Shown in pieces: positions 1 through 64,000 of a stretch of DNA of 64,000 nt. The notes under the pieces are model-generated. The model saw only the letters and a program-made list of their open reading frames with translations. It was not told where the DNA came from and did no database searches. How positions within the stretch are numbered: position 1 is the first letter of the stretch; the number at the start of each line of letters is the position of its first letter. The position numbers and the translations under genes were made by a program. The stretch covers positions 1-64,000 of IMG/VR virus record IMGVR_UViG_3300042886_000261. The stretch is one strand, 5' to 3'. Source of the DNA: a virus.

Positions 1-196
1 TTTTTCCACCAAAAGAAGACAACTGGTATAAAGGCATTTCAACTTTTTGAGCCATAGCCCATAAGTCTACTGGACCTAAATCCATTGGTTCTGCATCTTT
101 TAGCATGTTTTGTAAATGGTAAGAATCTACATGTGAACTAGCATTGTATGCCGTATCACGCAAGAAAATCCCATTATTTAATACTGGAGTTGCCAT
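1..196 (-). CDS. Major capsid protein, crAss-like (5' part only; runs off window)
   Basis: Not in ORF track. ATG at 196 reads MATPVLNNGIFLRDTAYNASSHVDSYHLQNMLKDAEPMDLGPVDLWAMAQKVEMPLYQLSSFGGK, open to the window edge. Position after TerL-portal-acidic gene matches the crAss-like capsid module. Confidence 0.75.
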   Translation of the reverse strand, partial: MATPVLNNGIFLRDTAYNASSHVDSYHLQNMLKDAEPMDLGPVDLWAMAQKVEMPLYQLSSFGGK

Positions 197-231
197 TTGT
201 ATTTATTTATTTGTTTATTTATAATACTTTT

Positions 232-1485
232 TTAAAATCTTTTAAACATGTTGTTACCACCTGTTCTTGAGACTGTGTTATTTGATCCTGTTTTTCTAGT
301 CTGTGCTCTTTCCTCATGTGGAATAGATGAAGCAATTTTTTTACCTTCTTCAGTCTTTAACATTCTTACAGTTTTTTCAGTAGCAAGTTTAGTACCTTGA
401 TCTTTAATCTTATTTTTATACCCTTCTGGATCTGCTAATAGCCAAAGAGCTTCAGCAATAAGATCATGTCTTGGTTCTACAAACTGATACTTCTCTAATA
501 AGTGTCCAAGTAAGTTAGTAGGTTTACCTGATATAGAAGGATAAGCTGGTTGAACTAATCCACTGTATAACATGTTTTGTACTTTCTTATCTAGTTTAAC
601 ACCATCTAATTCACCTACTGATAATACATTATATACATTATCTGTATATACTTTAGCAGCTTGTACTTGTTGTTCCTTTTTGTTTTCCTGTTCTGCAAGT
701 TTTCTAGATACTATCTCTTCTTGCATTCTGTCTAACTTAGGTTTAAACTGTCTAGCTTTTTGTCCTAACTTATCTACATCTGCCCAGTCTTCAATCTCTG
801 ACTCTATTTCTTCTGGTGTACCAAAATTAGTAGCCCAAAGATATTGTCTTGCAATTTCTGCTTGGTGATTCTCATCATCTGCATCAAGTTCAAATACTTC
901 TTCTACTTGAGCAAGAGTTCTGAATAAACCTTTAAGATCTTGTCCACCATCTGCTACATACTTAGCTGCAGTTTTCAATTCATCAGGTAATGCATTAAAG
1001 AAATCTTTAGGAGCTGCCTCTTTAATCTTTCTCTCTTTCTCTTGAAAGTTGGCTTCAAATAACTCTCTAAAGTCTTTAGTAGTATAATCTTCTAAATCTT
1101 TATCATCATCAAATCCAAATAGAGTACCTTCTTCTATCATCTTAGCTGCTAACTCATGAAGACCTGACTTATCTATCTTTGGTCTTCCTTTGTTACCTGC
1201 ATCTTCTTCCTGAGCAATAAGTCCATCTAACTCATCAATAGTTTCTTGGACTTCTTCCTTAGTAATAGTTTGCTCTGCCGTATCTGGTTTACTTGTTACA
1301 CCAGTTTTGCTGTCAAGGAACTCATAATCAGTTTTTTTATCCTTAGTAAAAAGAGATTTCTTTTCCTCTTCTTCTTCTGGTAGCATCACGTTTTCTGCCC
1401 CAGGCATTCCAAATAATTCATCCAAGTTTACATCTACTTGTGATACAGTAGTGTTTTCTTGAGTTGTTTGTTCTTCAGTATTCAT
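232..1485 (-). CDS. Conserved crAss-like protein between portal and MCP (acidic, scaffold-like)
   Basis: 417 aa, very acidic N-terminus, coiled-coil C-half; synteny portal-X-MCP. Confidence 0.65.
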   Translation of the reverse strand: MNTEEQTTQENTTVSQVDVNLDELFGMPGAENVMLPEEEEEKKSLFTKDKKTDYEFLDSKTGVTSKPDTAEQTITKEEVQETIDELDGLIAQEEDAGNKGRPKIDKSGLHELAAKMIEEGTLFGFDDDKDLEDYTTKDFRELFEANFQEKERKIKEAAPKDFFNALPDELKTAAKYVADGGQDLKGLFRTLAQVEEVFELDADDENHQAEIARQYLWATNFGTPEEIESEIEDWADVDKLGQKARQFKPKLDRMQEEIVSRKLAEQENKKEQQVQAAKVYTDNVYNVLSVGELDGVKLDKKVQNMLYSGLVQPAYPSISGKPTNLLGHLLEKYQFVEPRHDLIAEALWLLADPEGYKNKIKDQGTKLATEKTVRMLKTEEGKKIASSIPHEERAQTRKTGSNNTVSRTGGNNMFKRF

Positions 1486-1598
1486 ATGTTGGTCTTTATG
1501 TTACTATAAATAATATAACTATTTTAATGCAAATAAACTTCAAAAATTTAGAATAGTGCAATTTTATTTTTTCATTTTTGGCATTATATGGCTAAGTA

Positions 1599-4349
1599 TT
1601 ATTTTTTGTTATCAGATTTTCCTTTAACATCAAATTTATTTTTGTTTTCTCTAGCTATTTGCAATTGTTTATCAGCAATATTTTGTTGAACCATGAGTTT
1701 TTCTCTCTCTAATCCTGCTTTTTGATTATTGCTAGAAGTCCTATTAGATTCTTTTTGTCTCTCTAAACTCATTTGACTAGTAAACTGTTCTGAGTTTTGT
1801 ATTTCTCTTAGAGTATCATTGTAATCAGATTGTTGATTTTGATTAATATCTTGTGTAGCACCAAACCCAGCGGATCTAATTTCAGCAACAAGGATATCTC
1901 TCTGTCTATCTTTTTCTCCTCTAATGTCTTCTGAATCTCTTTTAAGTTTTTCATCTTCCGCTCTTGCTTTTAATGCTTGATCTTGCATGTCTTGTTGATG
2001 TTTCATTTCTGCATCTTTCTGTGCTTTAACTTTTTGCTCAGAATCTTTAAGTACACTATTTAATTCAGATATACTTTCTGACTGCATTAATTTTCCTAAG
2101 TCATATATTGAAGCTCCTGTAGTATTATTAGATATTGCCATGTTTTTCAATTGCTCTAATACTGCTCTATAGTTAGCTTTAGTAGTTGCAAATATATTAA
2201 GATCTCTCATTAATAAATCTGTACCATTAATCTGGAAGTTTACTTTTTCATCTGCAGAAGTCATATATGATAACCTAGCAGAAGGTTTAGTAGATTGATA
2301 AAACTGTGCAAGATCTGTTCTCATCTGATGTACTCTTGGCATTAAGTAATCTGAGTGTTGTATAAAGTACATTTCTGTTTGAGCATAAGATGATCCAACT
2401 GCTTGTTCTACACCTGTTGCAGTTTGTTGAGATAACTGCTGACCCATTCTTTGTGGATTAATACCTATAACTTCATATGCTTGTTGTTTCATATATGTAG
2501 CTAATTGTATTCTTGACATTAACCTATTAGTCTGTTCTAGGTCTAATTTCTGAAAGTGTTGGAAGTTAAGAGCATTCTCTGTATTAGTAATACTGGTATC
2601 TAAAGGAAGCATCTGAAAATTCTTCATTGCTACATAAGCTTTAGCTAAATTGTTTTTACCCCAGTCTTCACCCATAGAGTGTCTTGGTAATGCATTCTGA
2701 TCTAATAAGATAACTGTACCTAACTCATCTACTAAGATATCTGCTATTTGATTATTAACAATGTTATATCCTATCTGGAAAGGTTTCATTAAATCTATTA
2801 ATGCAGTTGACTTAGTATTTCTATCTGAGAATACTGCACCTTCTACTGGTAGTTTACATCCGTATAAACTATTATCACCTTTAAATTGAAATCTAAGTGG
2901 TCCTATATTTTGTTTATCAACACCAATATATATAGGAGTAAATCCACCAGGGTTATTCATACCCCAAAAAGAAGGAATATTTGGTCCAACTTTAATACCA
3001 CCCCATACCTCATTAATCCAAATCCAGTCTATATGCTCACCATATACAATATTGTCTTTAGTTTTATTTTTAAAGAGTCTTGTATCATACACGGGTGAGT
3101 CTGTTACTTTATAGTCTTCAGTAATAATTTCTGTAATTACTTCACCTGAGTCAGTAACTTTAGTTAAGTGACCTACTTTTCTTTGAGATTTCCAATATGC
3201 TGTAGTACAACGTAATAGATATGCAGTACCTTGATCATAATAATCTTCTCCTTCTCTAAGTATGTAATTAACAATATCTCCTCCGTTGAATATACTATTA
3301 GCTGCTGCAGTAGAATATTGTCTGAATCCTAATGAAGGCATATTAGTATTCCACTCATGTGATTTAGTAGCATCATAAAATGATCCGTCATTCTGAGTAC
3401 CACCAATATTATATCCTGCAGATCTGATAGGATAGATAGCTTCTAATGATGCCATCTGATCTTCATTCATCATATATCCATACTTGTCAATAACATCTGC
3501 TACTGTAAGCATGTCAGTTTTACCAACCCAGTTAGATTGTGATATGTATCTTGCATCAGGAGACTTATGATAAAATGTTAATACAGGATTCCATAATTCT
3601 ACATCATAATCATCTTCCATCATACGCATGTGCCAGAACTCTCTATCAGTAATAAGCATATCTCTGAAACCTCTTTCTTCTAACTCATCCATTCTGAATC
3701 TTTCAGTATCAACTTCATGTTGATGAGTAGCCCATTGTTCTACTATAGATCTATAATCTTTTTTAAAGAATTTTTCTATTTCAGGTAGTGTTTTAAGTTT
3801 TTCTGGATTTAATTTTTCTTGTGCTTCTGGAGATTCTGGATTAAGACCTTGTTCAATTAATGCAGATGTTATCTTCATCTGTGCATCTTGCATTAAGGTG
3901 TCTTCTACCATTTGTCTTTTTTGCTCCATCATATCATTATATGATCCTTCATCAACAGCACGGTAAGATAATTTACTTGATCTTTTAGCAAACTCAGCTA
4001 CAAGAACATTAATTACATTGGGTATAATTGGATAAAATTTAAGTTCAAGTGCAGAAGAATCTTCTTTAGTAAGAGTCTCAATTATATCTCTATAATCATT
4101 ATCTTCCTCTACAATGTAGTCAGACTTATCAATAACACCTTTAGCTAACTTATAATTTTTCATTAACCTACGGGCATTTCTCTTAATCTGTTTAAGACCA
4201 TTCCACTCTAACCAGTCAAGATTCCAAGCTGCCCACTTATCATCTTTTTCTGCTTTAGGAATAAACTGTAAAGGTTGAGTTATACTACCTAACCTGTTGT
4301 GTTCTGTCTTTGCTCCTTTTTTTAACTGTAGTGCATTATATACTTGCAT
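1599..4349 (-). CDS. Portal protein (crAss-like)
   Basis: 916 aa directly downstream of TerL; YPIIPNVINVLVAE and LMKPFQIGYN segments and a long C-terminal coiled coil typical of crAss-like portals. Confidence 0.85.
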   Translation of the reverse strand: MQVYNALQLKKGAKTEHNRLGSITQPLQFIPKAEKDDKWAAWNLDWLEWNGLKQIKRNARRLMKNYKLAKGVIDKSDYIVEEDNDYRDIIETLTKEDSSALELKFYPIIPNVINVLVAEFAKRSSKLSYRAVDEGSYNDMMEQKRQMVEDTLMQDAQMKITSALIEQGLNPESPEAQEKLNPEKLKTLPEIEKFFKKDYRSIVEQWATHQHEVDTERFRMDELEERGFRDMLITDREFWHMRMMEDDYDVELWNPVLTFYHKSPDARYISQSNWVGKTDMLTVADVIDKYGYMMNEDQMASLEAIYPIRSAGYNIGGTQNDGSFYDATKSHEWNTNMPSLGFRQYSTAAANSIFNGGDIVNYILREGEDYYDQGTAYLLRCTTAYWKSQRKVGHLTKVTDSGEVITEIITEDYKVTDSPVYDTRLFKNKTKDNIVYGEHIDWIWINEVWGGIKVGPNIPSFWGMNNPGGFTPIYIGVDKQNIGPLRFQFKGDNSLYGCKLPVEGAVFSDRNTKSTALIDLMKPFQIGYNIVNNQIADILVDELGTVILLDQNALPRHSMGEDWGKNNLAKAYVAMKNFQMLPLDTSITNTENALNFQHFQKLDLEQTNRLMSRIQLATYMKQQAYEVIGINPQRMGQQLSQQTATGVEQAVGSSYAQTEMYFIQHSDYLMPRVHQMRTDLAQFYQSTKPSARLSYMTSADEKVNFQINGTDLLMRDLNIFATTKANYRAVLEQLKNMAISNNTTGASIYDLGKLMQSESISELNSVLKDSEQKVKAQKDAEMKHQQDMQDQALKARAEDEKLKRDSEDIRGEKDRQRDILVAEIRSAGFGATQDINQNQQSDYNDTLREIQNSEQFTSQMSLERQKESNRTSSNNQKAGLEREKLMVQQNIADKQLQIARENKNKFDVKGKSDNKK

Positions 4350-4355
4350 ATTCTT

Positions 4356-6566
4356 TTATTTTAAATTTTTAAATGGTGATCTGTTAAATTTTTGATTTTC
4401 ACCTAATCCACTTCTACCCATATGTCTAAAAGGACTACTCTTTAAGGTATACAAATTTTTTGAATTTTCCAATTTTTTACTTGCCTCATCTCTTACAATT
4501 CTTTTTGTATAACCCATATTAGCTTGTTGGATTTTAAGAAATGAAACTAATGCAGAAAAAGCTACTAACCTATCCACGTTGAGTCCATCTTGATAAGCCT
4601 GCATTTCTTTCATTAACATTATATCCGGTATTCTTTCTACACCATAATGTATCTTTACAGTAGTACCATCATCTTTCTGTATATGATCTATCTCTTCAGT
4701 TAAGAAATCTTGAGTATAACTGATCATATGATTCTTAAATAGTACTCCTGTATTTCTCCATCCGTATTCCTGGAATACATTTGCATTAGAACCTAAATCT
4801 TTTAAGAATACTATTTTGTTTCTTGGTACCAGATATCTTTGTTTCTTTCTTGATATCATGTGGTTTATAAATTGAGATATATTATTCTCTACTATAGTCC
4901 ATGCATTATACCATTCTATTATTAACTCTAGTCTCTCATGTGTTTTATTGATATCATCAAACCTTCCACACCATGCTGCTACAATTTTATCTCTTTCTAT
5001 AAATGTCTCAGCCTCACCATTAGTAACCTTAGTTACTTCAACTGGAGCTTTCATTATATATATGGAACATAGTGAGTCTGAGGTAGTTGTCTTTCCTTCT
5101 GCAACAGGGTCAATACTACCATAGTACATACCAAATGTAGGATCTGGTACTGGTCTTTCCCATACTACTAATGTACCTGTTTTATCTTCTGTCTTCTTAG
5201 ATATAGGGAATTCTGCTATTGGTAATTTATTAGTAGCTTTTACTTTTACTTTACCGGTTTCATCTCTAGATATATCAAGAAACTCTGAAGAGTATTCTTT
5301 TTCTTCTATTCTTTTTATCTGAGCATTTACAAGATGTGGTGGGAATTTAGCCTCTTTTCTAAATGCAAATGCCTCTTCTATATTTCTTGGATGCTGAGAT
5401 ACCTCAAGTTGATAATCTTTAGGTTCTTTATTTTTCTTGATTTCCTCAAAGTATTCATCTAAAGCAATTAATGCTTCTTGGACAAGTGAATTACCATAGT
5501 CATCTATATATGGTGGCATAGACCATTGTTCCGGTATAAACAATCCTGATTCTCCCCATGTATTATCTTTATCAATTAGATTAGTTTTAACTGGGTATAT
5601 ATCATTACTAATTGGATCAAGTATCATTTTCTTTAAAGGACCACATTGATCAAGATCCCCTACTGATCCTGCAGCAATAAATAATCCTGTAGTAATCATA
5701 CCAGACTTAAGTGCTGGCTTGATATATCCAAAAGTTGTATCCATCTTGGGAGCAATTCCTGCTTCCTCATGAAAGAAGAACTTAACTGGACCCCCTACAC
5801 CATTTGTTGGATCTTTCTCAAAAGACATACCTTGCATAGTACCTTTAAGTCCTATTTCAGCTTTTCTATCACCTTTTCTTATTTCAATTTTTTGTTGCCA
5901 CATCATTATTTTATCTGGAGACATAGGTCTATACCATGCAGTATGTTCATTTAAGAATGCTGCATACTCAGATAAAAACTTCCATGTACCTTTCTCATTG
6001 ATGTAATCTTTAAGTGAGGCACCCATTTTTAATGTGACCCCTGCTTCAAACCATAACTGATTAATGAGTTTACCTGCATGAAAGTATGAACTAGCTATCT
6101 GTCTTTTTTTAAGAATAGCCACGTGCATGTAGTTTATCTCTGCAAGTATCTCATATAAAGCCATGTGATATTGTGCATCTCTTATCTTAGCAAATCCAAA
6201 CTTTTGCTCTTCCTTATCAAAGATAGGTAAGAAGTTTAACCACATATAATAATCTCTTGTAAGGAACCAGGTTTTAGGTCCTGATTTAATTATTACACCT
6301 AATCTGCATTTAGCTTTTTGGTCTTCCCAATAGTTAATAAAATCTTTAGATTTAAAGGGAGCTACACAATATACTTTATCTATATTGAATTTTGTTGATT
6401 CAGATATAAATATTTTATTACTAACATCATCAAATTCATATTCACCTGGCTCTTTAAATAATGCAAACACAAACTCACCAAATTCTTTTCTTGTATCAAA
6501 AGATGTAGTAGTCCATGTTCCATTATCCCAGGTGGGGATATCCGTGTACATATTTTCCATAATCAA
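4356..6566 (-). CDS. terL: Terminase large subunit
   Basis: ATPase motif LKKRQIASS, Walker B FFHEEAG, nuclease-domain GSIDP and DRLVAF; adjacent to portal. Confidence 0.92.
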   Translation of the reverse strand: MIMENMYTDIPTWDNGTWTTTSFDTRKEFGEFVFALFKEPGEYEFDDVSNKIFISESTKFNIDKVYCVAPFKSKDFINYWEDQKAKCRLGVIIKSGPKTWFLTRDYYMWLNFLPIFDKEEQKFGFAKIRDAQYHMALYEILAEINYMHVAILKKRQIASSYFHAGKLINQLWFEAGVTLKMGASLKDYINEKGTWKFLSEYAAFLNEHTAWYRPMSPDKIMMWQQKIEIRKGDRKAEIGLKGTMQGMSFEKDPTNGVGGPVKFFFHEEAGIAPKMDTTFGYIKPALKSGMITTGLFIAAGSVGDLDQCGPLKKMILDPISNDIYPVKTNLIDKDNTWGESGLFIPEQWSMPPYIDDYGNSLVQEALIALDEYFEEIKKNKEPKDYQLEVSQHPRNIEEAFAFRKEAKFPPHLVNAQIKRIEEKEYSSEFLDISRDETGKVKVKATNKLPIAEFPISKKTEDKTGTLVVWERPVPDPTFGMYYGSIDPVAEGKTTTSDSLCSIYIMKAPVEVTKVTNGEAETFIERDKIVAAWCGRFDDINKTHERLELIIEWYNAWTIVENNISQFINHMISRKKQRYLVPRNKIVFLKDLGSNANVFQEYGWRNTGVLFKNHMISYTQDFLTEEIDHIQKDDGTTVKIHYGVERIPDIMLMKEMQAYQDGLNVDRLVAFSALVSFLKIQQANMGYTKRIVRDEASKKLENSKNLYTLKSSPFRHMGRSGLGENQKFNRSPFKNLK

Positions 6567-7078
6567 CTATCATAAGATAAACCAATTCCTCCTCTAACTT
6601 TACTAGATTGTTCTTCCTGTAAATCTTTATATACTCCTTTAAAAGAAGCTCTAATAAGATCAAAGTTCTTTGCTGCAGCAACTAATGAATTTATATTACC
6701 ATCTCTTCCTGCAGTAATTGGAGTAGTCTCCATATATCTAGCTAATCTATCTAACATAGATGCCATACCTTTATATGCTCTATATGTAGGAGTCTCATAT
6801 AATCTTTGACAGAATACTAATGCTTGATATATTGTTTTATCTTCAGTAGAAAATTCAGCTTTTATTTCAGCTAGAATTAAATCTTCTTTATCTATCTCTG
6901 GTGTGTGAAAGAATGGATTCATATCAGGATTAGGACATGTCATATAAAACAAGTACTGATATATCTTAATGTAGTTTTCCGGATATTCATCCATAACATC
7001 CTTAAGTGCATGTAGGGTATAACAATGTTCAGTTGGTATTACTACATTATTTTGTACATCAAATAATTTTATTAACAT
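6563..7078 (-). CDS. Conserved protein immediately upstream of TerL (candidate small terminase/packaging accessory)
   Basis: Overlaps TerL start; helical; function inferred from position only. Confidence 0.45.
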   Translation of the reverse strand: MLIKLFDVQNNVVIPTEHCYTLHALKDVMDEYPENYIKIYQYLFYMTCPNPDMNPFFHTPEIDKEDLILAEIKAEFSTEDKTIYQALVFCQRLYETPTYRAYKGMASMLDRLARYMETTPITAGRDGNINSLVAAAKNFDLIRASFKGVYKDLQEEQSSKVRGGIGLSYDS

Positions 7079-7079
7079 G

Positions 7080-7373
7080 TTAAAAAGGATTTATTACTTT
7101 TGGTTTAGATTTTATTTTAAATAGTTTTTTAAAACCATCAATAAATCCTGTAGCAAGATAAGGATTAAGAAATAAATGATCATTGTTAACTACAACATAT
7201 CCTTTTAAATATTCTTCTTCAATTTCTGAATAGTTTTTACCTAGTTTTTGATTAGGTTTAATCTTTACAAGTATCTTACCTTTATATCTAAATAATACTA
7301 AGCCTGAATAACCTAATATAATTGTTCTACCTGGATAGTTCTTGTCATAATGTCTTATTTCATAAAATTTCAT
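7080..7373 (-). CDS. Hypothetical protein
   Basis: 97 aa ORF tightly packed in operon. Confidence 0.6.
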   Translation of the reverse strand: MKFYEIRHYDKNYPGRTIILGYSGLVLFRYKGKILVKIKPNQKLGKNYSEIEEEYLKGYVVVNNDHLFLNPYLATGFIDGFKKLFKIKSKPKVINPF

Positions 7374-7375
7374 AA

Positions 7376-8182
7376 TTATAAGTTTTTAATTATTGCTATA
7401 ACTTCTTCTTTTAAATATGGTATTTCCATTGGTATTACTTGTTTAATTTCTGGATCTCCTTGATCAGTATATTTAGTAATAGGATATCCCCATTCATCTA
7501 CTCCATCTAAGTCAAATGTAACATGATGTATAAACAATTTACCCGGTTTTAATTTTGGGTTATGCTTTAACATAATATACATATATATACTTAATTGTAG
7601 TGCATAGTGGTTAAAATTACAGTCATCCAAATGTGATACAGGTTCCTGTAATTTGTCACTAATCCCATCCCAATCCTTATATGATTCAACATCAATCTTC
7701 TTATTTGTCTTGTAATCAATGATATTTATCCTATCATTAACTACTTCTACTAAATCTGATTGACCACATATACCTGCAGACTTTAAATAAACCATATGTT
7801 CAGGATATACACCTTGTTCTAATTTTTGAGAAGGAGCATACTTTAAATTGTTTACTTCAGGTACCGGAGTTATTATTGGTATTATCACACCATCTACTTC
7901 CAATGAAGATAGACTGCATAGATCTGATTCTCTTTGGTTATGATAAAAGGTCCCTAATGATGTAGCTCTTAGTGCTTCACTATCCCAGATTTCAATTATC
8001 TTTTCTGGTGCTATACCAAACCATTTTGATTTTTTTTGTTTGGAGCATTTAGCAGCTACTTTAACTTTATCAAATGGCTTTTTTAATTTTGATATAAGAC
8101 TTGTTACACTAGTCCATTTGATAGATTCTTCACCTTCAATACTAGTATAACTATGATCATCTGCTTTAAATACTATACTCAT
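7376..8182 (-). CDS. PD-(D/E)XK (RecB/Cas4-like) nuclease
   Basis: SVT...GTFYH...GQSDL...IIDYKTNK...YALQLSIY motifs. Confidence 0.85.
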   Translation of the reverse strand: MSIVFKADDHSYTSIEGEESIKWTSVTSLISKLKKPFDKVKVAAKCSKQKKSKWFGIAPEKIIEIWDSEALRATSLGTFYHNQRESDLCSLSSLEVDGVIIPIITPVPEVNNLKYAPSQKLEQGVYPEHMVYLKSAGICGQSDLVEVVNDRINIIDYKTNKKIDVESYKDWDGISDKLQEPVSHLDDCNFNHYALQLSIYMYIMLKHNPKLKPGKLFIHHVTFDLDGVDEWGYPITKYTDQGDPEIKQVIPMEIPYLKEEVIAIIKNL

Positions 8183-8184
8183 TT

Positions 8185-8484
8185 TTATAATTTTTCTAGT
8201 TTATCTTCATCTTCTTCTGTGATAACTGCTTTCCATCTTAAGTCTGGACAGTCTGATGATAATGATCTTGTTTTAAATGTAAGTGAGCATCCGCATAAAT
8301 TACAACATGGTTGCGTCCCTGGCATTACACATGATTTACCTTTAGTATCTTTTCTTACACACACATTACATAACTCCATTCTGTCTGCTGCAATTTTTTC
8401 TACAAAGGCATCTCTTATTACAGAGTTCTTAATACCCTCCATAATCTGTTTTCTATTGTTCCAAATTTCCTTTAGCTTTACCAT
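8185..8484 (-). CDS. Cys-rich zinc-binding protein
   Basis: RxxxCxxC...CxxCGC.L..K.R.....CP...W pattern common in phages. Confidence 0.65.
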   Translation of the reverse strand: MVKLKEIWNNRKQIMEGIKNSVIRDAFVEKIAADRMELCNVCVRKDTKGKSCVMPGTQPCCNLCGCSLTFKTRSLSSDCPDLRWKAVITEEDEDKLEKL

Positions 8485-8842
8485 CTGCTTTATCCTTTAA
8501 AAATTTATCTTTAATTTCTTTATCTGTTTTTAGCATTTTATCTACTTTCTCTAATAATATAACTTTAGCTTCTATTCTTTTCTTATAGTTATAATTGGCC
8601 ATAGTATCAGTATTTAGTGTTTCAATACTATTATGATACTTGTCCAAGAGTGCAGTAACTAATCTAGGTTTAATTGACATGATTCCTAAACCATCTAAGT
8701 TTATTCTGATATGATTTAACTCAGTTAAATTTTTTCTTATCTCTTTATAGTAGAAAGTCATGAAATTATCTACAAGTGTTTCTGAGACATTTAAATCTTC
8801 AGCAACTTGTTTATATAATATATTAGGTTTTTTTGGAATCAT
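8453..8842 (-). CDS. HU/IHF-like DNA-binding protein
   Basis: YKQVAEDLNVSETLV...INLDGLGIMSI resembles the HU/IHF fold; IHF homologues are typical of crAss-like capsid modules. Confidence 0.6.
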   Translation of the reverse strand: MIPKKPNILYKQVAEDLNVSETLVDNFMTFYYKEIRKNLTELNHIRINLDGLGIMSIKPRLVTALLDKYHNSIETLNTDTMANYNYKKRIEAKVILLEKVDKMLKTDKEIKDKFLKDKADGKAKGNLEQ

Positions 8843-9201
8843 CTTCCTAGAAATTTATAATCTAATAATATATCTCCTTCTGTTTGTACTTGCAAGGTAG
8901 GATTTAATCTGATAAGTTTTTTATCTACATCATCTTTAATTACTAACATTGTCTTCATTGCTTTATTAACCGCATTTCTAACTGTTTGTGGAGACTTAAA
9001 TATCATCTGTTCATCAGAAGAAGCATCATAACAAAAATGAGTTAATTCAATAGGTCCTGACATGCTCAATAATGTTAAACAGTTTAAGTCAGAATCACTC
9101 ACCACTATATGATTAATATAGCAGTGAGATAATATCTGAAACTTAACAATTTCCCATTTTGGCATTACAGCACGTTTCTGTACTTGATTTACTAATGCCA
9201 T
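8839..9201 (-). CDS. Hypothetical protein (possible winged-helix DNA-binding)
   Basis: FKSPQTVRNAVNK helix-like motif; operon packing. Confidence 0.5.
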   Translation of the reverse strand: MALVNQVQKRAVMPKWEIVKFQILSHCYINHIVVSDSDLNCLTLLSMSGPIELTHFCYDASSDEQMIFKSPQTVRNAVNKAMKTMLVIKDDVDKKLIRLNPTLQVQTEGDILLDYKFLGR

Positions 9202-9207
9202 AAGTTC

Positions 9208-9483
9208 CTATTGAGTTTTAAGTTTTCTTTCTTGTTCTGGTGTTGGTGCATCAATTTCTTCTTCACCTTCAGTAGGTGGGTTCATCATCATTGCAAGTTG
9301 ATAGTTAATACTTGTTCTTTTGAATCTAGCCTCATCAATTTCACATAGTACTTTCTCATACTCTAATTGTGCTGTTAAATAAGGAATTGATTCTGTGTAA
9401 AATTTAAGCATATCAGCCTTTCTTTCTGCTAATTCTTCTGCTGTTAATTCTACTTCTTCTTGATGTTGGTTTTCTGTACTCAT
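9208..9483 (-). CDS. Hypothetical acidic coiled-coil protein
   Basis: 91 aa; preceded by a TATATTTG promoter motif at 9507-9514. Confidence 0.65.
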   Translation of the reverse strand: MSTENQHQEEVELTAEELAERKADMLKFYTESIPYLTAQLEYEKVLCEIDEARFKRTSINYQLAMMMNPPTEGEEEIDAPTPEQERKLKTQ

Positions 9484-9506
9484 GATATATATTTTATATG
9501 TTTACG

Positions 9507-9514
9507 CAAATATA
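9507..9514 (-). promoter_or_regulatory. Bacteroidota sigma-A -7 element (TAnnTTTG)
   Basis: Minus strand TATATTTG about 25 nt upstream of ORF 9483; same motif at 24502-24509, 24797-24804 (TATCTTTG), 24887-24894 and 25035-25042. Confidence 0.6.
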
Positions 9515-9544
9515 CAAAATAAGTTTAAACTTCTAGTATTTAAA

Positions 9545-9578
9545 ATAAAAAACTCAGATACGTTAATTACCTGAGTTC
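9545..9578 (-). terminator. Intrinsic terminator after lysis operon
   Basis: aactcag/ctgagtt inverted repeat followed by a U-run on the minus strand. Confidence 0.55.
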
Positions 9579-9599
9579 TAAATTATAGATGCGTAGTTA

Positions 9600-9758
9600 T
9601 TATCTATTTTTAATTGTAAAGTTTAATATAGTCAACATATAAAAATTTCTATCTATATCAAATTCAATAGTGAATAAGTCTAAAGCTCCAAGACGGATTC
9701 TTACACAGGCTTTATCCCATTGTTTATTCTTTATTTTCCAGGCATTTCTTAATTTCAT
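9600..9758 (-). CDS. Small hypothetical protein (52 aa)
   Basis: Not in ORF track; MKLRNAWKIKNKQWDK...TIKNR*, start overlaps the stop of 9755..10357. Confidence 0.6.
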   Translation of the reverse strand: MKLRNAWKIKNKQWDKACVRIRLGALDLFTIEFDIDRNFYMLTILNFTIKNR

Positions 9759-10357
9759 ACTGCTACTATATCTTTAGATTCAATTAATGTGTAAGAGAAT
9801 TTGTTACCATGTATTTTTGCTGCTATTCTACAGATCTTCATGAACTCATCAAAGTCTTTTACTCTTTTAAATACTTGACATCCTTCTGACCAGTTCTCTA
9901 CCCATGTAGAATCTTGACCTGCTTTGTGGATATTAATACCAAACATACCATTATCTCTAGTTATATCATCAAAGGTCATGTCTTTATTATTATCTCTAAA
10001 GATTGCTACAGCACCATTTCTTTGACATAGGGCTTCATATTTACCTTGATGCTTATCAATAGACCATACACCTCTGTATTGTCCAGGAATAAGTCTTGCT
10101 ACACCTTTAGGATTATGATACTGCATTACACCTTTTTTACCTGGTTCAGTTGTATTCATCCATTCATGGTATTGCCATATACCTTTATCATCTTTATATG
10201 ATATTGTGATAACATCATCAAATACATTAGTAACTTTTCTACCAGTAGCACTATTACGTACTCCTACTATATTAACATCATAACTTTTGTTTGCTGCATC
10301 CTCAAACCACTTGTAGCCTTTAGAGTTAACTGCATTTCTTATTTGACTTAATATCAT
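9755..10357 (-). CDS. L,D-transpeptidase (YkuD)-like cell-wall enzyme / endolysin
   Basis: GINIH...WSEGCQV (H...S.GC) catalytic signature; lysis-cluster context. Confidence 0.65.
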   Translation of the reverse strand: MILSQIRNAVNSKGYKWFEDAANKSYDVNIVGVRNSATGRKVTNVFDDVITISYKDDKGIWQYHEWMNTTEPGKKGVMQYHNPKGVARLIPGQYRGVWSIDKHQGKYEALCQRNGAVAIFRDNNKDMTFDDITRDNGMFGINIHKAGQDSTWVENWSEGCQVFKRVKDFDEFMKICRIAAKIHGNKFSYTLIESKDIVAV

Positions 10358-10400
10358 AACTTATTATTTATTGGTTAAACCTGATTATAAAAATACAAAT

Positions 10401-10886
10401 TTAAATTACAATTTCATAAAAGAAATTCTTTTTACACCAATCATGTAAATCTTGTGGTGTAAAGTTATATACTTTCTCTATACAATATATCCATGCAATA
10501 TACTCTGAACAGTATAAACTTTCATATTTTTTCTTTCTCCACCTGCCTGTAAGTAATTGAAAAGGTTTCTTCATAATAATTTCTTCAAAACTATATGCTG
10601 AACAACCTACTCTGGAGAGTGCTCTTTGAGCAAATGTTTTCTCATTAGTGACTGTACTTGATCTATGTATTATAATATCATATTCATATTCAAGTAACCA
10701 GTCTGCCCATGCTCTTAAATTTACACCATCTTTTTGTGCATCTAAGACATAGGGTTCTCCCCATACTTCTATGAATACTGCAGAATGTGTAAATTTTGAT
10801 TTAGTAAATTTCTTAACTAATTTACTATTTAAATTTTTTCCACTACAATGTAATATATCTCCCGTTTTTAAAAATGTGGGATTCAT
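10401..10886 (-). CDS. Permuted papain-like NlpC/P60 amidase (YiiX/YaeF, C92-like)
   Basis: LKTGDIL...FTHSAVF...LYCSEYIAWIY: His before Cys, the permuted arrangement. Confidence 0.8.
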   Translation of the reverse strand: MNPTFLKTGDILHCSGKNLNSKLVKKFTKSKFTHSAVFIEVWGEPYVLDAQKDGVNLRAWADWLLEYEYDIIIHRSSTVTNEKTFAQRALSRVGCSAYSFEEIIMKKPFQLLTGRWRKKKYESLYCSEYIAWIYCIEKVYNFTPQDLHDWCKKNFFYEIVI

Positions 10887-11194
10887 TTTACATTTTTAAG
10901 TTGAATGGTAATTAGTTTACCAACTGTATCAGATAACTCACCAATTTTAGTAGCCATATTCTTAATCTCTTGTTGAGTTGTTTCTGTGATCAACTGATAT
11001 TTAAGTCTATGCTCTTGTTCAAGTAATTCTATTTTGCCTTTTAATCTACCCTCTTCTTCTGTGTGAGCTTGATCATTAGATTTAAGAACTGCAACATCTG
11101 CAATTATTGATGTGTGTGTTGTTTTTAAAAAGTACCCTATAACTGTAATAATAAAACCTATACAGAATAAACCTATTGTAAGTATTGTATTCAT
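10883..11194 (-). CDS. Membrane-anchored coiled-coil protein (holin/spanin-like)
   Basis: N-terminal TM helix plus coiled coil; lysis cluster. Confidence 0.5.
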   Translation of the reverse strand: MNTILTIGLFCIGFIITVIGYFLKTTHTSIIADVAVLKSNDQAHTEEEGRLKGKIELLEQEHRLKYQLITETTQQEIKNMATKIGELSDTVGKLITIQLKNVK

Positions 11195-11267
11195 AGTAAT
11201 AAAAATAAAAAATAATATATATTCTAATATAGTTATATTTTACTAGATACAGCGCACTTTTTTAAAA

Positions 11268-11480
11268 TTATTTTGCTGGTTCTATGGTTAACTGTGATAA
11301 TGTGGCAGTTACAGTTCCAGCTAATATTAAGTATCCACTAGCTGATACCAATATTGCAGGTAATGCTACAGGAGAAGCAATAATTATTCCTCCTATTGTT
11401 CCTGCTATAATACCAATTTTTTGTACTTTTTTCCAAAATGTTGGAGTTTTAGCATTCCATCTTTTTTTTAAATTTTTCAT
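11268..11480 (-). CDS. Putative holin
   Basis: Basic N-terminus, two TM helices, immediately downstream of lysozyme. Confidence 0.6.
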   Translation of the reverse strand: MKNLKKRWNAKTPTFWKKVQKIGIIAGTIGGIIIASPVALPAILVSASGYLILAGTVTATLSQLTIEPAK

Positions 11481-11484
11481 AATC

Positions 11485-11931
11485 TTATTTTTTAATGTAT
11501 AAATCTGCTTCTTTTTTTCTTCTTTTTAATAATCCAGGAAGTATTTTATTTCCACTAGATACATAATGGTTTATCCACCAATCATGTATAACTGCATCTG
11601 TAGCTTTTTTATTTATTAAACCAAATAAATCTTTTGAGCTACCACAATTCCAGCAAAAAGATACTAGTGCATCAAATTGATTTTGGTTTAAAGTAACCTT
11701 TATATTCCTATCTACAGTAGCTTCATACTTAGGTAGTAACTCTATAAATAATTCATTAGCTCTTTCTTGAGTAATCTTATCACCCAATTTAAACTTGCTA
11801 CCATCCTTTCTAGATGTATTTCCATACCCAATAGTTATTGGTAATCCACCAGTTCCAGGATCAACATAAGCCTTTAACTTACATCCTTCAAATCCTTTAA
11901 TCAGGTCTATGCCTTGTTGTGAAGTTTTCAT
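11485..11931 (-). CDS. Endolysin, GH24 phage lysozyme
   Basis: FEGCKLKAYVD...TIGYG, QNQFDALVSF, GLLKRRKKEADL. Confidence 0.93.
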   Translation of the reverse strand: MKTSQQGIDLIKGFEGCKLKAYVDPGTGGLPITIGYGNTSRKDGSKFKLGDKITQERANELFIELLPKYEATVDRNIKVTLNQNQFDALVSFCWNCGSSKDLFGLINKKATDAVIHDWWINHYVSSGNKILPGLLKRRKKEADLYIKK

Positions 11932-11933
11932 AA

Positions 11934-12176
11934 TTATAATTCAAATTGGTTTCTGATTTCTAAGGGCACATTATCCATTAACTGAAATTCTATAAACAGT
12001 AATGGTGTCATCTCAGTAATAAAAGCTGGTGTTTCAGCAATTGCTATAGCCTCATTCTCAAAAGTTTTATATGTTGCTATATAGTTTTCTATTAATGGAC
12101 TTGAAGGTTTTAAACATACATTAGCTTCTAAGTCTTCTTCAACAAAAGTAGTTGCTATTAAAATAAATTTTTCCAT
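11934..12176 (-). CDS. Hypothetical protein (tail-fibre associated)
   Basis: 80 aa, operon packing. Confidence 0.55.
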   Translation of the reverse strand: MEKFILIATTFVEEDLEANVCLKPSSPLIENYIATYKTFENEAIAIAETPAFITEMTPLLFIEFQLMDNVPLEIRNQFEL

Positions 12177-12178
12177 AA

Positions 12179-12952
12179 TTATAATTGTGAGTATACTCCT
12201 AATTTCATTAAATCAAATTGTCCTGTATTTGTTACAGAGGTTGCTGACATACATCTACTTGCAAATAAATTTAACCCTTGTGATGTTGCTGGTAAATCTG
12301 TTGTAAGTATTCCCGTTGCAACCACTCCAGTTTCATTATTTACTACTCTATATGTAACACTTGTAGAACTAGGTTCATTATATAATACTATACTATAAAC
12401 AGTTGTTGAGATTGCACCTGCGGTTCTATTTGCAGGAAAGTCAACTCCTAAATCTATTTTACTAGCTGTACCTGTAGCATCATTATAAAATACTTGTAAA
12501 TTAGTATCTCCAACTTCATTACCAACACCAATTATATTAGTTAATGTACTAACTAATGTATTAGATACTCCACCATAAGCTAAATCAGTAGTTTGACCAG
12601 CCATTCCATAAAATTGTTGACAACCTGCTGAATATGCAGTATCAGAAATATTAAAATCACATATGTATTTAAAACCACCGTGTATATACCAATATAAACC
12701 AGTTGTTCTTGTTCCTGTGTATCTTCCTCCAGATACTACCGATGCATAATATCTTAATCTTATTTGTTTTGTTGCAAAATTAGTAGATGCAACAGATTGT
12801 GATGATGTTGAAGCTGAAGATGACATTGACATACCACCATCAACTACAACTGTTGTAGTATTATTATTTATTGAAATACCTCTGTATGTTACAGATGGCT
12901 TTAAATATAATACATTTAAAACATCTTCAGTCCAATATGATCCTCCTGCCAT
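12179..12952 (-). CDS. Putative tail/structural beta-sandwich protein
   Basis: S/T/G-rich, beta-rich; tail-fibre block. Confidence 0.55.
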   Translation of the reverse strand: MAGGSYWTEDVLNVLYLKPSVTYRGISINNNTTTVVVDGGMSMSSSASTSSQSVASTNFATKQIRLRYYASVVSGGRYTGTRTTGLYWYIHGGFKYICDFNISDTAYSAGCQQFYGMAGQTTDLAYGGVSNTLVSTLTNIIGVGNEVGDTNLQVFYNDATGTASKIDLGVDFPANRTAGAISTTVYSIVLYNEPSSTSVTYRVVNNETGVVATGILTTDLPATSQGLNLFASRCMSATSVTNTGQFDLMKLGVYSQL

Positions 12953-12957
12953 AATAT

Positions 12958-13305
12958 TTAGTTTAAAATTATTTCTATTTCACTTACTTCTATACCAAAT
13001 GTTATAGCCATTTTTATTCTGAATCCTAAGTAGTAAAGATATGTAGTAGCATCAGTATAACTTAAATCTGTTGGTACTTCATCTTTAACTTGAACATACA
13101 AAGCATTTGTTTCTTCTTCTGTAACAGGATATAAGTTAGATGTAATAACTTGACCTAATTCAGATACGTATTGAAACATATACATAGAATTAAATGAACC
13201 TCCTAATTGTTGATTACAAGTTGATAAAATTCCTTCTACTATTGAAGTCTCTTGTCCTGCTATCCCATTGTTATAAGTTACAGGTACTAATGTTTTTAAT
13301 TTCAT
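12958..13305 (-). CDS. Hypothetical protein (possible fibre chaperone)
   Basis: 115 aa downstream of a fibre gene. Confidence 0.5.
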   Translation of the reverse strand: MKLKTLVPVTYNNGIAGQETSIVEGILSTCNQQLGGSFNSMYMFQYVSELGQVITSNLYPVTEEETNALYVQVKDEVPTDLSYTDATTYLYYLGFRIKMAITFGIEVSEIEIILN

Positions 13306-13317
13306 ATTATTTTATTT

Positions 13318-14559
13318 TTATGCATAAATATTTTCTACTGTATCTAAAACCGCAAACCATTGTATGTTTGTTGCTATTACTCCTGTAATTGTTATTAATA
13401 AACCACCAACATTTACACTTGTGTTTGCAGCTAAAGTAGGAGTTACCCAAGCAGGTATGTTTGTAACAACATTTACGTTACCTACCGTTAACACAGTACT
13501 AGCTGCATTTGCTCCTCTTACAATTACTCCATCAATATCCCATACAGCTATATCAGTTGTTCCACTTTTCTTAGCTGTAATAGAACCTTTAAACCTCATT
13601 ACTTGTTGATTTCGTAAAGCTAATTGTGAACCAGCATTATCATTAAATGCAACTGCATTATTTGTTGTTAATATTGTAGGTGTGGCATCTGTAGTTAATT
13701 GTCTATATTGAATTATACCTTTTTGTGCTTCTCCTGTGCCTCCAGCTACTCCACCAATTGCTATTCTACCAATTGTACTGAAAGTATTAGCACTATAACC
13801 AATAGCAGTTGCTTGAGCACCAGTTGCAGTTACAGAAAAACCTAAACCTAAAGAATATGTTCCACCTGCAGACCCATATCCAATTAATGTTGAATTAGCA
13901 CCACTTGCAGTAGAATCAGCAAAAAAATAACTTGCTAAACATATGGAAGAATCTCCTGTTGCTTTAGCTCTATTACCCATTGCAATAGCATTAGCATTAG
14001 ATGCTGTACAACTACTTCCAAATGAAAATGAAAATGTATTACTAGCTATATTTCCATAGCCAATAGCTGATGAATAAGTACCACTTGCAGTATTTAAATA
14101 ACCAATAGCAGATGAATAACTGCCATTTGCTGTACTTCCATTTCCAGCCAAAAAAGAACTTATACCACTTGCAACTTGGGAATTAGAACTTCTAATACTC
14201 TGCAAATCTACTGCATTAGTTCCACGTTTATTACCTCCACTTGCAAGGTTATCTGCAACTGCTAAAGTAAATGCTCCTGTACCTTTAGGAACTATTGCAA
14301 CATCTCCATTGGTTGTTGCTGTTACTGCTGTTAAAGTATCTACAGGAACAGTAGCATTAGGTGCTGTTGTGTTTTGTGCTTCTGTAAAGTAAGTTAAACC
14401 ACCACTTAATGGCATTAAATTCCATATTGTAGTATATTGATACGTATTACCATTTGCTGTATCTGTATATCTATCTCCTGCAACTGCTGTATGTACAGGT
14501 GCTCCTGTTCCTGTTGCAACTGTTAATCCTTGGTCAGTTTTTGTATATACTATTGCCAT
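13318..14559 (-). CDS. Tail fibre/adhesin with YadA-head-like repeats
   Basis: ~14-aa repeats ANGSYSSAIGYLN / ASGTYSSAIGYGN / ATGAQATAIGYSA; GGNKRGTNAVDLQ motif. Confidence 0.75.
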   Translation of the reverse strand: MAIVYTKTDQGLTVATGTGAPVHTAVAGDRYTDTANGNTYQYTTIWNLMPLSGGLTYFTEAQNTTAPNATVPVDTLTAVTATTNGDVAIVPKGTGAFTLAVADNLASGGNKRGTNAVDLQSIRSSNSQVASGISSFLAGNGSTANGSYSSAIGYLNTASGTYSSAIGYGNIASNTFSFSFGSSCTASNANAIAMGNRAKATGDSSICLASYFFADSTASGANSTLIGYGSAGGTYSLGLGFSVTATGAQATAIGYSANTFSTIGRIAIGGVAGGTGEAQKGIIQYRQLTTDATPTILTTNNAVAFNDNAGSQLALRNQQVMRFKGSITAKKSGTTDIAVWDIDGVIVRGANAASTVLTVGNVNVVTNIPAWVTPTLAANTSVNVGGLLITITGVIATNIQWFAVLDTVENIYA

Positions 14560-14562
14560 CTT

Positions 14563-14886
14563 CTAACTATTTAATAATTCTGTACATATAACTCCTACCT
14601 TATCTACTATTGCTTTATCTTCAGGACTCATTTCAGAAACAATTAAGCATACTACCTCATTATCTTCACCTTGTATATCCAATCTATTTACATCAGTTGT
14701 ATAAACTATATATACTAATGGGTCTTTTTGTGTTAAACAAAATGCTTCAAGTTCATAGAATGATGCTTGTTGTTCTACTGTTAATTCATTTACAAATCTT
14801 GGTACTACTTGAAGTTCCTCATTTTGTGGTATAATCATCAGAGCTTTATCTGATTGTCTATATACTATTTGTTTAAAATTTTCCAT
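14563..14886 (-). CDS. Hypothetical protein (possible fibre chaperone)
   Basis: 107 aa acidic, follows large fibre gene. Confidence 0.5.
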   Translation of the reverse strand: MENFKQIVYRQSDKALMIIPQNEELQVVPRFVNELTVEQQASFYELEAFCLTQKDPLVYIVYTTDVNRLDIQGEDNEVVCLIVSEMSPEDKAIVDKVGVICTELLNS

Positions 14887-14889
14887 AAA

Positions 14890-17800
14890 TTAATAATTAT
14901 ATGATGAACTTAATAATTCTGTTCCACCACCCAACACAGTTCCTACAAAACCACCACCACCTGCATAAGTACCAATAGAACCAATATTTGTAGTTACCGT
15001 AAAAGTTGCCGTAAATCCTGCTCGTGGTATAAATATTACAAATCCATAAGCAGAAGCATAAGAACAGTTTTGAAATAGTAAAATACTAGCTTTAACTAAT
15101 GTTACTATTTCAGCAGAAATAACTGCAATTGATTTCCCTGCACCTACAACAGAAATTATAACTGTATTAGTGCCATCAAATATTGTTAAACTTGTATCTG
15201 TATTTGCTAAAGAAACACCAAATCTATTTATATCCCCTGTTCCACTTGTAGAGTTACCATATACATTTCCATTAGACATTGCATAAGCTAAAATAACTTC
15301 CTTTGAAACAGATGTATTAGCACCATATTTAACATACATATTACACGGATTGGACATTCTCCCATTACTAACAAGTACACCACTTGTTTTTTCTATTAAT
15401 GGACAGTAATCTACTGTGTTGTCAGAAATTAAATCTTTATTATTTATGAATTTTCCTGCATTTGTTATTTTAATGGGAGCAGAGGTATTTGTTGCACCAC
15501 TTGTTATAATCGTACCATCATTTACAAATTTTCCTGCACCTGTATATGTTAATGCTATTAATCTTATAAGACCATTATTAATAAATGTACCTGCTCCAAT
15601 AATAACAGTCATATATCTTGAAGGATGTGTACCTTCTTGATTTCCATTAAATTTTACACTACCTGCATTTACTGTTATAGTACCGTTTATTGAACCATTT
15701 ATAACACTTCCCATTGTAGAAGCTAATCCATTAACAATTACATTTCCTGTAATATCCCCATCTAATATTACAGGAGAACCTGCTAAAGTTGTTGTTGTTA
15801 CAGTTAAAGAACCGTAAACATTTACAGATTTAACACCATCTCCGCCATCTATTAAAGCTGTTGTTCCTACTATATTAGCATATAAATTAACTATTCCACC
15901 ATGAGTATAACTTCCTAAGATAGTTCCGTTTATATTGCCACGTGTAGCAGTTCCGTTTATAGCTAAAATACTTGCAGGTGTTGTTACTTTTGTGTTTACG
16001 TCAGCATATCCAGCTACATATCTTAAACCTGCTAACAATCCATAAGCATTACCGTTCCAAGTAAAATTACCTGATACTGTAATAAAAGAAATAGAACCAA
16101 ATCTACAATCAAACATTTCTGTATTGATACTTAAATTTGTAAATGATAAATAGTTAGTTCCTGTTGGATGCCCTAATTGAATTACAGTACCAATTGAATA
16201 GTAATTTCCTAAATCTAAAAATCCATCAATTGCAGTAAATCCTGCTGGATTAATTAATCCTGAATTTGTATGAGTTCCAAAAGTTTTACCTAAGCTTAAA
16301 TAAAAAGGAATTACAATATTTGCAGTAAAAGTAAATAAAGATAAATTACCATAAGATATTGTAGCTCCTAAACTTTTACTGTTAATATAGAATCCTGTTT
16401 TATGTATATTACTTGTTACAACAAAATTACCGTTTAATATAACTTCATAAATAGTCCACCATGTTGCAGTAATTGTAGCACTTGCTGTACACGCTTTACT
16501 TAATACAATTGTATTAGACGTTTTACTTACAACTATTGTGTTATAAGGTATTCCTGTTCCTGTAATAAATTGTCCTATAACTATATTAGCTGTAGAACTT
16601 ACCGCTGTTAATGTAGCACTTAAATTTGCTGTAGTTGCTGTTACTGTACCTGTATTAGTTATATCTGATAAAGCATATTCAACTGTTAAGTAAGGATTAT
16701 TAATATTACCTCTACCTGTTGCATTAACTCCATTAAGTGAATCTACGTAAATTTTATTAGCTTGTGGAATACTTGTTGATAGTGCAGCCCATTGTGCCTT
16801 ACCATCTGCTGTCATTGAAGTAAGAACCTTGCCTATTCCTTCTGTTCCATCTTGTAATTGTACTGAATAGTTTGTAGTAGCTAATATTGCACTAAATTTA
16901 CCACCAACATTTTCAGCACTTGCACCAGTTGCTTGACCGTAAACACCAATGTTTAAAGCAGTTGAACTTTGTGCTGTACCTGATGTACCATAATTAGTAG
17001 ATGCACCTACACCTTGATTTACTCCTGCAACACCAACTGCCCCATTAACTGTAGTATTACCATAAATGTTATAGTTCTCTCCAGGAGTTGTACTATATAC
17101 AGCAAATTTATATGCTGATAATATTGCACCATTAACTGCTATATTAGCACCATCATCTTGAGTTTGACTATTACCTATAGTTCCAGTTCCAGTAAATTTA
17201 GATAAATAATTAGTAGTACCACTACCTCCTACTTTAGCATTAAATACTGCAAAGTCTGAAGAAGATAAATATCCATCTGCTATTGCTGATGATTGTGCCA
17301 TACTAATAGCTGGTGTTGTACCTCCTGAAGATACTACTGGAGCTGTTCCTGTTACAGATGTAACTGCTGATGGATTATATGTTGGATTTAAAGTAGTTGT
17401 TGCTACTGAGTAATGCTGAGATCCTTCTGTTCTAAATGTAACGGTTTGAGATACACCAGTAGTATTTTCCATTGAAATCCTTACTACTAATCTATCTGTT
17501 GTAAGTAAAGTAGTTGCAGGAAATACACCATCAGAAAGATACATTGTAGTTACTGTAGCCATATTAGTTACTACAATAGGATCTGAAGTAAATAGTAATG
17601 TTTCAATACCACCTAAATCTCTTTTCCATACAGTAGGTCTTATTATCCAATTTTGTCCTGCAATAGCAGCATTAAAATGTAAATAAAGAGACCATAGTCC
17701 AGCTGCTATTTGAGTAGACCCTGGTACTCCTACTGGAGTTTGATATTCTGCAATAACTGATGTTACTCCTCCTGCTACTGTTAGTGGAACTAATTGTTCT

Positions 17801-18033
17801 GCTGCTGTAGTTACTATAGAAGAAAATTCTTTATAAGGAGTTTGTGTAACTGTTTGATTTAAATAATAAGTTATAGCACCTACACCACCACCTATTGTAA
17901 CAGTAACATCATCTCCTATTGTAGATGCAACTACACCTGCTCCTACAAAATCAATACTATTAACATCTTTAGTTAATATTGCAGATTCCTCTAGTATTGT
18001 AATTCTTTTTTTTATGTTTATATCTGTACTCAT
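14890..18033 (-). CDS. Large tail fibre/spike protein with beta-helical C-terminal region
   Basis: 1047 aa, G/T/S/N-rich; VTSVTGTAPVVSSGGTTPAIS and IYVDSLNG...G..NNPYLT modules. Confidence 0.75.
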   Translation of the reverse strand: MSTDINIKKRITILEESAILTKDVNSIDFVGAGVVASTIGDDVTVTIGGGVGAITYYLNQTVTQTPYKEFSSIVTTAAEQLVPLTVAGGVTSVIAEYQTPVGVPGSTQIAAGLWSLYLHFNAAIAGQNWIIRPTVWKRDLGGIETLLFTSDPIVVTNMATVTTMYLSDGVFPATTLLTTDRLVVRISMENTTGVSQTVTFRTEGSQHYSVATTTLNPTYNPSAVTSVTGTAPVVSSGGTTPAISMAQSSAIADGYLSSSDFAVFNAKVGGSGTTNYLSKFTGTGTIGNSQTQDDGANIAVNGAILSAYKFAVYSTTPGENYNIYGNTTVNGAVGVAGVNQGVGASTNYGTSGTAQSSTALNIGVYGQATGASAENVGGKFSAILATTNYSVQLQDGTEGIGKVLTSMTADGKAQWAALSTSIPQANKIYVDSLNGVNATGRGNINNPYLTVEYALSDITNTGTVTATTANLSATLTAVSSTANIVIGQFITGTGIPYNTIVVSKTSNTIVLSKACTASATITATWWTIYEVILNGNFVVTSNIHKTGFYINSKSLGATISYGNLSLFTFTANIVIPFYLSLGKTFGTHTNSGLINPAGFTAIDGFLDLGNYYSIGTVIQLGHPTGTNYLSFTNLSINTEMFDCRFGSISFITVSGNFTWNGNAYGLLAGLRYVAGYADVNTKVTTPASILAINGTATRGNINGTILGSYTHGGIVNLYANIVGTTALIDGGDGVKSVNVYGSLTVTTTTLAGSPVILDGDITGNVIVNGLASTMGSVINGSINGTITVNAGSVKFNGNQEGTHPSRYMTVIIGAGTFINNGLIRLIALTYTGAGKFVNDGTIITSGATNTSAPIKITNAGKFINNKDLISDNTVDYCPLIEKTSGVLVSNGRMSNPCNMYVKYGANTSVSKEVILAYAMSNGNVYGNSTSGTGDINRFGVSLANTDTSLTIFDGTNTVIISVVGAGKSIAVISAEIVTLVKASILLFQNCSYASAYGFVIFIPRAGFTATFTVTTNIGSIGTYAGGGGFVGTVLGGGTELLSSSYNY

Positions 18034-18695
18034 TAGTATACTTTTTGTAATGTAAAGTTATATGATTTAATAGTGTTTCCTGCATTAGCTGTATTAAATT
18101 GAGCAGTAATAACTAATTCATTATTCACTGTTGTATCAAATGTAGTAGCATTAATAGTACTTAATACAAATCCTTCAAATTGAGTTCCTCCATTTCTAAT
18201 ATATGAAAATAAACCACCTGATGAAATTGATGCAACACCTACTCCTCCTAATGTTCTAACTGTAAAGTATAAATTTAATATCCAAGATTTATTAGTTGCT
18301 GCAGCTAGTGACACTACACCTGTATCAGCAAGAATTGCACCTGCTACTGTTTTTACATAAATATGTATTGTTGCTGAACTTATACATGAAATTATTCCAT
18401 CTAATGCTGCAGTAAAAGAATCACCAATTGAAAAAGCATTTGCAGGAACTGATAAAGTACCTACTCCTGCACCTATTATACTTTGTTCTGCAATACCTGT
18501 TACATTTGGTCCAGTTACTGTTTGAGCATATAACCCATAACTTGTAGATGGAATATTTCCAGGAATATCTACTGTAGCTGCACCTCCTACATTACTTACA
18601 GTAACACCAGATCCGGTAAAATTTATAATGTCATTAGAAAGTACAGTTGTACCTTCATCTTGTACAATTGTTTTTGTAGAGATTTGAGTACTCAT
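18033..18695 (-). CDS. Tail/structural protein
   Basis: N-terminus similar to 14890..18033 (MST.I..K...E....L..D...I.F.G.GV..S..G....V.I). Confidence 0.6.
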   Translation of the reverse strand: MSTQISTKTIVQDEGTTVLSNDIINFTGSGVTVSNVGGAATVDIPGNIPSTSYGLYAQTVTGPNVTGIAEQSIIGAGVGTLSVPANAFSIGDSFTAALDGIISCISSATIHIYVKTVAGAILADTGVVSLAAATNKSWILNLYFTVRTLGGVGVASISSGGLFSYIRNGGTQFEGFVLSTINATTFDTTVNNELVITAQFNTANAGNTIKSYNFTLQKVY

Positions 18696-18700
18696 ATGTA

Positions 18701-19306
18701 TTATGAATTATAAGTAATAAGTAATTCAGTACCAGTTCCATCATATGTAAATGTAGAAGCAGCATAAGAATTATTAATACCATCAGCTCCAAAATTTACT
18801 GATTCACCTGGTTTAATTGTATCACCTAAGAAAGTTCCATTACCTGTTCCTACATTTGCTATAGAAAAGCTATATGTTACTGCAGCTATTGTACCTGATG
18901 TAGTTGTTCTAAAGTAAACTGGAGTTCTACTAACAGCTGATGTATTATTTACTATTTGAGCTAAGTAAGTATTAGGATTGATATAAGTAATTGGTGCAAC
19001 TGGTGTACCTGGAGTATTTGTTCCTGCTAAATAATAAACTGGTGGATCAAATGTTCCCGTACCTGCATTATAAATTCTTATCTCTAACCAAGTAACATCA
19101 TTAGCATCAATAACTAAGGCTGCTTCATATTCAGTTCCTGCTTGAATTGCAGTTAATATTTGGTTAAGTAATGAGTCAACATTAACAGTATTATTATTAA
19201 TATCAACTAAATTGTCACAGGTACACTCTTGACCATATAACATTTTTAATTGCCATGGCATATTGGTACCTTTGCCACCATATGTTTTTAAATTTCCTAC
19301 AGACAT
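18701..19306 (-). CDS. Structural protein (tail-associated)
   Basis: MSVGNLKTYGGKGTNMPWQLKML start, T/G-rich; first gene after a TATATTA promoter. Confidence 0.55.
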   Translation of the reverse strand: MSVGNLKTYGGKGTNMPWQLKMLYGQECTCDNLVDINNNTVNVDSLLNQILTAIQAGTEYEAALVIDANDVTWLEIRIYNAGTGTFDPPVYYLAGTNTPGTPVAPITYINPNTYLAQIVNNTSAVSRTPVYFRTTTSGTIAAVTYSFSIANVGTGNGTFLGDTIKPGESVNFGADGINNSYAASTFTYDGTGTELLITYNS

Positions 19307-19405
19307 AATAATTTGATTTTATATATAATAATATACGCAAAAGATTCTAGATATACAAATATAAAAAAGAAAAGCCACATTACTGTGACTCTTACTTTTT
19401 AATTT

Positions 19406-19723
19406 TTATTCAGCAAAGCTGTGTGTATTAACTTCTAAAATTACTTTTTTAATCTTAGTTGGAAGATCATTAAAATTAATTTCAATTGGTATTGTATTTT
19501 CAACTGAATCAATTGAACTAATTAAATCTATAAATGCCCAGTATGGAGCATCTAAAATTACAGTAAAAAAATTAGTACTAAAGTAAGCAATAAAATCAGT
19601 TAATGCTTTTGCATCTGTTTTATTTTCTAAAGATGGTTTTATTACTACTTCTTGAGCACCTAAGTCAACTACAATTGTTTCCTCAATTTGTGTAGAAACA
19701 TTATTTGTTATTTTAATATCCAT
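19406..19723 (-). CDS. Hypothetical protein
   Basis: 105 aa following spike gene. Confidence 0.55.
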   Translation of the reverse strand: MDIKITNNVSTQIEETIVVDLGAQEVVIKPSLENKTDAKALTDFIAYFSTNFFTVILDAPYWAFIDLISSIDSVENTIPIEINFNDLPTKIKKVILEVNTHSFAE

Positions 19724-19726
19724 GGT

Positions 19727-21376
19727 TTAAAAATTTGGTAATGTTAATAATGGTTCTATTTCTAAATTATTTGTTGCATATTTATATAGAACTACATTTG
19801 AAACCGCAACATTTGAAATACTATTTTTTATTCCTAATGAAGGAGTAAAAGCATTAGAGTTAATTAAAAATCCACCTAATCCTGTTAAAACACAATCTGT
19901 TCTTAATAAATTTACTTCAGTTGCTGTTGCACTAACATTTATCATATCAATAGCAGCAACATCTTCTTGTAAAAATTGACATCCAATCATGTTTAATTTT
20001 GCTGAATTTCCAACTTGAAAAGCTGCTGTTACAGTACCTAATTGTTTAATGATTCTACATTTATTAAATAATATTTGTAAAGATTGAACAGCACTCATAA
20101 GAGTAGTAGTTCCTTTAAATGTAGGACTATTAAATATAATTTTTGTACTACTACTATTAAGTGCAGTACCACCATTACCACCTCCTAGATTTATATTACC
20201 ATTAAATGTAAGTGTATCATCATAACCTAATAAAATATAACTAAGCAAAGCTGTATTATTTCCTGCTTCAAAAAGTACATCCCCATTAACTATACATTCA
20301 AATCCTAAAGCAGAACCTTGTATTCTAAAAGCATATTTAGGATATGAAGCACCTGCAGTTTTAAATAACCATGATGGCGCAGTCATAACAATTTTACCAA
20401 TTGATGGTTGAGCTCCATTTGCAACAACAGCAATAATTGCATAAGTAAATTCAACTTGTGTTTTACATGTAAAATTAAAATTTGTAAGACCTCTAGTTGT
20501 AATATCATAAGCTGTAGTACCAAATATACATTTATCTAGTACAACAGTAACTGTAGACCATCCATTACTTGGTATAACACTAATACCCCTATTACCATAT
20601 CCTGCAGTTTTAATTAATGAATGAGCTTCAATATAAACATCTGTAGCGTAAAGACCAGTGTAAAGTGTAGCATTTTGAATAAATTGTCCATATCCTAACA
20701 CTATTGCTTTAACAGTAGTAATCTCATCAAAAAAACCACCTGATGTGAATATTACTCCTGGTTCACAATAAGTAATTATATTAGTTCTTAAAGTTACAGC
20801 TACTCCATATTCACCACTTCTTAAGTATATACAACCTGGGGAGGTTTCAGATACTCCAAATGCAATTAATGCTAATTGAGCTTCAAGAATATTGAAGAAA
20901 GGTTTACCTTCATTTCCTAAAACAGCAGTTGAATCATCACCATGTACTAAATCTACAAAAGCATAATGAGTATGAAGAACTGCACTAACTGAAACTAAAG
21001 GATTTCCAGAAGTTCCATCTCCTGTAACTGTAACTCCATCAACTGCAATATTAACTATTGGGTTTAAAGGATCTGTGTTATCTGTATCTAATCCAGTAAC
21101 TGAAGCAACACCAGTACTAGTATAATTAGGAATGTTTAATACTGTACCAATTAATGTTGATACTCCTGATGTACCTGTTGTAGTTAAAGTAAAAGGGAAT
21201 GGTAATAAAGGAGCAATACTATTAGCTAAATTAGTTGTAGTAATTAATGCTGGCTCATAGTGTCCACCAAAGTTTGGATTTCTAACACCAATGGTAAATA
21301 AATCACTTGCTTCTAAAAGTGTTTTTATTTTCCCTGCTTTAATCAGTGGAGAAAAATTAGTTAAATTATTTAACAT
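19727..21376 (-). CDS. Tail spike/fibre with parallel beta-helix-like region (likely start MLNNLTNF at 21376)
   Basis: FVDLVHGDDSTAVLGNEGKPF...IYLRSGEY beta-helix cap motif; A-rich leader favours the internal ATG over the track start at 21412. Confidence 0.65.
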   Translation of the reverse strand: MLNNLTNFSPLIKAGKIKTLLEASDLFTIGVRNPNFGGHYEPALITTTNLANSIAPLLPFPFTLTTTGTSGVSTLIGTVLNIPNYTSTGVASVTGLDTDNTDPLNPIVNIAVDGVTVTGDGTSGNPLVSVSAVLHTHYAFVDLVHGDDSTAVLGNEGKPFFNILEAQLALIAFGVSETSPGCIYLRSGEYGVAVTLRTNIITYCEPGVIFTSGGFFDEITTVKAIVLGYGQFIQNATLYTGLYATDVYIEAHSLIKTAGYGNRGISVIPSNGWSTVTVVLDKCIFGTTAYDITTRGLTNFNFTCKTQVEFTYAIIAVVANGAQPSIGKIVMTAPSWLFKTAGASYPKYAFRIQGSALGFECIVNGDVLFEAGNNTALLSYILLGYDDTLTFNGNINLGGGNGGTALNSSSTKIIFNSPTFKGTTTLMSAVQSLQILFNKCRIIKQLGTVTAAFQVGNSAKLNMIGCQFLQEDVAAIDMINVSATATEVNLLRTDCVLTGLGGFLINSNAFTPSLGIKNSISNVAVSNVVLYKYATNNLEIEPLLTLPNF

Positions 21377-21457
21377 GATATTTATTTTTAGTTTAATGTA
21401 AAAATACCACAAACATATTATATCTGTGGTATTTATATTTTTTTATTTTTTTTTTAA

Positions 21458-21694
21458 TTACGGTACTATTGGTGCAGGTACTTTTGTAGTTAAAATATCA
21501 CCTGATATACTATCACGGAAATATACTCCTAATCCAAATTCATTGTATACGTCAGTATTATTATATGAATTAACAAAAAAATCATATATTGCAGTTAATG
21601 CTACTGCTTTTTCATCTAATGATACTGAGTTATTCATCAATACTGATGCGTATACTTTAATATCTGCTTCTTTTAATGCTATTGGTGCTGCCAT
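21458..21694 (-). CDS. Hypothetical protein
   Basis: 78 aa with A-rich leader; preferred over the antisense ORF. Confidence 0.6.
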   Translation of the reverse strand: MAAPIALKEADIKVYASVLMNNSVSLDEKAVALTAIYDFFVNSYNNTDVYNEFGLGVYFRDSISGDILTTKVPAPIVP

Positions 21695-21725
21695 TTTATT
21701 TATTTTTTATAGTTAATTAATTTAT

Positions 21726-21848
21726 TTATACTTTATCTTTTTTAATATATTCACTTTGTTTTTGTTTAAAAACTTCCATAGCTTTTTTTGTCACATCTGC
21801 TCCATACTTTTTTAATAAAAAAGCGGTTACTCTATTTTCTTTTTCCAT
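21726..21848 (-). CDS. Small basic protein (40 aa)
   Basis: Not in track; MEKENRVTAFLLKKYGADV...KDKV*, preceded by AAAAATT leader. Confidence 0.5.
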   Translation of the reverse strand: MEKENRVTAFLLKKYGADVTKKAMEVFKQKQSEYIKKDKV

Positions 21849-21863
21849 AATTTTTAAGTTTTA

Positions 21864-22493
21864 TTAATTAATAAATTCTACTGTTTCATCTTCAGGTATT
21901 GCTATTGTAAAATCAATATTTACTTGAGCTTTAAATGGAGTAGCTGCTGCCATTACTAAAGTATACCAATGATCTTGTATAGTACTAATTGTATTATCAT
22001 CTGCTATAAGAGCATTTGTTGTTGAAATTAAATTACCTGCATTATTAGCTACTAAAACATTAAAGTTCATTGCAGAAGCAACAGTGTCATATATATTAGT
22101 ATTTTCTGCTAAGATTACTGTATCTTCTCTTACTCTAAATGAAGTATTAGAACCTGAAACAACTCCAATAAGCAGAGCATATGAACTTGAACCTGTAAGA
22201 TCAGCAATACCTTGTATTCTATATCTTTTAAGTACAGTACCATTTTTCTTAGTTATTGTACCACCTATTGCAGTCATAGTAGCTTGAACTGTTGGTTCAA
22301 TTGAACCTTGTACAAAGGTTACTGAAGGATCTGAAACTACAGCAGCAAAGTCAGCAACTGAAATAGTACCAGCTAAGTAGTCATCATCTCTACGTCCATC
22401 TTTAAGACCTAATGGTATTACTGTTTTAGCAGGGTCTACTGTTGTTACTATTCTCTTACCTTTAATCCAACTTATAAAATTTAATATATCCAT
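21864..22493 (-). CDS. Structural/decoration protein, paralog of 22698..23369
   Basis: Shared N-terminus MDILNFISWIK.KR..TT and RDD.YL. Confidence 0.6.
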   Translation of the reverse strand: MDILNFISWIKGKRIVTTVDPAKTVIPLGLKDGRRDDDYLAGTISVADFAAVVSDPSVTFVQGSIEPTVQATMTAIGGTITKKNGTVLKRYRIQGIADLTGSSSYALLIGVVSGSNTSFRVREDTVILAENTNIYDTVASAMNFNVLVANNAGNLISTTNALIADDNTISTIQDHWYTLVMAAATPFKAQVNIDFTIAIPEDETVEFIN

Positions 22494-22509
22494 GTTATTT
22501 ATTTTATGT

Positions 22510-22680
22510 TTATGCTCTAGTAAATAAATTTGCTTTTATTTCATTAGCTTTTTTTCTAATTTCTGCTTGACGTTTTTTGTCTCCTTTTACTTCTTCTTTA
22601 GCTGCTTTAGCTGCTTGAGCTTTAGTAAGTTTTACAGCAACTGGTTTACTCCATCCTGCTAGTTTATTAAATAATCCCAT
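22510..22680 (-). CDS. Small K/A-rich basic protein (56 aa)
   Basis: Not in track; MGLFNKLAGWSKPVAVKLTKAQAAKAAKEE...TRA*. Confidence 0.55.
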   Translation of the reverse strand: MGLFNKLAGWSKPVAVKLTKAQAAKAAKEEVKGDKKRQAEIRKKANEIKANLFTRA

Positions 22681-22697
22681 GATTAATATTTTTTAAA

Positions 22698-23369
22698 TTA
22701 GTATATAATAAAATTTATTTCTTCACCTTCAATAGTTAAGAACTCATATTCAAATGAAACTTTAGCATCAATACCATCAATACCAGCAGTAGCCGCATCT
22801 ATTACTAAATACAAATCTACTTCAGTTGGAGAATAATTATCTAATGCAATAGTCATATATTCTGCAGGAATTCTAGCACCACTATTATCATCTGTTACAA
22901 ATGCACCATTTGCAAAAGCAGATGCAAGTGATGATGGTGTTAATCCATTAGAAGTTACTGACCCAGATGTTTTCCATGGCAAATTAAAATTAAGACCATT
23001 AAGACATTGTATTGTACCAATGTATTCTACAATACTATTATCTGCAATAAGATCATATGATCCACCTATTTTTTGACCAACTAGATTTGCTGCAAATGCT
23101 GTAGGAAAAGCAGGAGTATCTTCAATTCTTGTACAAGTTTTAATCATTGATGGTGTAATGATCCAAGGATAATCATCTAAGATACCTGTTTTATAAGTAC
23201 TATTAGCTTGACAACCTGCAGCAACTGCATCATTTAATGTCATTGCTACTGTAAGATATTTGTCATCTCTTTTTCTTGAGGGCGCACCTACAGCAACTAA
23301 AGATCCATCTGGAGGTGTAGTAGTTACACGCTTTGCTTTGATCCAGGAAATAAAATTTAAAATGTCCAT
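22698..23369 (-). CDS. Structural/decoration protein, paralog of 21864..22493
   Basis: Shared N-terminus; first gene behind a TATATTA promoter. Confidence 0.6.
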   Translation of the reverse strand: MDILNFISWIKAKRVTTTPPDGSLVAVGAPSRKRDDKYLTVAMTLNDAVAAGCQANSTYKTGILDDYPWIITPSMIKTCTRIEDTPAFPTAFAANLVGQKIGGSYDLIADNSIVEYIGTIQCLNGLNFNLPWKTSGSVTSNGLTPSSLASAFANGAFVTDDNSGARIPAEYMTIALDNYSPTEVDLYLVIDAATAGIDGIDAKVSFEYEFLTIEGEEINFIIY

Positions 23370-23396
23370 GATTATTTTTTTTATATATATATACTA

Positions 23397-23403
23397 TAAT
23401 ATA
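23397..23403 (-). promoter_or_regulatory. Putative late promoter motif TATATTA
   Basis: Found about 23-31 nt upstream of structural operon heads: 1511-1517, 11225-11231, 19329-19335 and 23397-23403. Confidence 0.45.
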
Positions 23404-23417
23404 CAAAATAATTATAT

Positions 23418-23505
23418 AAAAAACAAAATCCCAGATTAATTTTCTGGGATTTCCTTACCTAGCTAGTCGAATAAATAGTCTAATACTGAGAATAATAGTT
23501 TAGCT
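23418..23505 (-). ncRNA. Putative small RNA A
   Basis: TATATTG-like promoter at ~23510-23516, no ORF, ends in UAGGUAAGG plus a 10-bp terminator hairpin and U-tract shared with sRNA C. Confidence 0.45.
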
Positions 23506-23531
23506 GTTGCAATATATAAATAATATTTTAA

Positions 23532-23753
23532 TTAGATATACTTTTTTAATTTTTTATTTCTAATTTTTTTTGTCTTATGTATACTTTTTCTAGCAGAGGT
23601 TCTAGCATTAACCATTTTGTTTTTAACTCTTAGGTCTTCCTTGAATACAATCTTATTACGCATTGCCATATCATCATTGTGACTCCCTCCTTGATTATAG
23701 TTAGGACCAACTGATGCACATGAATACAATAATAATATCAAGAACCATTTCAT
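23532..23753 (-). CDS. Small lipoprotein
   Basis: MKWFLILLLYSC lipobox; basic tail. Confidence 0.55.
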   Translation of the reverse strand: MKWFLILLLYSCASVGPNYNQGGSHNDDMAMRNKIVFKEDLRVKNKMVNARTSARKSIHKTKKIRNKKLKKYI

Positions 23754-24064
23754 TTCTTTAACTCAGCTATTCTTCTTTTTAAATATACTTCAGCTTTTTC
23801 CAGATCCTCTAACTCTTTAGTAGCATCTTTTTTTCCAGCACGTGCCAGATATTTAATTACATTACCTAAGTAAAAATCTTTATCAAGTCCCCATGCTTCT
23901 AGTACGTTGAATACTTCATATACATTTCCATCACCACCATAGTGTTCTGGTCTTAGTACAGGCTTAGGAGTTGTGTACTTAAAAGAGTTTGGTAATGCAT
24001 TATCATAATATCTATTCTTAGATTTCTCATTATAGAGATCACAAAGTTTATTCATATCTACCAT
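23750..24064 (-). CDS. DUF3310-like phage protein
   Basis: PEHYGG...FYLGNVIKYLARAGKK...EDLEKAEVYL. Confidence 0.85.
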   Translation of the reverse strand: MVDMNKLCDLYNEKSKNRYYDNALPNSFKYTTPKPVLRPEHYGGDGNVYEVFNVLEAWGLDKDFYLGNVIKYLARAGKKDATKELEDLEKAEVYLKRRIAELKK

Positions 24065-24348
24065 ACTATTGCAATGTCATATTCACTTACCATCAACTTA
24101 ATACCTCCGTCAACTTCAATAGCTTCTGCATTCTTGATAGCATTAACACCAATGTAAACTACATCACCTGCCTCTAAAGTTTTAACTTCTTCACCAACTG
24201 CATACACTGTTAACTTGGTCCACTTCTTCATGTCCTCAGCATCCATGTGTGCTTTGTCAGCTTCACTTAATTCAATCACAGATTCTTTTCTTTCTGGCTG
24301 ACTGATTAATACTCTACGTCCTTTAAGACTTTTAATTGCTTTACTCAT
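24058..24348 (-). CDS. groES: GroES-like co-chaperonin
   Basis: LKGRRVLI...VYAVGEEV..LEAGDVVY...MVSEYDIAIV resembles Cpn10. Confidence 0.75.
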   Translation of the reverse strand: MSKAIKSLKGRRVLISQPERKESVIELSEADKAHMDAEDMKKWTKLTVYAVGEEVKTLEAGDVVYIGVNAIKNAEAIEVDGGIKLMVSEYDIAIVW

Positions 24349-24409
24349 AATACTATGTTTTAATTATCCAGTAAAGATAATAAATTTATTAAACAATTAA
24401 AGTTTAAAC

Positions 24410-24497
24410 AAAAAAATAAGTCTAGAATTTTACATCTAGACTTACCCTGATAACCAATCAAAACAATAACCATTATAAATCGCAAAACAATAATGAT
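24410..24497 (-). ncRNA. Putative small RNA B
   Basis: TATATTTG promoter 24502-24509; GGUAAG running into a 10-bp terminator taagtctaga/tctagactta plus U-tract; no ORF. Confidence 0.5.
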
Positions 24498-24513
24498 ATC
24501 ACAAATATAAGTA

Positions 24514-24777
24514 TTATTCAAATACCTTATACATCCTATTAAATTTTTTTTCTGGCATGAGTGAAAATGTACCGGCCCAATCCTGTATCACATAGTCCCC
24601 CGGTACTAATCTAATTTCACCATTATCAGTAGTGAGAAAAAAGCTATCAAATTTATGATTGATATAATTAATATGTCCCTCAAAATTCTCATATCCGGAA
24701 ATCTTAATAGCACATTCTTCTGTACCATCATACTGTATAGCCTCAATACTCTTAGGCCTTTCTCTATATAACTGCAT
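24514..24777 (-). CDS. Conserved phage protein (IEAIQYDG...PGDYV family)
   Basis: Motif pattern common in phages; own TATCTTTG promoter. Confidence 0.7.
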   Translation of the reverse strand: MQLYRERPKSIEAIQYDGTEECAIKISGYENFEGHINYINHKFDSFFLTTDNGEIRLVPGDYVIQDWAGTFSLMPEKKFNRMYKVFE

Positions 24778-24809
24778 AATAAATAATTTTAAGATACAAA
24801 GATAATAAT

Positions 24810-24882
24810 AAAAACAAAATCCCCAGACATGTGCCCAGGGATTTCCTTACCTAACTAAATAAATTTAAAAAAATTTATGATA
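24810..24882 (-). ncRNA. Putative small RNA C
   Basis: TATATTTG promoter 24887-24894 right behind a terminator; no upstream ORF; 3' end shares 16 nt (TAGGTAAGGAAATCCC) and GGGATTTTGTTTTT with sRNA A. Confidence 0.55.
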
Positions 24883-24898
24883 CATGCAAATATACAAT

Positions 24899-25030
24899 AA
24901 AAAAACCCAGGTAGTAATTCTTGATCAGAGAAACTTTCCTGGGGGTAGTAAAGTTATAGACATTGTCCTTTCCCTTACTAAGAAGTCCAAACCTGGGACG
25001 CTGATCTTACGGGAAGCGTGTCTGGCACCT
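24899..25030 (-). ncRNA. Putative structured small RNA D
   Basis: TATATTTG promoter 25035-25042; GC-rich stems AGACA/TGTCT, CGCT/AGCG, TCCC/GGGA; CCCAGG/CCTGGG terminator plus U-tract. Confidence 0.55.
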
Positions 25031-25221
25031 AATACAAATATAAAACAATTCCCCGGGAATACACCTTACCTATAATAAATAAATACGGAGGTAGATTTAG
25101 TATATGCAGTAAGATGTAGTGGACCCTCCATAGCAAACCCCCCGGCCCTTCAGGCCTAGCTGGTACCCCCCATTGTTTAAAGGAATTCAGCTCACAACCA
25201 TTATGAAAAATACTAAAAATT

Positions 25222-25419
25222 ATGAGAACAGATATTAGAATTGTACTTGTGTTGGTGGATCCAACACTTGCTACTGCTGCACCTGAAGGTGCTAGAGTTA
25301 TTGCTATGAGCCAAGCTCAAGCAATGATCAACACCTGGATAACACAAGGTGTTCTTGTTAAATATAAAGTTGGCCCTTGTAATGACCACTTATTATTTGA
25401 GATTATAAGAACTAAGTAA
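25222..25419 (+). CDS. Early hypothetical protein
   Basis: A-rich leader; followed by terminator taagggt/accctta. Confidence 0.6.
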   Translation: MRTDIRIVLVLVDPTLATAAPEGARVIAMSQAQAMINTWITQGVLVKYKVGPCNDHLLFEIIRTK

Positions 25420-25433
25420 GGGTTATACCCTTA

Positions 25434-25488
25434 TTTTTTTCTTGCCTGCGGCAGCTTTTATTTATTCAGCTCTAAACTATTAGGGATA
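25434..25488 (+). repeat. Early-region repeat copy (triloop hairpin + CAGCT..ATTCAGCT..AAACT..GGGATA)
   Basis: Near-identical to 25953-26004; partial copy at 25144-25193. Confidence 0.8.
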
Positions 25489-25517
25489 TAAATGTTTAAT
25501 TAATTAAATTTAGAGTT

Positions 25518-25844
25518 ATGGAAACTGTTAAAGACCCAATTGCGGTTTGTACTATTAAAAGTATAGACGCAGAAATCAGTATCAATACCAATGGTAAAAG
25601 ATACAAAAAAGTAACTTTAATCACTGCTTCAGGGAAACCTGCTAGAGGAGTGATTTATGAAGTTGTGTGGGATAAAGTATCTCAGGGAGATGAAGTAAAT
25701 GTGGCGTTATCCTTAATGGATGATAACAAAACACTTATCCCAAGTGTATTAGGATTACCAATGGAATCATTATCATATGATGATTTTGGTATCACTGCAC
25801 CTGCACCTGCTGTTAAAGATGATATGGAAAACCCATTCTCTTAA
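25518..25844 (+). CDS. OB-fold/SSB-like early protein
   Basis: Beta-rich (NGKRYKKVTL) with acidic DDMENPFS tail. Confidence 0.5.
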   Translation: METVKDPIAVCTIKSIDAEISINTNGKRYKKVTLITASGKPARGVIYEVVWDKVSQGDEVNVALSLMDDNKTLIPSVLGLPMESLSYDDFGITAPAPAVKDDMENPFS

Positions 25845-25855
25845 CACGGAAGAAT

Positions 25856-25892
25856 AAACCCTTACCTTAATAGGTAGGGGTTTATTATTTTT
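25856..25892 (+). terminator. Intrinsic terminator
   Basis: aaacccttacc/ggtaggggttt hairpin plus T-tract. Confidence 0.7.
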
Positions 25893-25952
25893 ATTCCCAT
25901 TGTAGTTAAATGTATTACTGTGTTTGATATACTGTGTATGATGCACTATGTA

Positions 25953-26004
25953 TTTTTTCTTGGCTTTGCCAGCTTTATTATTCAGCTTTAAACTGTAGGG
26001 GATA
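25953..26004 (+). repeat. Early-region repeat copy
   Basis: Matches 25434-25488 with a covarying hairpin stem. Confidence 0.8.
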
Positions 26005-26470
26005 GTAGTGTTGGTAAATTATGTGGTCTATTGATATAAAGATATAATGTCATTTAACTACATGGTCTTATTATATATACTTAGTCAGATGCATTAAGTA
26101 TAAGTTGACAGTAATGTTGTATTTATATTAATCATATTGACAGTCTCACACCGGTACTTGTAGTCAAATTGATTATATTATAGGTGATGTTAGTTATGTT
26201 GTAGGTAATGTTGTAACATGCTGGTAGTTAAATAGTTATGTGGATATAATTTGTGTGAGAATGTGTGAGATAAAGTAGTTGACAGTCAAACACCCACCTA
26301 AACTAATGCTTTAACTCACATCTGTAACTACCTGATTAGGCTATATCTATATTAATATATGGCTAAATCATGAACTTAGTCTACTCACTCACATTACAAT
26401 ACTATATTCTTATCTATTAGTTAGTAGGAGAGTATAATAGCTATTGAATCCGGAATCTTAATAAATTTAA

Positions 26471-26683
26471 AATAGTAATGTACCATTCTCACTTCCCAAG
26501 GGTGAGCAGTTGTAATACACATATAGACTCAGTTGAAACCTCCAAAGGCTCCCTTAAAAAGCCCAATAGAATATTTGGTAAATACTGTTTAAAATGGTGT
26601 ATGTAACATGTCTGTGATAGACTCTTTAATTAGAGAACTAAAACATCAGCTTATGTATTACAACTGAGTACAGAGGGATTATT
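26471..26683 (+). ncRNA. Twister-like self-cleaving ribozyme (type P1) with ~135-nt insert in P5
   Basis: P1 aatag/ttatt; UAA cleavage loop 26476-78; P2 tgta/taca; P4 ctcac/gtgag with loop (t)TCCC-AA-GG; T1 TCCC/GGGA; T2 CC/GG; GA after P2'; 13-bp P5. Confidence 0.65.
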
Positions 26684-26684
26684 A

Positions 26685-27225
26685 CCGTGATGTCCTGTTT
26701 GGGTTCTTGAATACACGTAAAAACTGAAGAACATCCTATCCAGTAAGTTGCTGGCGTTGGCTCACCATAACAGACAAGTGAGAAATTAAATGTAGGTGAC
26801 AACCATTAACCAAAGAGGATCTTTGGGGTTACGCTGAACAGATTGACAAAGTCTTTAGTATCATAAATCGGGGATGCCCAGTTCAGTATTGATACACTAC
26901 ATTTTAATAACATAGTCCTATGCACCTTAACCAATAAAAGCTAAGGGACTTAATCCGTTAAACAAAGGTGGTTAGCAATAACCAGTATATAAGGAGTGTT
27001 ATTATTATATGATTCAAGACAATCAATCCTGAAGAGGATTTGTCAGGAGAAATTCATAAGGCTGAACAATAGTTCAGTATATAAACTTATGATGTCTAGC
27101 CTGATATAAACAAGCAGAGTACATTGTACTAACTTATCTGTGCTTTTGGAGTTAGCTACCAAGGGTGGGAACGGGGAACAGAGTGTGTAGATATTCCATG
27201 GGTCTACACCTGCTTGTTTATTTTT
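26685..27225 (+). ncRNA. Multi-domain structured non-coding RNA region
   Basis: No ORF in the track, GC-elevated, many nested inverted repeats (e.g. 26788-95/26897-904, 27054-60/27086-92, 27106-17/27210-21). Confidence 0.55.
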
Positions 27226-27265
27226 ATTAACTGAAAAATTATTAACTGAAACTAAAACTGAAAAG

Positions 27266-27406
27266 ATGAAAGAATTAACATGTAGTCAATGTGGTAATAT
27301 TATTATAGAATCTTATGTAACAAAAGGAACATATATACAATGTTTTGATTGTTATGCACAAGAAGAATATGATTTTGAAAACCCAAATCTTAATGATTAT
27401 GAATAA
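27266..27406 (+). CDS. Small zinc-finger protein (46 aa)
   Basis: Not in track; MKELTCSQCG...QCFDC. Confidence 0.55.
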   Translation: MKELTCSQCGNIIIESYVTKGTYIQCFDCYAQEEYDFENPNLNDYE

Positions 27407-27644
27407 AGAAATAGTATATTGGACAATGAGAAATGGTCAGCAAATAGATGTTGACCTAATGGATGAAAAACATTTAAGAAATACTCTTAAAATGATTATT
27501 AGAAACTCTAATAAACAAGTAGTTAAACCTGTTAAAGAGTTTAAATTCAATGGTGAGATTGCACAAGAAATGCATGATAATATGATCATTGAAGAAATAA
27601 TGGGAGATATGATGGATGAATGGTATGATATAACTGAAAATTAA
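27399..27644 (+). CDS. Early hypothetical protein (start MNKEIVYW)
   Basis: W....G....V..M...HL.N.LKM motif common in phages; ATG at 27399 preferred over the track start. Confidence 0.65.
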   Translation: MNKEIVYWTMRNGQQIDVDLMDEKHLRNTLKMIIRNSNKQVVKPVKEFKFNGEIAQEMHDNMIIEEIMGDMMDEWYDITEN

Positions 27645-27658
27645 AAACTGAAAAGATT

Positions 27659-27961
27659 ATGAAAGCAATTAGATTTGGTAAGTTAAAAAGTACAACTATT
27701 GTTGAATTAGTAGCAATGATTGGTGTAGATACAAACCCTAACTCAAAGGTTTATATTAGCACAGAAAAACCTGCAAAACAAGCATGTGAATATACCATTG
27801 AAGAATTAGCAAATATGTTAATGATGGCAAAACAAGCCAAGTTAGCAGAAGATGCAAGAACATTTGAGTTTAATAACCGTGAATTATATGAGTATATAAA
27901 ATACAAGATTAAACTTGAATATGATAAAGAACAACAAGAAGAAGATTATAATTTTAACTGA
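27659..27961 (+). CDS. Early hypothetical protein
   Basis: 100 aa, AACTGAAA leader. Confidence 0.6.
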   Translation: MKAIRFGKLKSTTIVELVAMIGVDTNPNSKVYISTEKPAKQACEYTIEELANMLMMAKQAKLAEDARTFEFNNRELYEYIKYKIKLEYDKEQQEEDYNFN

Positions 27962-27980
27962 AAACTAAAAACTGAAAATT

Positions 27981-28097
27981 ATGAGTGAAGAAGAGTATGA
28001 TGCATTTATGCTAGCAGTAGAAGATGTAAAAAAGAGATTGTATTATTATGATCCAGAAGCTCCAGAGGATCCAAATCCATTTGGAGTATTTGATTAA
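27981..28097 (+). CDS. Small acidic protein (38 aa)
   Basis: MSEEEYDAFML...PFGVFD*; AACTGAAA leader. Confidence 0.45.
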   Translation: MSEEEYDAFMLAVEDVKKRLYYYDPEAPEDPNPFGVFD

Positions 28098-28104
28098 TAA
28101 TAAA

Positions 28105-28229
28105 CAGATTGACCCAAAGGCATGGGTTGCAAATTAAGGTTAGTGTCCGCGCGTTGAAGATCATGAGAGGGTTATTGCGTGGTAGACTATTTAATTTGTT
28201 CTTTACAATCTGAACAGGTGCTTCCTGTT
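28105..28229 (+). ncRNA. Structured intergenic RNA element
   Basis: cagattg/caatctg enclosing gaccca/tgggtt and gcaaattaa/ttaatttgt with ccgcgc/gcgtgg, then aacagg/cctgtt. Confidence 0.5.
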
Positions 28230-28253
28230 ATTTTTAACTTAAAACTAAAAATT

Positions 28254-28520
28254 ATGAAACTAATATTAATAGCATTAAGCTTCTTTGGATATAATACTCC
28301 TAAAGATAGCAGATCAACAACCAGGTTTACTAAAAGTGAAACAGAATTCATTAATAATATTATTAAATTAAATGGTGAACCTAATGAAATATATCACTCA
28401 GGTAAAAATATTCAAGTTAATTATTCAAATCAAAGATTAAGCTTAGGTCAAGATGGATTTATCCATGAACTTGAAGTTTTAGTTGATGGACAATGGATCA
28501 ATGCTGGTCCTGAATTTTGA
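28254..28520 (+). CDS. Hypothetical secreted/membrane protein (start MKLILIAL)
   Basis: ATG at 28254 with A-rich leader; the upstream GTG lies in structured RNA. Confidence 0.55.
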   Translation: MKLILIALSFFGYNTPKDSRSTTRFTKSETEFINNIIKLNGEPNEIYHSGKNIQVNYSNQRLSLGQDGFIHELEVLVDGQWINAGPEF

Positions 28521-28762
28521 TTACTGAAAATTGTTTAGTGGGATGTAATGAGATTACACACCATAGAAACTGCAGTGAATATGTATTACAGAAGATAAGT
28601 ATAAGAGAGATAACCTGTAAAGAGGGTTATCTTAATTTATTATCATATCATAAGGAATATGCAGTATTAGGAGAATCGGCTATATCATACACAATAATGT
28701 GTGATAATGGTCACGTAAAAAAATTAAGTAAAAAGTTATTTTATGGAGGAAATGATAAATGA
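28517..28762 (+). CDS. Hypothetical protein
   Basis: 81 aa, overlapping stop/start. Confidence 0.45.
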   Translation: MITENCLVGCNEITHHRNCSEYVLQKISIREITCKEGYLNLLSYHKEYAVLGESAISYTIMCDNGHVKKLSKKLFYGGNDK

Positions 28763-29010
28763 ACTGAACAGTCTGAGAGAAAGTCTCAAGGATGTAGACT
28801 CTTTAAATGCATCATGGGATGTAAAAGAGTATATGAAAAATGAAATTCAATATGCAATTATGTGTATTGAATTCACAATAACTAACTGATATGGAAACAT
28901 TAATAGTAATAAGTTGTTCAATACTAGTAGTAATGGTCAGTGTAATGATCATAATCAGTATTGATAAAAATAAATAACATTTTGGTCAATGTATATAATT
29001 CAGAAAAGAT

Positions 29011-29232
29011 ATGGAAAAAGATTTAATTATGTCAGTGATAGGTTTTGATAAAGCTTGTCAACTTGAGGTAGACGGTAAAGTACTTACAGGAGGTGTAACT
29101 AGAACAGTTATGCCACCTGTATATGGTATTGCAAGTGAAGAATGTATTAACAATACCCTTGATGTTAAGGTGTTTGACCACTTTAACTGGGAGTTATTCT
29201 TTAGGTTAAGGTCAGTAAAACATTCATTATGA
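29011..29232 (+). CDS. Hypothetical protein
   Basis: 73 aa. Confidence 0.55.
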   Translation: MEKDLIMSVIGFDKACQLEVDGKVLTGGVTRTVMPPVYGIASEECINNTLDVKVFDHFNWELFFRLRSVKHSL

Positions 29233-29654
29233 GTAAAATAAGAATAGAAGTGGATGAAGAGAAATTAGTAAATGCATTAGATGGTTTTATTGGTGCTGGT
29301 GGAGTTAGAGATCTTATAAAAGATATGTTTAATCATACTCAAAAAGCAAAAGAAATGCTTGGTCAACTATTATTAGGTGAAGAATTACCTATAAAACCAA
29401 CTGTTGGTCAAATGGGTTATGTCAAAATGGAACACATGTGGTTTACTAATAAAGAATTTACACAGAATACTAATTTAGATGTAAAAGGAACTTTATCTTG
29501 TAAAGTAGTAAGAATTAATGGATATACTGAGTATTCACAAGTATCAATAGAATTTCCAACATATGATTCTGCAGGTGAAATACAAATTATATCAAATGGA
29601 GTTGCTTTTGATCAATTTATTTGGTTACAAGAGGATTTAAAAGATAGTATCTGA
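29229..29654 (+). CDS. Hypothetical protein
   Basis: 141 aa; terminator-like hairpin at 29677-29700. Confidence 0.65.
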   Translation: MSKIRIEVDEEKLVNALDGFIGAGGVRDLIKDMFNHTQKAKEMLGQLLLGEELPIKPTVGQMGYVKMEHMWFTNKEFTQNTNLDVKGTLSCKVVRINGYTEYSQVSIEFPTYDSAGEIQIISNGVAFDQFIWLQEDLKDSI

Positions 29655-29786
29655 GTATACTACATGACCAATAATTTGGGGAGTATTTATATTCCCCATT
29701 ATTATTTAGCCATATAATGCTGAAATAAATGATAAACTGTTGAATTATTTATATATAAAGTCTAAATTTAGACTTATTTATAAAAC

Positions 29787-30068
29787 ATGCAATATCAGTT
29801 ACCTACGGGACGTGTAATTTACATTACTATAGAACAATATTTGTCTATGACTGATAATGATATACAGTATCTTATATCAACAAATGCAGGTGAATCAATT
29901 CACAATCCCTTCACTAGATCTGCACTAGATGAAAACTCCACAGAAAAGCACAAAAACAAAGAATATGATTTCTCATTTATTTCACCAGATGATGAGAATG
30001 TAAGAGAAATATCATTTGAGGATTTAACTCAAGATGATTTAGATAGAATAGATAGTATGGATATGTAA
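29787..30068 (+). CDS. Conserved hypothetical protein
   Basis: MQYQLPTGRVIYITIEQYL start, acidic tail. Confidence 0.65.
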   Translation: MQYQLPTGRVIYITIEQYLSMTDNDIQYLISTNAGESIHNPFTRSALDENSTEKHKNKEYDFSFISPDDENVREISFEDLTQDDLDRIDSMDM

Positions 30069-30161
30069 AACTTAACTTGGAAGAGTAGGCCAAGGAATAG
30101 CTAAAATTATACTCAAATCAATTAAAAAACAAAACAAGTATTAATCGCAAAAACACAAGTT

Positions 30162-30632
30162 ATGAGTAAAGTAAGAGTAATTGGAGATGAAACAGGAAAT
30201 GTTATCAACCAGTCAGCAACTAATCCAGATTATGGATATGTAAGAGTAGAAAGTGTAAAAACTACCATTGATGATAATGGATTTTTAAGAAAAAGATCTA
30301 TTAGTACCTTGATTCAAGGTCATTTAACTGATTTAAAATCAGAAGGTTATTACAGTGGACAAGAATTAAATGGTAAAATTGTAGTATTGGAGGCATTAAC
30401 TCCATTTAACAAAAAGAATCCTGAAAGAGATATTAAACAAGCAGGTAACACTGGTATTGTTTGTACTCTTGGAGGTGAACCAATTTACAGAAAAACTCTG
30501 TACACATTATCATCAAATGCAGAAGATGTATTTATTAAACATGATAATGTAGAGCAAATCAGAAATGCATTTGGAGGTGTTCAAAAAACATCTGCAGTAA
30601 ATGCTGAAACATCTGATGAATTCAATTTTTAA
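30162..30632 (+). CDS. Putative single-stranded DNA-binding protein
   Basis: Beta-rich body, flexible linker and acidic/aromatic tail ETSDEFNF; own terminator at 30648-30677. Confidence 0.5.
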   Translation: MSKVRVIGDETGNVINQSATNPDYGYVRVESVKTTIDDNGFLRKRSISTLIQGHLTDLKSEGYYSGQELNGKIVVLEALTPFNKKNPERDIKQAGNTGIVCTLGGEPIYRKTLYTLSSNAEDVFIKHDNVEQIRNAFGGVQKTSAVNAETSDEFNF

Positions 30633-30694
30633 GTATTAAATGTATATAAGGGATAGTGTAACAGCTATCCCTTTTTTATTAATTGTAAAAACTA

Positions 30695-31195
30695 ATGGTC
30701 ATGGAGTTACAACAGAACAACAAATTAGAGTATAAAGGTAAGTTAGAGGCTTATCAATTGTATAGAGGTAATACTTATACAGAATATGAAAAAGATAACT
30801 ATAACGGTTATCAAAATCATTTATATAAAAGAGCATTATATGGTCTAAGTGCATTTACTCAAGATGAAATTGCTACTATGTGTAGTAAAAAGAAACAAAG
30901 AGTAAACAAAGTGTACATGAAAGGTCAGAATGTTATTAACCTGTATAAGCAAAAGGTAACTAATGCTTATAGTAATTTTATATTCAAGACATTATTCCCA
31001 GAAAGTCCTATAACACAGTTCTTTATTGAAACTGAGGAAACAGATGTAGATTATAAAAATACACTCTCTTTTAAAGATCTTAATATCAGTAAAGACCAAA
31101 TAGTTGGTGTATTTATTACTGAAGGCATATTACCTAAAAACTTTCATGAGTTAGACAGGGACTTTAATGCTTTACCAAGATTAAAGAAAGCATAA
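30695..31195 (+). CDS. Hypothetical protein
   Basis: 166 aa; terminator at 31203-31228. Confidence 0.65.
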   Translation: MVMELQQNNKLEYKGKLEAYQLYRGNTYTEYEKDNYNGYQNHLYKRALYGLSAFTQDEIATMCSKKKQRVNKVYMKGQNVINLYKQKVTNAYSNFIFKTLFPESPITQFFIETEETDVDYKNTLSFKDLNISKDQIVGVFITEGILPKNFHELDRDFNALPRLKKA

Positions 31196-31240
31196 TATTA
31201 ATGGGTAGATGTAACAGTCTACCCTTTTAAACTACTAGAT

Positions 31241-31738
31241 ATGAACAGAAATGTAATTATAGAAATAATTGTTGTAGTATTAATGTTATCATTATTAATT
31301 TTATTAGTCACACATAAAAAGAAATCAGTCTTTGATTATAAAACATACAATTATGAAAAGTATGATTTAATATTAGGTAAAGATGCTTGTCAAGTATTTT
31401 ATGCATATAGAGTATCTGAAATGCATGGACTGTCTGTAGAAGGTGCAAAGAAAAGAATATCTCAAGGAGGATCTTATATTGATGGTTTAAGTAATTACCA
31501 TCCTAAAGATAAAAAATTGGATATGAAACTAAAACCTTTTATATTCTTAAATCTGGGTTCATTAAATAAAAACTATTCATTAGATGAAATACATACAGCT
31601 GTAATGCATGAAACTATGCACATGGCTATTAAATGTTTTAACTATGATTTAGAAAACCATGAAGAAGATATGATTACATGGGCTGAGTCTGAGGCTAATA
31701 AGATAATTAAACTGTTAAATAAAGAAAAATACATATGA
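31241..31738 (+). CDS. Membrane-anchored HExxH metallopeptidase-like protein
   Basis: N-terminal TM; MHETMH...EED. Confidence 0.6.
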   Translation: MNRNVIIEIIVVVLMLSLLILLVTHKKKSVFDYKTYNYEKYDLILGKDACQVFYAYRVSEMHGLSVEGAKKRISQGGSYIDGLSNYHPKDKKLDMKLKPFIFLNLGSLNKNYSLDEIHTAVMHETMHMAIKCFNYDLENHEEDMITWAESEANKIIKLLNKEKYI

Positions 31739-31944
31739 AACAGACAGCAGTAGAATGGTTTTATCAAAGAATCCTAGCAAAAGATATTGAATCAGTATTC
31801 AAACAAGCCAAAGAAATGGAGAAAGAGCAGATAAGAGATGCTTTCAATGCTGGTGATTTAGATTCTGATACTTATTTTATTCCATTTTTAAAAGAAAGTG
31901 ATGAATCAGAAAACTACTACAATGAAACCTTTAAATCAGAATAA
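31735..31944 (+). CDS. Small protein of the 'MKQTAVEW...YYNETFKSE' type
   Basis: Stereotyped termini seen in Bacteroidota-phage small ORFs. Confidence 0.65.
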   Translation: MKQTAVEWFYQRILAKDIESVFKQAKEMEKEQIRDAFNAGDLDSDTYFIPFLKESDESENYYNETFKSE

Positions 31945-31945
31945 G

Positions 31946-32086
31946 ATGAATGAAGTAGAATTTTTAAAAAAAATATTAAATGAATTAAGTGATGCCAAAT
32001 ATGGTGAAGGTTTAACATTTAATATTTCATATATTGAAATGCTAATTAGCAAAAGAATAAAAGAATTAAAAACTAAATCAGAGTAA
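31946..32086 (+). CDS. Small hypothetical protein (start MNEVEF)
   Basis: Ends in KSE* like the preceding gene. Confidence 0.5.
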   Translation: MNEVEFLKKILNELSDAKYGEGLTFNISYIEMLISKRIKELKTKSE

Positions 32087-32111
32087 AATGAAACCTTTAA
32101 AAATAAAAAAA

Positions 32112-32360
32112 ATGAAAAAGATAATAATACTGATAACAATAGTAACAGCAGGCTTCACTTATAGTTGTAAGAAAAATAATCCTACACCTAATAAGCCCTG
32201 TAATTGTGGTATAATACAGTCAGATAATGTATCCAACTACTCAGTAGATATAAAGAATGACTGTTCAGGTAATGTAAAGACATGGACCTTATCACAGTCT
32301 GATTGGATGACAGCCTATGTAGGCACCCACTATTGTATTACTAATACCACAAGCTGGTAA
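32112..32360 (+). CDS. Cys-rich lipoprotein
   Basis: MKKIIILITIVTAGFTYSC lipobox; CNCG motif. Confidence 0.6.
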   Translation: MKKIIILITIVTAGFTYSCKKNNPTPNKPCNCGIIQSDNVSNYSVDIKNDCSGNVKTWTLSQSDWMTAYVGTHYCITNTTSW

Positions 32361-32752
32361 TGGAAAAGAAAAAGAAATACTGTTCAGGTTGTGAATCTGA
32401 GCAATATATCTGGAAAGCACATGAAGGAAATAAGTATTGTAAAAATTGCTGGGGTAAGATCCAGTCTAAAGATCCTGATCATAAGGTGATACCACAAGTT
32501 TCTGCAAAAAGAAAGAAACTTGATGTTGAGTATCTTAAATTAAGGGCAAAACATATGGAAAAGTTTCCGTTATGCCAAATTAAAGTTGCTGGCTGTACTA
32601 ATATGGGTACAGATATACATCATACATATGCAGGCTCTAATAGAGATGCATTTTACTTGATTCAGTCAACTTGGGCTGTAACATGTAGAAATTGTCATAA
32701 TTATGTGCATGAAAATCCAGCAAAAGCAAGAACAATGGGTTGGTTAAAATAA
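32360..32752 (+). CDS. Zinc-finger/HNH (NinG-like) nuclease
   Basis: CxxC pairs, TDIHH, VTCRNCHNYVH. Confidence 0.7.
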   Translation: MEKKKKYCSGCESEQYIWKAHEGNKYCKNCWGKIQSKDPDHKVIPQVSAKRKKLDVEYLKLRAKHMEKFPLCQIKVAGCTNMGTDIHHTYAGSNRDAFYLIQSTWAVTCRNCHNYVHENPAKARTMGWLK

Positions 32753-32765
32753 AATACAATTAATT

Positions 32766-33017
32766 ATGAATACAAATAATATAACTAAAAGACCATGTGT
32801 ACTTGTAGCACATGCTCATTTTTGTGATAGTCCTCATTATTATATTACTGATAAAAAAACTAAAAAAGTAAAGTATTTTACTGATGAAAAAGCTGAACAT
32901 TATATAGATAAACACAGTGAAAAAGGGTATGATGAAACTTTAGTAAAAAATTATACCTTTAATCCAGATTTTCCTGAGTATCAAATAAATGGTAAAGGGC
33001 CTGAAGTATACGGTTAA
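32766..33017 (+). CDS. Hypothetical protein
   Basis: 83 aa. Confidence 0.55.
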   Translation: MNTNNITKRPCVLVAHAHFCDSPHYYITDKKTKKVKYFTDEKAEHYIDKHSEKGYDETLVKNYTFNPDFPEYQINGKGPEVYG

Positions 33018-33028
33018 AATAAATTGAT

Positions 33029-33391
33029 ATGAAAACATTAAGACATGCTAAAGGTATTGAATGCAATCATCCACATGTCATTGAGGTTATTTTAAGTAAA
33101 TTTGTTACTTGTCCTCATTGTAAGATATTGCTAAGAGATCCTGATATTAAAACTAAATTTGAACAGCAAAGAATATCTGAAATTGAAAATGAAAAGTCTA
33201 AATTAGAAGACTTGGATAAAAAATTAATTGAAGAAAAACAAGTTATTTTTTCAGGTAATACTTTTAAATGCCCAAAATGTAATTCATTTATGGTACAAAG
33301 AATAAATAGTAAAACCAGTGAAATATTTTTTGGGTGTAAAGCATATCCAATATGTAAAGCAACTAAAAACGTAAAAATTATAAAAAGATGA
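33029..33391 (+). CDS. Protein with topoisomerase-I C4 zinc ribbon
   Basis: CPKCNSFMVQR...FFGCKAYPICK. Confidence 0.75.
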   Translation: MKTLRHAKGIECNHPHVIEVILSKFVTCPHCKILLRDPDIKTKFEQQRISEIENEKSKLEDLDKKLIEEKQVIFSGNTFKCPKCNSFMVQRINSKTSEIFFGCKAYPICKATKNVKIIKR

Positions 33392-34488
33392 AAAGAGAAG
33401 AGATACAACAGTTAGCACTTGATGCTACTGATAAGAAAAAAAGATCTGGATTATCATTAGCAACAGGAATTGGCAAGACTTTAGTAGCCCTATTACACAT
33501 GGAGAAAAACATAACTCCATTGATGAATGTATTAGTGGTAGCACCTAAGTTAAGTATCTTTACATCTTGGAGAGCTGAAGCAATAAAGTTTAAAAAGTCA
33601 CATCTTATGGATAATGTAAAGTTCACAACTTATTTAAGTTTGAATAAACTTGATCCTAGAGAGTATGATATGATATACTTTGATGAGGCTCACTCATTAT
33701 TACCTACACATAAAACATTTTTGGATGAGTATACCGGTAAAATCTTAGGATTAACCGGTACTCCTCCTAAAAATACACATAGTGAGAAAGGTGAGATGAT
33801 GCAAGAGTTCTATCCTATATGTTATGAATATCTTACTGATGATGCTGTTAATGATAATATCTTAAATGATTATAAAATCATTGTACATGAGATTAAACTA
33901 GACAACATCAACAAAAATGTAAAAGCAGGTAGTAAGTATAAACAATTCTTTACTACTGAAGTAGCTAATTATCAGTACTGGTGTAATAGAATAGATATGT
34001 CTAGACCAGGTAAAGAACAACAGATAGCTAGAATCATGAGGATGAAAGCTATGATGGAGTATCCAAGTAAAGAAAAGTATACTAAACTATTGAGTAATTC
34101 AATTAGTTCTAAGTGTATAATATTTGCTAATACTCAAGAACAGGCTGATGTGTTATGCACAAATAGCTATCATAGTACTAATCCTGAGTCTAATGAGAAT
34201 CTTAATATGTTTAAGTCAGGTGATATTACCAGACTATCATGTGTATTGCAGTTAAGTGAGGGTATTAATATTCCTGAGTTAAAGCAATGCATTATTCTAC
34301 ATGCATATGGTAATGAGCGTAAGGCCTCACAACGTATTGGGAGATGTTTACGTCTTGCAGTTGATGAGACAGCTACTATTCATATACTATGTTATGTAGA
34401 TACTATTGATAAGAGTTGGGTTACTGAAGCATTATCAGGATTTGATCAGGATAAAATAGAGTGGAAAAATTTTAATATTAAATTATGA
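33388..34488 (+). CDS. Superfamily 2 (DEAH) helicase
   Basis: ATGIGKT, DEAH, GLTGTP, LSEGINIP, QRIGRCLR. Confidence 0.92.
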   Translation: MKREEIQQLALDATDKKKRSGLSLATGIGKTLVALLHMEKNITPLMNVLVVAPKLSIFTSWRAEAIKFKKSHLMDNVKFTTYLSLNKLDPREYDMIYFDEAHSLLPTHKTFLDEYTGKILGLTGTPPKNTHSEKGEMMQEFYPICYEYLTDDAVNDNILNDYKIIVHEIKLDNINKNVKAGSKYKQFFTTEVANYQYWCNRIDMSRPGKEQQIARIMRMKAMMEYPSKEKYTKLLSNSISSKCIIFANTQEQADVLCTNSYHSTNPESNENLNMFKSGDITRLSCVLQLSEGINIPELKQCIILHAYGNERKASQRIGRCLRLAVDETATIHILCYVDTIDKSWVTEALSGFDQDKIEWKNFNIKL

Positions 34489-34703
34489 AACCAAAAGAAA
34501 AAGCAGAAGAGTTAGTTGAAAAGTTCTATTCAAGAGCCACATCCTATTCTTTAGATAGAAAAAATCAGAATGAAAATGCTAAACAATGTGCATTAATTGC
34601 AGTTGATGAGATAATGAAACAATGCTATGATTATAGAGATATTGATTTACAAGCATCTTATGATTATTGGGAAGAAGTTAAATCTGAAATAGAAAAATTA
34701 TGA
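34485..34703 (+). CDS. Small protein of the 'MKPKEKAEEL...YWEEVK' type
   Basis: AKQCALIAVDEI motif. Confidence 0.65.
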   Translation: MKPKEKAEELVEKFYSRATSYSLDRKNQNENAKQCALIAVDEIMKQCYDYRDIDLQASYDYWEEVKSEIEKL

Positions 34704-35074
34704 CAGCAAAATTAGTTAAAGATAGTAATGGTTATTGGTTAGATTCTAATGATGAAGTTATTAAAGATTTTTTACAAGAAGGTAAATTATCTAAAGAGAA
34801 CTGTGATGAGATATTTGGAGTAGTTGATGTTGATAAGTTGGCAGAAGAAGAAACAAGAAAATATTTACCAGGTTGTCCTGAAAATATAATGAATTTCATA
34901 GCACATAAAAGATTCTTTAAAATAGCTTTTGAACAAGCAATGGAGTTGTATCAACCAAAAGTAATTAATGTTGATGTAAAAATGAAAATTGTAAAAGAAG
35001 AGTCTACAAAAAATTCACCAGCTAAAACATTTAAATTAGATGAAAATGATTGTTTAATACTTAAAAAAATATAA
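34700..35074 (+). CDS. Hypothetical protein
   Basis: KLSKENCDEIF...LDENDCLILK. Confidence 0.6.
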   Translation: MTAKLVKDSNGYWLDSNDEVIKDFLQEGKLSKENCDEIFGVVDVDKLAEEETRKYLPGCPENIMNFIAHKRFFKIAFEQAMELYQPKVINVDVKMKIVKEESTKNSPAKTFKLDENDCLILKKI

Positions 35075-35075
35075 G

Positions 35076-35282
35076 ATGTATAAAATAACAAGAACAGTGA
35101 TAGATTTATCTTCTATCCCAGTAGAATTAAGATGTCATCCTTTAATACCTACAATTAAGCATTCATATGCTGAGTTTCACTATAGTAAAGAAGGAGATGA
35201 TGATTCTTTAACAACTTATTTAATTGAGACATATCCTAGTCTTAGACGTAAAATATCATTTTTAATTTATATAGATATATGA
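35076..35282 (+). CDS. Hypothetical protein
   Basis: 68 aa. Confidence 0.5.
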   Translation: MYKITRTVIDLSSIPVELRCHPLIPTIKHSYAEFHYSKEGDDDSLTTYLIETYPSLRRKISFLIYIDI

Positions 35283-35360
35283 AAAAAAGAATTGTAGAAA
35301 TAATTATATTTTTAATTGGATTTATAGGTGGAAGTGCAATTTTACATTATATATTAAATT

Positions 35361-35873
35361 ATGGCAGAATATGATCAAGACAATGTCAAATTCATAAGAG
35401 CACTGGTAAAAATATCTAGTGCTCTTTATGATATTGATGAAATGAAAAAGAATAAGAAGTTTAAGTATGCATTAAAGAAAGATGTATCTGAATGGCATGA
35501 ATGGTCTGAAGAGTATATTAAAGAACCAATGAGTGTATTTGGTGATACTGATGCTAATGCTTTAATGACGCTGATACAGATTTTTGATGATTATAGTCAT
35601 AAAATTCACATAAAAGATGAATTTAATACTAGATTAAACTTATTTTTGGCTAAAATTGCATCAGCAAGATGGGATTTAATCCAGCTTGAAGTTGATAATA
35701 AATCAAGAATGAGCTTATTGATTAAGAATATAGAAATATTAACTAGTAAAGGTTACTTTAAGTCTTATACAGACTATATAGATCCTTATGGTAAAGGTTT
35801 TACTGATATTGTTGATTCTATGAATAAAGTAGGAAACACAATAATAGTAGGAACTGAAGAAAATAATTTGTAA
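35361..35873 (+). CDS. Hypothetical protein
   Basis: 170 aa helical. Confidence 0.6.
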   Translation: MAEYDQDNVKFIRALVKISSALYDIDEMKKNKKFKYALKKDVSEWHEWSEEYIKEPMSVFGDTDANALMTLIQIFDDYSHKIHIKDEFNTRLNLFLAKIASARWDLIQLEVDNKSRMSLLIKNIEILTSKGYFKSYTDYIDPYGKGFTDIVDSMNKVGNTIIVGTEENNL

Positions 35874-35889
35874 ATTAATATATAAAAAC

Positions 35890-36138
35890 ATGGTTTTGGA
35901 AAAGACACATAAAATAACATTGTATAATGATGACAACCATGATTTTTTATATATCATAGCTTGTCTCATTAAAATATGTAAGCACTCACCTGATCAAGCT
36001 GAGCAGTGTGCTATAATAGTAGATAATAAAGGTTCATATGATATTATGTCTGGTGCATTTAATGATATCTTTGATATATATAACCAATTATCTGATCTAG
36101 AATTAAATGTAGAGATAGGTGAAAGTCAAGTTCATTAA
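35890..36138 (+). CDS. clpS: ClpS N-degron adaptor homologue
   Basis: HKITLYNDDNHDFLYII..L.KIC.H...QAEQCA..V..KG matches Bacteroidota ClpS. Confidence 0.85.
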   Translation: MVLEKTHKITLYNDDNHDFLYIIACLIKICKHSPDQAEQCAIIVDNKGSYDIMSGAFNDIFDIYNQLSDLELNVEIGESQVH

Positions 36139-36140
36139 GT

Positions 36141-36407
36141 ATGATCAAGGTTATTTGCATTAACTCAAAAAATAAACCCAATAAGATTCCTTTAAGTCAA
36201 TGGCCAGTAGAAAATCAATTCTACACAGTGGTGAAAGTAATGAATATGGGTATTCAAGCTAACACATATGGATATGAGTTAGAAGAAATAAATCTTGATG
36301 GATGTTTTCCTTATGAATATTATAATGCTAATAGATTTGCTGTAGTAAGTACAAGCAAGACTAAGAAAGCAGAAGAAATTCTTGAAGAAGATTTTGCATT
36401 AGTTTAA
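36141..36407 (+). CDS. Hypothetical protein
   Basis: KVICIN...YTV...Y.LEEI...RF pattern. Confidence 0.65.
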   Translation: MIKVICINSKNKPNKIPLSQWPVENQFYTVVKVMNMGIQANTYGYELEEINLDGCFPYEYYNANRFAVVSTSKTKKAEEILEEDFALV

Positions 36408-36417
36408 CTTAAATAAA

Positions 36418-36780
36418 ATGAATAAAACAGAATTAGAAGAAGCTGCTGAAAGATATTACATAAACTGTATCCCATCAGATAGACATTCATTTATTAATGG
36501 TGCTTTATGGCAAGCTAAAAGAATGTATAGTGAGGCAGGATTTATTACTAACAATTTAATTATAAACACTATGGAAACAATTGACATAAAAGAACTATTA
36601 AAGTATTTAGTTCTAAACACTAACCAAAGCAGTCCTTTTCTCTCCCCTGAAATAACACATACCCTCGATCTTTATCCTTTATTAAATAAGATTGCAGAAC
36701 TAAGAGGTATGACTCCAGAAGAAAATGGAGAACAATACAACGCAATAGGTGATGAATTATTTCCACCTAAAATAATTTAA
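36418..36780 (+). CDS. Hypothetical protein (LEEAAE...WQAKRMYSE N-terminus, possibly chimeric)
   Basis: Stereotyped N-half fused to a segment with its own METIDI start. Confidence 0.5.
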   Translation: MNKTELEEAAERYYINCIPSDRHSFINGALWQAKRMYSEAGFITNNLIINTMETIDIKELLKYLVLNTNQSSPFLSPEITHTLDLYPLLNKIAELRGMTPEENGEQYNAIGDELFPPKII

Positions 36781-36886
36781 AAAGAAATAATTATGACTAC
36801 ACTAACATTATTAATAATTCATATAGGTTTTGTCTTATGGTTTTATGTAGGATATAGATTTGGTAAACAATTTAAAAAAAAATAGT

Positions 36887-37060
36887 ATGAAAAAAGAAAA
36901 TGTATTTGCTACAAGCTTATTTATATACATAGCATGTACTCAGTTATTTAGCATGCATTTTTGGTATTTATGGGCTCAACATCATGGGTTCTTAAGTACT
37001 GTATTTGTAGGTCCTATAGTAGCTGAGATTAAAGGATTCCTGTTTCCATTTTTTATTTAA
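36887..37060 (+). CDS. Small membrane protein
   Basis: Start MKKENVF; two hydrophobic segments. Confidence 0.5.
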   Translation: MKKENVFATSLFIYIACTQLFSMHFWYLWAQHHGFLSTVFVGPIVAEIKGFLFPFFI

Positions 37061-37063
37061 ACT

Positions 37064-37516
37064 ATGGAGTACACTAAAGATGATGTTATACAAGAGTTAA
37101 GAGATTTTTGTAATACACATAAAACCAAAGAAAGACATGTAACTGATAGGAGAAACTATTTAATTGCTATACTTTATTATGAATTTGCAATGGCAGAAAC
37201 AGAAATTGTTTCACACACAAATTTAACTAGTAGAAGTACAATTAATCATGCAAAAAGATCTGGGTATGAGTTATATATGACAAAAGATAAAGGTTATCTT
37301 GAAAACATTAAAGATTTAGTTATTAAGTATCCGTGTAAATTTAAAGATCTTAATGTAAAAACAAGAACATGTTTACCGTCAACAACAATGTCTGTATCAT
37401 TATCACATCCTAATATTATAATACTTAATAATTATATGAAAGCAAAAAATATTGACAATGTTGATGATGCAGTTAAAAAATTAATCATATCAGTCTTAAA
37501 GTTATGGGAAGAATAA
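37064..37516 (+). CDS. DNA-binding protein (DnaA C-terminal-like HTH)
   Basis: RH.TD.R.Y...L......E..I.......RSTINHA pattern. Confidence 0.55.
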   Translation: MEYTKDDVIQELRDFCNTHKTKERHVTDRRNYLIAILYYEFAMAETEIVSHTNLTSRSTINHAKRSGYELYMTKDKGYLENIKDLVIKYPCKFKDLNVKTRTCLPSTTMSVSLSHPNIIILNNYMKAKNIDNVDDAVKKLIISVLKLWEE

Positions 37517-37779
37517 AAGAAATATATATTGATTTAATTAATCAGTACGGACATGTGGATGATATTCCACTAGATGTTGAAATTGGAGATTATATAGCTA
37601 AAAAAAGAGAAAATGAAGAAGAAAGAGAAGAAAAGAGAGATCAGTGATATAAAAACTGCATGTTGTAATGCAGATTGGTATATAAGATCAAGAGGTAATT
37701 ACAGATGTGAAAAATGTGATGGTGACATTGCATTACAAATCCTATATTATGGTATGCTAATTAATGACTCTAAAAAAAA

Positions 37780-37974
37780 ATGAAGCATTTTCTAAAATAT
37801 CTTACAGTATGGATTAGTCAAAACTTGGCTATTCCATTCTGGACAATTGGACATTTACATCTTATGGTAAATGTTTATGAAGATATTATAGAAGTTATTG
37901 CATCATGTGGCATGAATTTAATAGTTGCCATAGGATTTATTATTGATTATATAGATCAGAGAAAAAACCGTTAA
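37780..37974 (+). CDS. Small membrane protein
   Basis: WISQNLAIPFW..GH.HL. Confidence 0.6.
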   Translation: MKHFLKYLTVWISQNLAIPFWTIGHLHLMVNVYEDIIEVIASCGMNLIVAIGFIIDYIDQRKNR

Positions 37975-37984
37975 CTTAAATAAT

Positions 37985-38212
37985 ATGGGTTTACAGGAAG
38001 AATGGAATGAAAGAAGAAATACTGTAAAGATGCATAATCAAGTGGTTAAAAAGAATATTGTAAAAAAAAATATTATTATTAATCAGACTGATTTAGATAA
38101 ATGTTTTATACATTTAGGCTGGAAAAACACAACTGATGCTTTTTATAATCTTGATTACACACCTTTTATGGGAGTTCTTAATGATTATATGGCAAAGTTG
38201 ATTAAAAAATAA
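37985..38212 (+). CDS. Hypothetical protein
   Basis: 75 aa. Confidence 0.5.
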   Translation: MGLQEEWNERRNTVKMHNQVVKKNIVKKNIIINQTDLDKCFIHLGWKNTTDAFYNLDYTPFMGVLNDYMAKLIKK

Positions 38213-38519
38213 ATATTATGAAAACATCATTAGTTATCACATGTATAGTAATTTGTATTATTTATTATCAAATTAGAAACAGTGATTGATATGGAAGATT
38301 TATATGGAATTGAGTTAATGTTAAAATGGATTAAGTATAAAGTGACAAATAAAACAAGTATGCTAAGAAAAAGAAAAATAATAAAAAAGTCACCTATAAA
38401 TAATTCTATGATAATTAAAAAGCATAATCATAGAAAATTATATAGAGAATACATAGAAAAGAAAGCAAGCACAGGATTTTACACACAAACAATTAATTAT
38501 TAACTTGGTCAGTAGTAAT

Positions 38520-38726
38520 ATGAAGACAAAATATAAAATATTAAAATCACAGTACTCATATGGTGGGTATTTTGTACAAACTAAAGAAGGCTTTTTTGGC
38601 TTTTGGAGATATAGTAAAGATCCACAAGGATTTATTATATTATTCTCAACAGCAATGGAGGCTGAAGACTATATTGATAACATAATAGAAGAAAAATTAA
38701 AAAATGAAGCAGCAAGAACTAACTGA
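38520..38726 (+). CDS. Hypothetical protein (start MKTKYKI)
   Basis: Y.VQ.K..FFGFW pattern. Confidence 0.55.
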   Translation: MKTKYKILKSQYSYGGYFVQTKEGFFGFWRYSKDPQGFIILFSTAMEAEDYIDNIIEEKLKNEAARTN

Positions 38727-38961
38727 AGCAGGATTTGATAAAGTAATTGTTACTAAGGAAGAATCTGGTGATAAAAATGATTATTACTATTACTCATATG
38801 AAATAAACTCTGATGTAATACTGATATCAAATGAAAGTGATGAGATAAATAATAATCAGTGGAAAGTATATGAGCACTCTTGGGGTGTTGCTATGACAGA
38901 TATTGAAGATGTAGTATTACTTATTGACTTATTTAAAAAGTGGAGTAAAATACCATTATAA
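38704..38961 (+). CDS. Hypothetical protein
   Basis: 85 aa, EL..AGF motif. Confidence 0.6.
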   Translation: MKQQELTEAGFDKVIVTKEESGDKNDYYYYSYEINSDVILISNESDEINNNQWKVYEHSWGVAMTDIEDVVLLIDLFKKWSKIPL

Positions 38962-38980
38962 CCTTTAAAACAAAACCAAT

Positions 38981-39367
38981 ATGTTTAGCGCAAAATTTAT
39001 TAAGAAAAATGGAAAACTCACCTACAAAACTGAAAAGGAAAGTTTAGCTTATGCTGAATTTGTAAAATTAGTAGAAGAAGATGAGGAATTAGAAATGTTT
39101 ATTAGCATTCAAGGTAAATCTGGATCTTATGCACAAATCTCAAAAATACATGTATGTATTAGAGAAATGGCAAAAGAATCAGGATATACATTTGATGAAA
39201 TGAAAAAACTTGTCAAAACACAAGCAGGATTATGCTTTGATGTAAATGATGAAGGTAGAAAGCTTGAGATGTGCAAATCATTTGCTGAGTGTTCAAGTGA
39301 TGAGCTATCCCAAGCTGTTCAAGCATGTATAGAAATAGGAGCAGAGTACAATATTAATCTAGCGTAG
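38981..39367 (+). CDS. NinB/DUF1367-like protein
   Basis: S.AQ...IH..IRE.A.E.GYT.DEMK...KSFA.CS..EL. Confidence 0.55.
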   Translation: MFSAKFIKKNGKLTYKTEKESLAYAEFVKLVEEDEELEMFISIQGKSGSYAQISKIHVCIREMAKESGYTFDEMKKLVKTQAGLCFDVNDEGRKLEMCKSFAECSSDELSQAVQACIEIGAEYNINLA

Positions 39368-39674
39368 GTTCTACATAACCTTCATCTCCTGGTTCAAGAA
39401 CTTCTTTCTCATCAAAAAGATTTTGCTCTACAGAAAGTCTTTCAATTTCAGCTATCATTAAAGTAACAGTGTAAAAAGATTGCTCAACTTGAGACATCTT
39501 TGAGTAATCTGCAGCTTTAATAGTTTCAAATGACTTTTCAGAAGCTTCTGGACCAGCCAATTGAATTTGATTGTATAAGTAAAACAAGTTATTCTTTAAC
39601 ATAAAGTAATATGCTTTGTTTACTGGGACACTGATTTGAGCATCATCTTTTAATTCTTTTACTTTTATAGCCAT
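39354..39674 (-). CDS. Hypothetical protein (lone minus-strand gene in early block)
   Basis: 106 aa filling the gap between 39367 and 39695; normal composition. Confidence 0.65.
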   Translation of the reverse strand: MAIKVKELKDDAQISVPVNKAYYFMLKNNLFYLYNQIQLAGPEASEKSFETIKAADYSKMSQVEQSFYTVTLMIAEIERLSVEQNLFDEKEVLEPGDEGYVEPTLD

Positions 39675-39694
39675 GGCTTAAAATTTTAATTAGT

Positions 39695-40408
39695 ATGACA
39701 ACAAATATAAACATAAATGAAATAAAAGAAAAATTAAACGCAAAATTAATTGAATCAGGATGGGCAAGAGTTCTCAGAGGGTTTATATTTAGTAGTGAGT
39801 TTGATACTATTTTATTGACATTGATAAAAGATTCACAGGAAGATAGACGGTTTACTCCATTTATGAAGTATGTGTTTAGAGCATTTGAAGAATGTCCATA
39901 TGATGAACTCAAGGTAGTGATAATTGGACAAGATCCATATTCTGGAATTGAACAAGCTGATGGACTTGCTTTCTCATGTGCTTTTGAAAAGAAACCATTA
40001 CCAGCATTGGAATATTTATTACAAGCTGTTAATGATACTGTATATGAGTCTGAGAGCATTTCTAATGACAAAGACTTAAAGAGATGGAGTAACCAAGGTA
40101 TTCTAATGCTAAATAGTGCCCTTACTACAACAATAGGCAAACCAAATTCACATATAGAATTATGGAGACCAATGATGGCATATGTATTAGATTACCTTAA
40201 AATCTACAATCCTGGATTATGTTATATTTTGATGGGAAGAACTTCAGAACAGTTAATTGATTACTTATCTGAAAAAGATCCTTTATTTATTTTAACACAT
40301 CCTATGAATGCTATATCTTTAGGTAAAAAGAAATGGCCATGTGATGATGTATTTAGAAAAGTATCTGAGATTACAAAAAAGAATTATAATTTTGATATAA
40401 AGTGGTAA
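39695..40408 (+). CDS. ung: Uracil-DNA glycosylase (family 1)
   Basis: KVVIIGQDPY, ADGLAFS, WSNQGILMLNSALT, HP motif. Confidence 0.93.
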   Translation: MTTNININEIKEKLNAKLIESGWARVLRGFIFSSEFDTILLTLIKDSQEDRRFTPFMKYVFRAFEECPYDELKVVIIGQDPYSGIEQADGLAFSCAFEKKPLPALEYLLQAVNDTVYESESISNDKDLKRWSNQGILMLNSALTTTIGKPNSHIELWRPMMAYVLDYLKIYNPGLCYILMGRTSEQLIDYLSEKDPLFILTHPMNAISLGKKKWPCDDVFRKVSEITKKNYNFDIKW

Positions 40409-40409
40409 T

Positions 40410-41000
40410 ATGGATGAAATTTTTAATTTATTAATAAAGAAACAGTTGAGTCCAAATCAATTGTATATACTCTATTGTATTAAGCATAAAATTAAAACTA
40501 ATGATTTTATTAATGATGCATTAGAGGTAAAACGCTTACAGTCAACAGACTGGTTAGAAGCTGATATGAAACTAGCAGGTAAGGCAATAATTCTTTTACA
40601 AGAACTAGAATCTTATTTTAAGAATAGTAAGAAAAAAACAAGTACAACATTGATGGGTGATAATTTTATGGAAAATATTGATGTTTATTTAGATATTTTT
40701 CCTAAATTTAAGCTACCAAGTGGTAAATATGCAAGGTCAGATAAAAAGAATCTAGAGAATAACTTCAGATGGTTTTTTGAATCACATACTTATACATGGG
40801 AAACAGTAATTAATGCTACAAAGACATATGTTGATGAGTATGAAGCAACAGGATATAAGTATATGAGAACATCTCAATACTTTATTAGAAAACAAGGCTC
40901 AGATAAAACTTATGATTCTGAATTAGCAAATTATTGTGATATGTTATTAAATGGGTCAGATGATCCGTCACAAACACATTTTAAAGAAAAAGTAGTATAA
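40410..41000 (+). CDS. Replication protein upstream of DnaB (candidate initiator/loader)
   Basis: F...FP...P.G...R...ATK.Y....E...Y.YM pattern; synteny with DnaB. Confidence 0.5.
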   Translation: MDEIFNLLIKKQLSPNQLYILYCIKHKIKTNDFINDALEVKRLQSTDWLEADMKLAGKAIILLQELESYFKNSKKKTSTTLMGDNFMENIDVYLDIFPKFKLPSGKYARSDKKNLENNFRWFFESHTYTWETVINATKTYVDEYEATGYKYMRTSQYFIRKQGSDKTYDSELANYCDMLLNGSDDPSQTHFKEKVV

Positions 41001-41176
41001 TGTATAAATTACCCAAATTAATACTAGGGTGTTGTGCCATAGTAGGAATTCTATTAGGTTATTTAGTAATTAATACATTTGTTATTTCTATTACTGCAAT
41101 TCAGTTTATTGTAGTTGAAGTAGTGATTAGTGTATTACATGCTACATATAATAGAGTAAAAGTAAAAATTATTTAA
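41000..41176 (+). CDS. Small two-TM membrane protein (58 aa)
   Basis: Not in track; MYKLPKLILGCCAIVGILLGYLV... Confidence 0.55.
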   Translation: MYKLPKLILGCCAIVGILLGYLVINTFVISITAIQFIVVEVVISVLHATYNRVKVKII

Positions 41177-41185
41177 TTATTGTAT

Positions 41186-42190
41186 ATGGCACTTAAGCAA
41201 ACAGTTAATTCTAAGTGGGTTAGCCAAAAAGAAGGTTTTCAGGAATCATTACATTATTTAAAAGGCAGAATGGTAGGTGAGATTAAAAGTCTTAGAACAC
41301 CGTGGCCTAAGTTTAATGATGCAATGACTGATGGTATTGAATGGAATACTATGACTGTAATTGGAGGAAGACCTGCAAGTGGTAAAACTTTAATTGTTGA
41401 GCAGATAGTAAGGGAATCTTTTATTCTTAATCCCGCAGAAGATTTTAGAGTTTTACAGTTTCAATTTGAAATGTTAGCTAGGTCATCTGCAATTAGAGAG
41501 TATTCAAGTATTATTGGTAAGTCATATAAGTATTTATGTAGTGCAGATGGTCAATTATCAACTGAAGATCTACAAAAATGCTATGATTATGCAAAGCAAA
41601 AGATTAAGTATCCCATTGATATAGTAGAAAAACCATGTACAGTAGATGAATTTATCAGAACTATACATGAGTATATGTCACATCATTCTGAAGTAGATGA
41701 AGAAGGTAAAAGGAAATATAAAAAGACTTTAATTTCCCTAGATCACTCCCTACTTGTAAAAAAAGCACAAACTGAAAGAGATAAAAATGAAACTTTAAAT
41801 AACCTTGGTGAAGCATTAACAAATCTTAAAAGAGTTTACCCGATAGCATTCATTATATTAAGTCAATTAAACAGAAATATAGATAATCCTGAGAGATCAG
41901 AAGATGGAAAGTATGGTAATTATGTATTAGAATCAGATATATTTGGTGCTGATGCTTTACTACAACATGCAGATACTGTAATTGGTATCAATAGACCTGC
42001 TAAACAAAAAATCAGATTCTATGGTCCTGATAGATATATAATAGAAAATGATAGGGTAATGGTATTACACTTTCTTAAATGTAGAAATGGTGATACTAGA
42101 TTAAGTTTCTTTAAAGCTGAGTTTGAAAGAATGAGTATAGCAGAAATGAATACTCCAGCACAACAAGAAAAAAGAATTGGAACCAAATAA
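41186..42190 (+). CDS. dnaB: DnaB-like replicative helicase
   Basis: GGRPASGKT, FQFEM, ISLDH, ILSQLNR, LKCRNG. Confidence 0.92.
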   Translation: MALKQTVNSKWVSQKEGFQESLHYLKGRMVGEIKSLRTPWPKFNDAMTDGIEWNTMTVIGGRPASGKTLIVEQIVRESFILNPAEDFRVLQFQFEMLARSSAIREYSSIIGKSYKYLCSADGQLSTEDLQKCYDYAKQKIKYPIDIVEKPCTVDEFIRTIHEYMSHHSEVDEEGKRKYKKTLISLDHSLLVKKAQTERDKNETLNNLGEALTNLKRVYPIAFIILSQLNRNIDNPERSEDGKYGNYVLESDIFGADALLQHADTVIGINRPAKQKIRFYGPDRYIIENDRVMVLHFLKCRNGDTRLSFFKAEFERMSIAEMNTPAQQEKRIGTK

Positions 42191-42197
42191 TTAATAT

Positions 42198-42749
42198 ATG
42201 GCATTAACAACAAAAGATAGCAGCAGTGCTAGTTTTAACAGAAAAGAAAAAACTGAAGAGATGGTGAAGTACCATCAAAAAGTATTTGACGCATTAGGTG
42301 TAAGTAGTCCACTATATATTCCTAAATGTGCTTATAGACCATATGGTAAAGATGATTTATATATGGGATTCTTTAAGAGTGAATTATCAAGAGGAGAAGA
42401 CATCTATACTGAATACGTAAGTATTACACTAGAGTCTGAAGACCCAACAAGAACACTGTATAAATGGAGTTATAATTCATTTTATGATGAGGAGTATGAA
42501 ACTACAGATCCTAATGCAAATGGGCATGTAAGATATCTGATTCCTGTATCTGAACTGACAGCAATTAAAACTGAAACTAAAACTGAAACTAAGAATACTG
42601 AAACGCAAGGGTTATTTCCTGATTTTGATGATTTAATGGATTCAGATTTAGATGCTCCTTTAAGCAGTTTAACTGTAAGGGATCTAGCTGCCATTCTATT
42701 ACAGAAGCCAGTAAGTAATAAAAAATGGTTAAATGATTTAATAAAATGA
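42198..42749 (+). CDS. Conserved hypothetical replication-region protein
   Basis: LTVRDLAAILLQKPVS.K.WLN C-terminus. Confidence 0.65.
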   Translation: MALTTKDSSSASFNRKEKTEEMVKYHQKVFDALGVSSPLYIPKCAYRPYGKDDLYMGFFKSELSRGEDIYTEYVSITLESEDPTRTLYKWSYNSFYDEEYETTDPNANGHVRYLIPVSELTAIKTETKTETKNTETQGLFPDFDDLMDSDLDAPLSSLTVRDLAAILLQKPVSNKKWLNDLIK

Positions 42750-42753
42750 AAGT

Positions 42754-43482
42754 ATGAGTGAAGGATTAGTATTGCCCACTAAGAAAGTGAGTGCAACAAG
42801 AGTCAATCCAAAAAGATTAATTATTTATTCTAAGCCAAAGACAGGTAAAACTACTGCATTTGCTGGTCTAGAAGATAATTTAATTATTGATTTGGAGAAT
42901 GGGACTGATTATGTAGATGCATTAAAGGTTAAAGCAAGTAATCTTAAAGAGTTGCTAGCAATTGGTAAACAAGTAGTTGAAGCTGGTAAACCTTATAAGT
43001 TTATTACTATTGATACTGTAACTGCATTAGAAGAAATGGTAATGCCATTAGCTGTCAAAAAGTATAAAGCCACTAGTATGGGTAAAAACTTTGATGGAGA
43101 TAATGTAATTACTTTACCAAATGGAGCTGGTTATTTATATGTAAGAGAAGCATTCTTTGATGTTTTAAACTATGTAGACACATTAGCTGACCATATTATT
43201 CTATCTGGGCATATCAAAGATAAGCAAGTAGATGATAAAGGTGAAATGGTTATGTCTGCTAATATAGATTTAACTGGTAAGATCAAGTCTTTAATCTGTG
43301 CTAATGCTGATGCAATTGGTTATATGTTTAGAAAAGGTAATCAAGTATTCTTATCATTTAAAACTAATGAAGAGACAACTTGTGGTGCAAGACCTGAGCA
43401 TTTAAGAAATGCAGAAATAGTTATTAGTGAAGCTAATGACAAAGGAGAAATAGTTACTCACTGGGATGAGATATATAAATAA
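42754..43482 (+). CDS. AAA ATPase (Sak4/AAA_24-like recombination protein)
   Basis: YSKPKTGKTT, IIDLENG, ITIDTV, DAIGYM. Confidence 0.85.
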   Translation: MSEGLVLPTKKVSATRVNPKRLIIYSKPKTGKTTAFAGLEDNLIIDLENGTDYVDALKVKASNLKELLAIGKQVVEAGKPYKFITIDTVTALEEMVMPLAVKKYKATSMGKNFDGDNVITLPNGAGYLYVREAFFDVLNYVDTLADHIILSGHIKDKQVDDKGEMVMSANIDLTGKIKSLICANADAIGYMFRKGNQVFLSFKTNEETTCGARPEHLRNAEIVISEANDKGEIVTHWDEIYK

Positions 43483-43501
43483 TAAATAAAAAATAAGAAA
43501 A

Positions 43502-44182
43502 ATGGCAATTGGAACAAAAGATGTAGGAACAGGTGGAAGTGGAATACCAAAAACAATTACTCCAGGTAATCACAAATTAAAACTTAATAGTTTAGTAGGT
43601 GAAGATTTTAAATTTATCCCAGGTGGTATAAGTTTAATACTTAATGTTGAGACTGAGCCTCTTGAAGGATTTGAAGGATTCATGTTAGATAAAGAAAATC
43701 CAGATGCTGGTCATTATAAAGGTCAAATTGGTAGAGTAAAATCTGGTCAATATGCATTTGCAGATGGAGTAACTAAATCAGGTGTACAAATCTCTAGAGA
43801 TAATAGTATATTAGTATTTATTAAATCATTATGTACTACATTAGACATAGTAGATTGGTTTGATGCTCAAGATAATAAGCACAATACAATTGAAGAGTTT
43901 ATCACTGCATTTGATAAAACAGCACCTTATCAAGATAAGTATTTAGATTTCTGTATTGCAGGAAAAGAATATGAAGGTAAAACAGGTTATACAAATTATG
44001 ACTTATATTTGCCAAAATCTTCTAGAGATGGTTTTGCATATGCTAAACTTGGATCTGGTAAACAGTTACTATATTCTGAAGCTCTACATCTTAAAAAATT
44101 AGAAGCTAAGAAAGTAGAAGCATTTGGTGAAGATGATTTTGAGGTATCAACTAAGGTTGGCTCAGACTTTGATTTAGACTAA
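43502..44182 (+). CDS. SSB-like protein
   Basis: Follows Sak4-like ATPase; I.PG.H motif, acidic tail GSDFDLD; terminator at 44192-44222. Confidence 0.6.
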   Translation: MAIGTKDVGTGGSGIPKTITPGNHKLKLNSLVGEDFKFIPGGISLILNVETEPLEGFEGFMLDKENPDAGHYKGQIGRVKSGQYAFADGVTKSGVQISRDNSILVFIKSLCTTLDIVDWFDAQDNKHNTIEEFITAFDKTAPYQDKYLDFCIAGKEYEGKTGYTNYDLYLPKSSRDGFAYAKLGSGKQLLYSEALHLKKLEAKKVEAFGEDDFEVSTKVGSDFDLD

Positions 44183-44239
44183 CAATAGTTTAAAGGGGAG
44201 TCAGGAAATGGGCTCCCTTTTTAATTAAAGTTAAAAGAT

Positions 44240-45226
44240 ATGATTTCAACTAAAAATGTGATTAGATTCCAGGATGTACCAACAATCTGGATTTTTGAGA
44301 ATTACTTAAATCTTACTGAAAAATTAGACGGACAGCAGATAAAAATTAAATCTGTATTTAAAACTGAAAAGACTCCATCAATGATTATTTATATGGATGC
44401 TGCAACAATGACATATAAGTTTAAAGATTTTTCATCAGGTTATGGAGGAGACTCTATAGCATTAGTACAATATATATTTGGTATTAAAGATAGAGGAGTG
44501 GTTTCTTATAAGATAGTTAATGACTATGTTAAATACTTAGATGATCATAAATCTTACAAAGCTCCTGAAATTAAAACTTATGAGAACTATAAAGTAACTG
44601 ATTATACTATTAGGCATTGGTCTAACTTTGATCAGAAATACTGGGGACAATATCATATTGGTTCTAAGATGCTAGAAATATATAATGTATCTGCATTAGA
44701 GTATTATAAGATGACCAGACTTGAACTTAATGGTACTACATCTGAAATTATTATTACAGGTTTAAATCTGTATGGTTATTTCAAAAAAGATGGCACATTG
44801 TATAAGATTTATCAGCCTAAGAATATGAATAAGAAATTCTTAAAGTTAGGTAATCATATACAAGGGTCACAACAACTATCACTTACAGTAGATTATTTAG
44901 TTATTACTTCTTCATTAAAAGATATAATGGCTTTTAATAAGCTTGGCTTTAAAGATATAGAGTGTATTGCTCCGGATAGTGAAAATACTATGATTAAAGA
45001 GCAAAACATAAATAAACTTAAAGAGAAATATAAAAAGATATGTGTACTATTTGATAATGATGAAGCAGGTATTAATTCTATGAAGAAATATAAAGAAAGA
45101 TATAATCTTGATTTTATTATTCTTGATATGGAGAAAGATGTATCAGATTCTATTAAAGTGCACGGTATTGAAAAAGTAAAAGAAGAAGTATTAAAATTAC
45201 TTAATGAAACATTATATGAAAGGTAA
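44240..45226 (+). CDS. dnaG: DNA primase (Toprim)
   Basis: EKTPS, FKDFSSG.GGD, ITSSLKD, LFDNDEAG, KDVSD. Confidence 0.85.
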   Translation: MISTKNVIRFQDVPTIWIFENYLNLTEKLDGQQIKIKSVFKTEKTPSMIIYMDAATMTYKFKDFSSGYGGDSIALVQYIFGIKDRGVVSYKIVNDYVKYLDDHKSYKAPEIKTYENYKVTDYTIRHWSNFDQKYWGQYHIGSKMLEIYNVSALEYYKMTRLELNGTTSEIIITGLNLYGYFKKDGTLYKIYQPKNMNKKFLKLGNHIQGSQQLSLTVDYLVITSSLKDIMAFNKLGFKDIECIAPDSENTMIKEQNINKLKEKYKKICVLFDNDEAGINSMKKYKERYNLDFIILDMEKDVSDSIKVHGIEKVKEEVLKLLNETLYER

Positions 45227-45449
45227 GATTAAAATAAATTATGAGTTTGATGAAAAGTCACCAGAAAAATTTACTACAAGTTTAAAGATACATGGAGTTA
45301 CTCCTGCACATCTTATACATGCAGTAGTATTATTAATAGAGACTATTGAGAAAGAAGGTGGTATCAATGTAAAAGAAACATTAACTGAGGTATTCTCAGG
45401 TAAATTTATACAAGAACGTAACAGTATTATACCACAGGGTGATGCTTAA
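45218..45449 (+). CDS. Hypothetical protein
   Basis: Likely start MKGKIK; track ORF 45204..45449. Confidence 0.5.
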
Positions 45450-45460
45450 ATTTTAAAATT

Positions 45461-45880
45461 ATGAGTTGGATATACAAGGGTAAAATTTTTACTGAAGATA
45501 TGATTCCTGAAAATGCAATAGGTTTTATTTATAATATGACTGCAATAATAGACGGAAAATCAATTAGTTATATTGGTAAAAAGAATTTTTATGCAGATAT
45601 TAAAACAAAACTGAGTAAGAAGGCTATGCCAACTGATAAGAGATTAAAGACATATAAAAGAGTAAAGAAAGCTACTTATCAAAATTATTACAGTAGCAAT
45701 GAAGTACTGAAAAAAGCACACAAAGACAATATAAAAATTAAAAGAGATATACTAATGATATGTACTACTAAATTAGAATTGTCATACCAAGAAACTAAAC
45801 ATCAATTTGTATTAGGAGTACTTGAGTCTGATAAATATTTAAACGGTAATATACTGGGACGTTTCTATAAATTTAAATAA
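45461..45880 (+). CDS. GIY-YIG endonuclease
   Basis: GFIY...YIGKK, Y.SS, E...Q, YLN.NI. Confidence 0.8.
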   Translation: MSWIYKGKIFTEDMIPENAIGFIYNMTAIIDGKSISYIGKKNFYADIKTKLSKKAMPTDKRLKTYKRVKKATYQNYYSSNEVLKKAHKDNIKIKRDILMICTTKLELSYQETKHQFVLGVLESDKYLNGNILGRFYKFK

Positions 45881-45904
45881 TATAAGTTTAAATAATAAAA
45901 AGTT

Positions 45905-46297
45905 ATGGATAAAAATAGTTTAGAAAAAATAATGTTTGGCTTAGTCAGTCATGGTATTAAAAAAGTTGTAGTACATTATGAAGGTGGTGGAGATAGTGGA
46001 GCAATTGAATATGTTAATGCTACTCAAGATCCATATATAGATTATGATGAATTAGAAAATTGGGATCAAGAATACTTATTAAATGATATTGATAGTGGAT
46101 TAAGTACTTTAATTGAAGATTACTGTCAAGAGATGTTATTAAATGATATAGAAGACTGGTGGAATAATGAAGGTGGCCGTGGTTATGTTCATATTGATGT
46201 AGAACTTGGTACATATACAATTAATAATAGTATCAGAATTGCTGATTGGGAAGAATATACTCATGAAGGTAGTTTAAAAGATAAAAATAAAAAATAA
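45905..46297 (+). CDS. DUF6878-like protein
   Basis: GI..V.V.Y.GGGDSGAIE...DWWNNEGG.G. Confidence 0.75.
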   Translation: MDKNSLEKIMFGLVSHGIKKVVVHYEGGGDSGAIEYVNATQDPYIDYDELENWDQEYLLNDIDSGLSTLIEDYCQEMLLNDIEDWWNNEGGRGYVHIDVELGTYTINNSIRIADWEEYTHEGSLKDKNKK

Positions 46298-46302
46298 TAA
46301 CT

Positions 46303-46704
46303 ATGGAAGAATTAAAAATGACAAGCCTCTTACTTAAATTGGCTGACCGTGGTATTACAGGTATTAAAGTACAATATAATGGTGAAGGAGACTCAGGTGC
46401 TATAGACTGGATTGGTTATACAAATGAGCCTTGTGCAAGTACAGCAGATGTATTTAATAATATTGATGCTTGGGACAATAATAATAATGCTTTAGAAGAT
46501 AAAGAATTATATGACTCAATTGAAGATTTTGCACAATCTAAAATTCTTGATGATATAGAAGATTGGAGAACTGATGAAGGTGGTTTTGGTAACTTATGTA
46601 TACTTGTTCCTTCAGGAAATTATAGTATAAACAATTATATAAGAATCATTGAACTTGTAGCTTATCATCATGAAGGTAATTTAATTGATAAAAGTTTAGA
46701 ATAA
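46303..46704 (+). CDS. DUF6878-like protein (tandem paralog)
   Basis: Y.G.GDSGAID...IEDW..DEGGFG; same C-terminal HEG.L.DK. Confidence 0.75.
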   Translation: MEELKMTSLLLKLADRGITGIKVQYNGEGDSGAIDWIGYTNEPCASTADVFNNIDAWDNNNNALEDKELYDSIEDFAQSKILDDIEDWRTDEGGFGNLCILVPSGNYSINNYIRIIELVAYHHEGNLIDKSLE

Positions 46705-47108
46705 TGAATAAAAAACAAGAAATAGAAAAAATGGAAATTGATACTGGATATCTTAATTATGAGTTTTCAAAAAAATTAAAAGATTTAGGCTATGACGGAA
46801 TGAGCCTTATGTTGTATATTAAAGATGCTCATGTTGGCTGGTATTCAAAATACATAACAAATGAAATTATTGACAAGTTAGAAAACACAACTGAAGAATC
46901 TTGTGTTGCGGCACTTAGACCTTTTGTATTTAATTGGTTTGATGAAAAAACAGATTGGTTAATTTCAATACAACAAGTTGGAAAAACAGAATTTGGATTT
47001 ACTATTTCTTTTGATAAAGAAAATGTAATAAAAAGTTTTTCCTATTCTAATAGAAAAATAGCTGAAGAAACTTGTTTAAAAGAACTTATTAAAAAATACA
47101 TTAAATAA
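46704..47108 (+). CDS. Hypothetical protein
   Basis: YE.SKKLK.LGYD...F.WF...AEE..L..LI pattern. Confidence 0.65.
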   Translation: MNKKQEIEKMEIDTGYLNYEFSKKLKDLGYDGMSLMLYIKDAHVGWYSKYITNEIIDKLENTTEESCVAALRPFVFNWFDEKTDWLISIQQVGKTEFGFTISFDKENVIKSFSYSNRKIAEETCLKELIKKYIK

Positions 47109-47109
47109 A

Positions 47110-47451
47110 ATGAGTCATCCTTTAGAGCATTGTAAGTCCTCAGTAAGAAAATGGGGTGGAGAATGGAGTGATTACATTGCAATTCATAATTGGTTTGATG
47201 AAACTAAAAAATGGATTGGGCATAGTAAACACAGAATGTTTAGACATCATAGTGAAGGTATATTTGAATGTGAAAAGATATTTGGAATGTCTTTTGTCAA
47301 CTCAGATGGTAAAACTGTATATACAAGATATGTTGGAGAACAACATGTAAAAGAGGATTGTAATAATTATATCCCAAGTGCTAAAGAATGGGTTCAGAAT
47401 TTAGATAAACCCACAGAATGGATGATTAAAACACTTAAAATAGAAGACTAA
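47110..47451 (+). CDS. DUF6915-like protein
   Basis: HP..H..SS..KWGG...DY..IH.WFD.TK...HR..RHH.EGIF...EQHV.ED. Confidence 0.8.
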   Translation: MSHPLEHCKSSVRKWGGEWSDYIAIHNWFDETKKWIGHSKHRMFRHHSEGIFECEKIFGMSFVNSDGKTVYTRYVGEQHVKEDCNNYIPSAKEWVQNLDKPTEWMIKTLKIED

Positions 47452-47738
47452 TGGAAAAAATAACACATGAAACTTTACTAGAACATGATTGGAAATGTAC
47501 TGATATAGGAAATCAAAGGTATGAACATACTTTTTATCCAAATTTAACATTGTTTTTAAGCAAAGATTATGGTATTGATAATAACTATATGATACAAATA
47601 TTGGCAATAAGTTCTGATTTTGATACATTAAAACTTAATATAAATTGCATTACAATTAATGATTTAAGAGGACTTGAAGCTTTACTTCAAAAAGCAAGTG
47701 CTGTAGGTTTAATTAAAAGACTATTGATTAATTATTAA
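47451..47738 (+). CDS. Hypothetical protein
   Basis: 95 aa. Confidence 0.6.
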   Translation: MEKITHETLLEHDWKCTDIGNQRYEHTFYPNLTLFLSKDYGIDNNYMIQILAISSDFDTLKLNINCITINDLRGLEALLQKASAVGLIKRLLINY

Positions 47739-47749
47739 ATATAAGACTA

Positions 47750-48088
47750 ATGGAAGAAGTAGAAAAAACAATTAAAATAGAAAATGAGAAAATCAAAGTG
47801 GTTTTTACAAATGAGGTAAATTCTGATGAGCCAAGTTTAGAAGTAGAATTTATTTTTACAAGAAACAGTGAAGGTGAAAAAATAACTGAAGTGTCAATTG
47901 ATAAATCTATTTTTACTAGAGAGCAATCATTTATGAGTGAATTGTATATGAATACAGTTAATTCTTTATTAATGGTAAAAGAAATATTTGATAAAGGTGA
48001 AGTGTATGAAGGTGTACATACAATAACTAGAGAACAATACAAGCAGTATTTAATAAAAGTAAGAGGTGTTGATCCAACTAAATTATAA
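47750..48088 (+). CDS. Hypothetical protein
   Basis: 112 aa. Confidence 0.6.
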   Translation: MEEVEKTIKIENEKIKVVFTNEVNSDEPSLEVEFIFTRNSEGEKITEVSIDKSIFTREQSFMSELYMNTVNSLLMVKEIFDKGEVYEGVHTITREQYKQYLIKVRGVDPTKL

Positions 48089-48094
48089 AGACTA

Positions 48095-48268
48095 ATGGAA
48101 AAGATGAATAAAGAAGCAGAAACACAAGTAGTAAACTTGTTAAATCAATTAGAAGTACTAATTTCTAATAATATGGAATATGATGATGAAAACCCAGAAA
48201 CATGTCAAAAAACTGAAGTTTTAGGGTTATTAGGTTATATATCTGATGAACTTTTAGAAATAAACTAG
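48095..48268 (+). CDS. Small acidic protein (57 aa)
   Basis: Not in track; MEKMNKEAETQVV...LLEIN*. Confidence 0.5.
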   Translation: MEKMNKEAETQVVNLLNQLEVLISNNMEYDDENPETCQKTEVLGLLGYISDELLEIN

Positions 48269-48370
48269 AATTATGGAAATGCAATTATTTATAATAGATG
48301 GCTATAAAATCTGGGCATTTACATATGAAGATGCATATGCAAATTACTTAGTGATATCAAAATTATAAAA

Positions 48371-48778
48371 ATGGAAAAAGTAGTACTGAATAGAGAAAGT
48401 GTTGAAAGTATATATGAAATGTATAATTCTCCTGATAAAGAGAATCATGTTGTTGCAAATGAAATACTAAATAATTGTGATATTGATGCATCTGAAGGAT
48501 GGTTAATTATATTTTATGGTATGAGTTTAAAAAGTGATGATTATTGGTTAGAAAATATGCCTAATGTTTTTGTTAGAGTCCGTGAATTAGGTATTCAAAG
48601 TGATCATAAGTTAAGTGCAGCACAACTTGTTAATGCTTTAATTGTTGCAAAAGTAGAACCTGGGATTATGGATTACTATTTAGAAATTCATGTTGAAGAT
48701 TTAAAAAGAGCAATGTCAAACTGGGGTTATCCAGTTAATAAATTAAATTACTCAATAACATTAAAAAATGAAGAGTAG
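48371..48778 (+). CDS. Hypothetical protein sharing a domain with 51244..52497
   Basis: ESIYEMYNSPDKENHVVANEILNN versus DSLCEMFNSSDTDNHTMAMEIMAN. Confidence 0.65.
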   Translation: MEKVVLNRESVESIYEMYNSPDKENHVVANEILNNCDIDASEGWLIIFYGMSLKSDDYWLENMPNVFVRVRELGIQSDHKLSAAQLVNALIVAKVEPGIMDYYLEIHVEDLKRAMSNWGYPVNKLNYSITLKNEE

Positions 48779-49958
48779 AGAAGATAGTTTAGCAAAAACC
48801 AGTAAAGACTTGATGTTAAAAGAGCCCTATTATGGGTTCTTTTTAATCATGTTAAATAAAGTATGGAATAATAAAATAGTTCCTACTGCTGGTGTAAGTA
48901 AAAATAATATTAATTATCAACTTACAATTAATGAAGATTTCTGGACAAGTTTATCTGAGGATCATAGATTAGGTTTACTTAAGCATGAGTTACTTCATAT
49001 AGCTTTTGGTCATCTTACTATGTATTTTAAGTTTAGTGATAAAAAACTGGCTAATATAGCTATGGATATGGAGATTAATCAGTATATTTCAGATGAATTA
49101 CTACCAGAAGGTGGTATTAATATTGATGATTATCCTGATTTAAATCTTGATAGAAAAGCAGGTTGTAGATATTATTATGATAAACTACAACAGGCTAAAG
49201 AAGATAAAGACAAAAATGGCACAAGTGGTGATGATAATTTTGATAAGTTAGCTGATCAAATGGATGCTGGAGATGAAATGGCCAGTGATCATCCTACTTG
49301 GGCTGATTTTGAAGATATGACTGAAGCTGAGCAAAAGCTAATTGAGAAACAATTAAATAAAATTCTTAATGATGCTAAGGAGATGACTGAAAAGAAAAGA
49401 GGTAATATCCCTGGAGAAATTGAGGGTTTACTTGAAATGGAAGAAATTAAGCCTGCTAAATTTGATTGGAGAGGATATATCAGAAGATTTACTGGTGTAT
49501 CATCTAAAGTGTATACTAAAAAGATAAGGAGAAAAGAGAATAAAAGATATTCTGAGAATCCTGGTCTTAAGATTAAAATGAAACAACACATGTTGTTGGC
49601 TATTGATACTTCAGGATCAGTATGTGATCAAGAGTTACATGAATTTATGAATGAAATATTACACATCTATAAACAAGGTGTTGATATTACCATAGTACAA
49701 TGTGATACTGCTATCAAAAGCATAGAACCTTATAAAGGTAAAAATGAAATTGAGATATATGGAAGAGGTGGGACAGAATTTGATCCCGTCCTTGAATATT
49801 ATAATGAGAATATAAGAAAATATACTAGCTTAGTGTATTTTACTGACGGTGAGTGTTATACTAATGTAAAGCCAAAAGCTCCTATATTGTGGGTGCTGTC
49901 TGAGCAATCTTATATGAACACGGAACTTCCCGGAAAAGTTATTAAGTTAGAAATTTAA
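48768..49958 (+). CDS. Metallopeptidase-VWA protein (DUF2201-like)
   Basis: HELLH, NIAMD.EINQ, MIDAS DTSGS, GRGGTEF, YFTDG. Confidence 0.88.
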   Translation: MKSREDSLAKTSKDLMLKEPYYGFFLIMLNKVWNNKIVPTAGVSKNNINYQLTINEDFWTSLSEDHRLGLLKHELLHIAFGHLTMYFKFSDKKLANIAMDMEINQYISDELLPEGGINIDDYPDLNLDRKAGCRYYYDKLQQAKEDKDKNGTSGDDNFDKLADQMDAGDEMASDHPTWADFEDMTEAEQKLIEKQLNKILNDAKEMTEKKRGNIPGEIEGLLEMEEIKPAKFDWRGYIRRFTGVSSKVYTKKIRRKENKRYSENPGLKIKMKQHMLLAIDTSGSVCDQELHEFMNEILHIYKQGVDITIVQCDTAIKSIEPYKGKNEIEIYGRGGTEFDPVLEYYNENIRKYTSLVYFTDGECYTNVKPKAPILWVLSEQSYMNTELPGKVIKLEI

Positions 49959-49971
49959 AAAATTAAAAAAG

Positions 49972-51147
49972 ATGAGTCAAGTTCAATTAAATGTAGAAGA
50001 ATTAAAAGGGTTTTTAAAACACATAGTTGGTAATAATCAATACATCCAAGCTGAAGGTAAAGTACCTGTTGCAATAAATGTAGAAGGTGATGCAGGTCTT
50101 GGAAAGACTTCAGCTGTTAAGCAATTAGCAATTGAAATGGGTATGAATATTATTAAATTAAATCTTTCACAGATTGAAGAGTTAGGTGATTTAATTGGTT
50201 TTCCATTTAAAGAATTTGAGATGGTTAGAGAAGATGGTGCTACTAAATGGGTTCAAGAATCTTTAATGGAAACTTATATTAAGAATAGATATAAACCTAC
50301 TAATAGTAGTAGAATGTCACATGCTGCTCCAGAATGGATACAAGGGCAAGGTGAAGGTGGTTTCTTGATTTTAGATGATTATACTAGAGCTGATCATAGA
50401 TTTATGCAAGCAACTATGGAGCTTATTGATCAGCAAGAATATATTTCTTGGAAATTGCCAAAGAACTGGCACATAATATTAACTTCAAATCCAGACAATG
50501 GAGATTATAATGTAACTGCATTAGATGTAGCTCAAAAGACTAGATTTATCTCAGTTGAAATTAAATTTGATATTAATGTATGGGCTAAGTGGGCTGAGCA
50601 AGTAGGAATTGATGGTAGATGTATCAATTTTATGTTGATGAATCCAGAAGTAGTAACTCAAAAAGTTAATCCAAGAGCTATTACTACTTTCTTTAATGCT
50701 ATTAGTTCTATTGAGAAGTTTGAAGAACAGTTACCGTTAATTCAAATGATTGGAGAAGGTTCAGTAGGACCTGAATTCTCTAGTATGTTCACTATGTTTA
50801 TTAATAACAAGATGGATAAAATTATATCTCCAGCTGATATTATGACTAATGTAAATGAAGCATATGTAGTTGGAGCATTAAATGGAGCAATAGGTACTGG
50901 AGATGAATTTAGAGCTGATATCAGTAGTATTATTACTACAAGACTTATAAATTATTCATTGACACATGCAGCTAATCATTCTATAAGTGATGCTATGATA
51001 AACAGATTAGTAAAACTTACTACAGACTGTGACGCATTCACTAATGATCTTAAATACTATTTAGTGAAAGAGTTACTAGCAGGCAATAAACCAAAATTTT
51101 CCAAGCTCATGATGAATCCACAAGTAGTGAAGATGGCTGTCAAATAG
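49972..51147 (+). CDS. MoxR-like AAA+ ATPase
   Basis: GDAGLGKT, ELGDLIGFP, LILDDYTRA, TSNP, LD.AQKTRF. Confidence 0.85.
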   Translation: MSQVQLNVEELKGFLKHIVGNNQYIQAEGKVPVAINVEGDAGLGKTSAVKQLAIEMGMNIIKLNLSQIEELGDLIGFPFKEFEMVREDGATKWVQESLMETYIKNRYKPTNSSRMSHAAPEWIQGQGEGGFLILDDYTRADHRFMQATMELIDQQEYISWKLPKNWHIILTSNPDNGDYNVTALDVAQKTRFISVEIKFDINVWAKWAEQVGIDGRCINFMLMNPEVVTQKVNPRAITTFFNAISSIEKFEEQLPLIQMIGEGSVGPEFSSMFTMFINNKMDKIISPADIMTNVNEAYVVGALNGAIGTGDEFRADISSIITTRLINYSLTHAANHSISDAMINRLVKLTTDCDAFTNDLKYYLVKELLAGNKPKFSKLMMNPQVVKMAVK

Positions 51148-51204
51148 TAAAAGCATAAAACTGTTTCCCATAAAAAGGAGCATAAACACAATTAAAACAA
51201 ATAT

Positions 51205-51230
51205 AAAGCGGTGTAAAAGCCGCTTTTTTT
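51205..51230 (+). terminator. Intrinsic terminator
   Basis: aaagcgg/ccgcttt hairpin plus T-tract. Confidence 0.75.
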
Positions 51231-51243
51231 AAAATTAAATTAT

Positions 51244-52497
51244 ATGAAAGAGACATTATTTATAGAGATGGAGATTGCAAATGGTGATTGGTATGATAAT
51301 CATGATATAAACTCTTTATCTTTTAGGTTTGATATAGATACTAAAATATGTGATTTTGATAATGTGAATGATAATAAAATATTTAACACAGTATCAACAG
51401 GTTATATACCTACATTAAATGATAAATTATATTTTGCAAAAGGAGTTAATATTCCAAGAGTAAAACTTAAAAATCTTGCAAAAGATTACAAAATTAAATC
51501 TACTACTAATTTAACAGATGCATCAGCAATTTTTGTTTCAGAAAATAGTAATTCAAAATACACAACTTGTCAATGGACATATACTGTTGATACTGTTGAG
51601 TTTAAACAATATTTTGAAAATTATTTAGCTTTAAACTTAGGTGATGATTATTATAATCAAAAAGTAATAGATGCATTAGAATTTTATACTGAAGAATCAA
51701 TTGGAGTTTCATATAATACAAGAGGTTTTCTTGAAAGTTCACATATTCCATTTAGATTAACATCTGGTACTAGTTATTCTTCTAAAAGATATAATAAAAT
51801 ACAAGATGAATATCTTAGTGCTTATAATGAAATAAATAATTCAACTCTACCAGTATATGATGAATCAGAATTACTAAAACACCTTAATGGAAATGAGGCA
51901 TTAGGTATTGATTCTGATATGTATGATAGCTTGTGTGAAATGTTTAATAGTTCTGATACTGATAATCACACAATGGCTATGGAAATCATGGCTAATTCAA
52001 ATTTTGAAGACAGTGTGTTATATCTTAGTTTACTATTTTATTCATACTCTGGTCAAATGCAGCAATGTAGAAGTAAAGGACATGTAAATTTTAAATCATT
52101 ATTATCTCTAATGACATTACCAAGTTCATATTTTAGAATGAATATTGATGATGTTATGGATAAACTGAAAAAGCATAAACAATTAACTAAAGAAAATGTT
52201 GACATAGTGCTAAAGCTCCACGGGGATGATATAACTGATGGAGGTAATTCTTTATATTTTAGAGTAAAAACTATTACTTTATGTACTGAATATCTTGAAG
52301 TTATGGATTTTAATTATACTTTTGTAGTGCAAGAAGATTTTGTTGCATCATCCCCAGAAATTGAATTACCTGATTTAGAAGAAGAAGCAGTTGTTGCATC
52401 TATTGCAACAGAACCTGAAAAGATAGATAAAGTCTTAATTGACTTTGATAATGTGAATCTAGAATTAAAAACAAACACTGATGGCTATTTCTTATAA
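51244..52497 (+). CDS. Hypothetical protein, possible BRCT-like N-terminal domain
   Basis: KLYF..GVNIPR.KL......KI.....LTDA..IFV resembles BRCT. Confidence 0.5.
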   Translation: MKETLFIEMEIANGDWYDNHDINSLSFRFDIDTKICDFDNVNDNKIFNTVSTGYIPTLNDKLYFAKGVNIPRVKLKNLAKDYKIKSTTNLTDASAIFVSENSNSKYTTCQWTYTVDTVEFKQYFENYLALNLGDDYYNQKVIDALEFYTEESIGVSYNTRGFLESSHIPFRLTSGTSYSSKRYNKIQDEYLSAYNEINNSTLPVYDESELLKHLNGNEALGIDSDMYDSLCEMFNSSDTDNHTMAMEIMANSNFEDSVLYLSLLFYSYSGQMQQCRSKGHVNFKSLLSLMTLPSSYFRMNIDDVMDKLKKHKQLTKENVDIVLKLHGDDITDGGNSLYFRVKTITLCTEYLEVMDFNYTFVVQEDFVASSPEIELPDLEEEAVVASIATEPEKIDKVLIDFDNVNLELKTNTDGYFL

Positions 52498-53488
52498 TGA
52501 AGAATTAAATCAATTTTATAATAGTGACTTTTATTTTAGTTACTCAAGTATTAATAAGCTGCTGTATTCACCGGCAGCTTTTTATAGACACTATATCTTA
52601 AATCAAAGAGAAGATATGGTTGATGCTCATTTAGTAGCAGGGAAAGTAGTACATTGTTTACTACTTGAACCAAAGAATTTTGATAAAGAATTCATAGTAA
52701 TACCTGGTAATCTTCCAAAAGATAACAACAGGTTATTAGTAGATGAAGTCTTTAAGGTTTATCAATCACAACCTGATACTGATTTAACATTAACTGATTT
52801 CTCTGATTCAATAATTGATGTACTTGCAGGTATTAACTTGTATCAGTCATTAAAAAATGATGAAGGTAGAATTGCAAAAATGACAACTGAACAGAATATG
52901 CAGTACTTTGAATTTTTAAAAGTAAAGCAAGGTAAAACTATTGTGGATCAAACCACACTAGACACAGCAAAAGAATCTGTAGAGTTATTAAGAAAGCATC
53001 CAATTGTGAGTGAGTTGATGCAACTTAATGGTGATATAGATGAGAATGTTAAGATCTTTAATGAAGAAGGTGTACAGATAAAATCAAGTAAGTATAAATT
53101 TGGTTTTAAAGGTATCTTAGATAATGTAGTCATGGACTATAATACTAAGACTTTATTTATTAATGACTTAAAAACAACTGGTAAACCTATTCAGGATTTT
53201 CCAGACTCAGTGCAATATTATAAATATTGGATACAGGCCGTCATGTATAAACAGTTGAGTTTGGGTAAATATCTTAAAGGTTTACCTGATATGGCTGAAT
53301 GGAAAATTGTTATTACTTTTATTGTGATTGATAAAGCTAATTTAATTTATCCTTTTCAAGTATCAACAGAAACATTAAAGGTGTGGGAAGAAAATTTTAA
53401 AGAGATATTGACAGTTGTAGACTATCATTATACTAATAAGGATTTTACTCTTCCATATCAATTAGCAACCGGTAATGTAAAACTATAA
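52481..53488 (+). CDS. PD-(D/E)XK exonuclease (RecE/DUF3799-like)
   Basis: FSYSSI, GKVVHCLLLEP, KGILD, INDLKTT, Y.IQA.MY. Confidence 0.85.
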   Translation: MAISYNEELNQFYNSDFYFSYSSINKLLYSPAAFYRHYILNQREDMVDAHLVAGKVVHCLLLEPKNFDKEFIVIPGNLPKDNNRLLVDEVFKVYQSQPDTDLTLTDFSDSIIDVLAGINLYQSLKNDEGRIAKMTTEQNMQYFEFLKVKQGKTIVDQTTLDTAKESVELLRKHPIVSELMQLNGDIDENVKIFNEEGVQIKSSKYKFGFKGILDNVVMDYNTKTLFINDLKTTGKPIQDFPDSVQYYKYWIQAVMYKQLSLGKYLKGLPDMAEWKIVITFIVIDKANLIYPFQVSTETLKVWEENFKEILTVVDYHYTNKDFTLPYQLATGNVKL

Positions 53489-53493
53489 CAATT

Positions 53494-54063
53494 ATGAGTA
53501 TTAGTGCGCTTTATAAAAATTACTTTCAAAAATCCAAGATATTTGTATATCCACTCTTGGGCATTAAAAAAGGTTCAAGTGTTACTCCAGTTCAAACATA
53601 TTTTGGCTGGAATGATTATGTAAAACCTGAGGATATGAAATTAGTAGCAATTTTTCATGAAAGAAAAGATCAAGATTATCTGAATTTTGAGAAAAATGTA
53701 CTATTAAAACACAATAGACTAAGTGATTATATTAAACTGAATGATACTGAGGTATTATATACATTTGATTTTTCTGACATGAAAGATGATTGGATGCATT
53801 TAATCAATGGTAAATACAGTAAGATGAATCCTACAGTTAAGCGCAAAATAAGAGACCATTTTGATAAGAATGGCAGCAATTTCATGTATATGGATAGTTT
53901 TTTATTTCCTGAAAAGTATTTTAATATTTATTCTGAGTTACTTGGTATATCAGAAGAGACATTAAGAGATGTAGGAGAATTATGTACTATACCAGACATG
54001 GAAAAAGAAATATTAATAGTAAATGTAGAAGAATTACAAAAGTTAAATAAAGATTTAAAATAA
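53494..54063 (+). CDS. Conserved hypothetical protein
   Basis: F..PLLG...NGKYSK. Confidence 0.65.
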   Translation: MSISALYKNYFQKSKIFVYPLLGIKKGSSVTPVQTYFGWNDYVKPEDMKLVAIFHERKDQDYLNFEKNVLLKHNRLSDYIKLNDTEVLYTFDFSDMKDDWMHLINGKYSKMNPTVKRKIRDHFDKNGSNFMYMDSFLFPEKYFNIYSELLGISEETLRDVGELCTIPDMEKEILIVNVEELQKLNKDLK

Positions 54064-54068
54064 AAATT

Positions 54069-54455
54069 ATGACAGGAGAAAACACAATGACATTAATTAG
54101 TTCAGAATGGAATGGTCACAGTACATTTAGAATGATACCAGTATCTAATGATTCACCTTATGTAGAATGTATTTATGATTTGACATCAGGGTTATTTGTT
54201 ATTATAGGTAAAGTAACTAAAACTACATTACACATGTTACCAAAACTAGATGAAAATGGAGACCCTACTGCTACTAAAGCATTGAGACCTAATGGTAGAA
54301 ATGTAAAAGAAGAAAGAGTGTCAAGTGAAACATTTCAAGAGTACTACTTAGATAACAAGTTAGATATTAAAAATCTTATTAACTTTATAGGTATTAATTC
54401 TAAAGAGTTTGACTTTCAGACTACACTTGATAAAGCAGTACAACCTGCAAAATAA
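54069..54455 (+). CDS. Conserved hypothetical protein
   Basis: 128 aa; terminator-like hairpin at 54467-54498. Confidence 0.65.
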   Translation: MTGENTMTLISSEWNGHSTFRMIPVSNDSPYVECIYDLTSGLFVIIGKVTKTTLHMLPKLDENGDPTATKALRPNGRNVKEERVSSETFQEYYLDNKLDIKNLINFIGINSKEFDFQTTLDKAVQPAK

Positions 54456-54535
54456 TTAAATAATTCACAGAGTGTCATTACTGATGCTCTGTGTTTTTAA
54501 CTAAATAGGGGAAACAGCTTAACTGAATAATAAAT

Positions 54536-56536
54536 ATGGGAGAGATTACAAAAACACATTGGGTCATGGACCTAGAAACTCTTAGCAATTGCTTTATAGC
54601 TTGTTTTGAAAGTGTTAAATCAGATGAAAGATATGTATTTGTAATGCATGATTTACAGAATGACTGGGATGAGTTTATTGCATTTTTAGAAAGAAATATA
54701 TTATATGATGAATGGCATGTATCTTATAATGGATTAGGATTTGATGGTCAGATAACTGAATATATAATTCAGAATGCTGAAAGTTTATCTTATATGTCAG
54801 GTAGTGAGATTGCAGAATGGGTTTACAGTAAAGCACAACATGTAATCAATAAGCAAAGTAATGGAGAATTTCTAGATTTTTATGAAAAGACTATGAGTGT
54901 TAAGCAAGTAGATGTCTTTAAGTTAAATCATTGGGATAATCCTGCTAAAAGAAGCTCACTAAAGTGGATTCAGTATAGTATGGATTGGGAAAGCATACAG
55001 GATATGCCTATACACCATACTACCAAAGTGACCACATTTGATCAGATTGATGAGATAATTGGTTATTGTTGGAATGATGTAAAGTCAACTAAGCGTATAA
55101 TGATGCTTAGTAAAAGTCAAATTGCTTTAAGGAAAACATTAACTGAGGAGTATAATATTCCTTTATTCAGTGCATCTGAGCCAAGAATTAGTAAAGAGTT
55201 ATTTTTACATTTCTTGAGTGAGAGTACTGGTATTAAAAAGTATGACTTAAGACAATTAAGAACTAAAAGAGAAAGTATTACAGTAAAAGATATAATACTT
55301 GATTATACTGAATTTAAAACTGCAACATTTCAAAAACTATTAACAAGATTTAATGAAATAATTGTATATCCAGAAAACACAAAAGGAGGATTTAAATATA
55401 GTCTGAACTATAAAGGTGTTAAAACTGATTTTGGTTTAGGTGGTATTCATGGTGCAAGGAAGAGTGGTATATATGAGTCTAGTAAGGATGTTATTATTAT
55501 GTCAAGTGATGTAGTATCATATTATCCCAACTTAGCAATCAGAAATGGTTGGTCTCCAGCACATTTACCAAAAGCAGAATTTTGTGAGTTATATGAATGG
55601 TTCTTTAATGAAAGAAAAAAGATAAGTAAAAAAGATGTAAGGAATTATGTATATAAGATTATTCTTAATTCAACTTATGGATTAAGTAATGATGCTAATA
55701 GTTTTCTGTATGACCCAGAGTTTACTATGCAAATTACAATTAATGGCCAGTTAAGTTTATGCATGCTATATGAGATGATATGTGAGGAGATTCCTGATGC
55801 ATATCCTTTGATGCAAAATACTGATGGTCTAGAAACTATTATACCTAGAGAATATCAAGATAAGTATCTAGAGATTTGCAATAGATGGGAAAAGATAACT
55901 AATCTTCAATTAGAACATGATACTTATAGTAAAATGATTCTTGGAGATGTAAATAACTACATAGCAATACATGATTATAAACTTGTTGATAAAGATAGAT
56001 ATAATGAAATGAAGCAAGAGAATCCGCATTATCTTTTTAAAGAAGGAAATGGTACGTTCTATTATGCTGCAACTAAGTGTAAAGGTAGATTTGAGTTTAA
56101 TAATCTGGCCTTACATAAGAATAAAAGTTTTTTAATTATACCAAGAGCAATATATTATCATTTTGTACACGGTATTAAACCTGAAGCTTTTCTACTTACT
56201 CAGACTAATGTGTATGATTATTGTGGAGGAGTTAAGATAAAAGGTGACTGGGAATTTATTGAAGAAAAAATAGAAATGTCTGAATATTCAGCTACAAAAC
56301 TACAGCAGACTATTAGATATTATATATCTGAGAAAGGGTCTAAAATTATTAAGACAAATAAAACTGATGGTAGAAAGATACAAGTTGAAAGTGGTAAGTG
56401 GATGCAAACTGTATTCATTAACTATGTAGAGAAACCTTTTGATGAATATTTAATTAATAAGCAATTCTATTTACAGAAAATCAATAAAGAAATTAACCAG
56501 TTAGCACCAAATAGTAATCAATTAAAATTATTTTAA
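54536..56536 (+). CDS. polB: DNA polymerase family B
   Basis: Exo motifs DLE, YN...FD, YC.ND; polymerase motifs SDVVSYYP, KIILNSTYG, NTDG, KCKG. Confidence 0.92.
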   Translation: MGEITKTHWVMDLETLSNCFIACFESVKSDERYVFVMHDLQNDWDEFIAFLERNILYDEWHVSYNGLGFDGQITEYIIQNAESLSYMSGSEIAEWVYSKAQHVINKQSNGEFLDFYEKTMSVKQVDVFKLNHWDNPAKRSSLKWIQYSMDWESIQDMPIHHTTKVTTFDQIDEIIGYCWNDVKSTKRIMMLSKSQIALRKTLTEEYNIPLFSASEPRISKELFLHFLSESTGIKKYDLRQLRTKRESITVKDIILDYTEFKTATFQKLLTRFNEIIVYPENTKGGFKYSLNYKGVKTDFGLGGIHGARKSGIYESSKDVIIMSSDVVSYYPNLAIRNGWSPAHLPKAEFCELYEWFFNERKKISKKDVRNYVYKIILNSTYGLSNDANSFLYDPEFTMQITINGQLSLCMLYEMICEEIPDAYPLMQNTDGLETIIPREYQDKYLEICNRWEKITNLQLEHDTYSKMILGDVNNYIAIHDYKLVDKDRYNEMKQENPHYLFKEGNGTFYYAATKCKGRFEFNNLALHKNKSFLIIPRAIYYHFVHGIKPEAFLLTQTNVYDYCGGVKIKGDWEFIEEKIEMSEYSATKLQQTIRYYISEKGSKIIKTNKTDGRKIQVESGKWMQTVFINYVEKPFDEYLINKQFYLQKINKEINQLAPNSNQLKLF

Positions 56537-56537
56537 A

Positions 56538-57728
56538 ATGGCAATAAGAACTAAAGACTGCACAAAAGAATATTTAACTAGTGTAGCATTACCAAATCAT
56601 GCAGAGTCATATACTGTTATCTCACATGAATTTATTATTAATCATACCATGGAGCAATTAACTCTCCATGGTTTTACTGTAGAGAAAGAGACATACAGAT
56701 CTAATTCTGATGGCTCTATTGCTCAAGGCATATATTATATTAACTATGATAAAGATCCTGAGATAGGATTAATGTTTGCATGGTCTAATAGTTATAATAA
56801 ACTAATGAGATTTAAGTGTGCAATGGGAGGTTATGTATTTATATGTATGAATGGTATAGTATCCGGAGATATGGGTTCATATGGAAGAAAACATCTTGGA
56901 ACTGCAGACACTGAAACTGTCAAAGCAATCATTGAGCAAATTAGTAATGCAGATATATACTTTGACAGAATTGTAGCTGATAAAGATACAATGAAGAAAA
57001 TTACTATTACTGAAAGAAAACAAGCTGAATTATTGGGTATATTATACGCAGAGTATGAACTTCTTACTAATGAGCAGATAAGTATTGTAAAACAACAAAT
57101 GGATAAACCAAGTTATGACTACAACTGTGAGATAAATTCATTGTGGGCATTCTATAATCATGTTACTTATGCATTGAAAAAATCACATCCTAGAGACTGG
57201 ATGGATGACCAGAGAAAATTTCACTGGTTTGTTGCATTTGAATTTGATTTAGCTAACTTTATTGAAGGTGCTGAATTAGTTCCTGTAGATCAATTAGAGT
57301 TAAACTATGGGCAACCTGAGAATCAGTTAAATATTCTTACTGAAATAGAAAAAGCTGAAGAAGAAGCTGAGTTATTACAAGTTGTTGAAGAAAGAGAAAA
57401 AGCTGAAAGAGATGTTGTATGGTATGAGGATCCAGCAGGTAATACTTTTGAAGCACCTATAGTAGAAACTCAAGTAGAAAGACTATCTTTAGATGATATT
57501 ATTATCAGGATACCAAATGCTGAGAAAAAAGCACTTGAAGCAACACTTGAAGTAGAAGAGGTTAAACCTGCTGAAGCTAAAGAACTTATACAGTTACAAG
57601 AAAAGTTAGATAAAAGAGAAATTGAAGTTATAGCAAAAAATATATTAGATGATGATGATTTTAATTTTGATCTTGATTTTGATGATGCTAATAAAGATGA
57701 CACATTAGGAGGAGAATTCTTCTTATAA
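56538..57728 (+). CDS. DUF932-like protein with long acidic tail
   Basis: NSYNK...G.YVFIC.NG..S...RKH...SLWAFYN.VT. Confidence 0.7.
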   Translation: MAIRTKDCTKEYLTSVALPNHAESYTVISHEFIINHTMEQLTLHGFTVEKETYRSNSDGSIAQGIYYINYDKDPEIGLMFAWSNSYNKLMRFKCAMGGYVFICMNGIVSGDMGSYGRKHLGTADTETVKAIIEQISNADIYFDRIVADKDTMKKITITERKQAELLGILYAEYELLTNEQISIVKQQMDKPSYDYNCEINSLWAFYNHVTYALKKSHPRDWMDDQRKFHWFVAFEFDLANFIEGAELVPVDQLELNYGQPENQLNILTEIEKAEEEAELLQVVEEREKAERDVVWYEDPAGNTFEAPIVETQVERLSLDDIIIRIPNAEKKALEATLEVEEVKPAEAKELIQLQEKLDKREIEVIAKNILDDDDFNFDLDFDDANKDDTLGGEFFL

Positions 57729-57837
57729 AGACACTTGCTCCAAGGGAGTATAGTTAAACAAATATATCAATTAAGGGATGCAGAAATGTGTCCCTTTTTT
57801 AAACTTGATATATTTAAATTAAAAAGATTTAAACTTA

Positions 57838-57872
57838 TAGGAGAGGGCCACAACGGCTCTCTCCTTTTTTTT
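57838..57872. terminator. Terminator at convergence of early and cargo blocks
   Basis: aggagagggcc/ggctctctcct hairpin; second hairpin at 57773-57800. Confidence 0.7.
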
Positions 57873-57873
57873 C

Positions 57874-58008
57874 CTACTTGCCTTGACCTCTATATCCTTT
57901 TTTATAGAGCTTTGATTTCTTAAGCTTAGATGTACCATTCTTAGAGTGTACACCTGGTCTTGATACTTTTGCTGAAGTACCTGCACTTCCTGTTGCTTTA
58001 TTAGCCAT
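57874..58008 (-). CDS. Small highly basic protein (44 aa)
   Basis: Not in track; MANKATGSAGTSAKVSRPGVHSKNGTSKLKKSKLYKKGYRGQGK*. Confidence 0.65.
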   Translation of the reverse strand: MANKATGSAGTSAKVSRPGVHSKNGTSKLKKSKLYKKGYRGQGK

Positions 58009-58015
58009 TGTTAAT

Positions 58016-61000
58016 TTATTTTAATAGTGTAGATTTGAATGATTTAACTGCTGCTTCTGGAGTAAAGTTATATCCAGAGAAACCCATTAGTTTAAGAAAG
58101 TATGCCCAAGATTTATTATCACCTTTATTCCATACACCTTCTTTTCTTTGATAATTTAATTTTTCAGGATCCCATGTTAGGAAAAATTGACTAACAAATT
58201 TTGTCATTCTTTCTACTGTACTAACCATAGCTGATGGAGATTTAACAGTACGGTAAGCATCTTGAGGAGATATATATGCTGCAGTCTCAGATTGCATTCT
58301 AGATAATTCATATAGCATAAAGTTATATGCATATCCTTTTTTCTCATCATCATCATCACCAAATGCATGCATTAATAACATTATAAAAGCAGTTGTTCCA
58401 AATATGATTACTGTTTCAGCCATTACTCTTTTAATTTGTGCTTTTTCAAAAGGAGTATATGTTGACCAGTTCTGCATCATGTTAAGTTTCATTTTAGATA
58501 AATCTTTTAACATTGTATTATAAAAAGTCATATAGTAACCTTCAGTTACAGCACCAAGTTCTTGATCTGCTTTAAGTCTTCCCCATCTTCTTTTATAACC
58601 AGGTAAAAGATGTTTTCTATACATGATAGCTAATCTACCTACTGAATATCTTTGTGCTGTACCTTTATCAAATTCATTATAAACCCCGTGTAATTTTTTA
58701 CTTATTGCATGTATTCTATCTTGTAAATCAAGTTTCTTTTTATTAGTAAAATCTGTATTTTTTTCAATTTCTTCAAGACCATATTTAGTATATGCTTCTA
58801 AAAGAGAAATTGTTTCTCCAGTATTAGTATCAGTAACTTTAGTTGCTTCCATTAATGCAAACATTGCAGATACTTGTATCTCATGCTCACCAAAATGCTG
58901 ATTAAAGAATAGTGTATCAGTTCTCATTAACTTAGCAAATACACTACCTGAAACATTTTTACCATACTGATCCTTATAGTTACCTTGTAATGCATCATAA
59001 TGATTTACAAGATTACCTACTAGTGATTCAGCTGTTGGTTTACCAAAATCAGAAAGAAATGAGGTTAAGTTTTTTGCATAATACAATTTACCTTTTCTTA
59101 AATCTTTTTTGCTAAAAAATTCAGATGAGTTAGCTTCAATAATTAATTGGATATTACCTTGTAAATTATTTGCCATACCTTTAAGTAAATCTGCAGCAAT
59201 ACTTGTTATAGCAGAATAACCTAATGCAAGATTTGTTAATTTACCCATAGAGTAATTCCCAAGTATCTCAGCATTTTGCATTTCATTATATAATTGCATA
59301 TTTATAAATGCATCAACATGTCTTTTAGAATTTGCTTCACCTTGTTTTTTAATATTAGATTTAATTCCAAGTTTATTTGCAAGAGAATCTAATACAGCAA
59401 CACCTTTAGAATTAGTTTCAGCAACTTCTCTATCTCCTATTATAGCTTTAAACATTGATGTTTCTGCTGAGATATTATTTACTGCTTCATATTTATTTGC
59501 CATTTGAGAGTAAAGTTCTACAGATCTTATTAAATCTAAACTTACTTCATCAGCATCCATATCTTGAGTGTAGTATACAGGTATAAACTTTGCACCTTCA
59601 TCAGCTAAATTTGAAAGATTAAAATCAGTTTCATCACCTCTTATAGATGTCACATCTTTAATTTTATCTTTTATAACACTTTTAATACTACTTCTTTCTA
59701 TACTACGTTTATGTATTGATGGTAATATATAACCTCTTTTTTGAGCATCAGGTACCTTTTCTTGAGCATCAAGATATAGATTTAATAAAAATGAATGATA
59801 TTCCCCTTTAGCATTTTTAGGTTTATCATTTTTATCATATAGTGCTTCCCATTTTTTATTAAGATACATATCAGCTGGCTCACTAAATTCTTTCATATAA
59901 ATCTTAGTACCATCTTTTTTAATCTGTAAAACAGATTTATGCCATTTATCATAATCCTCTTGATTCCAAATACCATTATTTACTAATTTATTTTTTTCAA
60001 GCAGAATCTTATCAATTTCCTCATCACTTTTCTTTTGTGCATTTTTAGCATACCAGTCTCTTAATATAGTAGATTTATTTGCTTCAAAATTAGAGTTTGC
60101 TATTATTTCTGCATCAGTTGGATTAGGTCCTAATTTAGTAGCACTATATAATTTATTTTGTGCTTCATTATATTTATTAATATCATATTTTTGTACAAAA
60201 GCCATTCTTTTAGTAATTGTTGGCTCACCATTATTATTTTTACCATGAGATATTAATTCTTCATATAATCCTTCATTAAATTTAGCTGGAGTATCTCTAC
60301 TTTCTGATTGACTATCTTTATATTTTGTAAATTGCTTACCTGCAAGTTTTGCTATATCTATATCTAATTGTCTTGCTCCTTCAAATTCTGTTTTAATAGC
60401 TTTTGCAAATAACCCTAGTGAAGCATCTTCATTAGATATTAATGGGCCAAACCAAAATTCTAAAGCACCTTCATCTCTAGATGCAAATTTTAACAATTCT
60501 TCCATTGACTCTTGAGTCTGTGTAAAAGATTGAAATTTAGCAATTCTTTCTGTTATAGCCTTAATTTTTTTATCATTAGGTTTTGCAGATGTTTTTTCAG
60601 CTTCTAATTTTTTTACTAATTCAACTAATTCTTTATTGATTGCATCATCTATACTTAGTGATTTATAATTAAGTAAAAATGAGGCCATTAAAGGTATACC
60701 TTGTTTTATATATTGTTCTTTAACTGCTTTTCTTATTGAAATTGCATCTGTCAACATTTCTCTTATAGTCTTACCTGTTTTTTCAGAGACTTCTTCTTCT
60801 CCTTCTTTTGCAGTAAAGAAACTATATATGTCAGCTTTAGAGATTTCATCAAGAATATTATAACTATTAGCAAAAGTATTTAAATTAGTAAGTTCAACAA
60901 TTCTATCTTTTTTAAACTTATCTGTACCATCATCTTTTTTATTAATGATAGCTTTCATTAATTTTTCAATTTCTAAAGCTTTATCATAGCTGTCTTTAAC

Positions 61001-61333
61001 AAACATGTTAATAGAATTAATACCTTCTAGATGTCTAAATTCATCAGTTAATTTTTTTTGTCTTTCTTCTTTTGCTGTTTGATTAATTAATTTTTGACCT
61101 TGAAGTATTTTTAATTGTTTTTCTAAATGCACCCAAATTTTATCTACCATAGTAGATATATCATCTTTTTTTACTTCAGAAGTATCAGCTAATTCAACAT
61201 CAGGTATATAATTTAAATCTTTATTTAAATCAAAACCCTGTCTAATCCACTCTTCTTCAGCTCTAGTATCATTACCATTTGCTTCATTAAGTATTTTTAT
61301 ATACTCCTTACTGGTTTTAATTGGGCAATACAT
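58016..61333 (-). CDS. Large putative virion cargo/ejection protein
   Basis: 1105 aa helical, C-terminal hydrophobic helix; large minus-strand genes convergent on replication genes as in crAss-like phages. Confidence 0.6.
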   Translation of the reverse strand: MYCPIKTSKEYIKILNEANGNDTRAEEEWIRQGFDLNKDLNYIPDVELADTSEVKKDDISTMVDKIWVHLEKQLKILQGQKLINQTAKEERQKKLTDEFRHLEGINSINMFVKDSYDKALEIEKLMKAIINKKDDGTDKFKKDRIVELTNLNTFANSYNILDEISKADIYSFFTAKEGEEEVSEKTGKTIREMLTDAISIRKAVKEQYIKQGIPLMASFLLNYKSLSIDDAINKELVELVKKLEAEKTSAKPNDKKIKAITERIAKFQSFTQTQESMEELLKFASRDEGALEFWFGPLISNEDASLGLFAKAIKTEFEGARQLDIDIAKLAGKQFTKYKDSQSESRDTPAKFNEGLYEELISHGKNNNGEPTITKRMAFVQKYDINKYNEAQNKLYSATKLGPNPTDAEIIANSNFEANKSTILRDWYAKNAQKKSDEEIDKILLEKNKLVNNGIWNQEDYDKWHKSVLQIKKDGTKIYMKEFSEPADMYLNKKWEALYDKNDKPKNAKGEYHSFLLNLYLDAQEKVPDAQKRGYILPSIHKRSIERSSIKSVIKDKIKDVTSIRGDETDFNLSNLADEGAKFIPVYYTQDMDADEVSLDLIRSVELYSQMANKYEAVNNISAETSMFKAIIGDREVAETNSKGVAVLDSLANKLGIKSNIKKQGEANSKRHVDAFINMQLYNEMQNAEILGNYSMGKLTNLALGYSAITSIAADLLKGMANNLQGNIQLIIEANSSEFFSKKDLRKGKLYYAKNLTSFLSDFGKPTAESLVGNLVNHYDALQGNYKDQYGKNVSGSVFAKLMRTDTLFFNQHFGEHEIQVSAMFALMEATKVTDTNTGETISLLEAYTKYGLEEIEKNTDFTNKKKLDLQDRIHAISKKLHGVYNEFDKGTAQRYSVGRLAIMYRKHLLPGYKRRWGRLKADQELGAVTEGYYMTFYNTMLKDLSKMKLNMMQNWSTYTPFEKAQIKRVMAETVIIFGTTAFIMLLMHAFGDDDDEKKGYAYNFMLYELSRMQSETAAYISPQDAYRTVKSPSAMVSTVERMTKFVSQFFLTWDPEKLNYQRKEGVWNKGDNKSWAYFLKLMGFSGYNFTPEAAVKSFKSTLLK

Positions 61334-61351
61334 ATTGTTTAGAATTTTTAA

Positions 61352-62137
61352 TTAACACAAATTTTTAAGTACTTTAACCATTATTTTGACTAACTGAGAT
61401 TCAGTAGTAATTACTTCTAATTCATCAAATATATCATTAATGTCAATACCTTTATAAGCAAGTTGTTCTTCTGTAAATAGATTTAACATAGTATCATTTA
61501 CAAAAGAATTATATGCTTTTTGATCATATGGCTTTAAAGATACTGGTTCTTTTACTAATTCCATGGTATCCAGATTAATATTTTTTAATAATATTATTTT
61601 ACCTGATAGATCTGTTATATCATATGTACCAGTAATATTATTTAAAATAGCTTTTGAGCCACCAATTATAACTGATCTTGGTTTTTTACCAGTTTTTTCA
61701 AGTTCTTTTTTATACTCAGTTTGAATTGGATATTCTTCCTCAACCTCTACAATATCTTCTACTTCTGGTATAAAGATATCTTCCTTGTTTTCTTGATCAA
61801 ATAAAGCTTCATCATCATTATAAAAACTAGTATCTTTTTCATCAAAATCTTTTTCATCAAAATCTCTTTCACCAGACATTATTGCTAGTTCTTCTTCTAT
61901 ATCTAATTGAGCATCATATTTCTCATCAACAACACTATCAAGAACTTTTTCAGAGATATTTATTATAACTCTATCTTTATCAATAGTACTTTTACTAGCT
62001 AAATTAGAATACTTATCATTAATATCTTTTATGATTCTTTTAGCATTAAAATCACTATGGGTAGTATTTCTATACCCACCTAATTTGTCATCAATTTCCT
62101 TATTTAAATCTTCTTTAATTTGTATTTTACAAGCCAT
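61352..62137 (-). CDS. Hypothetical acidic protein (cargo block)
   Basis: 261 aa, starts MAC, ends C. Confidence 0.6.
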   Translation of the reverse strand: MACKIQIKEDLNKEIDDKLGGYRNTTHSDFNAKRIIKDINDKYSNLASKSTIDKDRVIINISEKVLDSVVDEKYDAQLDIEEELAIMSGERDFDEKDFDEKDTSFYNDDEALFDQENKEDIFIPEVEDIVEVEEEYPIQTEYKKELEKTGKKPRSVIIGGSKAILNNITGTYDITDLSGKIILLKNINLDTMELVKEPVSLKPYDQKAYNSFVNDTMLNLFTEEQLAYKGIDINDIFDELEVITTESQLVKIMVKVLKNLC

Positions 62138-62147
62138 GATATTATTA

Positions 62148-64000
62148 TTAACAAGATTTTTTATAAAGTGAAGCTGCTTCTAATATTCTTTTTTTAGTTA
62201 AAGGATCAGATACTGTTTCTTTAGCTAAGTTAGTTGTTCCTGAACCTAATATAGTATTATCTGAAAGTACATAGTAATTAAATTTAGTAGCTGGATCAGT
62301 AGACACTCTTAATGTACCATCTTGTAATTCTTTTCTAATATACACTTTATTTTTAATAGTTTGCTCAGTTAATTCTTTACCATTACCAAAATATATTTTA
62401 CCATCTGGTTTAATTGTAAAAGTATATTGATCTACTTTTATATTTCTTTCTTCTGGTTCAGATTTTTTAACTATAACTTCTCCAGTTTGTCCATCAGGAA
62501 CTTCTTCTTGTAGTTGTTTTACTATTGGTGCAACATTAGAAACATCAGATGCTTTATTAGTATAAACATAATCCATTTTAGATGTTCTACTTAAACCAAC
62601 ATATCTTAACATATTTCTTTCATTACCGTATGGTTTACCATTATAACTAATAATTTTATTATTAGCTGGGTTATCCATATTTTCATAATCTACAAATACA
62701 TTATCATATGTAGAACCTTGAGCTTTATGTGCTGTTACAGCATAACCATAATCAATATTTTTACTAAAAAATGCTTTAATATTTAATTTTTCATATTGTG
62801 ATGTACCATCTGCTTCTATTTTAAATAACTCAGGTCTTTCTTTTTTAAGAATTGACATTGTAGTAGGCTCATTTTCAAATAATAGTACATCATCTGGGAA
62901 TTGATATTTACTAAATAATGCATCTAATTCTGAACTAGCTTTAGCTCTAAATTTCCAAGCAATAGTATTATTATTAATAGCTTTTTTTACATCTAAAAAT
63001 TGCATTAATATATTTAAATTATTAGAATCACGTGGATTTATAATAAAAACTTTTTGAGGTTTTAATAATTGAGGACTGTGTGTTTTTATTAACTCAGTAT
63101 CACTTTCATTAAAAACTCTTTTAACTTCTATATTCCATCCAGAAAGTTTTCCTTTAATAATATGTGTTGTATTTAAAATACGCTCATTATATAATGAAAC
63201 TTCTTTTGATTCTTGATACTCATTACTTATTACAGTATAATCTTGTCCATTATTAATTATACTATCAGCACTTGATTGCTCATATCCCATAAGAGTTGAT
63301 CCTACACCATATGATTCATCAATATTCATACTTGAAAAAATTTGTTGATTATAAAGAGCAACAGATATATTTGAGTATGTAATTATTTTAGCATATGCTG
63401 GATCTTTTTTATACTCTTCTGAAGTAAAAGCATCAAACATTTTATTTTTAAATTCAGTTTTATCTTTTATAAAGTTAACACCTTCACCTTCACTATTTAT
63501 TTCTGTATCAAAATTAAAATTTTCATTTATGTCTAACATATTATTTCTAACACCAGTAATAATTTTTAAAACAGGGTTATCTTCTTTTTGTCTCATGATT
63601 TCTGTTAACTCATATCCTTCATTATCTTTAGTGTATGTTAATGCTGGACTTAATGAACTATTTCCTACAGGAGGTAACTGAGCAGGATCACCCATGAATA
63701 TTACTGTAGTGTTTTCATCTTGTGCTAAATCATAAATATCTTTATAATCAGAATTATCAATCATAGATGACTCATCTATTATTAAAATTCCATTACTTGG
63801 TACTGCATGATTAGGGCCTGGTTGAAAAACACCATTAATTTTACGTTTATTTAAAAGTTTAGCAGTTGTTATAGGTTTTTTAGTAACACCTCCTCTAATT
63901 AATTGTACTAATAAATTTATAGATGCTTTATGTGTAGGAGCTGCATATACTATTTCTTTCATACCTCTATGTTTAGTATTTACATAAAGTTGAATAAATT
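62148..64000 (-). CDS. Protein with SF1B (Dda/RecD-like) helicase domain; 5'-truncated by window
   Basis: APTHKA, IIDESSM, GDPAQLPPV, LTEIMRQ, YAVTAHKAQGSTY, YVGLSR; frame is open to the window edge and Walker A is absent from the window. Confidence 0.85.
   Translation of the reverse strand, partial: FIQLYVNTKHRGMKEIVYAAPTHKASINLLVQLIRGGVTKKPITTAKLLNKRKINGVFQPGPNHAVPSNGILIIDESSMIDNSDYKDIYDLAQDENTTVIFMGDPAQLPPVGNSSLSPALTYTKDNEGYELTEIMRQKEDNPVLKIITGVRNNMLDINENFNFDTEINSEGEGVNFIKDKTEFKNKMFDAFTSEEYKKDPAYAKIITYSNISVALYNQQIFSSMNIDESYGVGSTLMGYEQSSADSIINNGQDYTVISNEYQESKEVSLYNERILNTTHIIKGKLSGWNIEVKRVFNESDTELIKTHSPQLLKPQKVFIINPRDSNNLNILMQFLDVKKAINNNTIAWKFRAKASSELDALFSKYQFPDDVLLFENEPTTMSILKKERPELFKIEADGTSQYEKLNIKAFFSKNIDYGYAVTAHKAQGSTYDNVFVDYENMDNPANNKIISYNGKPYGNERNMLRYVGLSRTSKMDYVYTNKASDVSNVAPIVKQLQEEVPDGQTGEVIVKKSEPEERNIKVDQYTFTIKPDGKIYFGNGKELTEQTIKNKVYIRKELQDGTLRVSTDPATKFNYYVLSDNTILGSGTTNLAKETVSDPLTKKRILEAASLYKKSC

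Follow-up and report, generated by a model that had tools for sequence, protein, structure and literature searches.

What are the short units without an ORF that follow one another on the minus strand of this phage genome, and do they act as guide RNAs? A sequence-only reading of the window (the whole stretch of 64,000 nt that was analysed) took them for a family of small RNAs, each with a constant 3' scaffold and a variable, U-rich 5' part, that would silence transcripts by pairing with translation-initiation regions. The sequence elements behind this interpretation are all present on the minus strand where it had placed them, the promoter box of unit A being a near-match. The phage carrying the units has no cultured relative, and its best portal match is 31% identical; its placement as a distant crAss-like phage that probably uses promoters of the Bacteroidota type is supported. 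The box TATATTTG represents the -7 box type of Bacteroidota (TAnnTTTG), and the same box also precedes the structural operons at 19363, 9514 and 101782.

Architecture of the Units

All features described here lie on the minus strand. Perfect TATATTTG promoters at 25042-25035, 24894-24887 and 24509-24502 head units D, C and B, respectively, in line with a Bacteroidota primary-sigma promoter, whereas unit A has the near-match TATATATTG (23510-23518), which aligns with a perfect TATATTTG in relatives. The box of unit A is followed by a variable 5' part of ~45 nt (23462-23503), the invariant 8-mer UAGGUAAG (23454-23461) and a terminator (23418-23453) composed of the purine tract GAAA, an 11-bp hairpin (23453-23425) and the run U4GU6. 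The 5' part contains ATTCTCAG, also found in the 3' UTR of a 77-aa gene in relatives. A 73-aa gene lies directly before unit A. Unit C (24806-24894) continues from its promoter into a variable part of ~27 nt, followed by UAGGUAAG (24853-24846), a 13-bp hairpin (24845-24816) and the run U4GU5; its predicted RNA is ~70 nt long. Both units share TAGGTAAGGAAATCCC...GGGATTTTGTTTTT with different loops, both are terminator-like (11 and 13 pairs), and in the minimum-energy folds of both the 8-mer is single-stranded. Directly after the terminator of unit C comes the promoter of the 87-aa gene, TATCTTTG (24797-24804), making a composite terminator-promoter junction.

Unit D (24899-25042; predicted RNA ~128 nt) ends in a terminator of its own at ~24943-24906, includes UAGUAAGGGAAAGG and is nearly invariant among relatives. 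Since only this terminator and a promoter lie upstream of unit C, the latter is not a 3' UTR, just as had been argued at the outset. Unit A, by comparison, could double in this window as the 3' end of the 73-aa gene. The 3' end of unit E (25043-25072) consists of UAGGUAAGG (25072-25064), a short GC hairpin, ATTCCCGGGGAAT (25060-25048), and a weak T-run extending into the promoter of unit D; its body (25073-25200) is GC-rich (~45%), has no ORF and an undefined start, and is kept in the closest relatives. Unit B (24408-24509; predicted RNA ~88 nt) has a 14-bp terminator at 24448-24413. Its GGGTAAG, which had been counted as part of the shared scaffold, belongs to the stem and is replaced by AGAGTAAG, AAGGTAAG or GGTAGG in relatives. 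Unit B, which is retained in the closest relatives, forms an orphan non-coding unit of its own outside the UAGGUAAG family. A constant 3' module does exist and its 8-mer is under strong selection, but unit B is not a member.

The longer form of the motif, TAGGTAAGG, occurs in three exact copies in the window (23461-23453, 24853-24845 and 25072-25064), all on the minus strand and inside 1.6 kb, against 0.33 +/- 0.59 expected; at least three copies were reached in none of 100 shuffles. With one mismatch allowed, the 9-mer is not significantly enriched (17 vs. 13 expected). Each exact copy leads directly into a hairpin and then a T-run, and the region holds nine terminator-like sites, with 1.8 expected. 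The hairpins contain GC and are immediately followed by a U-run, as is proper to intrinsic terminators. Across the 106.7-kb genome, a covariance model found only three copies of the module, none of them outside this region (unit A, 73.6 bits; unit C, 71.8 bits; the unit E copy, 23.2 bits, E 0.021). The same model, a check that the sequence-only reading had proposed, was applied to three related viral records, of which two are complete, and recovered from each of them two to three copies on one strand.

There is no conserved ORF over the units: relatives have a broken or shifted version of the 53-aa TTG frame across unit B, and a plus-strand 63-aa frame across unit D suffers a 1-nt indel there. 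The f-type unit could encode a peptide of 14-15 aa through the motif, but no such frame exists in the g, A and C types, so a coding role was rejected. Also discarded were a role as a three-frame stop, as UAGnUAGgUAAgg closes all frames in A and C and not in f, g and b, and stop-codon recoding (TAG=Q, table 4), under which the ORF-poor region stays closed. No tRNA or tmRNA genes were detected. Rfam returned nothing at gathering score, and the hits at E<=5 in 23000-27500 were three chance-level leader or snoRNA matches; megablast gave no match to the region among 50,697 phage records, and a literature search on the motif yielded no relevant paper.

The Module in Related Phages

The module was found at about 110 related viral loci. 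All 15 relatives newly found via the neighbouring 96-aa protein, and not via the motif, possess the module with UAGGUAAG intact, and it is retained even where the 96-aa protein is only 41-50% identical. The 65 distinct instances fall into 13 stem families and about 36 unrelated insert families. UAGGUAAG shows no variation among them, while the hairpin stems vary in sequence yet remain paired: over 31 distinct sequences, 99.7% of cells are paired, with compensatory changes at two pairs. Purines adjacent to the stem switch only between A and G, which preserves pairing with U. The ATTTATT upstream of the motif, noted earlier as a further shared element, is present in the window and lost in the wider family.

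A promoter-like box stands 10-55 nt upstream of the module in 56 of the 65 instances, and in 55 the terminator is succeeded by a promoter-like element, which is a perfect TAnnTTTG promoter in 25. At three loci (L011, L045 and L015), the unit has on one side the terminator that belongs to the 77-aa gene and on the other the next gene with its promoter, which makes it an orphan transcription unit; another (L008) carries a tandem pair. The module comes directly behind an ORF in this window and at L133, L168 and L147. Together with the broken frames, the orphan positions in relatives bear out the earlier view of ORF-less units with a promoter and a terminator of their own, which is what one would expect of independent small-RNA genes.

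Even among close relatives (86-95% nucleotide identity), unit content differs (E-D-C, E-D-C-b, E-D-b or E-a), as do inserted ORFs, and the points where homology is lost from one lineage to another coincide exactly with the promoter and the 8-mer. In these respects, the junctions agree with PeSL-type cassettes, although the flanking of ORFs by cassettes is only partly true here.

Nine module-bearing viral loci share no protein with this phage, the module lying, e.g., behind a terminase fragment or ahead of a prohead protease; they may reflect transfer or chance, or the fragments may be too short to show the kinship. The module pattern gave 17 hits in 401 Bacteroidota genomes (hairpins in only three of the 17) vs. 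~55, by a rough count, for a reversed control, and a general host terminator element was rejected on this ground. A contig scan produced 36 cellular hits, mostly hairpin-less or behind ORFs. Judging from the genomes and contigs scanned, the module is restricted to this phage clade.

Inserts and Their Possible Targets

The inserts between promoter and motif measure 16-45 nt. Compared with synonymous sites of the neighbouring gene, they evolve as fast or faster, and they have been swapped wholesale between lineages, so that the same locus holds different inserts; in the g type, a 20-nt core is identical despite ~80% synonymous identity. Given such rates and the unrelated insert families, the variable parts do not behave as conserved seeds, and the seed role once assigned to them finds no backing. 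Their supposed U-richness applies to units C and B and not to the others.

Pairing with translation-initiation regions fared no better. Duplex predictions over all 113 such regions of the phage placed units A and C no higher than shuffles, and blastn-short against the phage genome revealed no long complementarity and nothing beyond chance for these two units. Unit B is predicted to pair with the start region of the gene at 38981 at -29 kcal/mol, ~2.6 sd beyond shuffles. Its pairing with the SSB-like leader at 30162, another candidate, was dismissed, being weaker (-21 kcal/mol) than the best-site shuffle mean (-23.0). Within the phage targets considered, the units thus offer neither a conserved seed with targets nor a match to a curated family, as base-pairing small RNAs would.

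Partner proteins were sought as well. Pfam and PHROGs assigned the neighbouring small proteins only to DUF3310 and families of unknown function. A guide-dependent effector or nuclease was absent among the ~30 phage proteins scanned against profile libraries, and repeat-spacer arrays were absent from the 36 cellular hits. The phage units have promoters of their own, irregular spacing and two to four copies per genome. Neither the layout nor the ~30 proteins scanned for an effector thus agree with a CRISPR-like or guide-RNA system, and nothing supports the RNA-guided silencing that had been proposed.

A Proposed Role for the Units

Our tentative preference is that the units give rise to short, handle-bearing RNAs from PeSL-like terminator-promoter cassettes, the 8-mer being a putative protein-recognition site. 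The scaffold would then be a clade-specific 3' module made of the single-stranded UAGGUAAG, three to four purines pairing with the U-tract, a hairpin free in sequence and the tail U4GU5, with the host-type promoter of the next unit coming at once after it in most cases. Host RNA polymerase would start at the TAnnTTTG box, read through 16-45 nt of fast-evolving sequence and stop at the module, releasing discrete RNAs of ~60-95 nt. As selection acts on nothing but the 8-mer and the base pairing of the hairpin, these RNAs, if they have an effect in trans, would most likely act via the handle. The 8-mer beside a stable hairpin would provide the binding site of a putative RNA-binding protein, more likely encoded by the host than by the phage, e.g., a single-strand RRM-type protein; RRM domains were searched for throughout the phage genome and none was found. 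Abundant short RNAs might either sequester such a protein or be stabilised by it, and the 5' part would be a spacer rather than a seed. At the genome level, the cassettes would behave like PeSLs, units and small genes being gained, lost and swapped between them.

The RRM protein RbpB of Bacteroides binds GUAGGAUA, a G/U/A motif, in vitro (bioRxiv 10.1101/2021.04.27.441718), and its ligands are small RNAs in which a single-stranded stretch precedes a terminator (PMC11697453). UAGGUAAG resembles GUAGGAUA in UAGG and composition only, a likeness that may serve as a lead. The intergenic Bacteroides RNAs GibS and FopS are RbpB ligands (PMC11697453), but in FopS the conserved part is the 5' seed, whereas the phage-encoded units, which have no Rfam hit, combine a hypervariable 5' part with a conserved 8-mer beside the terminator. 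Among crAss-like phages, phi14:2 produces intergenic non-coding RNAs in abundance, and the host polymerase transcribes its middle and late genes (bioRxiv 10.1101/2020.03.07.982082). Its RNAs resemble ours in being non-coding transcription units among the first small genes; they are, however, long, early and persistent late in infection, whereas the present units are short and carry host-type promoters.

Alternatively, the cassettes might serve in cis only, as punctuation that insulates small units beside a divergent control region and offers points of recombination, a reading that we consider possible if doubtful. The 8-mer would then help to form or process 3' ends, perhaps on behalf of one particular polymerase or factor, and orphan units would be gene-less cassettes whose RNAs are inert in trans. 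The cassettes of T4-type phages, in which composite terminator/promoter sequences (PeSLs) mediate indels and exchange, are a close parallel (PMC2839356; PMC4122927): they too are small, repeated in a hyperplastic region of small genes and located where the insertions, deletions and replacements that distinguish close relatives begin or end. The succession of terminator and promoter in 55/65 instances, the homology breaks at promoter and 8-mer, the changing content of units and ORFs and the neutral or faster evolution of the inserts all speak for such a role. So does a looser GUAAG foot on terminators behind ORFs, at 19393 (-) and 25414 (+), which 5 of 14 strong terminators carry; its presence on ordinary gene terminators means that the motif may act in 3'-end formation rather than in a trans-acting RNA. 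The suspicion that the scaffold is nothing but a gene terminator is to this extent justified, but orphan units do exist in relatives, and at least one was kept in every lineage examined despite the rapid insert turnover. Moreover, recombination between cassettes deletes what lies between them and does not give rise to a promoter, 30 nt of unique sequence and a terminator; many cassettes here, unlike PeSLs, enclose only 16-45 nt without an ORF. Most of the genome's remaining strong terminators do without the motif. The present cassettes also differ from PeSLs in their Bacteroidota -7 promoter, their crAss-like rather than T4-like phage and the invariant 8-mer before the hairpin, and an 8-mer invariant over deep divergence, next to stems free to change, needs a specific reader under any model.

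Such a reader might also be an antitermination factor. In lambda, the promoter-proximal terminator of PR'-tR' yields a short transcript ahead of the late genes, and nut consists of boxA and boxB. By analogy, transcription from a constitutive promoter would halt after 60-95 nt, and a factor on UAGGUAAG, with or without the hairpin, would permit read-through into unit D, the 87-aa operon and a late tail-fibre-like gene, the short RNA being a by-product. A conserved short box and a hairpin do follow the promoter, at 23-52 nt, a geometry that fits the lambda case, and would end a short transcript. Position A is always ahead of the first gene of the structural block (MDI start, conserved N-terminus, variable length), and in the f and g lineages the box of this gene is degenerate (TTATTATG or TTATTGTG), a perfect TATATTTG standing upstream of the terminator. 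A report on Stx phages describes a short terminated PR' transcript that doubles as a small RNA (PMC7547250). Even so, we find this unlikely: with perfect promoters right after 25/65 units and promoter-like elements after 55/65, read-through is unnecessary for the next unit in many cases, the loops vary between close relatives, unlike boxB, and the hairpin is a full intrinsic terminator, which a factor on its 5' foot would not obviously block. We have no antiterminator candidate and no known Q- or N-like protein. Base-pairing guide RNAs, whose handle loads a protein while the variable 5' part picks targets such as A-rich translation-initiation regions, seem quite improbable. Their architecture recalls the Hfq-binding 3' modules of enterobacterial small RNAs and the handles of crRNAs, where a constant protein-binding 3' element is joined to a variable 5' part, although protein binding is putative here and Hfq is, to our knowledge, absent from Bacteroidota. 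The exchange of inserts at one locus, the identical g-type core and the strong predicted pairing of unit B at 38981 could be reconciled with guides. Yet the inserts overall are not conserved above the neutral rate, neither unit A nor unit C has a target that beats shuffles, unit B fails at the SSB-like leader, long complementarity to the genome is absent, and, unlike crRNAs, the units form no repeat-spacer array and have no cas-like or nuclease partner among the ~30 proteins scanned and no sign of targeting. Finally, it is hardly credible that the UAGGUAAG-hairpin loads a host or phage protein with guides under diversifying selection, giving a programmable silencing or anti-defence system with one promoter per guide; change faster than the synonymous rate would fit an arms race as well as absent constraint.

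Significance for crAss-like Phages

Although crAss-like phages are abundant, their transcription control and RNAs are barely known, and the region described here offers a sharply defined, testable element: an 8-base signal, invariant across a deep phage clade while its surroundings change, that marks tiny orphan transcription units. If a Bacteroidota RNA-binding protein docks at the 8-mer, the signal would give a first handle on how such phages use or disarm the RNA-binding proteins of their hosts and could directly serve as a tag in pull-downs. If it acts only in cis, it would define a new class of terminators and extend the idea of PeSL recombination cassettes from T4-type to crAss-like phages.

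Genomic context of the units

The source record spans 106,750 bp with 29.6% G+C, and the window covers its first 64 kb. Its 916-aa portal matches phrog_6547. Because the best database relatives of the portal (from a Leptolyngbya phage and from numerous crAss-like phages) are only 21–31% identical and ORFs of >3,500 aa and 2,219 aa are present, the virus is a distant crAss-like phage without a cultured relative. Its genes diverge at about 25,200, the minimum of the cumulative GC skew: small genes and then replication genes lie rightward, while the units studied here and then structural genes lie leftward. The Bacteroidota-type -7 promoter box TATATTTG, which precedes several units, also occurs upstream of structural operons at 19363, 9514 and 101782. 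In the crAss-like phage phi14:2, the middle genes and the late ones are read by the host polymerase, and intergenic non-coding RNAs are produced abundantly (bioRxiv 10.1101/2020.03.07.982082). The rightward early block opens with about 1.4 kb (25890–27260, plus strand) lacking any ORF of at least 60 aa, parts of which are GC-richer and structured in appearance; Rfam at E ≤ 5 gave no match over this stretch, twister family included.

Leftward on the minus strand, unit E (about 25200–25043) is GC-rich and ORF-less, and its 3' end consists of UAGGUAAGG, then a short GC hairpin trailed by a weak T-run. In unit D, TATATTTG is followed by a predicted RNA of ~128 nt (24899–25030) with its own terminator. 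Unit C, between unit D and an 87-aa gene, comprises TATATTTG, ~27 nt, UAGGUAAGG, a hairpin of 13 bp and the tail U4GU5. The 87-aa gene, preceded by TATCTTTG, is followed by unit B, where TATATTTG leads through a predicted ~88-nt RNA to a 14-bp terminator. Three genes, with products of 96 aa, 104 aa (DUF3310) and 73 aa, separate units B and A; the latter carries the near-box TATATATTG, ~45 nt, UAGGUAAGG, a hairpin of 11 bp and the tail U4GU6, and the next gene 3' of it is the MDI-start gene (22698–23369). The three exact copies of the 9-mer UAGGUAAGG lie on the same strand inside 1.6 kb, versus 0.33 expected (0 of 100 shuffles attained three), and the covariance model detects three module copies in this genome. 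The region holds nine terminator-like sites versus 1.8 expected. Stop-codon recoding opens no frames in the region, no tRNA was found, and the units have no Rfam match.

Two neighbouring genes deserve comment. In the MDI gene, the first ~150 nt are ~91% identical among relatives otherwise 75% identical; the remainder is variable, and the length of the product runs from 179 to 397 aa. Tail-fibre or receptor-binding proteins show such a pattern of conservation; searches of Pfam and PHROGs with the product gave no match. The 96-aa protein (24058–24348, minus strand), also without Pfam or PHROG matches, has by eye the look of a GroES/gp31-type co-chaperonin and is a good marker for retrieving relatives.

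Conservation and independence of the module

Scanning viral contigs for an exact 16-mer turned up ~33 true relatives that share the hairpin and tail. To avoid motif-search bias, further relatives were fetched via the 96-aa protein, and all 15 newly fetched loci contained the module with an intact 8-mer UAGGUAAG. A degenerate scan found the module in relatives down to 41–50% identity of the 96-aa protein, as well as in nine loci without any protein common to this phage, bringing the totals to 110 loci and 65 distinct module instances, with stems in 13 families and inserts (the stretches between promoter box and 8-mer) in about 36. Hairpin pairing is kept in 99.7% of cells, two base pairs show compensatory changes, and the 3–4 bases directly 3' of the 8-mer show A<->G changes only, so that pairing with the U-tract is preserved. 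In each of three larger related records (two complete), the model detects 2–3 same-strand copies within one region.

A promoter-like box lies 10–55 nt upstream of the module in 56 of the 65 instances, and in 55 the terminator has a promoter-like element downstream of it (a perfect TAnnTTTG in 25 of these). In three related viral loci (L011, L045, L015), a 77-aa gene ends in its own terminator, downstream of which stand TATATTTG, a stretch of 31 nt, the module and then the MDI gene; in another (L008), units C and b stand in tandem. Unit content varies among close relatives, and the ORF frames overlapping B and D are not conserved across relatives. In many units (insert families C, a, d, f and i), TGTATCAT (24880–24887 in the window) lies 3' of the TATATTTG box; it may be part of the promoter or of an initially transcribed signal.

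Unit D, which matches no Rfam family, is near-identical across relatives whose proteins share only about 70–75% identity, and its few changes look compensatory by eye. It includes UAGUAAGGGAAAGG, similar to the 8-mer handle, and one related locus (L137) has a diverged D-like copy 3' of a UAGGUAAG unit.

The scaffold and ordinary terminators

Across 401 Bacteroidota genomes, the module pattern gave 17 matches, below the count for the reversed control, and a hairpin is present in only three of them; cellular matches to the strict pattern resemble gene terminators that fit it by chance. In this phage, 5 of 14 strong terminators carry GUAAG at the hairpin's 5' foot, and among the 5-mers at these feet none is commoner, only the AT-rich TATAA equalling it. 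Two such terminators lie 3' of ORFs, at 19370–19393 (minus strand) and at 25414–25436 (plus strand), the UAA of the latter motif (25417–25419) being the stop codon of a 65-aa ORF. Unit B has only the looser GUAAG form, within its stem. The presence of this looser foot on ordinary gene terminators counts in part against the sequence-only reading. The module is not a host feature, yet it is wider than the short units. In a Bacteroidetes MAG (BCD1; L120:2612–2664), a 716-aa ORF is followed by a terminator that starts with TAGGTAAGGAAATCCCGGG and finishes with CCCGGGATTTTTG, an 18-base identity with the phage module that could be chance or could hint at the host lineage or transfer.

Possible roles of the units

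The sequence-only reading took the variable 5' parts for seeds that pair with translation-initiation regions. Pairwise among relatives, inserts diverge at least as much as third positions of codons in the neighbouring gene (in one example pair, 79% versus 96%), and those of different lineages are not alignable, which argues against seeds. When A and C were paired with 113 phage start regions, their duplex energies were no better than shuffles; unit B reached -29 kcal/mol at the start of the gene at 38981 (~2.6 sd beyond shuffles) and only -21 kcal/mol with the SSB-like leader. In unit B, the 5' part (24449–24497, minus strand) is rich in U and G, contains ATTGTTTTG twice and would form this extended imperfect duplex with the start region of the gene at 38981 (129 aa; 38941–39001, plus strand), beyond 30 of 30 shuffles. 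No long complementarity to the units was found elsewhere in the phage genome. A guide model, in which inserts select targets, is without positive support, and we consider it very improbable.

Selection acts on the promoter, the 8-mer, the hairpin pairing and the U-tail; the insert, though transcribed, can vary freely. This fits short RNAs acting via a handle, a reading that we favour tentatively, at somewhat below even chances, on the pattern of conservation. PeSL-like cassettes (PMC2839356; PMC4122927) that serve as punctuation in cis and in recombination would fit as well, a reading that we regard as possible though somewhat less likely; at the genome level, the two are compatible. A read-through switch of the lambda PR'-tR' type is weakened because promoters follow most of the terminators, and it seems improbable.

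One lead for the handle's reader comes from Bacteroides RbpB, which binds GUAGGAUA in vitro (bioRxiv 10.1101/2021.04.27.441718) and in whose sRNA ligands a terminator comes after a single-stranded stretch (PMC11697453); the phage handle and terminator bear a resemblance to this. No RRM protein encoded by the phage was found, nor did a literature search find papers containing the motif. These elements have no Rfam family of their own; overall, they are best filed with known kinds, namely phage small RNAs and PeSL-like cassettes.

Follow-up and report, generated by a model that had tools for sequence, protein, structure and literature searches.

A candidate trans-encoded antisense small RNA that covaries with the leader of an SSB-like gene in an uncultivated phage with a putative Bacteroidota host

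INTRODUCTION

The leader of T4 gene 32 (SSB) is autoregulated, with the protein itself acting as the repressor. In the temperate phages P1 and P7, the c4 antisense RNA serves in immunity and is released by processing of the operon transcript that also encodes its target (icd/ant). This RNA pairs to a phage mRNA at the ribosome-binding region and so blocks translation (PMC12197685). The OOP RNA of lambda and the sar RNA of P22 are cis-antisense phage RNAs (PMC12197685). In general, very few phage-encoded small RNAs (sRNAs) have a known phage target, and almost all of these belong to temperate phages of Proteobacteria (PMC12197685).

Here, we describe a candidate sRNA, termed sRNA B, and its predicted target in an uncultivated phage of ~107 kb (IMG/VR virus record of 106,750 bp). 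The DNA analyzed, hereafter the window, covers that record from its start to 64 kb. The promoters of the phage, together with leaders that lack a Shine-Dalgarno sequence, point to a host within the Bacteroidota. To our knowledge, these bacteria have neither Hfq nor ProQ and do not use Shine-Dalgarno-based initiation. In Bacteroides, an Hfq-less host without Shine-Dalgarno sequences, the first 30 to 50 nt of the sRNA GibS pair around start codons, and TAnnTTTG is the Bacteroidota -7 promoter consensus (PMC7366714).

RESULTS

Genome setting

The window has a G+C content of ~30% and comprises a leftward and a rightward arm, separated by 2.4 kb without convincing open reading frames (ORFs) (Table 1). 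Leftward genes carry the Bacteroidota -7 box TAnnTTTG upstream, which lies 20 to 50 nt before minus-strand genes other than the sRNA unit, and Shine-Dalgarno sequences are absent at the start codons of the phage. A megablast comparison of window positions 22000-32000 with GenBank phages returned no match, and neither an integrase nor a repressor was found among the ~28 proteins scanned. Four RNA runs labelled as lake-water metatranscriptomes gave small shares (5-8% of sampled words).

The CG dinucleotide is strongly depleted, with 192 copies observed and 1407 expected (0.14 of expectation) over window positions 1-64000; the GC dinucleotide is normal, at 1.13 of expectation. CGA occurs 4 times compared with 496 expected. 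This avoidance suggests selection against TCGA-like or CG-containing restriction/modification targets.

Several other features of the window were recorded. Positions 24780-27265 hold G+C-rich, structured-looking segments and several terminator-like hairpins, for which no Rfam match was obtained at gathering score. The contigs of many relatives end within ~24.9-26.1 kb; this stretch therefore breaks assemblies, and it may be a repeat, a hypervariable region, or an end of the genome. The minus-strand terminators at 23425-23453 and 24816-24845 have the stem GAAATCCC.../...GGGATTTT and the tail GTTTTT in common, the second being followed by the TATCTTTG box of the 87-aa gene. Finally, TATATTTG boxes at 51198-51206 (minus strand) and 57759-57766 (minus strand) each stand directly after a hairpin. 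They lie within the rightward arm or at its end, where the minus strand is free of genes for 11-18 kb; these boxes could belong to further small or antisense transcription units.

Table 1. Features of the window that bear on the predicted sRNA and its target (positions are those of the window)
Feature	Position	Strand	Remarks
Leftward arm	from ~24.8 kb	-	small genes, then terminase (4356-6566) and portal (1599-4349)
Rightward arm	from ~27.3 kb	+	small ORFs, then helicase (at 33388) and DNA polymerase (at 54536)
Box TATCTTTG of 87-aa gene	24797-24804	-	
87-aa gene, upstream of the sRNA	24514-24777	-	stop codon abuts the sRNA box; synteny anchor
Putative sRNA promoter, Bacteroidota -7 box TTATATTTG	24502-24510	-	3 nt past the stop of the 87-aa gene
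Predicted sRNA B	24405-24497	-	~88-93 nt; predicted 5' end 4-8 nt past the box, 3' end at the U-run
Predicted target-recognition region	24451-24497	-	5'-terminal 47 nt of the RNA; complement of leader positions -47 to +4; RNAduplex -28.0 kcal/mol
Predicted 5' stem-loop	24469-24497	-	stem 24497-24490 with 24476-24469
Predicted intrinsic terminator hairpin	24413-24448	-	10 bp, then U7 at 24412-24406
thyA 3'-end remnant	24360-24410	-	~50 nt with homology to the 3' end of a thymidylate synthase gene
96-aa gene, downstream of the sRNA	24058-24348	-	second synteny anchor
Predicted target leader and start codon of 156-aa gene	30115-30165	+	A/C-rich, no Shine-Dalgarno sequence; core AAUCGCAAAA at 30143-30152
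Predicted target gene, 156-aa protein	30162-30632	+	N-terminal OB-like barrel (model), C-terminal SDEFNF tail

Gene neighborhood of the sRNA unit

An nhmmer profile located the sRNA unit in 43 loci, always following the 87-aa gene, and its synteny held in all examined relatives that carry this gene. Group 1 denotes the window lineage, and group 2 denotes relatives whose 96-aa protein is 71-75% identical. In group 2, the 87-aa gene is followed by a 120-nt spacer that has the box-plus-terminator layout, then by thyA (317 aa; PF00303, E 5e-61; L026:2036-2989), and then by the 96-aa gene. In the window lineage, thyA has been deleted, and it is absent from the rest of the window's record. The remnant retains a TTATCTTTA box (24380-24372), 23 nt before the ATG of the 96-aa gene at 24348; this box is probably the promoter of the 96-aa gene, and it lies inside thyA in relatives. 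Group-2 thyA begins 12-25 nt past the terminator U-run without a box of its own, so that read-through is needed. In these thyA-keeping relatives, the sRNA unit may also act as a thyA 5' leader via read-through of the terminator.

Anatomy of the predicted small RNA

The putative promoter box of the sRNA is kept as TTAT[A/C]TTT[G/A] at the same place in all sRNA variants of relatives, while its flanks diverge; a -33 TTTG at canonical spacing is absent. Approximately 50 U/G-rich nucleotides lie between the box and the terminator hairpin. In an alignment of eight variants, 7/12 pairs of the terminator stem are changed on both sides with pairing kept. The predicted fold of sRNA B has an energy of -19.7 kcal/mol (z -3.6 versus shuffles), and the predicted RNAs of the window and its relatives all fold better than shuffles (z -3.1 to -4.5). 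Those of G000 (the window), G001, and G006 share, in order, a 5' hairpin, a single-stranded U-rich stretch, and the terminator. The predicted 5' stem-loop of sRNA B displays the CG core in a 13-nt loop, UGUUUUGCGAUUU (24489-24477). UUUACGG(UU) is likewise found in the loop of the 5' hairpin in the G001 and G006 RNAs and less clearly so in that of G021. By analogy with classical antisense RNAs, a core displayed in a loop suggests a kissing start to pairing.

In Rfam searches, the window had no match that reached gathering score, and positions 24300-24600 had none at E <= 1. No ORF in the sRNA unit is conserved between groups 1 and 2. A 53-aa ORF with a TTG start (24521-24360) was rejected as a gene: it extends across the terminator, the frame is not maintained in L016, and its C-terminus is the thyA remnant. 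Group-2 sRNA units (L026:1945-1980, L023, and L097) contain an ORF of 9-11 codons that starts (M/V)FTVHLF and overlaps the core; having no group-1 counterpart, this ORF probably arises incidentally from the conserved RNA sequence. No gene lies opposite the sRNA, where the plus-strand ATG at 24493 opens 5 codons only, and a cis-antisense RNA of the OOP/sar type was rejected because of this lack of an opposing gene. By these features, the unit qualifies as noncoding, with its own putative promoter and a predicted Rho-independent terminator.

Two matching sites in the window

The first-pass annotation of this DNA had reported that plus-strand positions 24459-24495 parallel positions 30130-30164, with blocks in the same order and both stretches ending at ATG. 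A sequence check bore this out: the block order is identical, and ATG terminates both stretches (at 24493 and 30162). The 10-mer AATCGCAAAA is present at 24478-24487 and 30143-30152 and has no other exact copy in the window. The TCG within it was rightly called very rare, with 9 copies in the window compared with 494 expected from base composition; TCGC occurs twice, solely at the sRNA site and the 30162 leader site. The core shared by sRNA and leader is among the few places in the window that retain CG. CAAAACAA, found at 24459, 24483, and 30130, flanks the shared 10-mer in the same order. CAAAACAATAA is repeated as described, both of its copies falling within the sRNA B site, and the recognition region listed in Table 1 has the same coordinates as the stretch originally annotated.

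Within the window genome, the energy of the match is less distinctive. RNAduplex gave -22.6 kcal/mol for the minus-strand 49-mer with the 30162 leader (rank 2/117 leaders), and 56% of 248 dinucleotide shuffles match some leader at this value or better. With a longer target window, the 30162 leader reached -28.0 kcal/mol, at approximately rank 25 of 8534 sliding windows genome-wide (background, -16.6 +/- 3.6 kcal/mol). When unfolding costs were included, the pair scored -18.7 kcal/mol, a value reached by 1/60 shuffles. The first-pass annotation had stated that a match no better than shuffled background would count against pairing; for the single genome, this is partly the case, given the proportion of equally good shuffles and the genome-wide rank. 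Judged on the window genome alone, complementarity beyond chance is thus borderline. A U/G-rich RNA in an A-rich genome pairs with many sites. The leader of a 128-aa gene at 38981 (window 38941-39001) matched sRNA B more strongly than the 30162 leader did (-29.0 to -29.5 kcal/mol). In the relatives G001, G019, and G021, the corresponding match amounted to only -11.7 to -16.3 kcal/mol; since it is not kept, the match is probably due to chance or lineage specific, and the 38981 leader was rejected as a second target.

The putative target gene

The 156-aa protein matched neither Pfam nor PHROG at E <= 0.01, and a PDB sequence search gave no hit at E <= 1. Its AF2 model, built from 47 homologues (pLDDT 82.7), shows a beta-barrel in the N-terminal half and a tail that is disordered, with residues 140-156 at pLDDT < 50. 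Foldseek searches of PDB and BFVD with this model were dominated by SSB and PriB at weak E values (0.002-0.2), VIA-align gave Z <= 4.8 over residues 1-71, and the nearest named Atlas cluster was Phage_SSB, at 0.88. The C-terminus, S-[DS]-E-F-[NK]-[FI], is of the SSB-like acidic-aromatic kind in 7/7 group-1 and group-2 sequences of alignment A1, and the position of the gene in the replication arm fits an SSB-like reading. An SSB-like (OB-fold) identity, which the model weakly suggests, is therefore plausible rather than established.

A CTTGG/CCAAG hairpin precedes the paired leader (window 30076-30114), and its loop, GAGTA, can pair with a downstream TACTC. Among the leaders of L042-L179, those of distant clades keep GAGTA...TACTC with different stem sequences; the hairpin may represent a conserved pseudoknot or, alternatively, a promoter element before the SSB-like gene.

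Covariation of sRNA and leader in related phages

Six same-genome pairs were compared, namely those of the window (G000), the L016/L041 contig, G001, G019, G006, and G021 (also L134); the prefix G marks whole virus records, and the prefix L marks fetched loci. These pairs represent five sequence variants in two deep groups; G019 is identical to G020 at both sites, and an incomplete L114 copy appears to match. Covarying positions were read from individual duplexes, not column-wise from MAFFT alignments.

In every cognate pair, an interrupted duplex spans approximately -47/-57 to +1/+4 of the 156-aa gene. The core pairs UUUUGCGAUU with AAUCGCAAAA in group 1 and UUUACGGUU with AACCGUAAA in group 2, a switch that consists of two compensatory double changes (G-C to A-U and A-U to G-C). 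The A-rich block changes from UUGUUUUG with CAAAACAA to UUAUUUUAUU with AAUAAAAUAA. The AUG-proximal block takes three forms in three lineages, each complementary (UCAU/AUGA, CGUAAUAUA/UGUAUUAUG, and UGAUAAGUGU/ACAUUUAUCA), and a fourth block, UGAUUG/CAAUCA, is common to all pairs. Alternative helix registers exist because UUGUUUUG occurs twice in the RNA.

RNAduplex energies were -28 to -38 kcal/mol for cognate pairs and -14 to -18 kcal/mol, equal to background, for cross-group pairs; the group-1 and group-2 RNAs no longer match each other's leaders. The separation persisted with unfolding costs (-18.7 to -23.8 versus -6.5 to -13.4 kcal/mol), and for G001 and G021, 0/60 shuffles each reached the observed value. 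For G001, G019, and G006, the best non-self site among the ~1640 windows of the 16-kb locus was the cognate leader; in that of G021, the cognate leader was tied for best. The distance between sRNA and target is 5.7 kb in the window and 8.8-10 kb in G019 and G021. Because the covariation is drawn from two deep groups plus sublineages, it represents few independent events.

The covariation set leaves out L019/L020 (sRNA variant CUUUUUCGGUU), L106 (leader AACCTTAAAA), and L107 (leader AACCGACAAAAAC). The model predicts a leader with AACCGAAAAA(G) as the partner of the L019 RNA and RNA cores UUUUAAGGUU and UUUGUCGGUU as partners of the L106 and L107 leaders, respectively. A search for the predicted L019/L020 target with the pattern AACCGAAAAA...ATGGAANCAAA gave 9 matches, all unrelated. 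For an L107-type sRNA, the pattern TTTGTCGGTT...TGATT had at least 120 matches, and none of those listed was related by nhmmer or tblastn. Upstream of the 156-aa gene, the sole L106-type viral contig extends for 3.5 kb and then ends.

Distant clades with the same type of 156-aa protein have a different leader (ATCTATTTATTTATT...), and the 87-aa gene was not found in G002-G005 and ten other records. A BLAST search of the G002 leader against G002 yielded nothing convincing, and in duplex scans of six 15-20-kb loci from distant clades, the best non-self matches fell in coding sequence and had no box or terminator. We treat the sRNA counterpart in these clades as not detected rather than as absent. 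With a different leader and no detectable counterpart there, the pair seems confined to one clade.

RNA pairing versus alternative explanations

The two sites could instead be copies of one double-stranded DNA element, either an operator bound by a DNA-binding regulator of the phage or gene-conversion repeats, with no pairing between RNAs. Such an element would likewise be expected to covary, and the plus-strand blocks do keep the same order and orientation, with ~75-85% identity over 45-55 bp, in every lineage. It should, however, accumulate G·U- and A·C-type mismatches equally. With the DNA copies aligned by identity alone, transition mismatches were G·U compatible at 10 distinct sites and of the A·C type at 1 (binomial p ~0.006), the G·U sense being that of minus-strand RNA from the sRNA site with plus-strand RNA from the leader site. 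Within a single genome, the two copies differ in block spacing by as much as 5 nt, which is awkward for a protein site but normal for an interrupted RNA duplex. Moreover, the transcribed leader alone resembles the sRNA site, and the region upstream of the leader does not. The G·U bias and the spacing differences thus fit an RNA duplex in the strand sense of the box and terminator and are hard to reconcile with a protein operator, with gene conversion, or with a plus-strand decoy; we consider a copied DNA element quite unlikely. The same bias is of the wrong sign for a plus-strand RNA that would mimic the leader and titrate a binding protein. Such a decoy could be read into the leader-like plus strand with its terminal ATG, but the plus strand has neither box nor terminator, and its ATG opens no more than the 5 codons noted above. 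A tiny minus-strand peptide as the product of the locus would account for the 9- to 11-codon ORF beginning MFTVHLF in group-2 units and for the 37- to 53-codon minus-strand ORF of the window. These small ORFs are not homologous between groups, however, and that of the window, besides running through the terminator, shifts frame in a lineage of 92% identity. Either of these other products is extremely improbable.

Chance resemblance combined with shared ancestry, by which an AT-rich, U/G-rich RNA would pair with many A-rich leaders to no functional end, agrees with the unimpressive single-genome statistics and with the match of equal strength elsewhere in the window genome. Chance does not readily explain why cross-group pairs fall to background while cognate pairs stay at -28 to -38 kcal/mol, why the 38981 match is not conserved, or why both partners keep CG in the core of a genome so depleted of it, and it appears very unlikely. 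The unit might also be chiefly a cis element that supplies the 87-aa gene with its 3' untranslated region and terminator and, in relatives, thyA with a 5' leader or attenuator. A trans RNA would then be a by-product, or the complementarity would couple leftward read-through to the abundance of the 156-aa mRNA. Its location directly 3' of the 87-aa stop codon and the read-through that group-2 thyA needs are in keeping with such a role. Yet the architecture is unchanged in the window lineage despite the deletion of thyA, and the next gene there has its own box. The duplex with the leader ends just short of the terminator stem, so that no effect on termination is obvious, and a cis element alone leaves the covariation with a site 5.7-10 kb away unexplained. 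We therefore regard a primarily cis-acting role as unlikely.

DISCUSSION

Proposed mechanism

As the energy of the match in a single genome is unexceptional, the comparison with relatives decides, and because both sites have changed together in related phages, an antisense RNA is the most likely explanation. We think it probable that sRNA B is a trans-encoded antisense sRNA that blocks translation initiation on the 156-aa gene. The proposals of the first-pass annotation fared well in this comparison. Co-conservation in related phages, which it had asked of the pair, is upheld by the compensatory changes in the six same-genome pairs and by the cross-group pairs at background. Pairing of the minus-strand RNA across the 30162 leader gains support from covariation and from the strand-specific mismatch spectrum. 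The suggestion of a trans-acting phage sRNA is likewise backed by covariation, the conserved -7 box, and the covarying terminator stem.

In the proposed mechanism, transcription would start a few bases past the TTATATTTG box and stop at the intrinsic terminator, giving a product of ~90 nt with a 5' hairpin that holds the CG core in its loop, a U/G-rich single strand, and the terminator hairpin. The first 47 nt would pair, in four to five interrupted helices, with nearly the entire leader and the AUG (-47 to +4) of a target that lies 5.7 kb off on the opposite strand, in the arm of replication genes. Since the presumed host initiates on unstructured A-rich leaders, the duplex should keep the 30S subunit off the 156-aa mRNA and thereby lower protein synthesis; it might also expose this mRNA to RNase III. 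The position of the sRNA at the head of the terminase/portal arm raises the possibility that the target is shut down as that arm is switched on. Accumulation of the RNA, repression, and timing are in each case our reading of the sequence.

Two extensions of the antisense mechanism can be envisaged, although we think neither probable. The RNA-leader pair could be a lineage-specific compatibility determinant (compare the heteroimmunity of P1 and P7), or it could be the first of four programmable box-plus-terminator riboregulators. In the former case, a resident or coinfecting phage would silence the SSB-like gene of kin with the same core and spare diverged relatives, and it would be escape from the RNA of a competitor that drives the covariation. 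In the latter, unit B would be the first of the four with an identified target.

The pair offers a concrete RNA and target with natural compensatory variants in a large uncultivated phage with a putative Bacteroidota host. If confirmed, it would place production of an SSB-like replication protein under RNA control and would indicate that Bacteroidota phages share a long-seed antisense logic with their hosts (GibS); the natural group-1 and group-2 pairs would then constitute two orthogonal repressor/leader sets. Single-genome energy statistics would have dismissed this pair, which comparative data support.

Comparison with known systems

Among described RNAs, GibS appears closest to sRNA B in design and c4 of P1 and P7 closest in biology. 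GibS of Bacteroides thetaiotaomicron is likewise an AT-rich RNA of ~100 nt with an intrinsic terminator and a TAnnTTTG-type promoter, and as proposed for sRNA B, it has an extended 5' recognition region and represses targets at the start codon (PMC7366714). GibS is chromosomal and has several metabolic targets and an unstructured 5' part (PMC7366714), whereas sRNA B is phage borne, with one conserved phage target, predicted pairing over nearly the whole leader, and a core in a hairpin loop. The two have no sequence relationship.

Like sRNA B, c4 acts away from its own coding position and carries recognition sequences in loops, and RNA and target covary between related phages, giving each phage its own specificity (PMC12197685). 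Unlike c4, sRNA B has a putative promoter of its own and a replication-type OB-fold protein as its predicted target, encoded 5.7-10 kb away; the two lie on opposite strands in divergent arms. OOP and sar resemble sRNA B in being short, in having their own promoter and terminator, and in reducing expression of a phage mRNA by pairing (PMC12197685). They are encoded opposite their targets and are perfectly complementary to them, whereas sRNA B has a distant target and an interrupted duplex. In both T4 gene 32 and the 156-aa gene, a structured element is followed by an unstructured A-rich leader and an SSB-like gene; the proposed difference is that an RNA, not a protein, would cover the leader of the 156-aa gene.

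Follow-up and report, generated by a model that had tools for sequence, protein, structure and literature searches.

The early promoters P1-P3 of coliphage N4 (Schitoviridae), which are read by the injected virion RNA polymerase gp50, are DNA hairpins on the template strand, each with a loop of GGA or GAA and a stem of 5-7 bp centred at -11. Supercoiling drives their extrusion, and SSB stabilises them (PMC4496689; PMC13037366). Among crAss-like phages, phi14:2 is the only one with mapped early 5' ends (10.1101/2020.03.07.982082). Its polymerase gp66 transcribes single-stranded DNA well and prefers it, its promoters are undefined, and no common upstream motif was detected for the early gp66 transcripts, while the middle promoters of phi14:2 are read by the host enzyme and are phage-specific in sequence (Drobysheva et al., 10.1101/2020.03.07.982082). 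The structure of gp66 has been solved, and we found no early-promoter consensus for Crassvirales in the published literature that we searched. Very small DNA hairpins have also been described in their own right: the melting temperature of d(GCGAAGC) is 76 C, phage priming sites are among the places where mini-hairpins are found, and a G-to-A change in a mini-hairpin with a four-base loop, from GCGAAAGC to GCAAAAGC, markedly increased the binding of SSB (PMC13037366).

We were interested in three repeats in the genome of an uncultured virus, in which an earlier note had seen a resemblance to N4-type hairpin promoters and hence candidate promoters for a crAss-like virion RNA polymerase. We refer to them as elements A, B and C. 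The window, i.e., the whole stretch of DNA that was analysed, consists of 64,000 nucleotides and represents the first 64 kb of a virus record of 106,750 bp with about 30% G+C.

Genome layout and the RNA polymerase gene

The large terminase and portal proteins of the virus are 21-25% identical to their Crassvirales counterparts, and the closest cultured match is the Leptolyngbya phage Lbo-JY46 (GenBank PP438436.1), with 31% identity in the portal (E 9e-105). Judged by these proteins, the phage under study is a distant crAss-like phage. Because Lbo-JY46 is a cyanophage and not a Bacteroidota phage, the host of the lineage is uncertain. A megablast search of the 4-kb region around the elements against GenBank phages gave no match.

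The genes point leftward in the first 24.8 kb, rightward between 25.2 and 57.7 kb, and leftward once more over the rest of the record, beginning at 58 kb. The rightward block encodes a DnaB-like helicase, a Toprim protein and a DNA polymerase, and the leftward block from 58 kb is a series of giant frames. Since the gene directions switch there, elements A, B and C are located exactly at the divergence point and head the rightward block; the gene map bears out the claim that they head the first rightward units. The same region is the GC-skew minimum and the strand-switch point of the genome.

One of the giant frames, comprising 4133 codons, contains in its middle (about residues 1780-2550) the core of a gp66-type RNA polymerase. 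phi14:2 gp66 matched the frame in tblastn with an E-value of 2e-20 and in BLASTP, over about 770 residues, with an E-value of 3e-29. The DFDxD-type catalytic loop of gp66 homologues is present, GADYDVDK in the frame standing opposite GSDFDIDK in phi14:2 gp66 (DYDVD versus DFDID). The earlier note is supported in so far as the phage encodes a gp66-type polymerase and the catalytic motifs of the two enzymes align. Given its homology to the phi14:2 enzyme, the polymerase is presumably carried in the virion and injected. The C-terminal end of the frame, inside the window, is a DprA-like domain together with a Dda/PIF1-like helicase, and one frame fuses the polymerase core to both. The two-barrel gp66-type enzyme is the sole RNA polymerase detected in the genome. 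A search of the genome for a T7-like polymerase (PF00940) gave no match, although it gave none in the control genomes either, and a search for a sigma factor found no Sigma70_r2 domain, with the control working.

A box repeated at the head of the first rightward units

All three repeats are found in the sequence where the earlier note had placed them (Table 1). The repeated unit is a box of 14-15 nt, NTYCARCTYNNAACT, which follows a T-rich tract. Exact copies of the box are confined, over the whole 106.7-kb genome, to positions 25185, 25464 and 25980 on the plus strand. A search for AGCT followed within 3-30 nt by ATTCAGCT gave three matches in 106,750 bp, again all here and all on the plus strand. 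Element B comes after the intrinsic terminator of the 65-aa ORF. About 60 nt separate element C from the terminator of the 108-aa ORF, and the 1.2 kb that it heads are free of ORFs.

Table 1. Features of the switch region and the polymerase gene (window positions unless marked otherwise)
Feature	Position	Strand	Description
Element A hairpin	25144..25161	+	GGCC 25144-25147/25153-25156, 5-nt loop; then T and AGCT 25158-25161
GGTACCCCCCAT block of element A	25162..25173	+	kept with at most small changes in L124, L133, L134, L138 and L150
Box copy A (ATTCAGCTCACAACC)	25185..25199	+	exact pattern match; ATG at 25222, 37 nt on
First early ORF, 65 aa	25222..25419	+	no family match; intrinsic terminator 25414-25436 and T run after it
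Element B mini-hairpin	25442..25454	+	stem 25443-25446/25450-25453 TGCC/GGCA, loop TGC
Box copy B	25464..25478	+	8 nt past hairpin CAGC; ATG at 25518, 54 nt on
Second early ORF, 108 aa	25518..25844	+	no family match; terminator 25853-25886 after it
Element C mini-hairpin	25960..25972	+	stem 25961-25964/25968-25971 TGGC/GCCA, loop TTT
Box copy C	25980..25994	+	6 nt past hairpin CAGC; heads ORF-less stretch
ORF-less stretch, ~1.2 kb	26004..27266	+	no ORF >54 aa; ends in 12-bp helix 27106-27117/27210-27221 and T run
4133-codon frame	genome 62148-74549 (62148..64000 in window)	-	3' end within window

Conservation of the box in related phages

We used the 108-aa ORF, whose product is 64-96% identical among the relatives, as the anchor for finding related phages, which yielded lineages at 96%, 72%, 68% and 64-67% identity. 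An exact 17-mer of the B-type hairpin matched 36 stretches, mostly of unrelated coding sequence, and added one new relative (L150). A metagenome scan yielded one short relative (L143). L124 was found via a 561-aa neighbour; its contig stops inside the switch region, so that only the A-like element is readable. A loose DNA pattern (CAGCTTT, a gap, ATTCAGCT) was abandoned, as it returned chance matches in IMG/VR, none of them with the hairpin and the rest of the box.

Six related phage lineages carry between two and eight boxes each, in the same place. There are three in the genome under study, eight in G002 (within 2.3 kb), six in L138, four in L150 and two in the short contig L143, while the complete 121-kb genome G003 has five within 1.3 kb. 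The boxes of the relatives are all on one strand, and the complete genomes have none elsewhere. Some lineages have ATTCAGCT..AAC as the sequence of the box, others ATCCAACT..AAC, and the positions that never vary spell NTYCARCTYNNAACT. Positions 3 and 6 vary inside one genome (L150), which speaks against a strict co-evolution of the box with a phage factor.

Each small early gene forms a separate unit in all relatives found, with the same plan: a terminator-like hairpin and T run, the box, 37-54 nt (where counted) and the ATG. In most units the box follows the terminator T run by 0-5 nt. The mini-hairpin is present at three of the eight boxes in L133, two of the six in L138 and three of the five in L134. 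As most units of the relatives have the box without a mini-hairpin, the box and not the hairpin is the common denominator of the family, and the mini-hairpin cannot be required for recognition. This distribution makes the box the better candidate for the core promoter, to which the hairpin would be an accessory.

The earlier note had called for a motif search in the early regions of relatives. The box recurs in six lineages and the mini-hairpin in a subset of their boxes, and phi14:2 and Lbo-JY46 are without these elements. In the first 12 kb of phi14:2 we found no mini-hairpins, no shared repeat and no cluster of boxes, and GCGNAGC occurs in its whole genome only at scattered sites. Lbo-JY46 has no box-like repeat around its switch region and no such cluster; the one C-GNA-G hairpin in its first 45 kb lies within a tRNA. 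Since both phages are without these elements, the signal is specific to the studied lineage. We found no cultured system that carries the box and hairpin elements.

Mini-hairpins on the template strand

The loops on the template strand are as first described, C-GCA-G in element B, C-AAA-G in element C and T-GAA-G in element A. The template strand of element B reads TGCC-GCA-GGCA, with an additional T.G wobble at 25442/25454. That of element C reads TGGC-AAA-GCCA, which is the one non-GNA loop. The orthologous stems of element C are TGAC/GTCA (L138, L143 and L150) and TGC/GCA (L134), with GCA or GTA as template loops. An 18-nt hairpin pattern had two matches against 0.08 expected, and a covariance model of hairpin and box, run over the whole genome, retrieved only B (E 7e-16) and C (E 2e-14), with the next hit at an E-value of 0.1.

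The hairpin-bearing units are those before the 108-aa ORF (B type) and before the ORF-less stretch (C type), with one extra in L133 and in L150. The distance from hairpin to box is 6-8 nt in all 13 distinct hairpin-bearing copies, and that from the hairpin to the upstream terminator is variable, from 0 to about 60 nt. The stems are TGCC/GGCA, TGGC/GCCA, TGAC/GTCA or TGC/GCA, between the invariant flanks CTTG...CAGCTT. In a structure-guided alignment, all 60 stem cells are paired. One stem pair is CG in nine copies, AU in three and GC in one, five copies are without one pair on both arms, and the covariation score was reached by none of 500 shuffles. Covariation of the stem, first noticed as TGCC/GGCA in B versus TGGC/GCCA in C, thus extends to the relatives through compensating changes. 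It is real, but it concerns one pair position among fairly close lineages, whose neighbouring protein is 64-96% identical. A palindromic protein-binding site was considered as the main reading and rejected, because both the length of the stem and the identity of its bases change.

The sense loops are TGC, TTC and TAC (TTT once), corresponding to GCA, GAA and GTA (AAA once) on the template strand, where the outer G and A are retained and the middle base is free. In terms of sequence, this pattern is what defines a G-N-A triloop and its sheared G.A pair. Over both strands of the genome there are only two C-GNA-G hairpins whose stem has at least 3 bp, and B is one of them. Nearly all C-GNA-G hairpins in the loci of the relatives occupy the template strand, and the distance from the end of their stem to the following box is 9-11 nt. 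The heptamer GCGNAGC occurs three times in the 121 kb of G003, every time on the template strand adjoining a box, and the reversed control gave no occurrence. An independent 6-bp hairpin with a GAA loop stands 2 nt before the first box of L134, with no rightward unit upstream.

Located between the terminator T run and the next box, the B- and C-type hairpins are probably untranscribed. As RNA, the three-pair stems would be negligible. In L133 (4060-4101), the terminator-like hairpin before a box without a mini-hairpin has the tip CCTTCGG, which is CCGAAGG on the template strand. CCGAAGG is another mini-hairpin sequence. Nearest-neighbour DNA folding of the elements gave -1 to -2.6 kcal/mol, with z-scores not different from those of shuffles; as standard models miss the stability of mini-hairpins according to a review (PMC13037366), the folding energy neither helps nor hurts.

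Element A

The hairpin of element A is located 28 nt from its box, compared with 6-8 nt for B and C, and on the minus strand its GAA loop is closed by T.G. The GGCC/GGCC stem is identical in L133 and L138 and absent in L134, L150 and L124; the hairpin therefore shows no covariation and is limited to some lineages. The AGCT that follows it is not conserved in the relatives. Element A is accordingly only a partial member, whose hairpin is a different feature and which has the box alone in common with B and C. In every lineage, no other piece of the first early unit is as well conserved as the GGTACCCCCCAT block. It is preceded by a C-rich run (25139-25143), and it is retained even in L124, whose box is degenerate.

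Other signals and the ORF-less stretch

The earlier note had also claimed that the elements lack TAnnTTTG, and the plus strand from 24700 to 27400 contains none. Three are found on the minus strand at 24797, 24887 and 25035, reading TATCTTTG, TATATTTG and TATATTTG within 250 nt (24797-25042). The trio would fit Bacteroidota-type -7 elements heading short leftward units. Just past element C, tandem TTGACA motifs occur (window 26105-26300), and in the relatives TTGACA is followed 15-16 nt on by TATAAT (L133 6050-6100; L134 6595-6680; L143 850-900). The TTGACA/TATAAT pairs are candidates for sigma-70-like promoters directed rightward into the ORF-less stretch. These nearby signals suggest that the box forms a separate class. 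A sigma-70 reading of element C itself (TTGCCA-17-TAAACT) was rejected, because it could not be transferred to B.

Hairpin C is separated from the preceding terminator, that of the 108-aa ORF, by about 60 nt (25895-25950) that are highly conserved in L133, L134 and L143 and include a TTAAAT-16-TATACT motif (about 25906-25933). This stretch could serve unit C as a promoter further upstream or as an enhancer.

The ORF-less stretch is the presumed non-coding transcript of unit C. It is conserved in the relatives (L133 about 5940-6560; L138 4440-5560), with an insert of variable length between conserved 5' and 3' parts. A helix enclosing a TTCCCAAGG loop at 26482-26520 shows a compensating change, CTCAC/GTGAG here versus CCTGA/TCAGG in L138. 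Rfam gave no match in the region at E-values up to 1, and none up to 10 for the shorter copy from L133.

Proposed function and alternative explanations

Our preferred explanation, to which we would give an even chance, is that elements A, B and C serve the injected gp66-type polymerase as early promoters specific to the phage, with the box as the core and the template-strand mini-hairpin as an accessory. The repeat with its clustering and strand, its conservation, the covariation of the stem, the bias of the loop and the gene for the polymerase are observed directly; the start site, the polymerase that reads the box and the extrusion of the hairpin are what we infer. The core promoter would be the box NTYCARCTYNNAACT behind its T-rich tract, and each copy would start its own short unit, consisting of the promoter, one small gene or the 1.2-kb non-coding stretch, and a terminator; the three units together would constitute the first rightward block. 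The box would be read by the gp66-type two-barrel polymerase, encoded in a giant gene next to other giant genes. At B and C, the hairpin would act as DNA on the template strand, in the extra-stable C-GNA-G form and in the untranscribed gap. The inverted repeat may extrude, or stay folded once the AT-rich spacer opens, and the folded hairpin would then present single-stranded template to a polymerase whose phi14:2 counterpart prefers single-stranded DNA. As a consequence, the promoters of B and C would be the strongest or the earliest. The AAA loop of element C speaks against the hairpin part of the proposal, given the effect of a G-to-A change on SSB binding. The absence of these elements from phi14:2 and Lbo-JY46 also counts against the proposal. 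That a two-barrel virion polymerase recognises its earliest promoters via an extruded template-strand C-GNA-G mini-hairpin together with the downstream box is, in our view, possible and rather doubtful.

It seems unlikely to us that the boxes are promoters at which the RNA polymerase of the host starts, possibly helped by a host factor or an injected one that has gone unrecognised; in this case the hairpin would be a regulator site or a modulator of DNA structure. Their position and the architecture of the units would suit any promoter, a precedent for host-read promoters of phage-specific sequence exists in the middle promoters of phi14:2 (10.1101/2020.03.07.982082), and the variation at positions 3 and 6 within L150 can also be counted in favour of the host enzyme. 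However, the box resembles neither TTGACA/TATAAT nor the Bacteroidota TTTG/TAnnTTTG, neither pair is found in the elements at the proper spacing of sigma-70 or Bacteroidota sigma-A promoters, and both types are present nearby as separate signals. In addition, no sigma gene was detected by the Sigma70_r2 search, and the stems change in length by one pair per arm, which would not be tolerated by a dimeric protein reading a palindrome. The mini-hairpin might instead belong to the end of the upstream unit, as a second weak terminator or as a template-strand roadblock insulating the cassettes, which we consider quite improbable. A simple scan does list B and C as terminator-like, with the wobble as a fifth pair and a T-rich tail each, and in B and several relatives the hairpin comes directly after the terminator T run. 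The spacing argues otherwise, being fixed at 6-8 nt to the downstream box and ranging from 0 to about 60 nt to the upstream terminator. Moreover, a stem of 3 bp, as found in orthologues, is too weak to act as a terminator in RNA, termination has no need of the conserved CAGCTT flank, and the GAA hairpin of L134 precedes the first box with no rightward unit upstream of it.

There is little chance that hairpin and box function as RNA within 5' leaders, for instance for processing or as a translational operator, with the promoters further upstream. Upstream of C, the TTAAAT-16-TATACT stretch could start a transcript containing hairpin C and the box. Most boxes, however, are 0-5 nt past a terminator T run, where there is no room for a promoter, and the sense loops (U-N-C) match no known stable RNA loop, whereas their complement is G-N-A. 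A very slim chance is left for the hairpins being single-strand initiation signals for origin priming, like the mini-hairpins of the G4 origin or ssiA. Mini-hairpins are known at phage priming sites (PMC13037366), DnaB-like and Toprim proteins are encoded, and the elements coincide with the GC-skew minimum and the strand switch. The switch in skew is nevertheless explained by the change of gene orientation at this point, and an origin does not require a fixed spacing to a box that is repeated before every small gene.

If the two-barrel polymerase does recognise these elements through the extruded mini-hairpin and the box, they would provide the first defined promoter for crAss-like virion polymerases. 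An enzyme unrelated to the T7-like polymerase of N4 would then have arrived by convergence at the way in which N4 starts on freshly injected DNA. A role for the hairpin would mean that DNA-hairpin promoters have evolved convergently in two unrelated families of polymerases. The signal would also serve as a marker of immediate-early genes in the genomes of uncultured phages. It is short and sharply defined, a box with or without a mini-hairpin that is conserved in several lineages, and can be synthesised and tested with the recombinant polymerase domain.

Comparison with known systems

With phi14:2, the locus shares a homologous polymerase with an aligned catalytic motif, as well as the arrangement of small rightward early genes followed by long ORF-less stretches, which in phi14:2 are early and strongly transcribed. 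With the d(GCGNAGC)/d(CCGAAGG) mini-hairpins of Hirao and co-workers, it shares exact sequences, as the template strands of the relatives carry GCGAAGC and GCGTAGC; element B, a C-GCA-G loop on a GCC/GGC stem, belongs to the class by its sequence, whereas the AAA loop of element C falls outside it.

The likeness to N4 lies in a few copies clustered at the head of the earliest genes, in a small template-strand hairpin whose 3-nt loop is G-N-A with a closing C-G pair and whose flanks are conserved (the AAA loop of C excepted), and in a phage-borne polymerase from a family that prefers single-stranded templates in vitro. The geometry differs: in N4 a stem of 5-7 bp is part of a block from -17 to +1, with the start 8 nt after -8, while here 3-4 Watson-Crick pairs and a T.G wobble are followed 6-8 nt on by a box of 14-15 nt. 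All N4 early promoters have the hairpin, compared with about half or fewer of the boxes here, and the N4 enzyme is T7-like, in contrast to the two-barrel gp66-type enzyme of this genome. Of the resemblance to N4-type hairpin promoters that was noted initially, the G-N-A loop on the template strand stands; the presence of the hairpin in a subset, its different geometry and a polymerase unrelated to that of N4 do not agree with it. Since the polymerase families are unrelated, any likeness to the N4 promoters would be convergent.

Follow-up and report, generated by a model that had tools for sequence, protein, structure and literature searches.

Genomic Context and Anatomy of the Element

The window analyzed here is a stretch of 64,000 nucleotides, the first 64 kb of a 106,750-bp IMG/VR virus record, and positions are numbered from its first letter. 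Its G+C content is approximately 30%, and genes coding for a phage portal protein, terminase, and DNA polymerase are present. The large terminase shares approximately 24% identity with those of crAss-like phages of Bacteroides, Flavobacterium, and Cellulophaga. At approximately 25950-27265 the genes change from the minus to the plus strand across a 1.3-kb gap without genes, and the element described below is located in this gap. A tRNA-linked ribozyme was considered and rejected, since the window contains no tRNA. Upstream of the element, GTTGACAGT occurs three times in 183 nt on the plus strand (26104-26286; two exact copies and one with a single mismatch), including the only exact copies in the window, and these repeats could be an operator or promoter element. 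The features of the locus are as follows, where copies are those of an alignment of 114 family members.

26471..26475, plus strand: 5′ strand of P1 (AAUAG), a weak, AU-rich helix
26476..26478, plus strand: U^AA with the predicted scissile bond U26476/A26477; UAA in 114/114 copies
26479..26484, plus strand: 5′ strand of P2 (UGUA, 26479-82), followed by C26483 and C26484; P2 99.6% paired
26485..26487, plus strand: L2 linker AUU, P3 being absent; ATT in most copies
26488..26506, plus strand: P4 (CUCAC 26488-92/GUGAG 26502-06) with its loop L4; P4 99.1% paired
26493..26501, plus strand: L4 UUCCCAAGG, in which C26495-97 is the 5′ strand of T1
26507..26519, plus strand: 5′ strand of P5, with the base CAGUUGUAAU conserved in sequence; base of 10 pairs, 94.5% paired, all covarying
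26520..26653, plus strand: insert (“cargo”) in P5, 134 nt, specific to this phage
26654..26668, plus strand: 3′ strand of P5 UGUAUUACAACUG (26654-66), then A26667 (invariant) and G26668 (covarying with C26483)
26669..26672, plus strand: 3′ strand of P2 (UACA), pairing with 26479-82
26673..26678, plus strand: G26673 (113/114 copies), A26674 (114/114), G26675-77 (3′ strand of T1), and A26678
26679..26683, plus strand: 3′ strand of P1 (UUAUU), pairing with 26471-75 through five pairs, one of them G.U
26684..27225, plus strand: structured non-coding RNA modules directly behind the element; fold z = -2.3
26733..26783, plus strand: “block A”, a 50-nt two-hairpin module (CCAG...CUGG; CUCAC...GUGAG)
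27224..27268, plus strand: A-rich translation leader and ATG of the first plus-strand gene (UUAUUAACUGAAACUAAAACUGAAAAGAUG)

All twister elements listed in a preliminary description of this DNA, which had been made from the letters alone, were found at their coordinates. P5 is a perfect helix of 13 bp (26507-19/26654-66) around the 134 nt of the insert. P1, P2, P4, and P5 are all present in the minimum-free-energy fold, and P5 together with its insert folds with z = -2.1. G26673 is the counterpart of the general-base guanine G45 of the rice twister (numbering as in PMC5113685). The P1 helix of that description was upheld in part. Its five pairs are present in the window, but for the family as a whole P1 is a weak helix, with 41-65% of cells paired, and the canonical twister register fits slightly better there than the one first proposed; the window copy pairs best in the latter. 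The L2 linker also occurs as ACAA, ATAA, or ACT in the family.

A Family of Phage Elements with Covarying Helices

Viral contigs were scanned with a 17-base pattern of the 5′ core in which the P2 and P4 positions were left free, and at least 119 viral loci matched. Among the 128 matches listed, 127 had a complementary P4 (at least 4 of 5 pairs), in approximately 16 different versions of the helix. In 121 of the 128, the complement of the copy's own P2 was followed by GAGGG 14-257 nt downstream, a part of the element that lies outside the search pattern. The same pattern was run as a negative control on prokaryote genomes (596 Gb) and gave 57 matches, of which 50 had none of the structure and 7 were real. 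The latter were located on contigs of metagenome bins, mostly of Bacteroidota (Chitinophagaceae, Sediminibacterium, Bacteroidia). These matches probably represent phage DNA that was sorted into the bins, and the bins hint at the host. These scans confirmed that the element is more than a chance match and that the family is real.

A covariance model built from 53 copies found extra copies beyond the pattern, and 114 copies were aligned. The UAA was also invariant in the copies found by the covariance model alone. A search of this phage for a second copy gave one full copy and a weak match at 92284-92322 (E = 0.13). A DNA search of the phage collection gave no match. Two odd copies (L030:8433-8576 and L049:1555-1676) have a common deviant 5′ half (..AAAUCAG(U)CUCCCAAGG..). 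Both are missing the UAA-P2-CC part as well as the 5′ strand of P4, and their P5 and 3′ half are normal; they represent either a decayed or a rearranged form. The contig of one of these copies also carries a tmRNA gene with a tRNA gene directly after it (L049:7798-8346; Rfam 70.9 and 54 bits).

In the 114-copy alignment, 94% of the cells were paired, compared with 80% in shuffles and 33-50% when the partners were slid. Both-sided changes were observed in four of the five P2 pairs, in all five P4 pairs, and in all ten pairs of the P5 base. T1 is the pseudoknot by which the twister fold is defined. Its three CCC/GGG pairs, which are absent from the search model, contained no mismatch in 114 copies: one pair was C-G in 113 copies and U-A in 1, another was C-G in 109 and A-U in 5, and the third was invariant. 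The exceptions changed on both sides, with UUCACAAGG occurring together with GAGUG in five divergent copies (C-G to A-U) and UUUCCAAGG together with GAGGA in one copy (C-G to U-A). The T1 pseudoknot TCCC/GGGA first read from the single sequence was thus borne out by compensatory changes at two of its three CCC/GGG pairs. The unpaired bases of the catalytic site, the UAA and the G-A ahead of GGG, were kept in 113-114 of the 114 copies.

Re-reading of the T2 Region

The preliminary description had proposed that a CC/GG pair of pairs, together with one extra U in L4, replaces the usual GC/GC T2 pseudoknot. The half of this proposal that concerns C26484-G26500 was retained, as this pair is invariant in all aligned copies. 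C26483-G26501 became doubtful, because C26483 covaries with G26668 instead. In alignment columns 17 and 296, these two positions were C-G in 108 copies and U-A in 6, with no exceptions. G26668 is the G of the otherwise invariant AG just 5′ of the 3′ strand of P2, and a pair with C26483 stacks directly on P2. U26493 is invariant and could form a U.G pair with G26501, and two copies have A at 26501, resulting in U-A. One of these relatives, L130, would contain a C.A mismatch under a CC/GG-type T2.

Since C26483 covaries with G26668 and position 26501 changes in step with U26493, the family more likely follows the simplest model, in which P2 has 5 bp, U.G closes P4, the loop reads UCCCAAG, and C26484-G26500 is the only T2 pair. 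The total stack height in such a model would be the same as in the canonical twister. Two scans for T2 covariation gave 28 matches, of which 26 were due to chance and 2 were real (L129 with UC/GA and L130 with CC/GA). A GC/GC version of T2 in this scaffold was found neither in these scans nor in the 114-copy alignment. The six U-A copies at C26483-G26668 may go back to one event, which makes the support for this re-reading thin. More generally, a few divergent copies account for the compensatory changes seen in T1 and at C26483-G26668, and these copies perhaps reflect only two or three evolutionary events. The pairings of C26483 with G26668 and with G26501 might also alternate.

Searches of Rfam and the Literature

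Rfam was searched at the gathering threshold and also at E ≤ 10, both with the window and with relatives that have a short P5. Only chance snoRNA-like matches resulted, and none of the twister models RF03160, RF03154, and RF02684 was matched. RF03160 had no match in the whole phage genome either. It had been suggested that standard models may miss the element because of its insert. This explanation failed, because relatives whose P5 holds only 14 nt (L016, with its copy at 2886-2957, and L026) also gave no twister match at E ≤ 10, so the insert is not what hides the family. No paper describing this phage twister variant was found in a literature search. The family is very probably a self-cleaving RNA, a rewired, phage-specific form of the twister type that is absent from Rfam.

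Placement and Downstream Genes

Among 120 copies surveyed, the next ORF was on the same strand as the element in 103 of 107 cases, and the upstream ORF was on the same strand in 88 of 108. No more than 6 of the 120 copies were located inside an ORF of at least 70 codons. The median distance to the next ORF was 158 nt, and in many copies it was 30-60 nt, with the start codon behind an A-rich leader. The 110 downstream ORFs fell into 63 clusters, mostly without a known family, and a link to one specific downstream gene was rejected on this ground. A protein of approximately 303 aa without known function recurred 11 times among them. The gene for a Ro-like RNA-binding protein (DUF2828/DUF7788, phrog_850) was the first gene after a copy at 4 loci, including L096:3266-4651. 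The Bacteroidota host-type promoter motif (TAnnTTTG) was not found at a fixed distance from the copies. Given the diversity of the downstream genes, the same-strand placement, and the lack of a fixed promoter, the element behaves like a device of general use that is placed in leaders and between cistrons.

In two relatives (L013 and L085) the leader found here at 27224-27268, with its ATG, follows directly behind the element, and in the window approximately 540 nt of structured RNA lie in between. The leader UUAUUAACUGAAACUAAAACUGAAAAGAUG is recurrent in other phages and looks like a shared translation-initiation cassette. The intervening RNA (26684-27225) had no Rfam match, and its last domain is closed by a long helix, with a U run after it. 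Block A within it is 96-100% identical in 11 other viral contigs with differing surroundings. In 6 of these 11 contigs, block A is located exactly 23 nt upstream of a copy of the element; in the window it is 50 nt downstream.

Abundance of the RNA in Lake Water

In lake-water metatranscriptomes (4 runs from 4 studies), contigs of relatives covered 26476-27198 at 40-660×. The cover was 40-230× over the structured RNA (26684-27225), 1-27× over the genes at 28246-30499, and zero over 24500-26100, which argues against DNA carry-over. These RNA contigs belong to relatives with other P5 inserts, and this phage's own insert is uncovered. The relatives lack 26788-26906 and 27004-27106, suggesting that the non-coding stretch is built of separable modules. 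Adapter junctions at approximately 27175 and 27198 mark 3′ ends, and their orientation fits plus-sense RNA if standard stranded libraries are assumed. At least one RNA contig crosses the predicted cleavage site uncut, which could be precursor RNA or DNA. Contig ends near the core were rejected as RNA ends, because the core is common to many copies and breaks the assembly graph. The cover by contigs of relatives shows that RNA of this kind, led by the element, is abundant in nature, whereas such contigs cannot show the cleavage site. The earlier proposal that a non-coding or early transcript of the phage begins with the element was supported by this abundant plus-sense RNA of relatives, which extends from approximately 26476 to approximately 27198.

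Exchangeable Inserts in P5

The P5 inserts of the family measure 14-257 nt, and most of them bear no relation to one another. The foot of P5, CAGUUGUAAU/AUUACAACUG, has a conserved sequence. The 134-nt insert of the window had no match in the fetched loci. Inserts at least 90% identical were found in 14 pairs of copies, and in 6 of these pairs the cores had different P4 helices. Each common version of P4 was combined with many different inserts. Tandem copies with different P4 helices were seen in 8 of 9 genomes, an observation that was dropped since allele frequencies predict it. The best antisense target of the insert in the phage's own genome was a perfect, AT-rich match of 16 nt (26567-26582 against 88461-88476), which was rejected as being at about the level of chance estimated for AT-rich sequence. 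The conserved P5 base might be a socket for swapped RNA cargos such as decoys, aptamers, or small regulators, a tentative suggestion to which we assign a low probability. If it is true, the family would provide a natural library of ribozyme-capped, self-processing RNA devices, and some cargos may gate cleavage.

Proposed Role of the Element and Alternative Explanations

On the comparative evidence described above, we consider it likely that 26471-26683 on the plus strand is a phage-specific variant of the type-P1 twister, predicted to cleave itself and thereby make the 5′ ends of early RNAs. The RNA would fold into P1, P2 (probably of 5 bp), P4, and a long P5. The loop L4 (UCCCAAG) would reach back to G26675-77 and form T1, and at least one T2 pair, C26484-G26500, would be added, a fold that would place U26476 and A26477 beside G26673. 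From the observed family, its pairing, its placement, and the abundance of its RNA, we infer that cleavage follows during transcription, between 26476 and 26477. It would leave a 2′,3′-cyclic phosphate on a short upstream piece and a 5′-OH on the downstream piece, and the downstream RNA would retain the folded ribozyme, with its P5 insert, at its 5′ end. In the window this RNA would comprise approximately 540 nt of structured modules, and in most relatives a short A-rich leader and a gene. Such a cut could give early RNAs a defined 5′ end that is independent of the promoter and of host RNases, and it could separate these RNAs from upstream RNA. The 5′-OH end would probably shield the RNA from nucleases that need a 5′ phosphate. 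A defining, insulating, or stabilizing role of this kind has been proposed generally for bacterial and phage ribozymes (PMC6765202).

Alternatively, the element may be a conserved twister-descended or twister-like RNA that no longer cleaves and acts as a protein-binding or RNA-stabilizing 5′ element, with its loops serving for binding. This explanation would fit the lack of an Rfam twister match, the contig that spans the site uncut, and the alteration of the canonical pairs G13-C31 and G23-C32 (PMC5113685, PMC5408937); the sequence-conserved P5 base also resembles a recognition site. However, the active-site set, consisting of the A after the cut, the next A, the G-A, the CCC/GGG of T1, and the AA of the loop, is kept in 113-114 of the 114 copies, and T1 is held by compensatory change. 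It is not evident why a plain binding site would require this exact set, and we regard the loss of cleavage as unlikely. We give slightly less credit to the possibility that the P5 insert governs cleavage by the ribozyme, with each insert sensing a different ligand, protein, or RNA and turning the fold on or off. C26483, which could pair with either G26668 or G26501, would provide a possible switch, and the exchange of inserts between cores with different P4 helices, as well as the range of insert lengths on a conserved socket, would be in line with such control. Against it, bare copies with a P5 of 14 nt exist, which implies that the core needs no insert in order to work, or at least to persist. 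In addition, the inserts showed no conserved aptamer-like motif, and the sole antisense match in the phage's own genome is the chance-level 16-mer.

An explanation at the DNA level, in which the element is a recombination hotspot, a promoter, or a protein-binding site and its RNA structure is incidental, is disfavored and appears very improbable to us. The element is multi-copy, its mosaic parts have been exchanged between phages, and conserved sequence blocks adjoin it, as might be expected of a DNA repeat. However, the helices stay paired where both strands have changed and accept G.U pairs, the orientation of the element follows the downstream gene, the region is abundant as plus-sense RNA, and there is no host-type promoter motif at a fixed distance.

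What function twister ribozymes serve in bacteria and phages has yet to be settled (PMC6765202). The present family comprises well over a hundred copies, which are consistently placed in the leaders of non-coding RNAs and of phage genes on the same strand. This consistent placement, together with the abundant natural RNA and the natural minimal versions, makes a role of the putative ribozyme as a 5′-end maker or insulator directly testable. If the assignment is correct, the core of twister can accommodate a rewiring of its L2/L4 region that escapes current covariance models, and catalogs therefore probably undercount twisters in viral data.

Comparison with Known Self-Cleaving RNAs

The closest known system is the type-P1 twister (RF03160; rice Osa-1-4 and env22; PMC5408937, PMC5113685). 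The phage family shares with it the order P1, U^AA, P2, L2, P4/L4, optional P5, 3′ strand of P2, GA, GGG, and 3′ strand of P1. The L4 sequence UCCCAAG and the CCC/GGG of T1 are also shared, and one C-G pair of T2 is common to both (the equivalent of C14-G30, here C26484-G26500). P3 is missing in approximately 20% of twisters, as it is in the phage family, and P5 is a permitted insertion site of which the phage family makes use. The two differ in pairs that have been called essential or nearly invariant in the canonical twister, namely G13-C31 of T2 and G23-C32, which closes P4 (PMC5113685, PMC5408937). Where the canonical form has the T2 pair G13-C31, the L2 C of the phage family covaries with a 3′ G and extends P2. 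The P4-closing pair G23-C32, described as “essentially invariant” (PMC5408937), is replaced by a U.G or a variable pair. The last P4 pair across the family is C-G, A-U, U-A, or G-C, and the next possible pair is U.G. The phage family also differs in the sequence conservation of the P5 base and of the AG before the 3′ strand of P2, in the exchangeable insert of 14-257 nt in P5, and in having no Rfam model match. The pseudoknot pairs of twister can be replaced by other Watson-Crick pairs with activity retained (PMC5113685), and natural twisters tolerate many imperfections, P1 being dispensable (bioRxiv 10.1101/2024.07.11.603121; PMC5408937).

Twister-sister (RF02681) is likewise a small self-cleaving RNA with twister-like loops and phage-related contexts. 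However, it cleaves the opposite strand and shows no sign of a pseudoknot (PMC5408937), whereas the phage family has a covarying T1 and the layout of the twister cleavage site. RF02681 had no match in the window at the gathering threshold and at E ≤ 10. The hatchet ribozyme is largely confined to Crassvirales genomes (bioRxiv 10.64898/2026.03.07.710320). As a self-cleaving class concentrated in crAss-like phages, it may have the same role in RNA processing, although its fold and sequence are unrelated to those of the phage family and no hatchet match was found in the window.

A further parallel is provided by RiboJ, an engineered hammerhead-type insulator derived from the sTRSV satellite RNA. 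When RiboJ is placed in a 5′ leader, the upstream RNA is removed, a structured 5′-OH end stays on the transcript, and expression becomes independent of the promoter context. RiboJ is engineered and of the hammerhead type, whereas the phage element is natural and of the twister type, and an insulator effect is ascribed to it by analogy.
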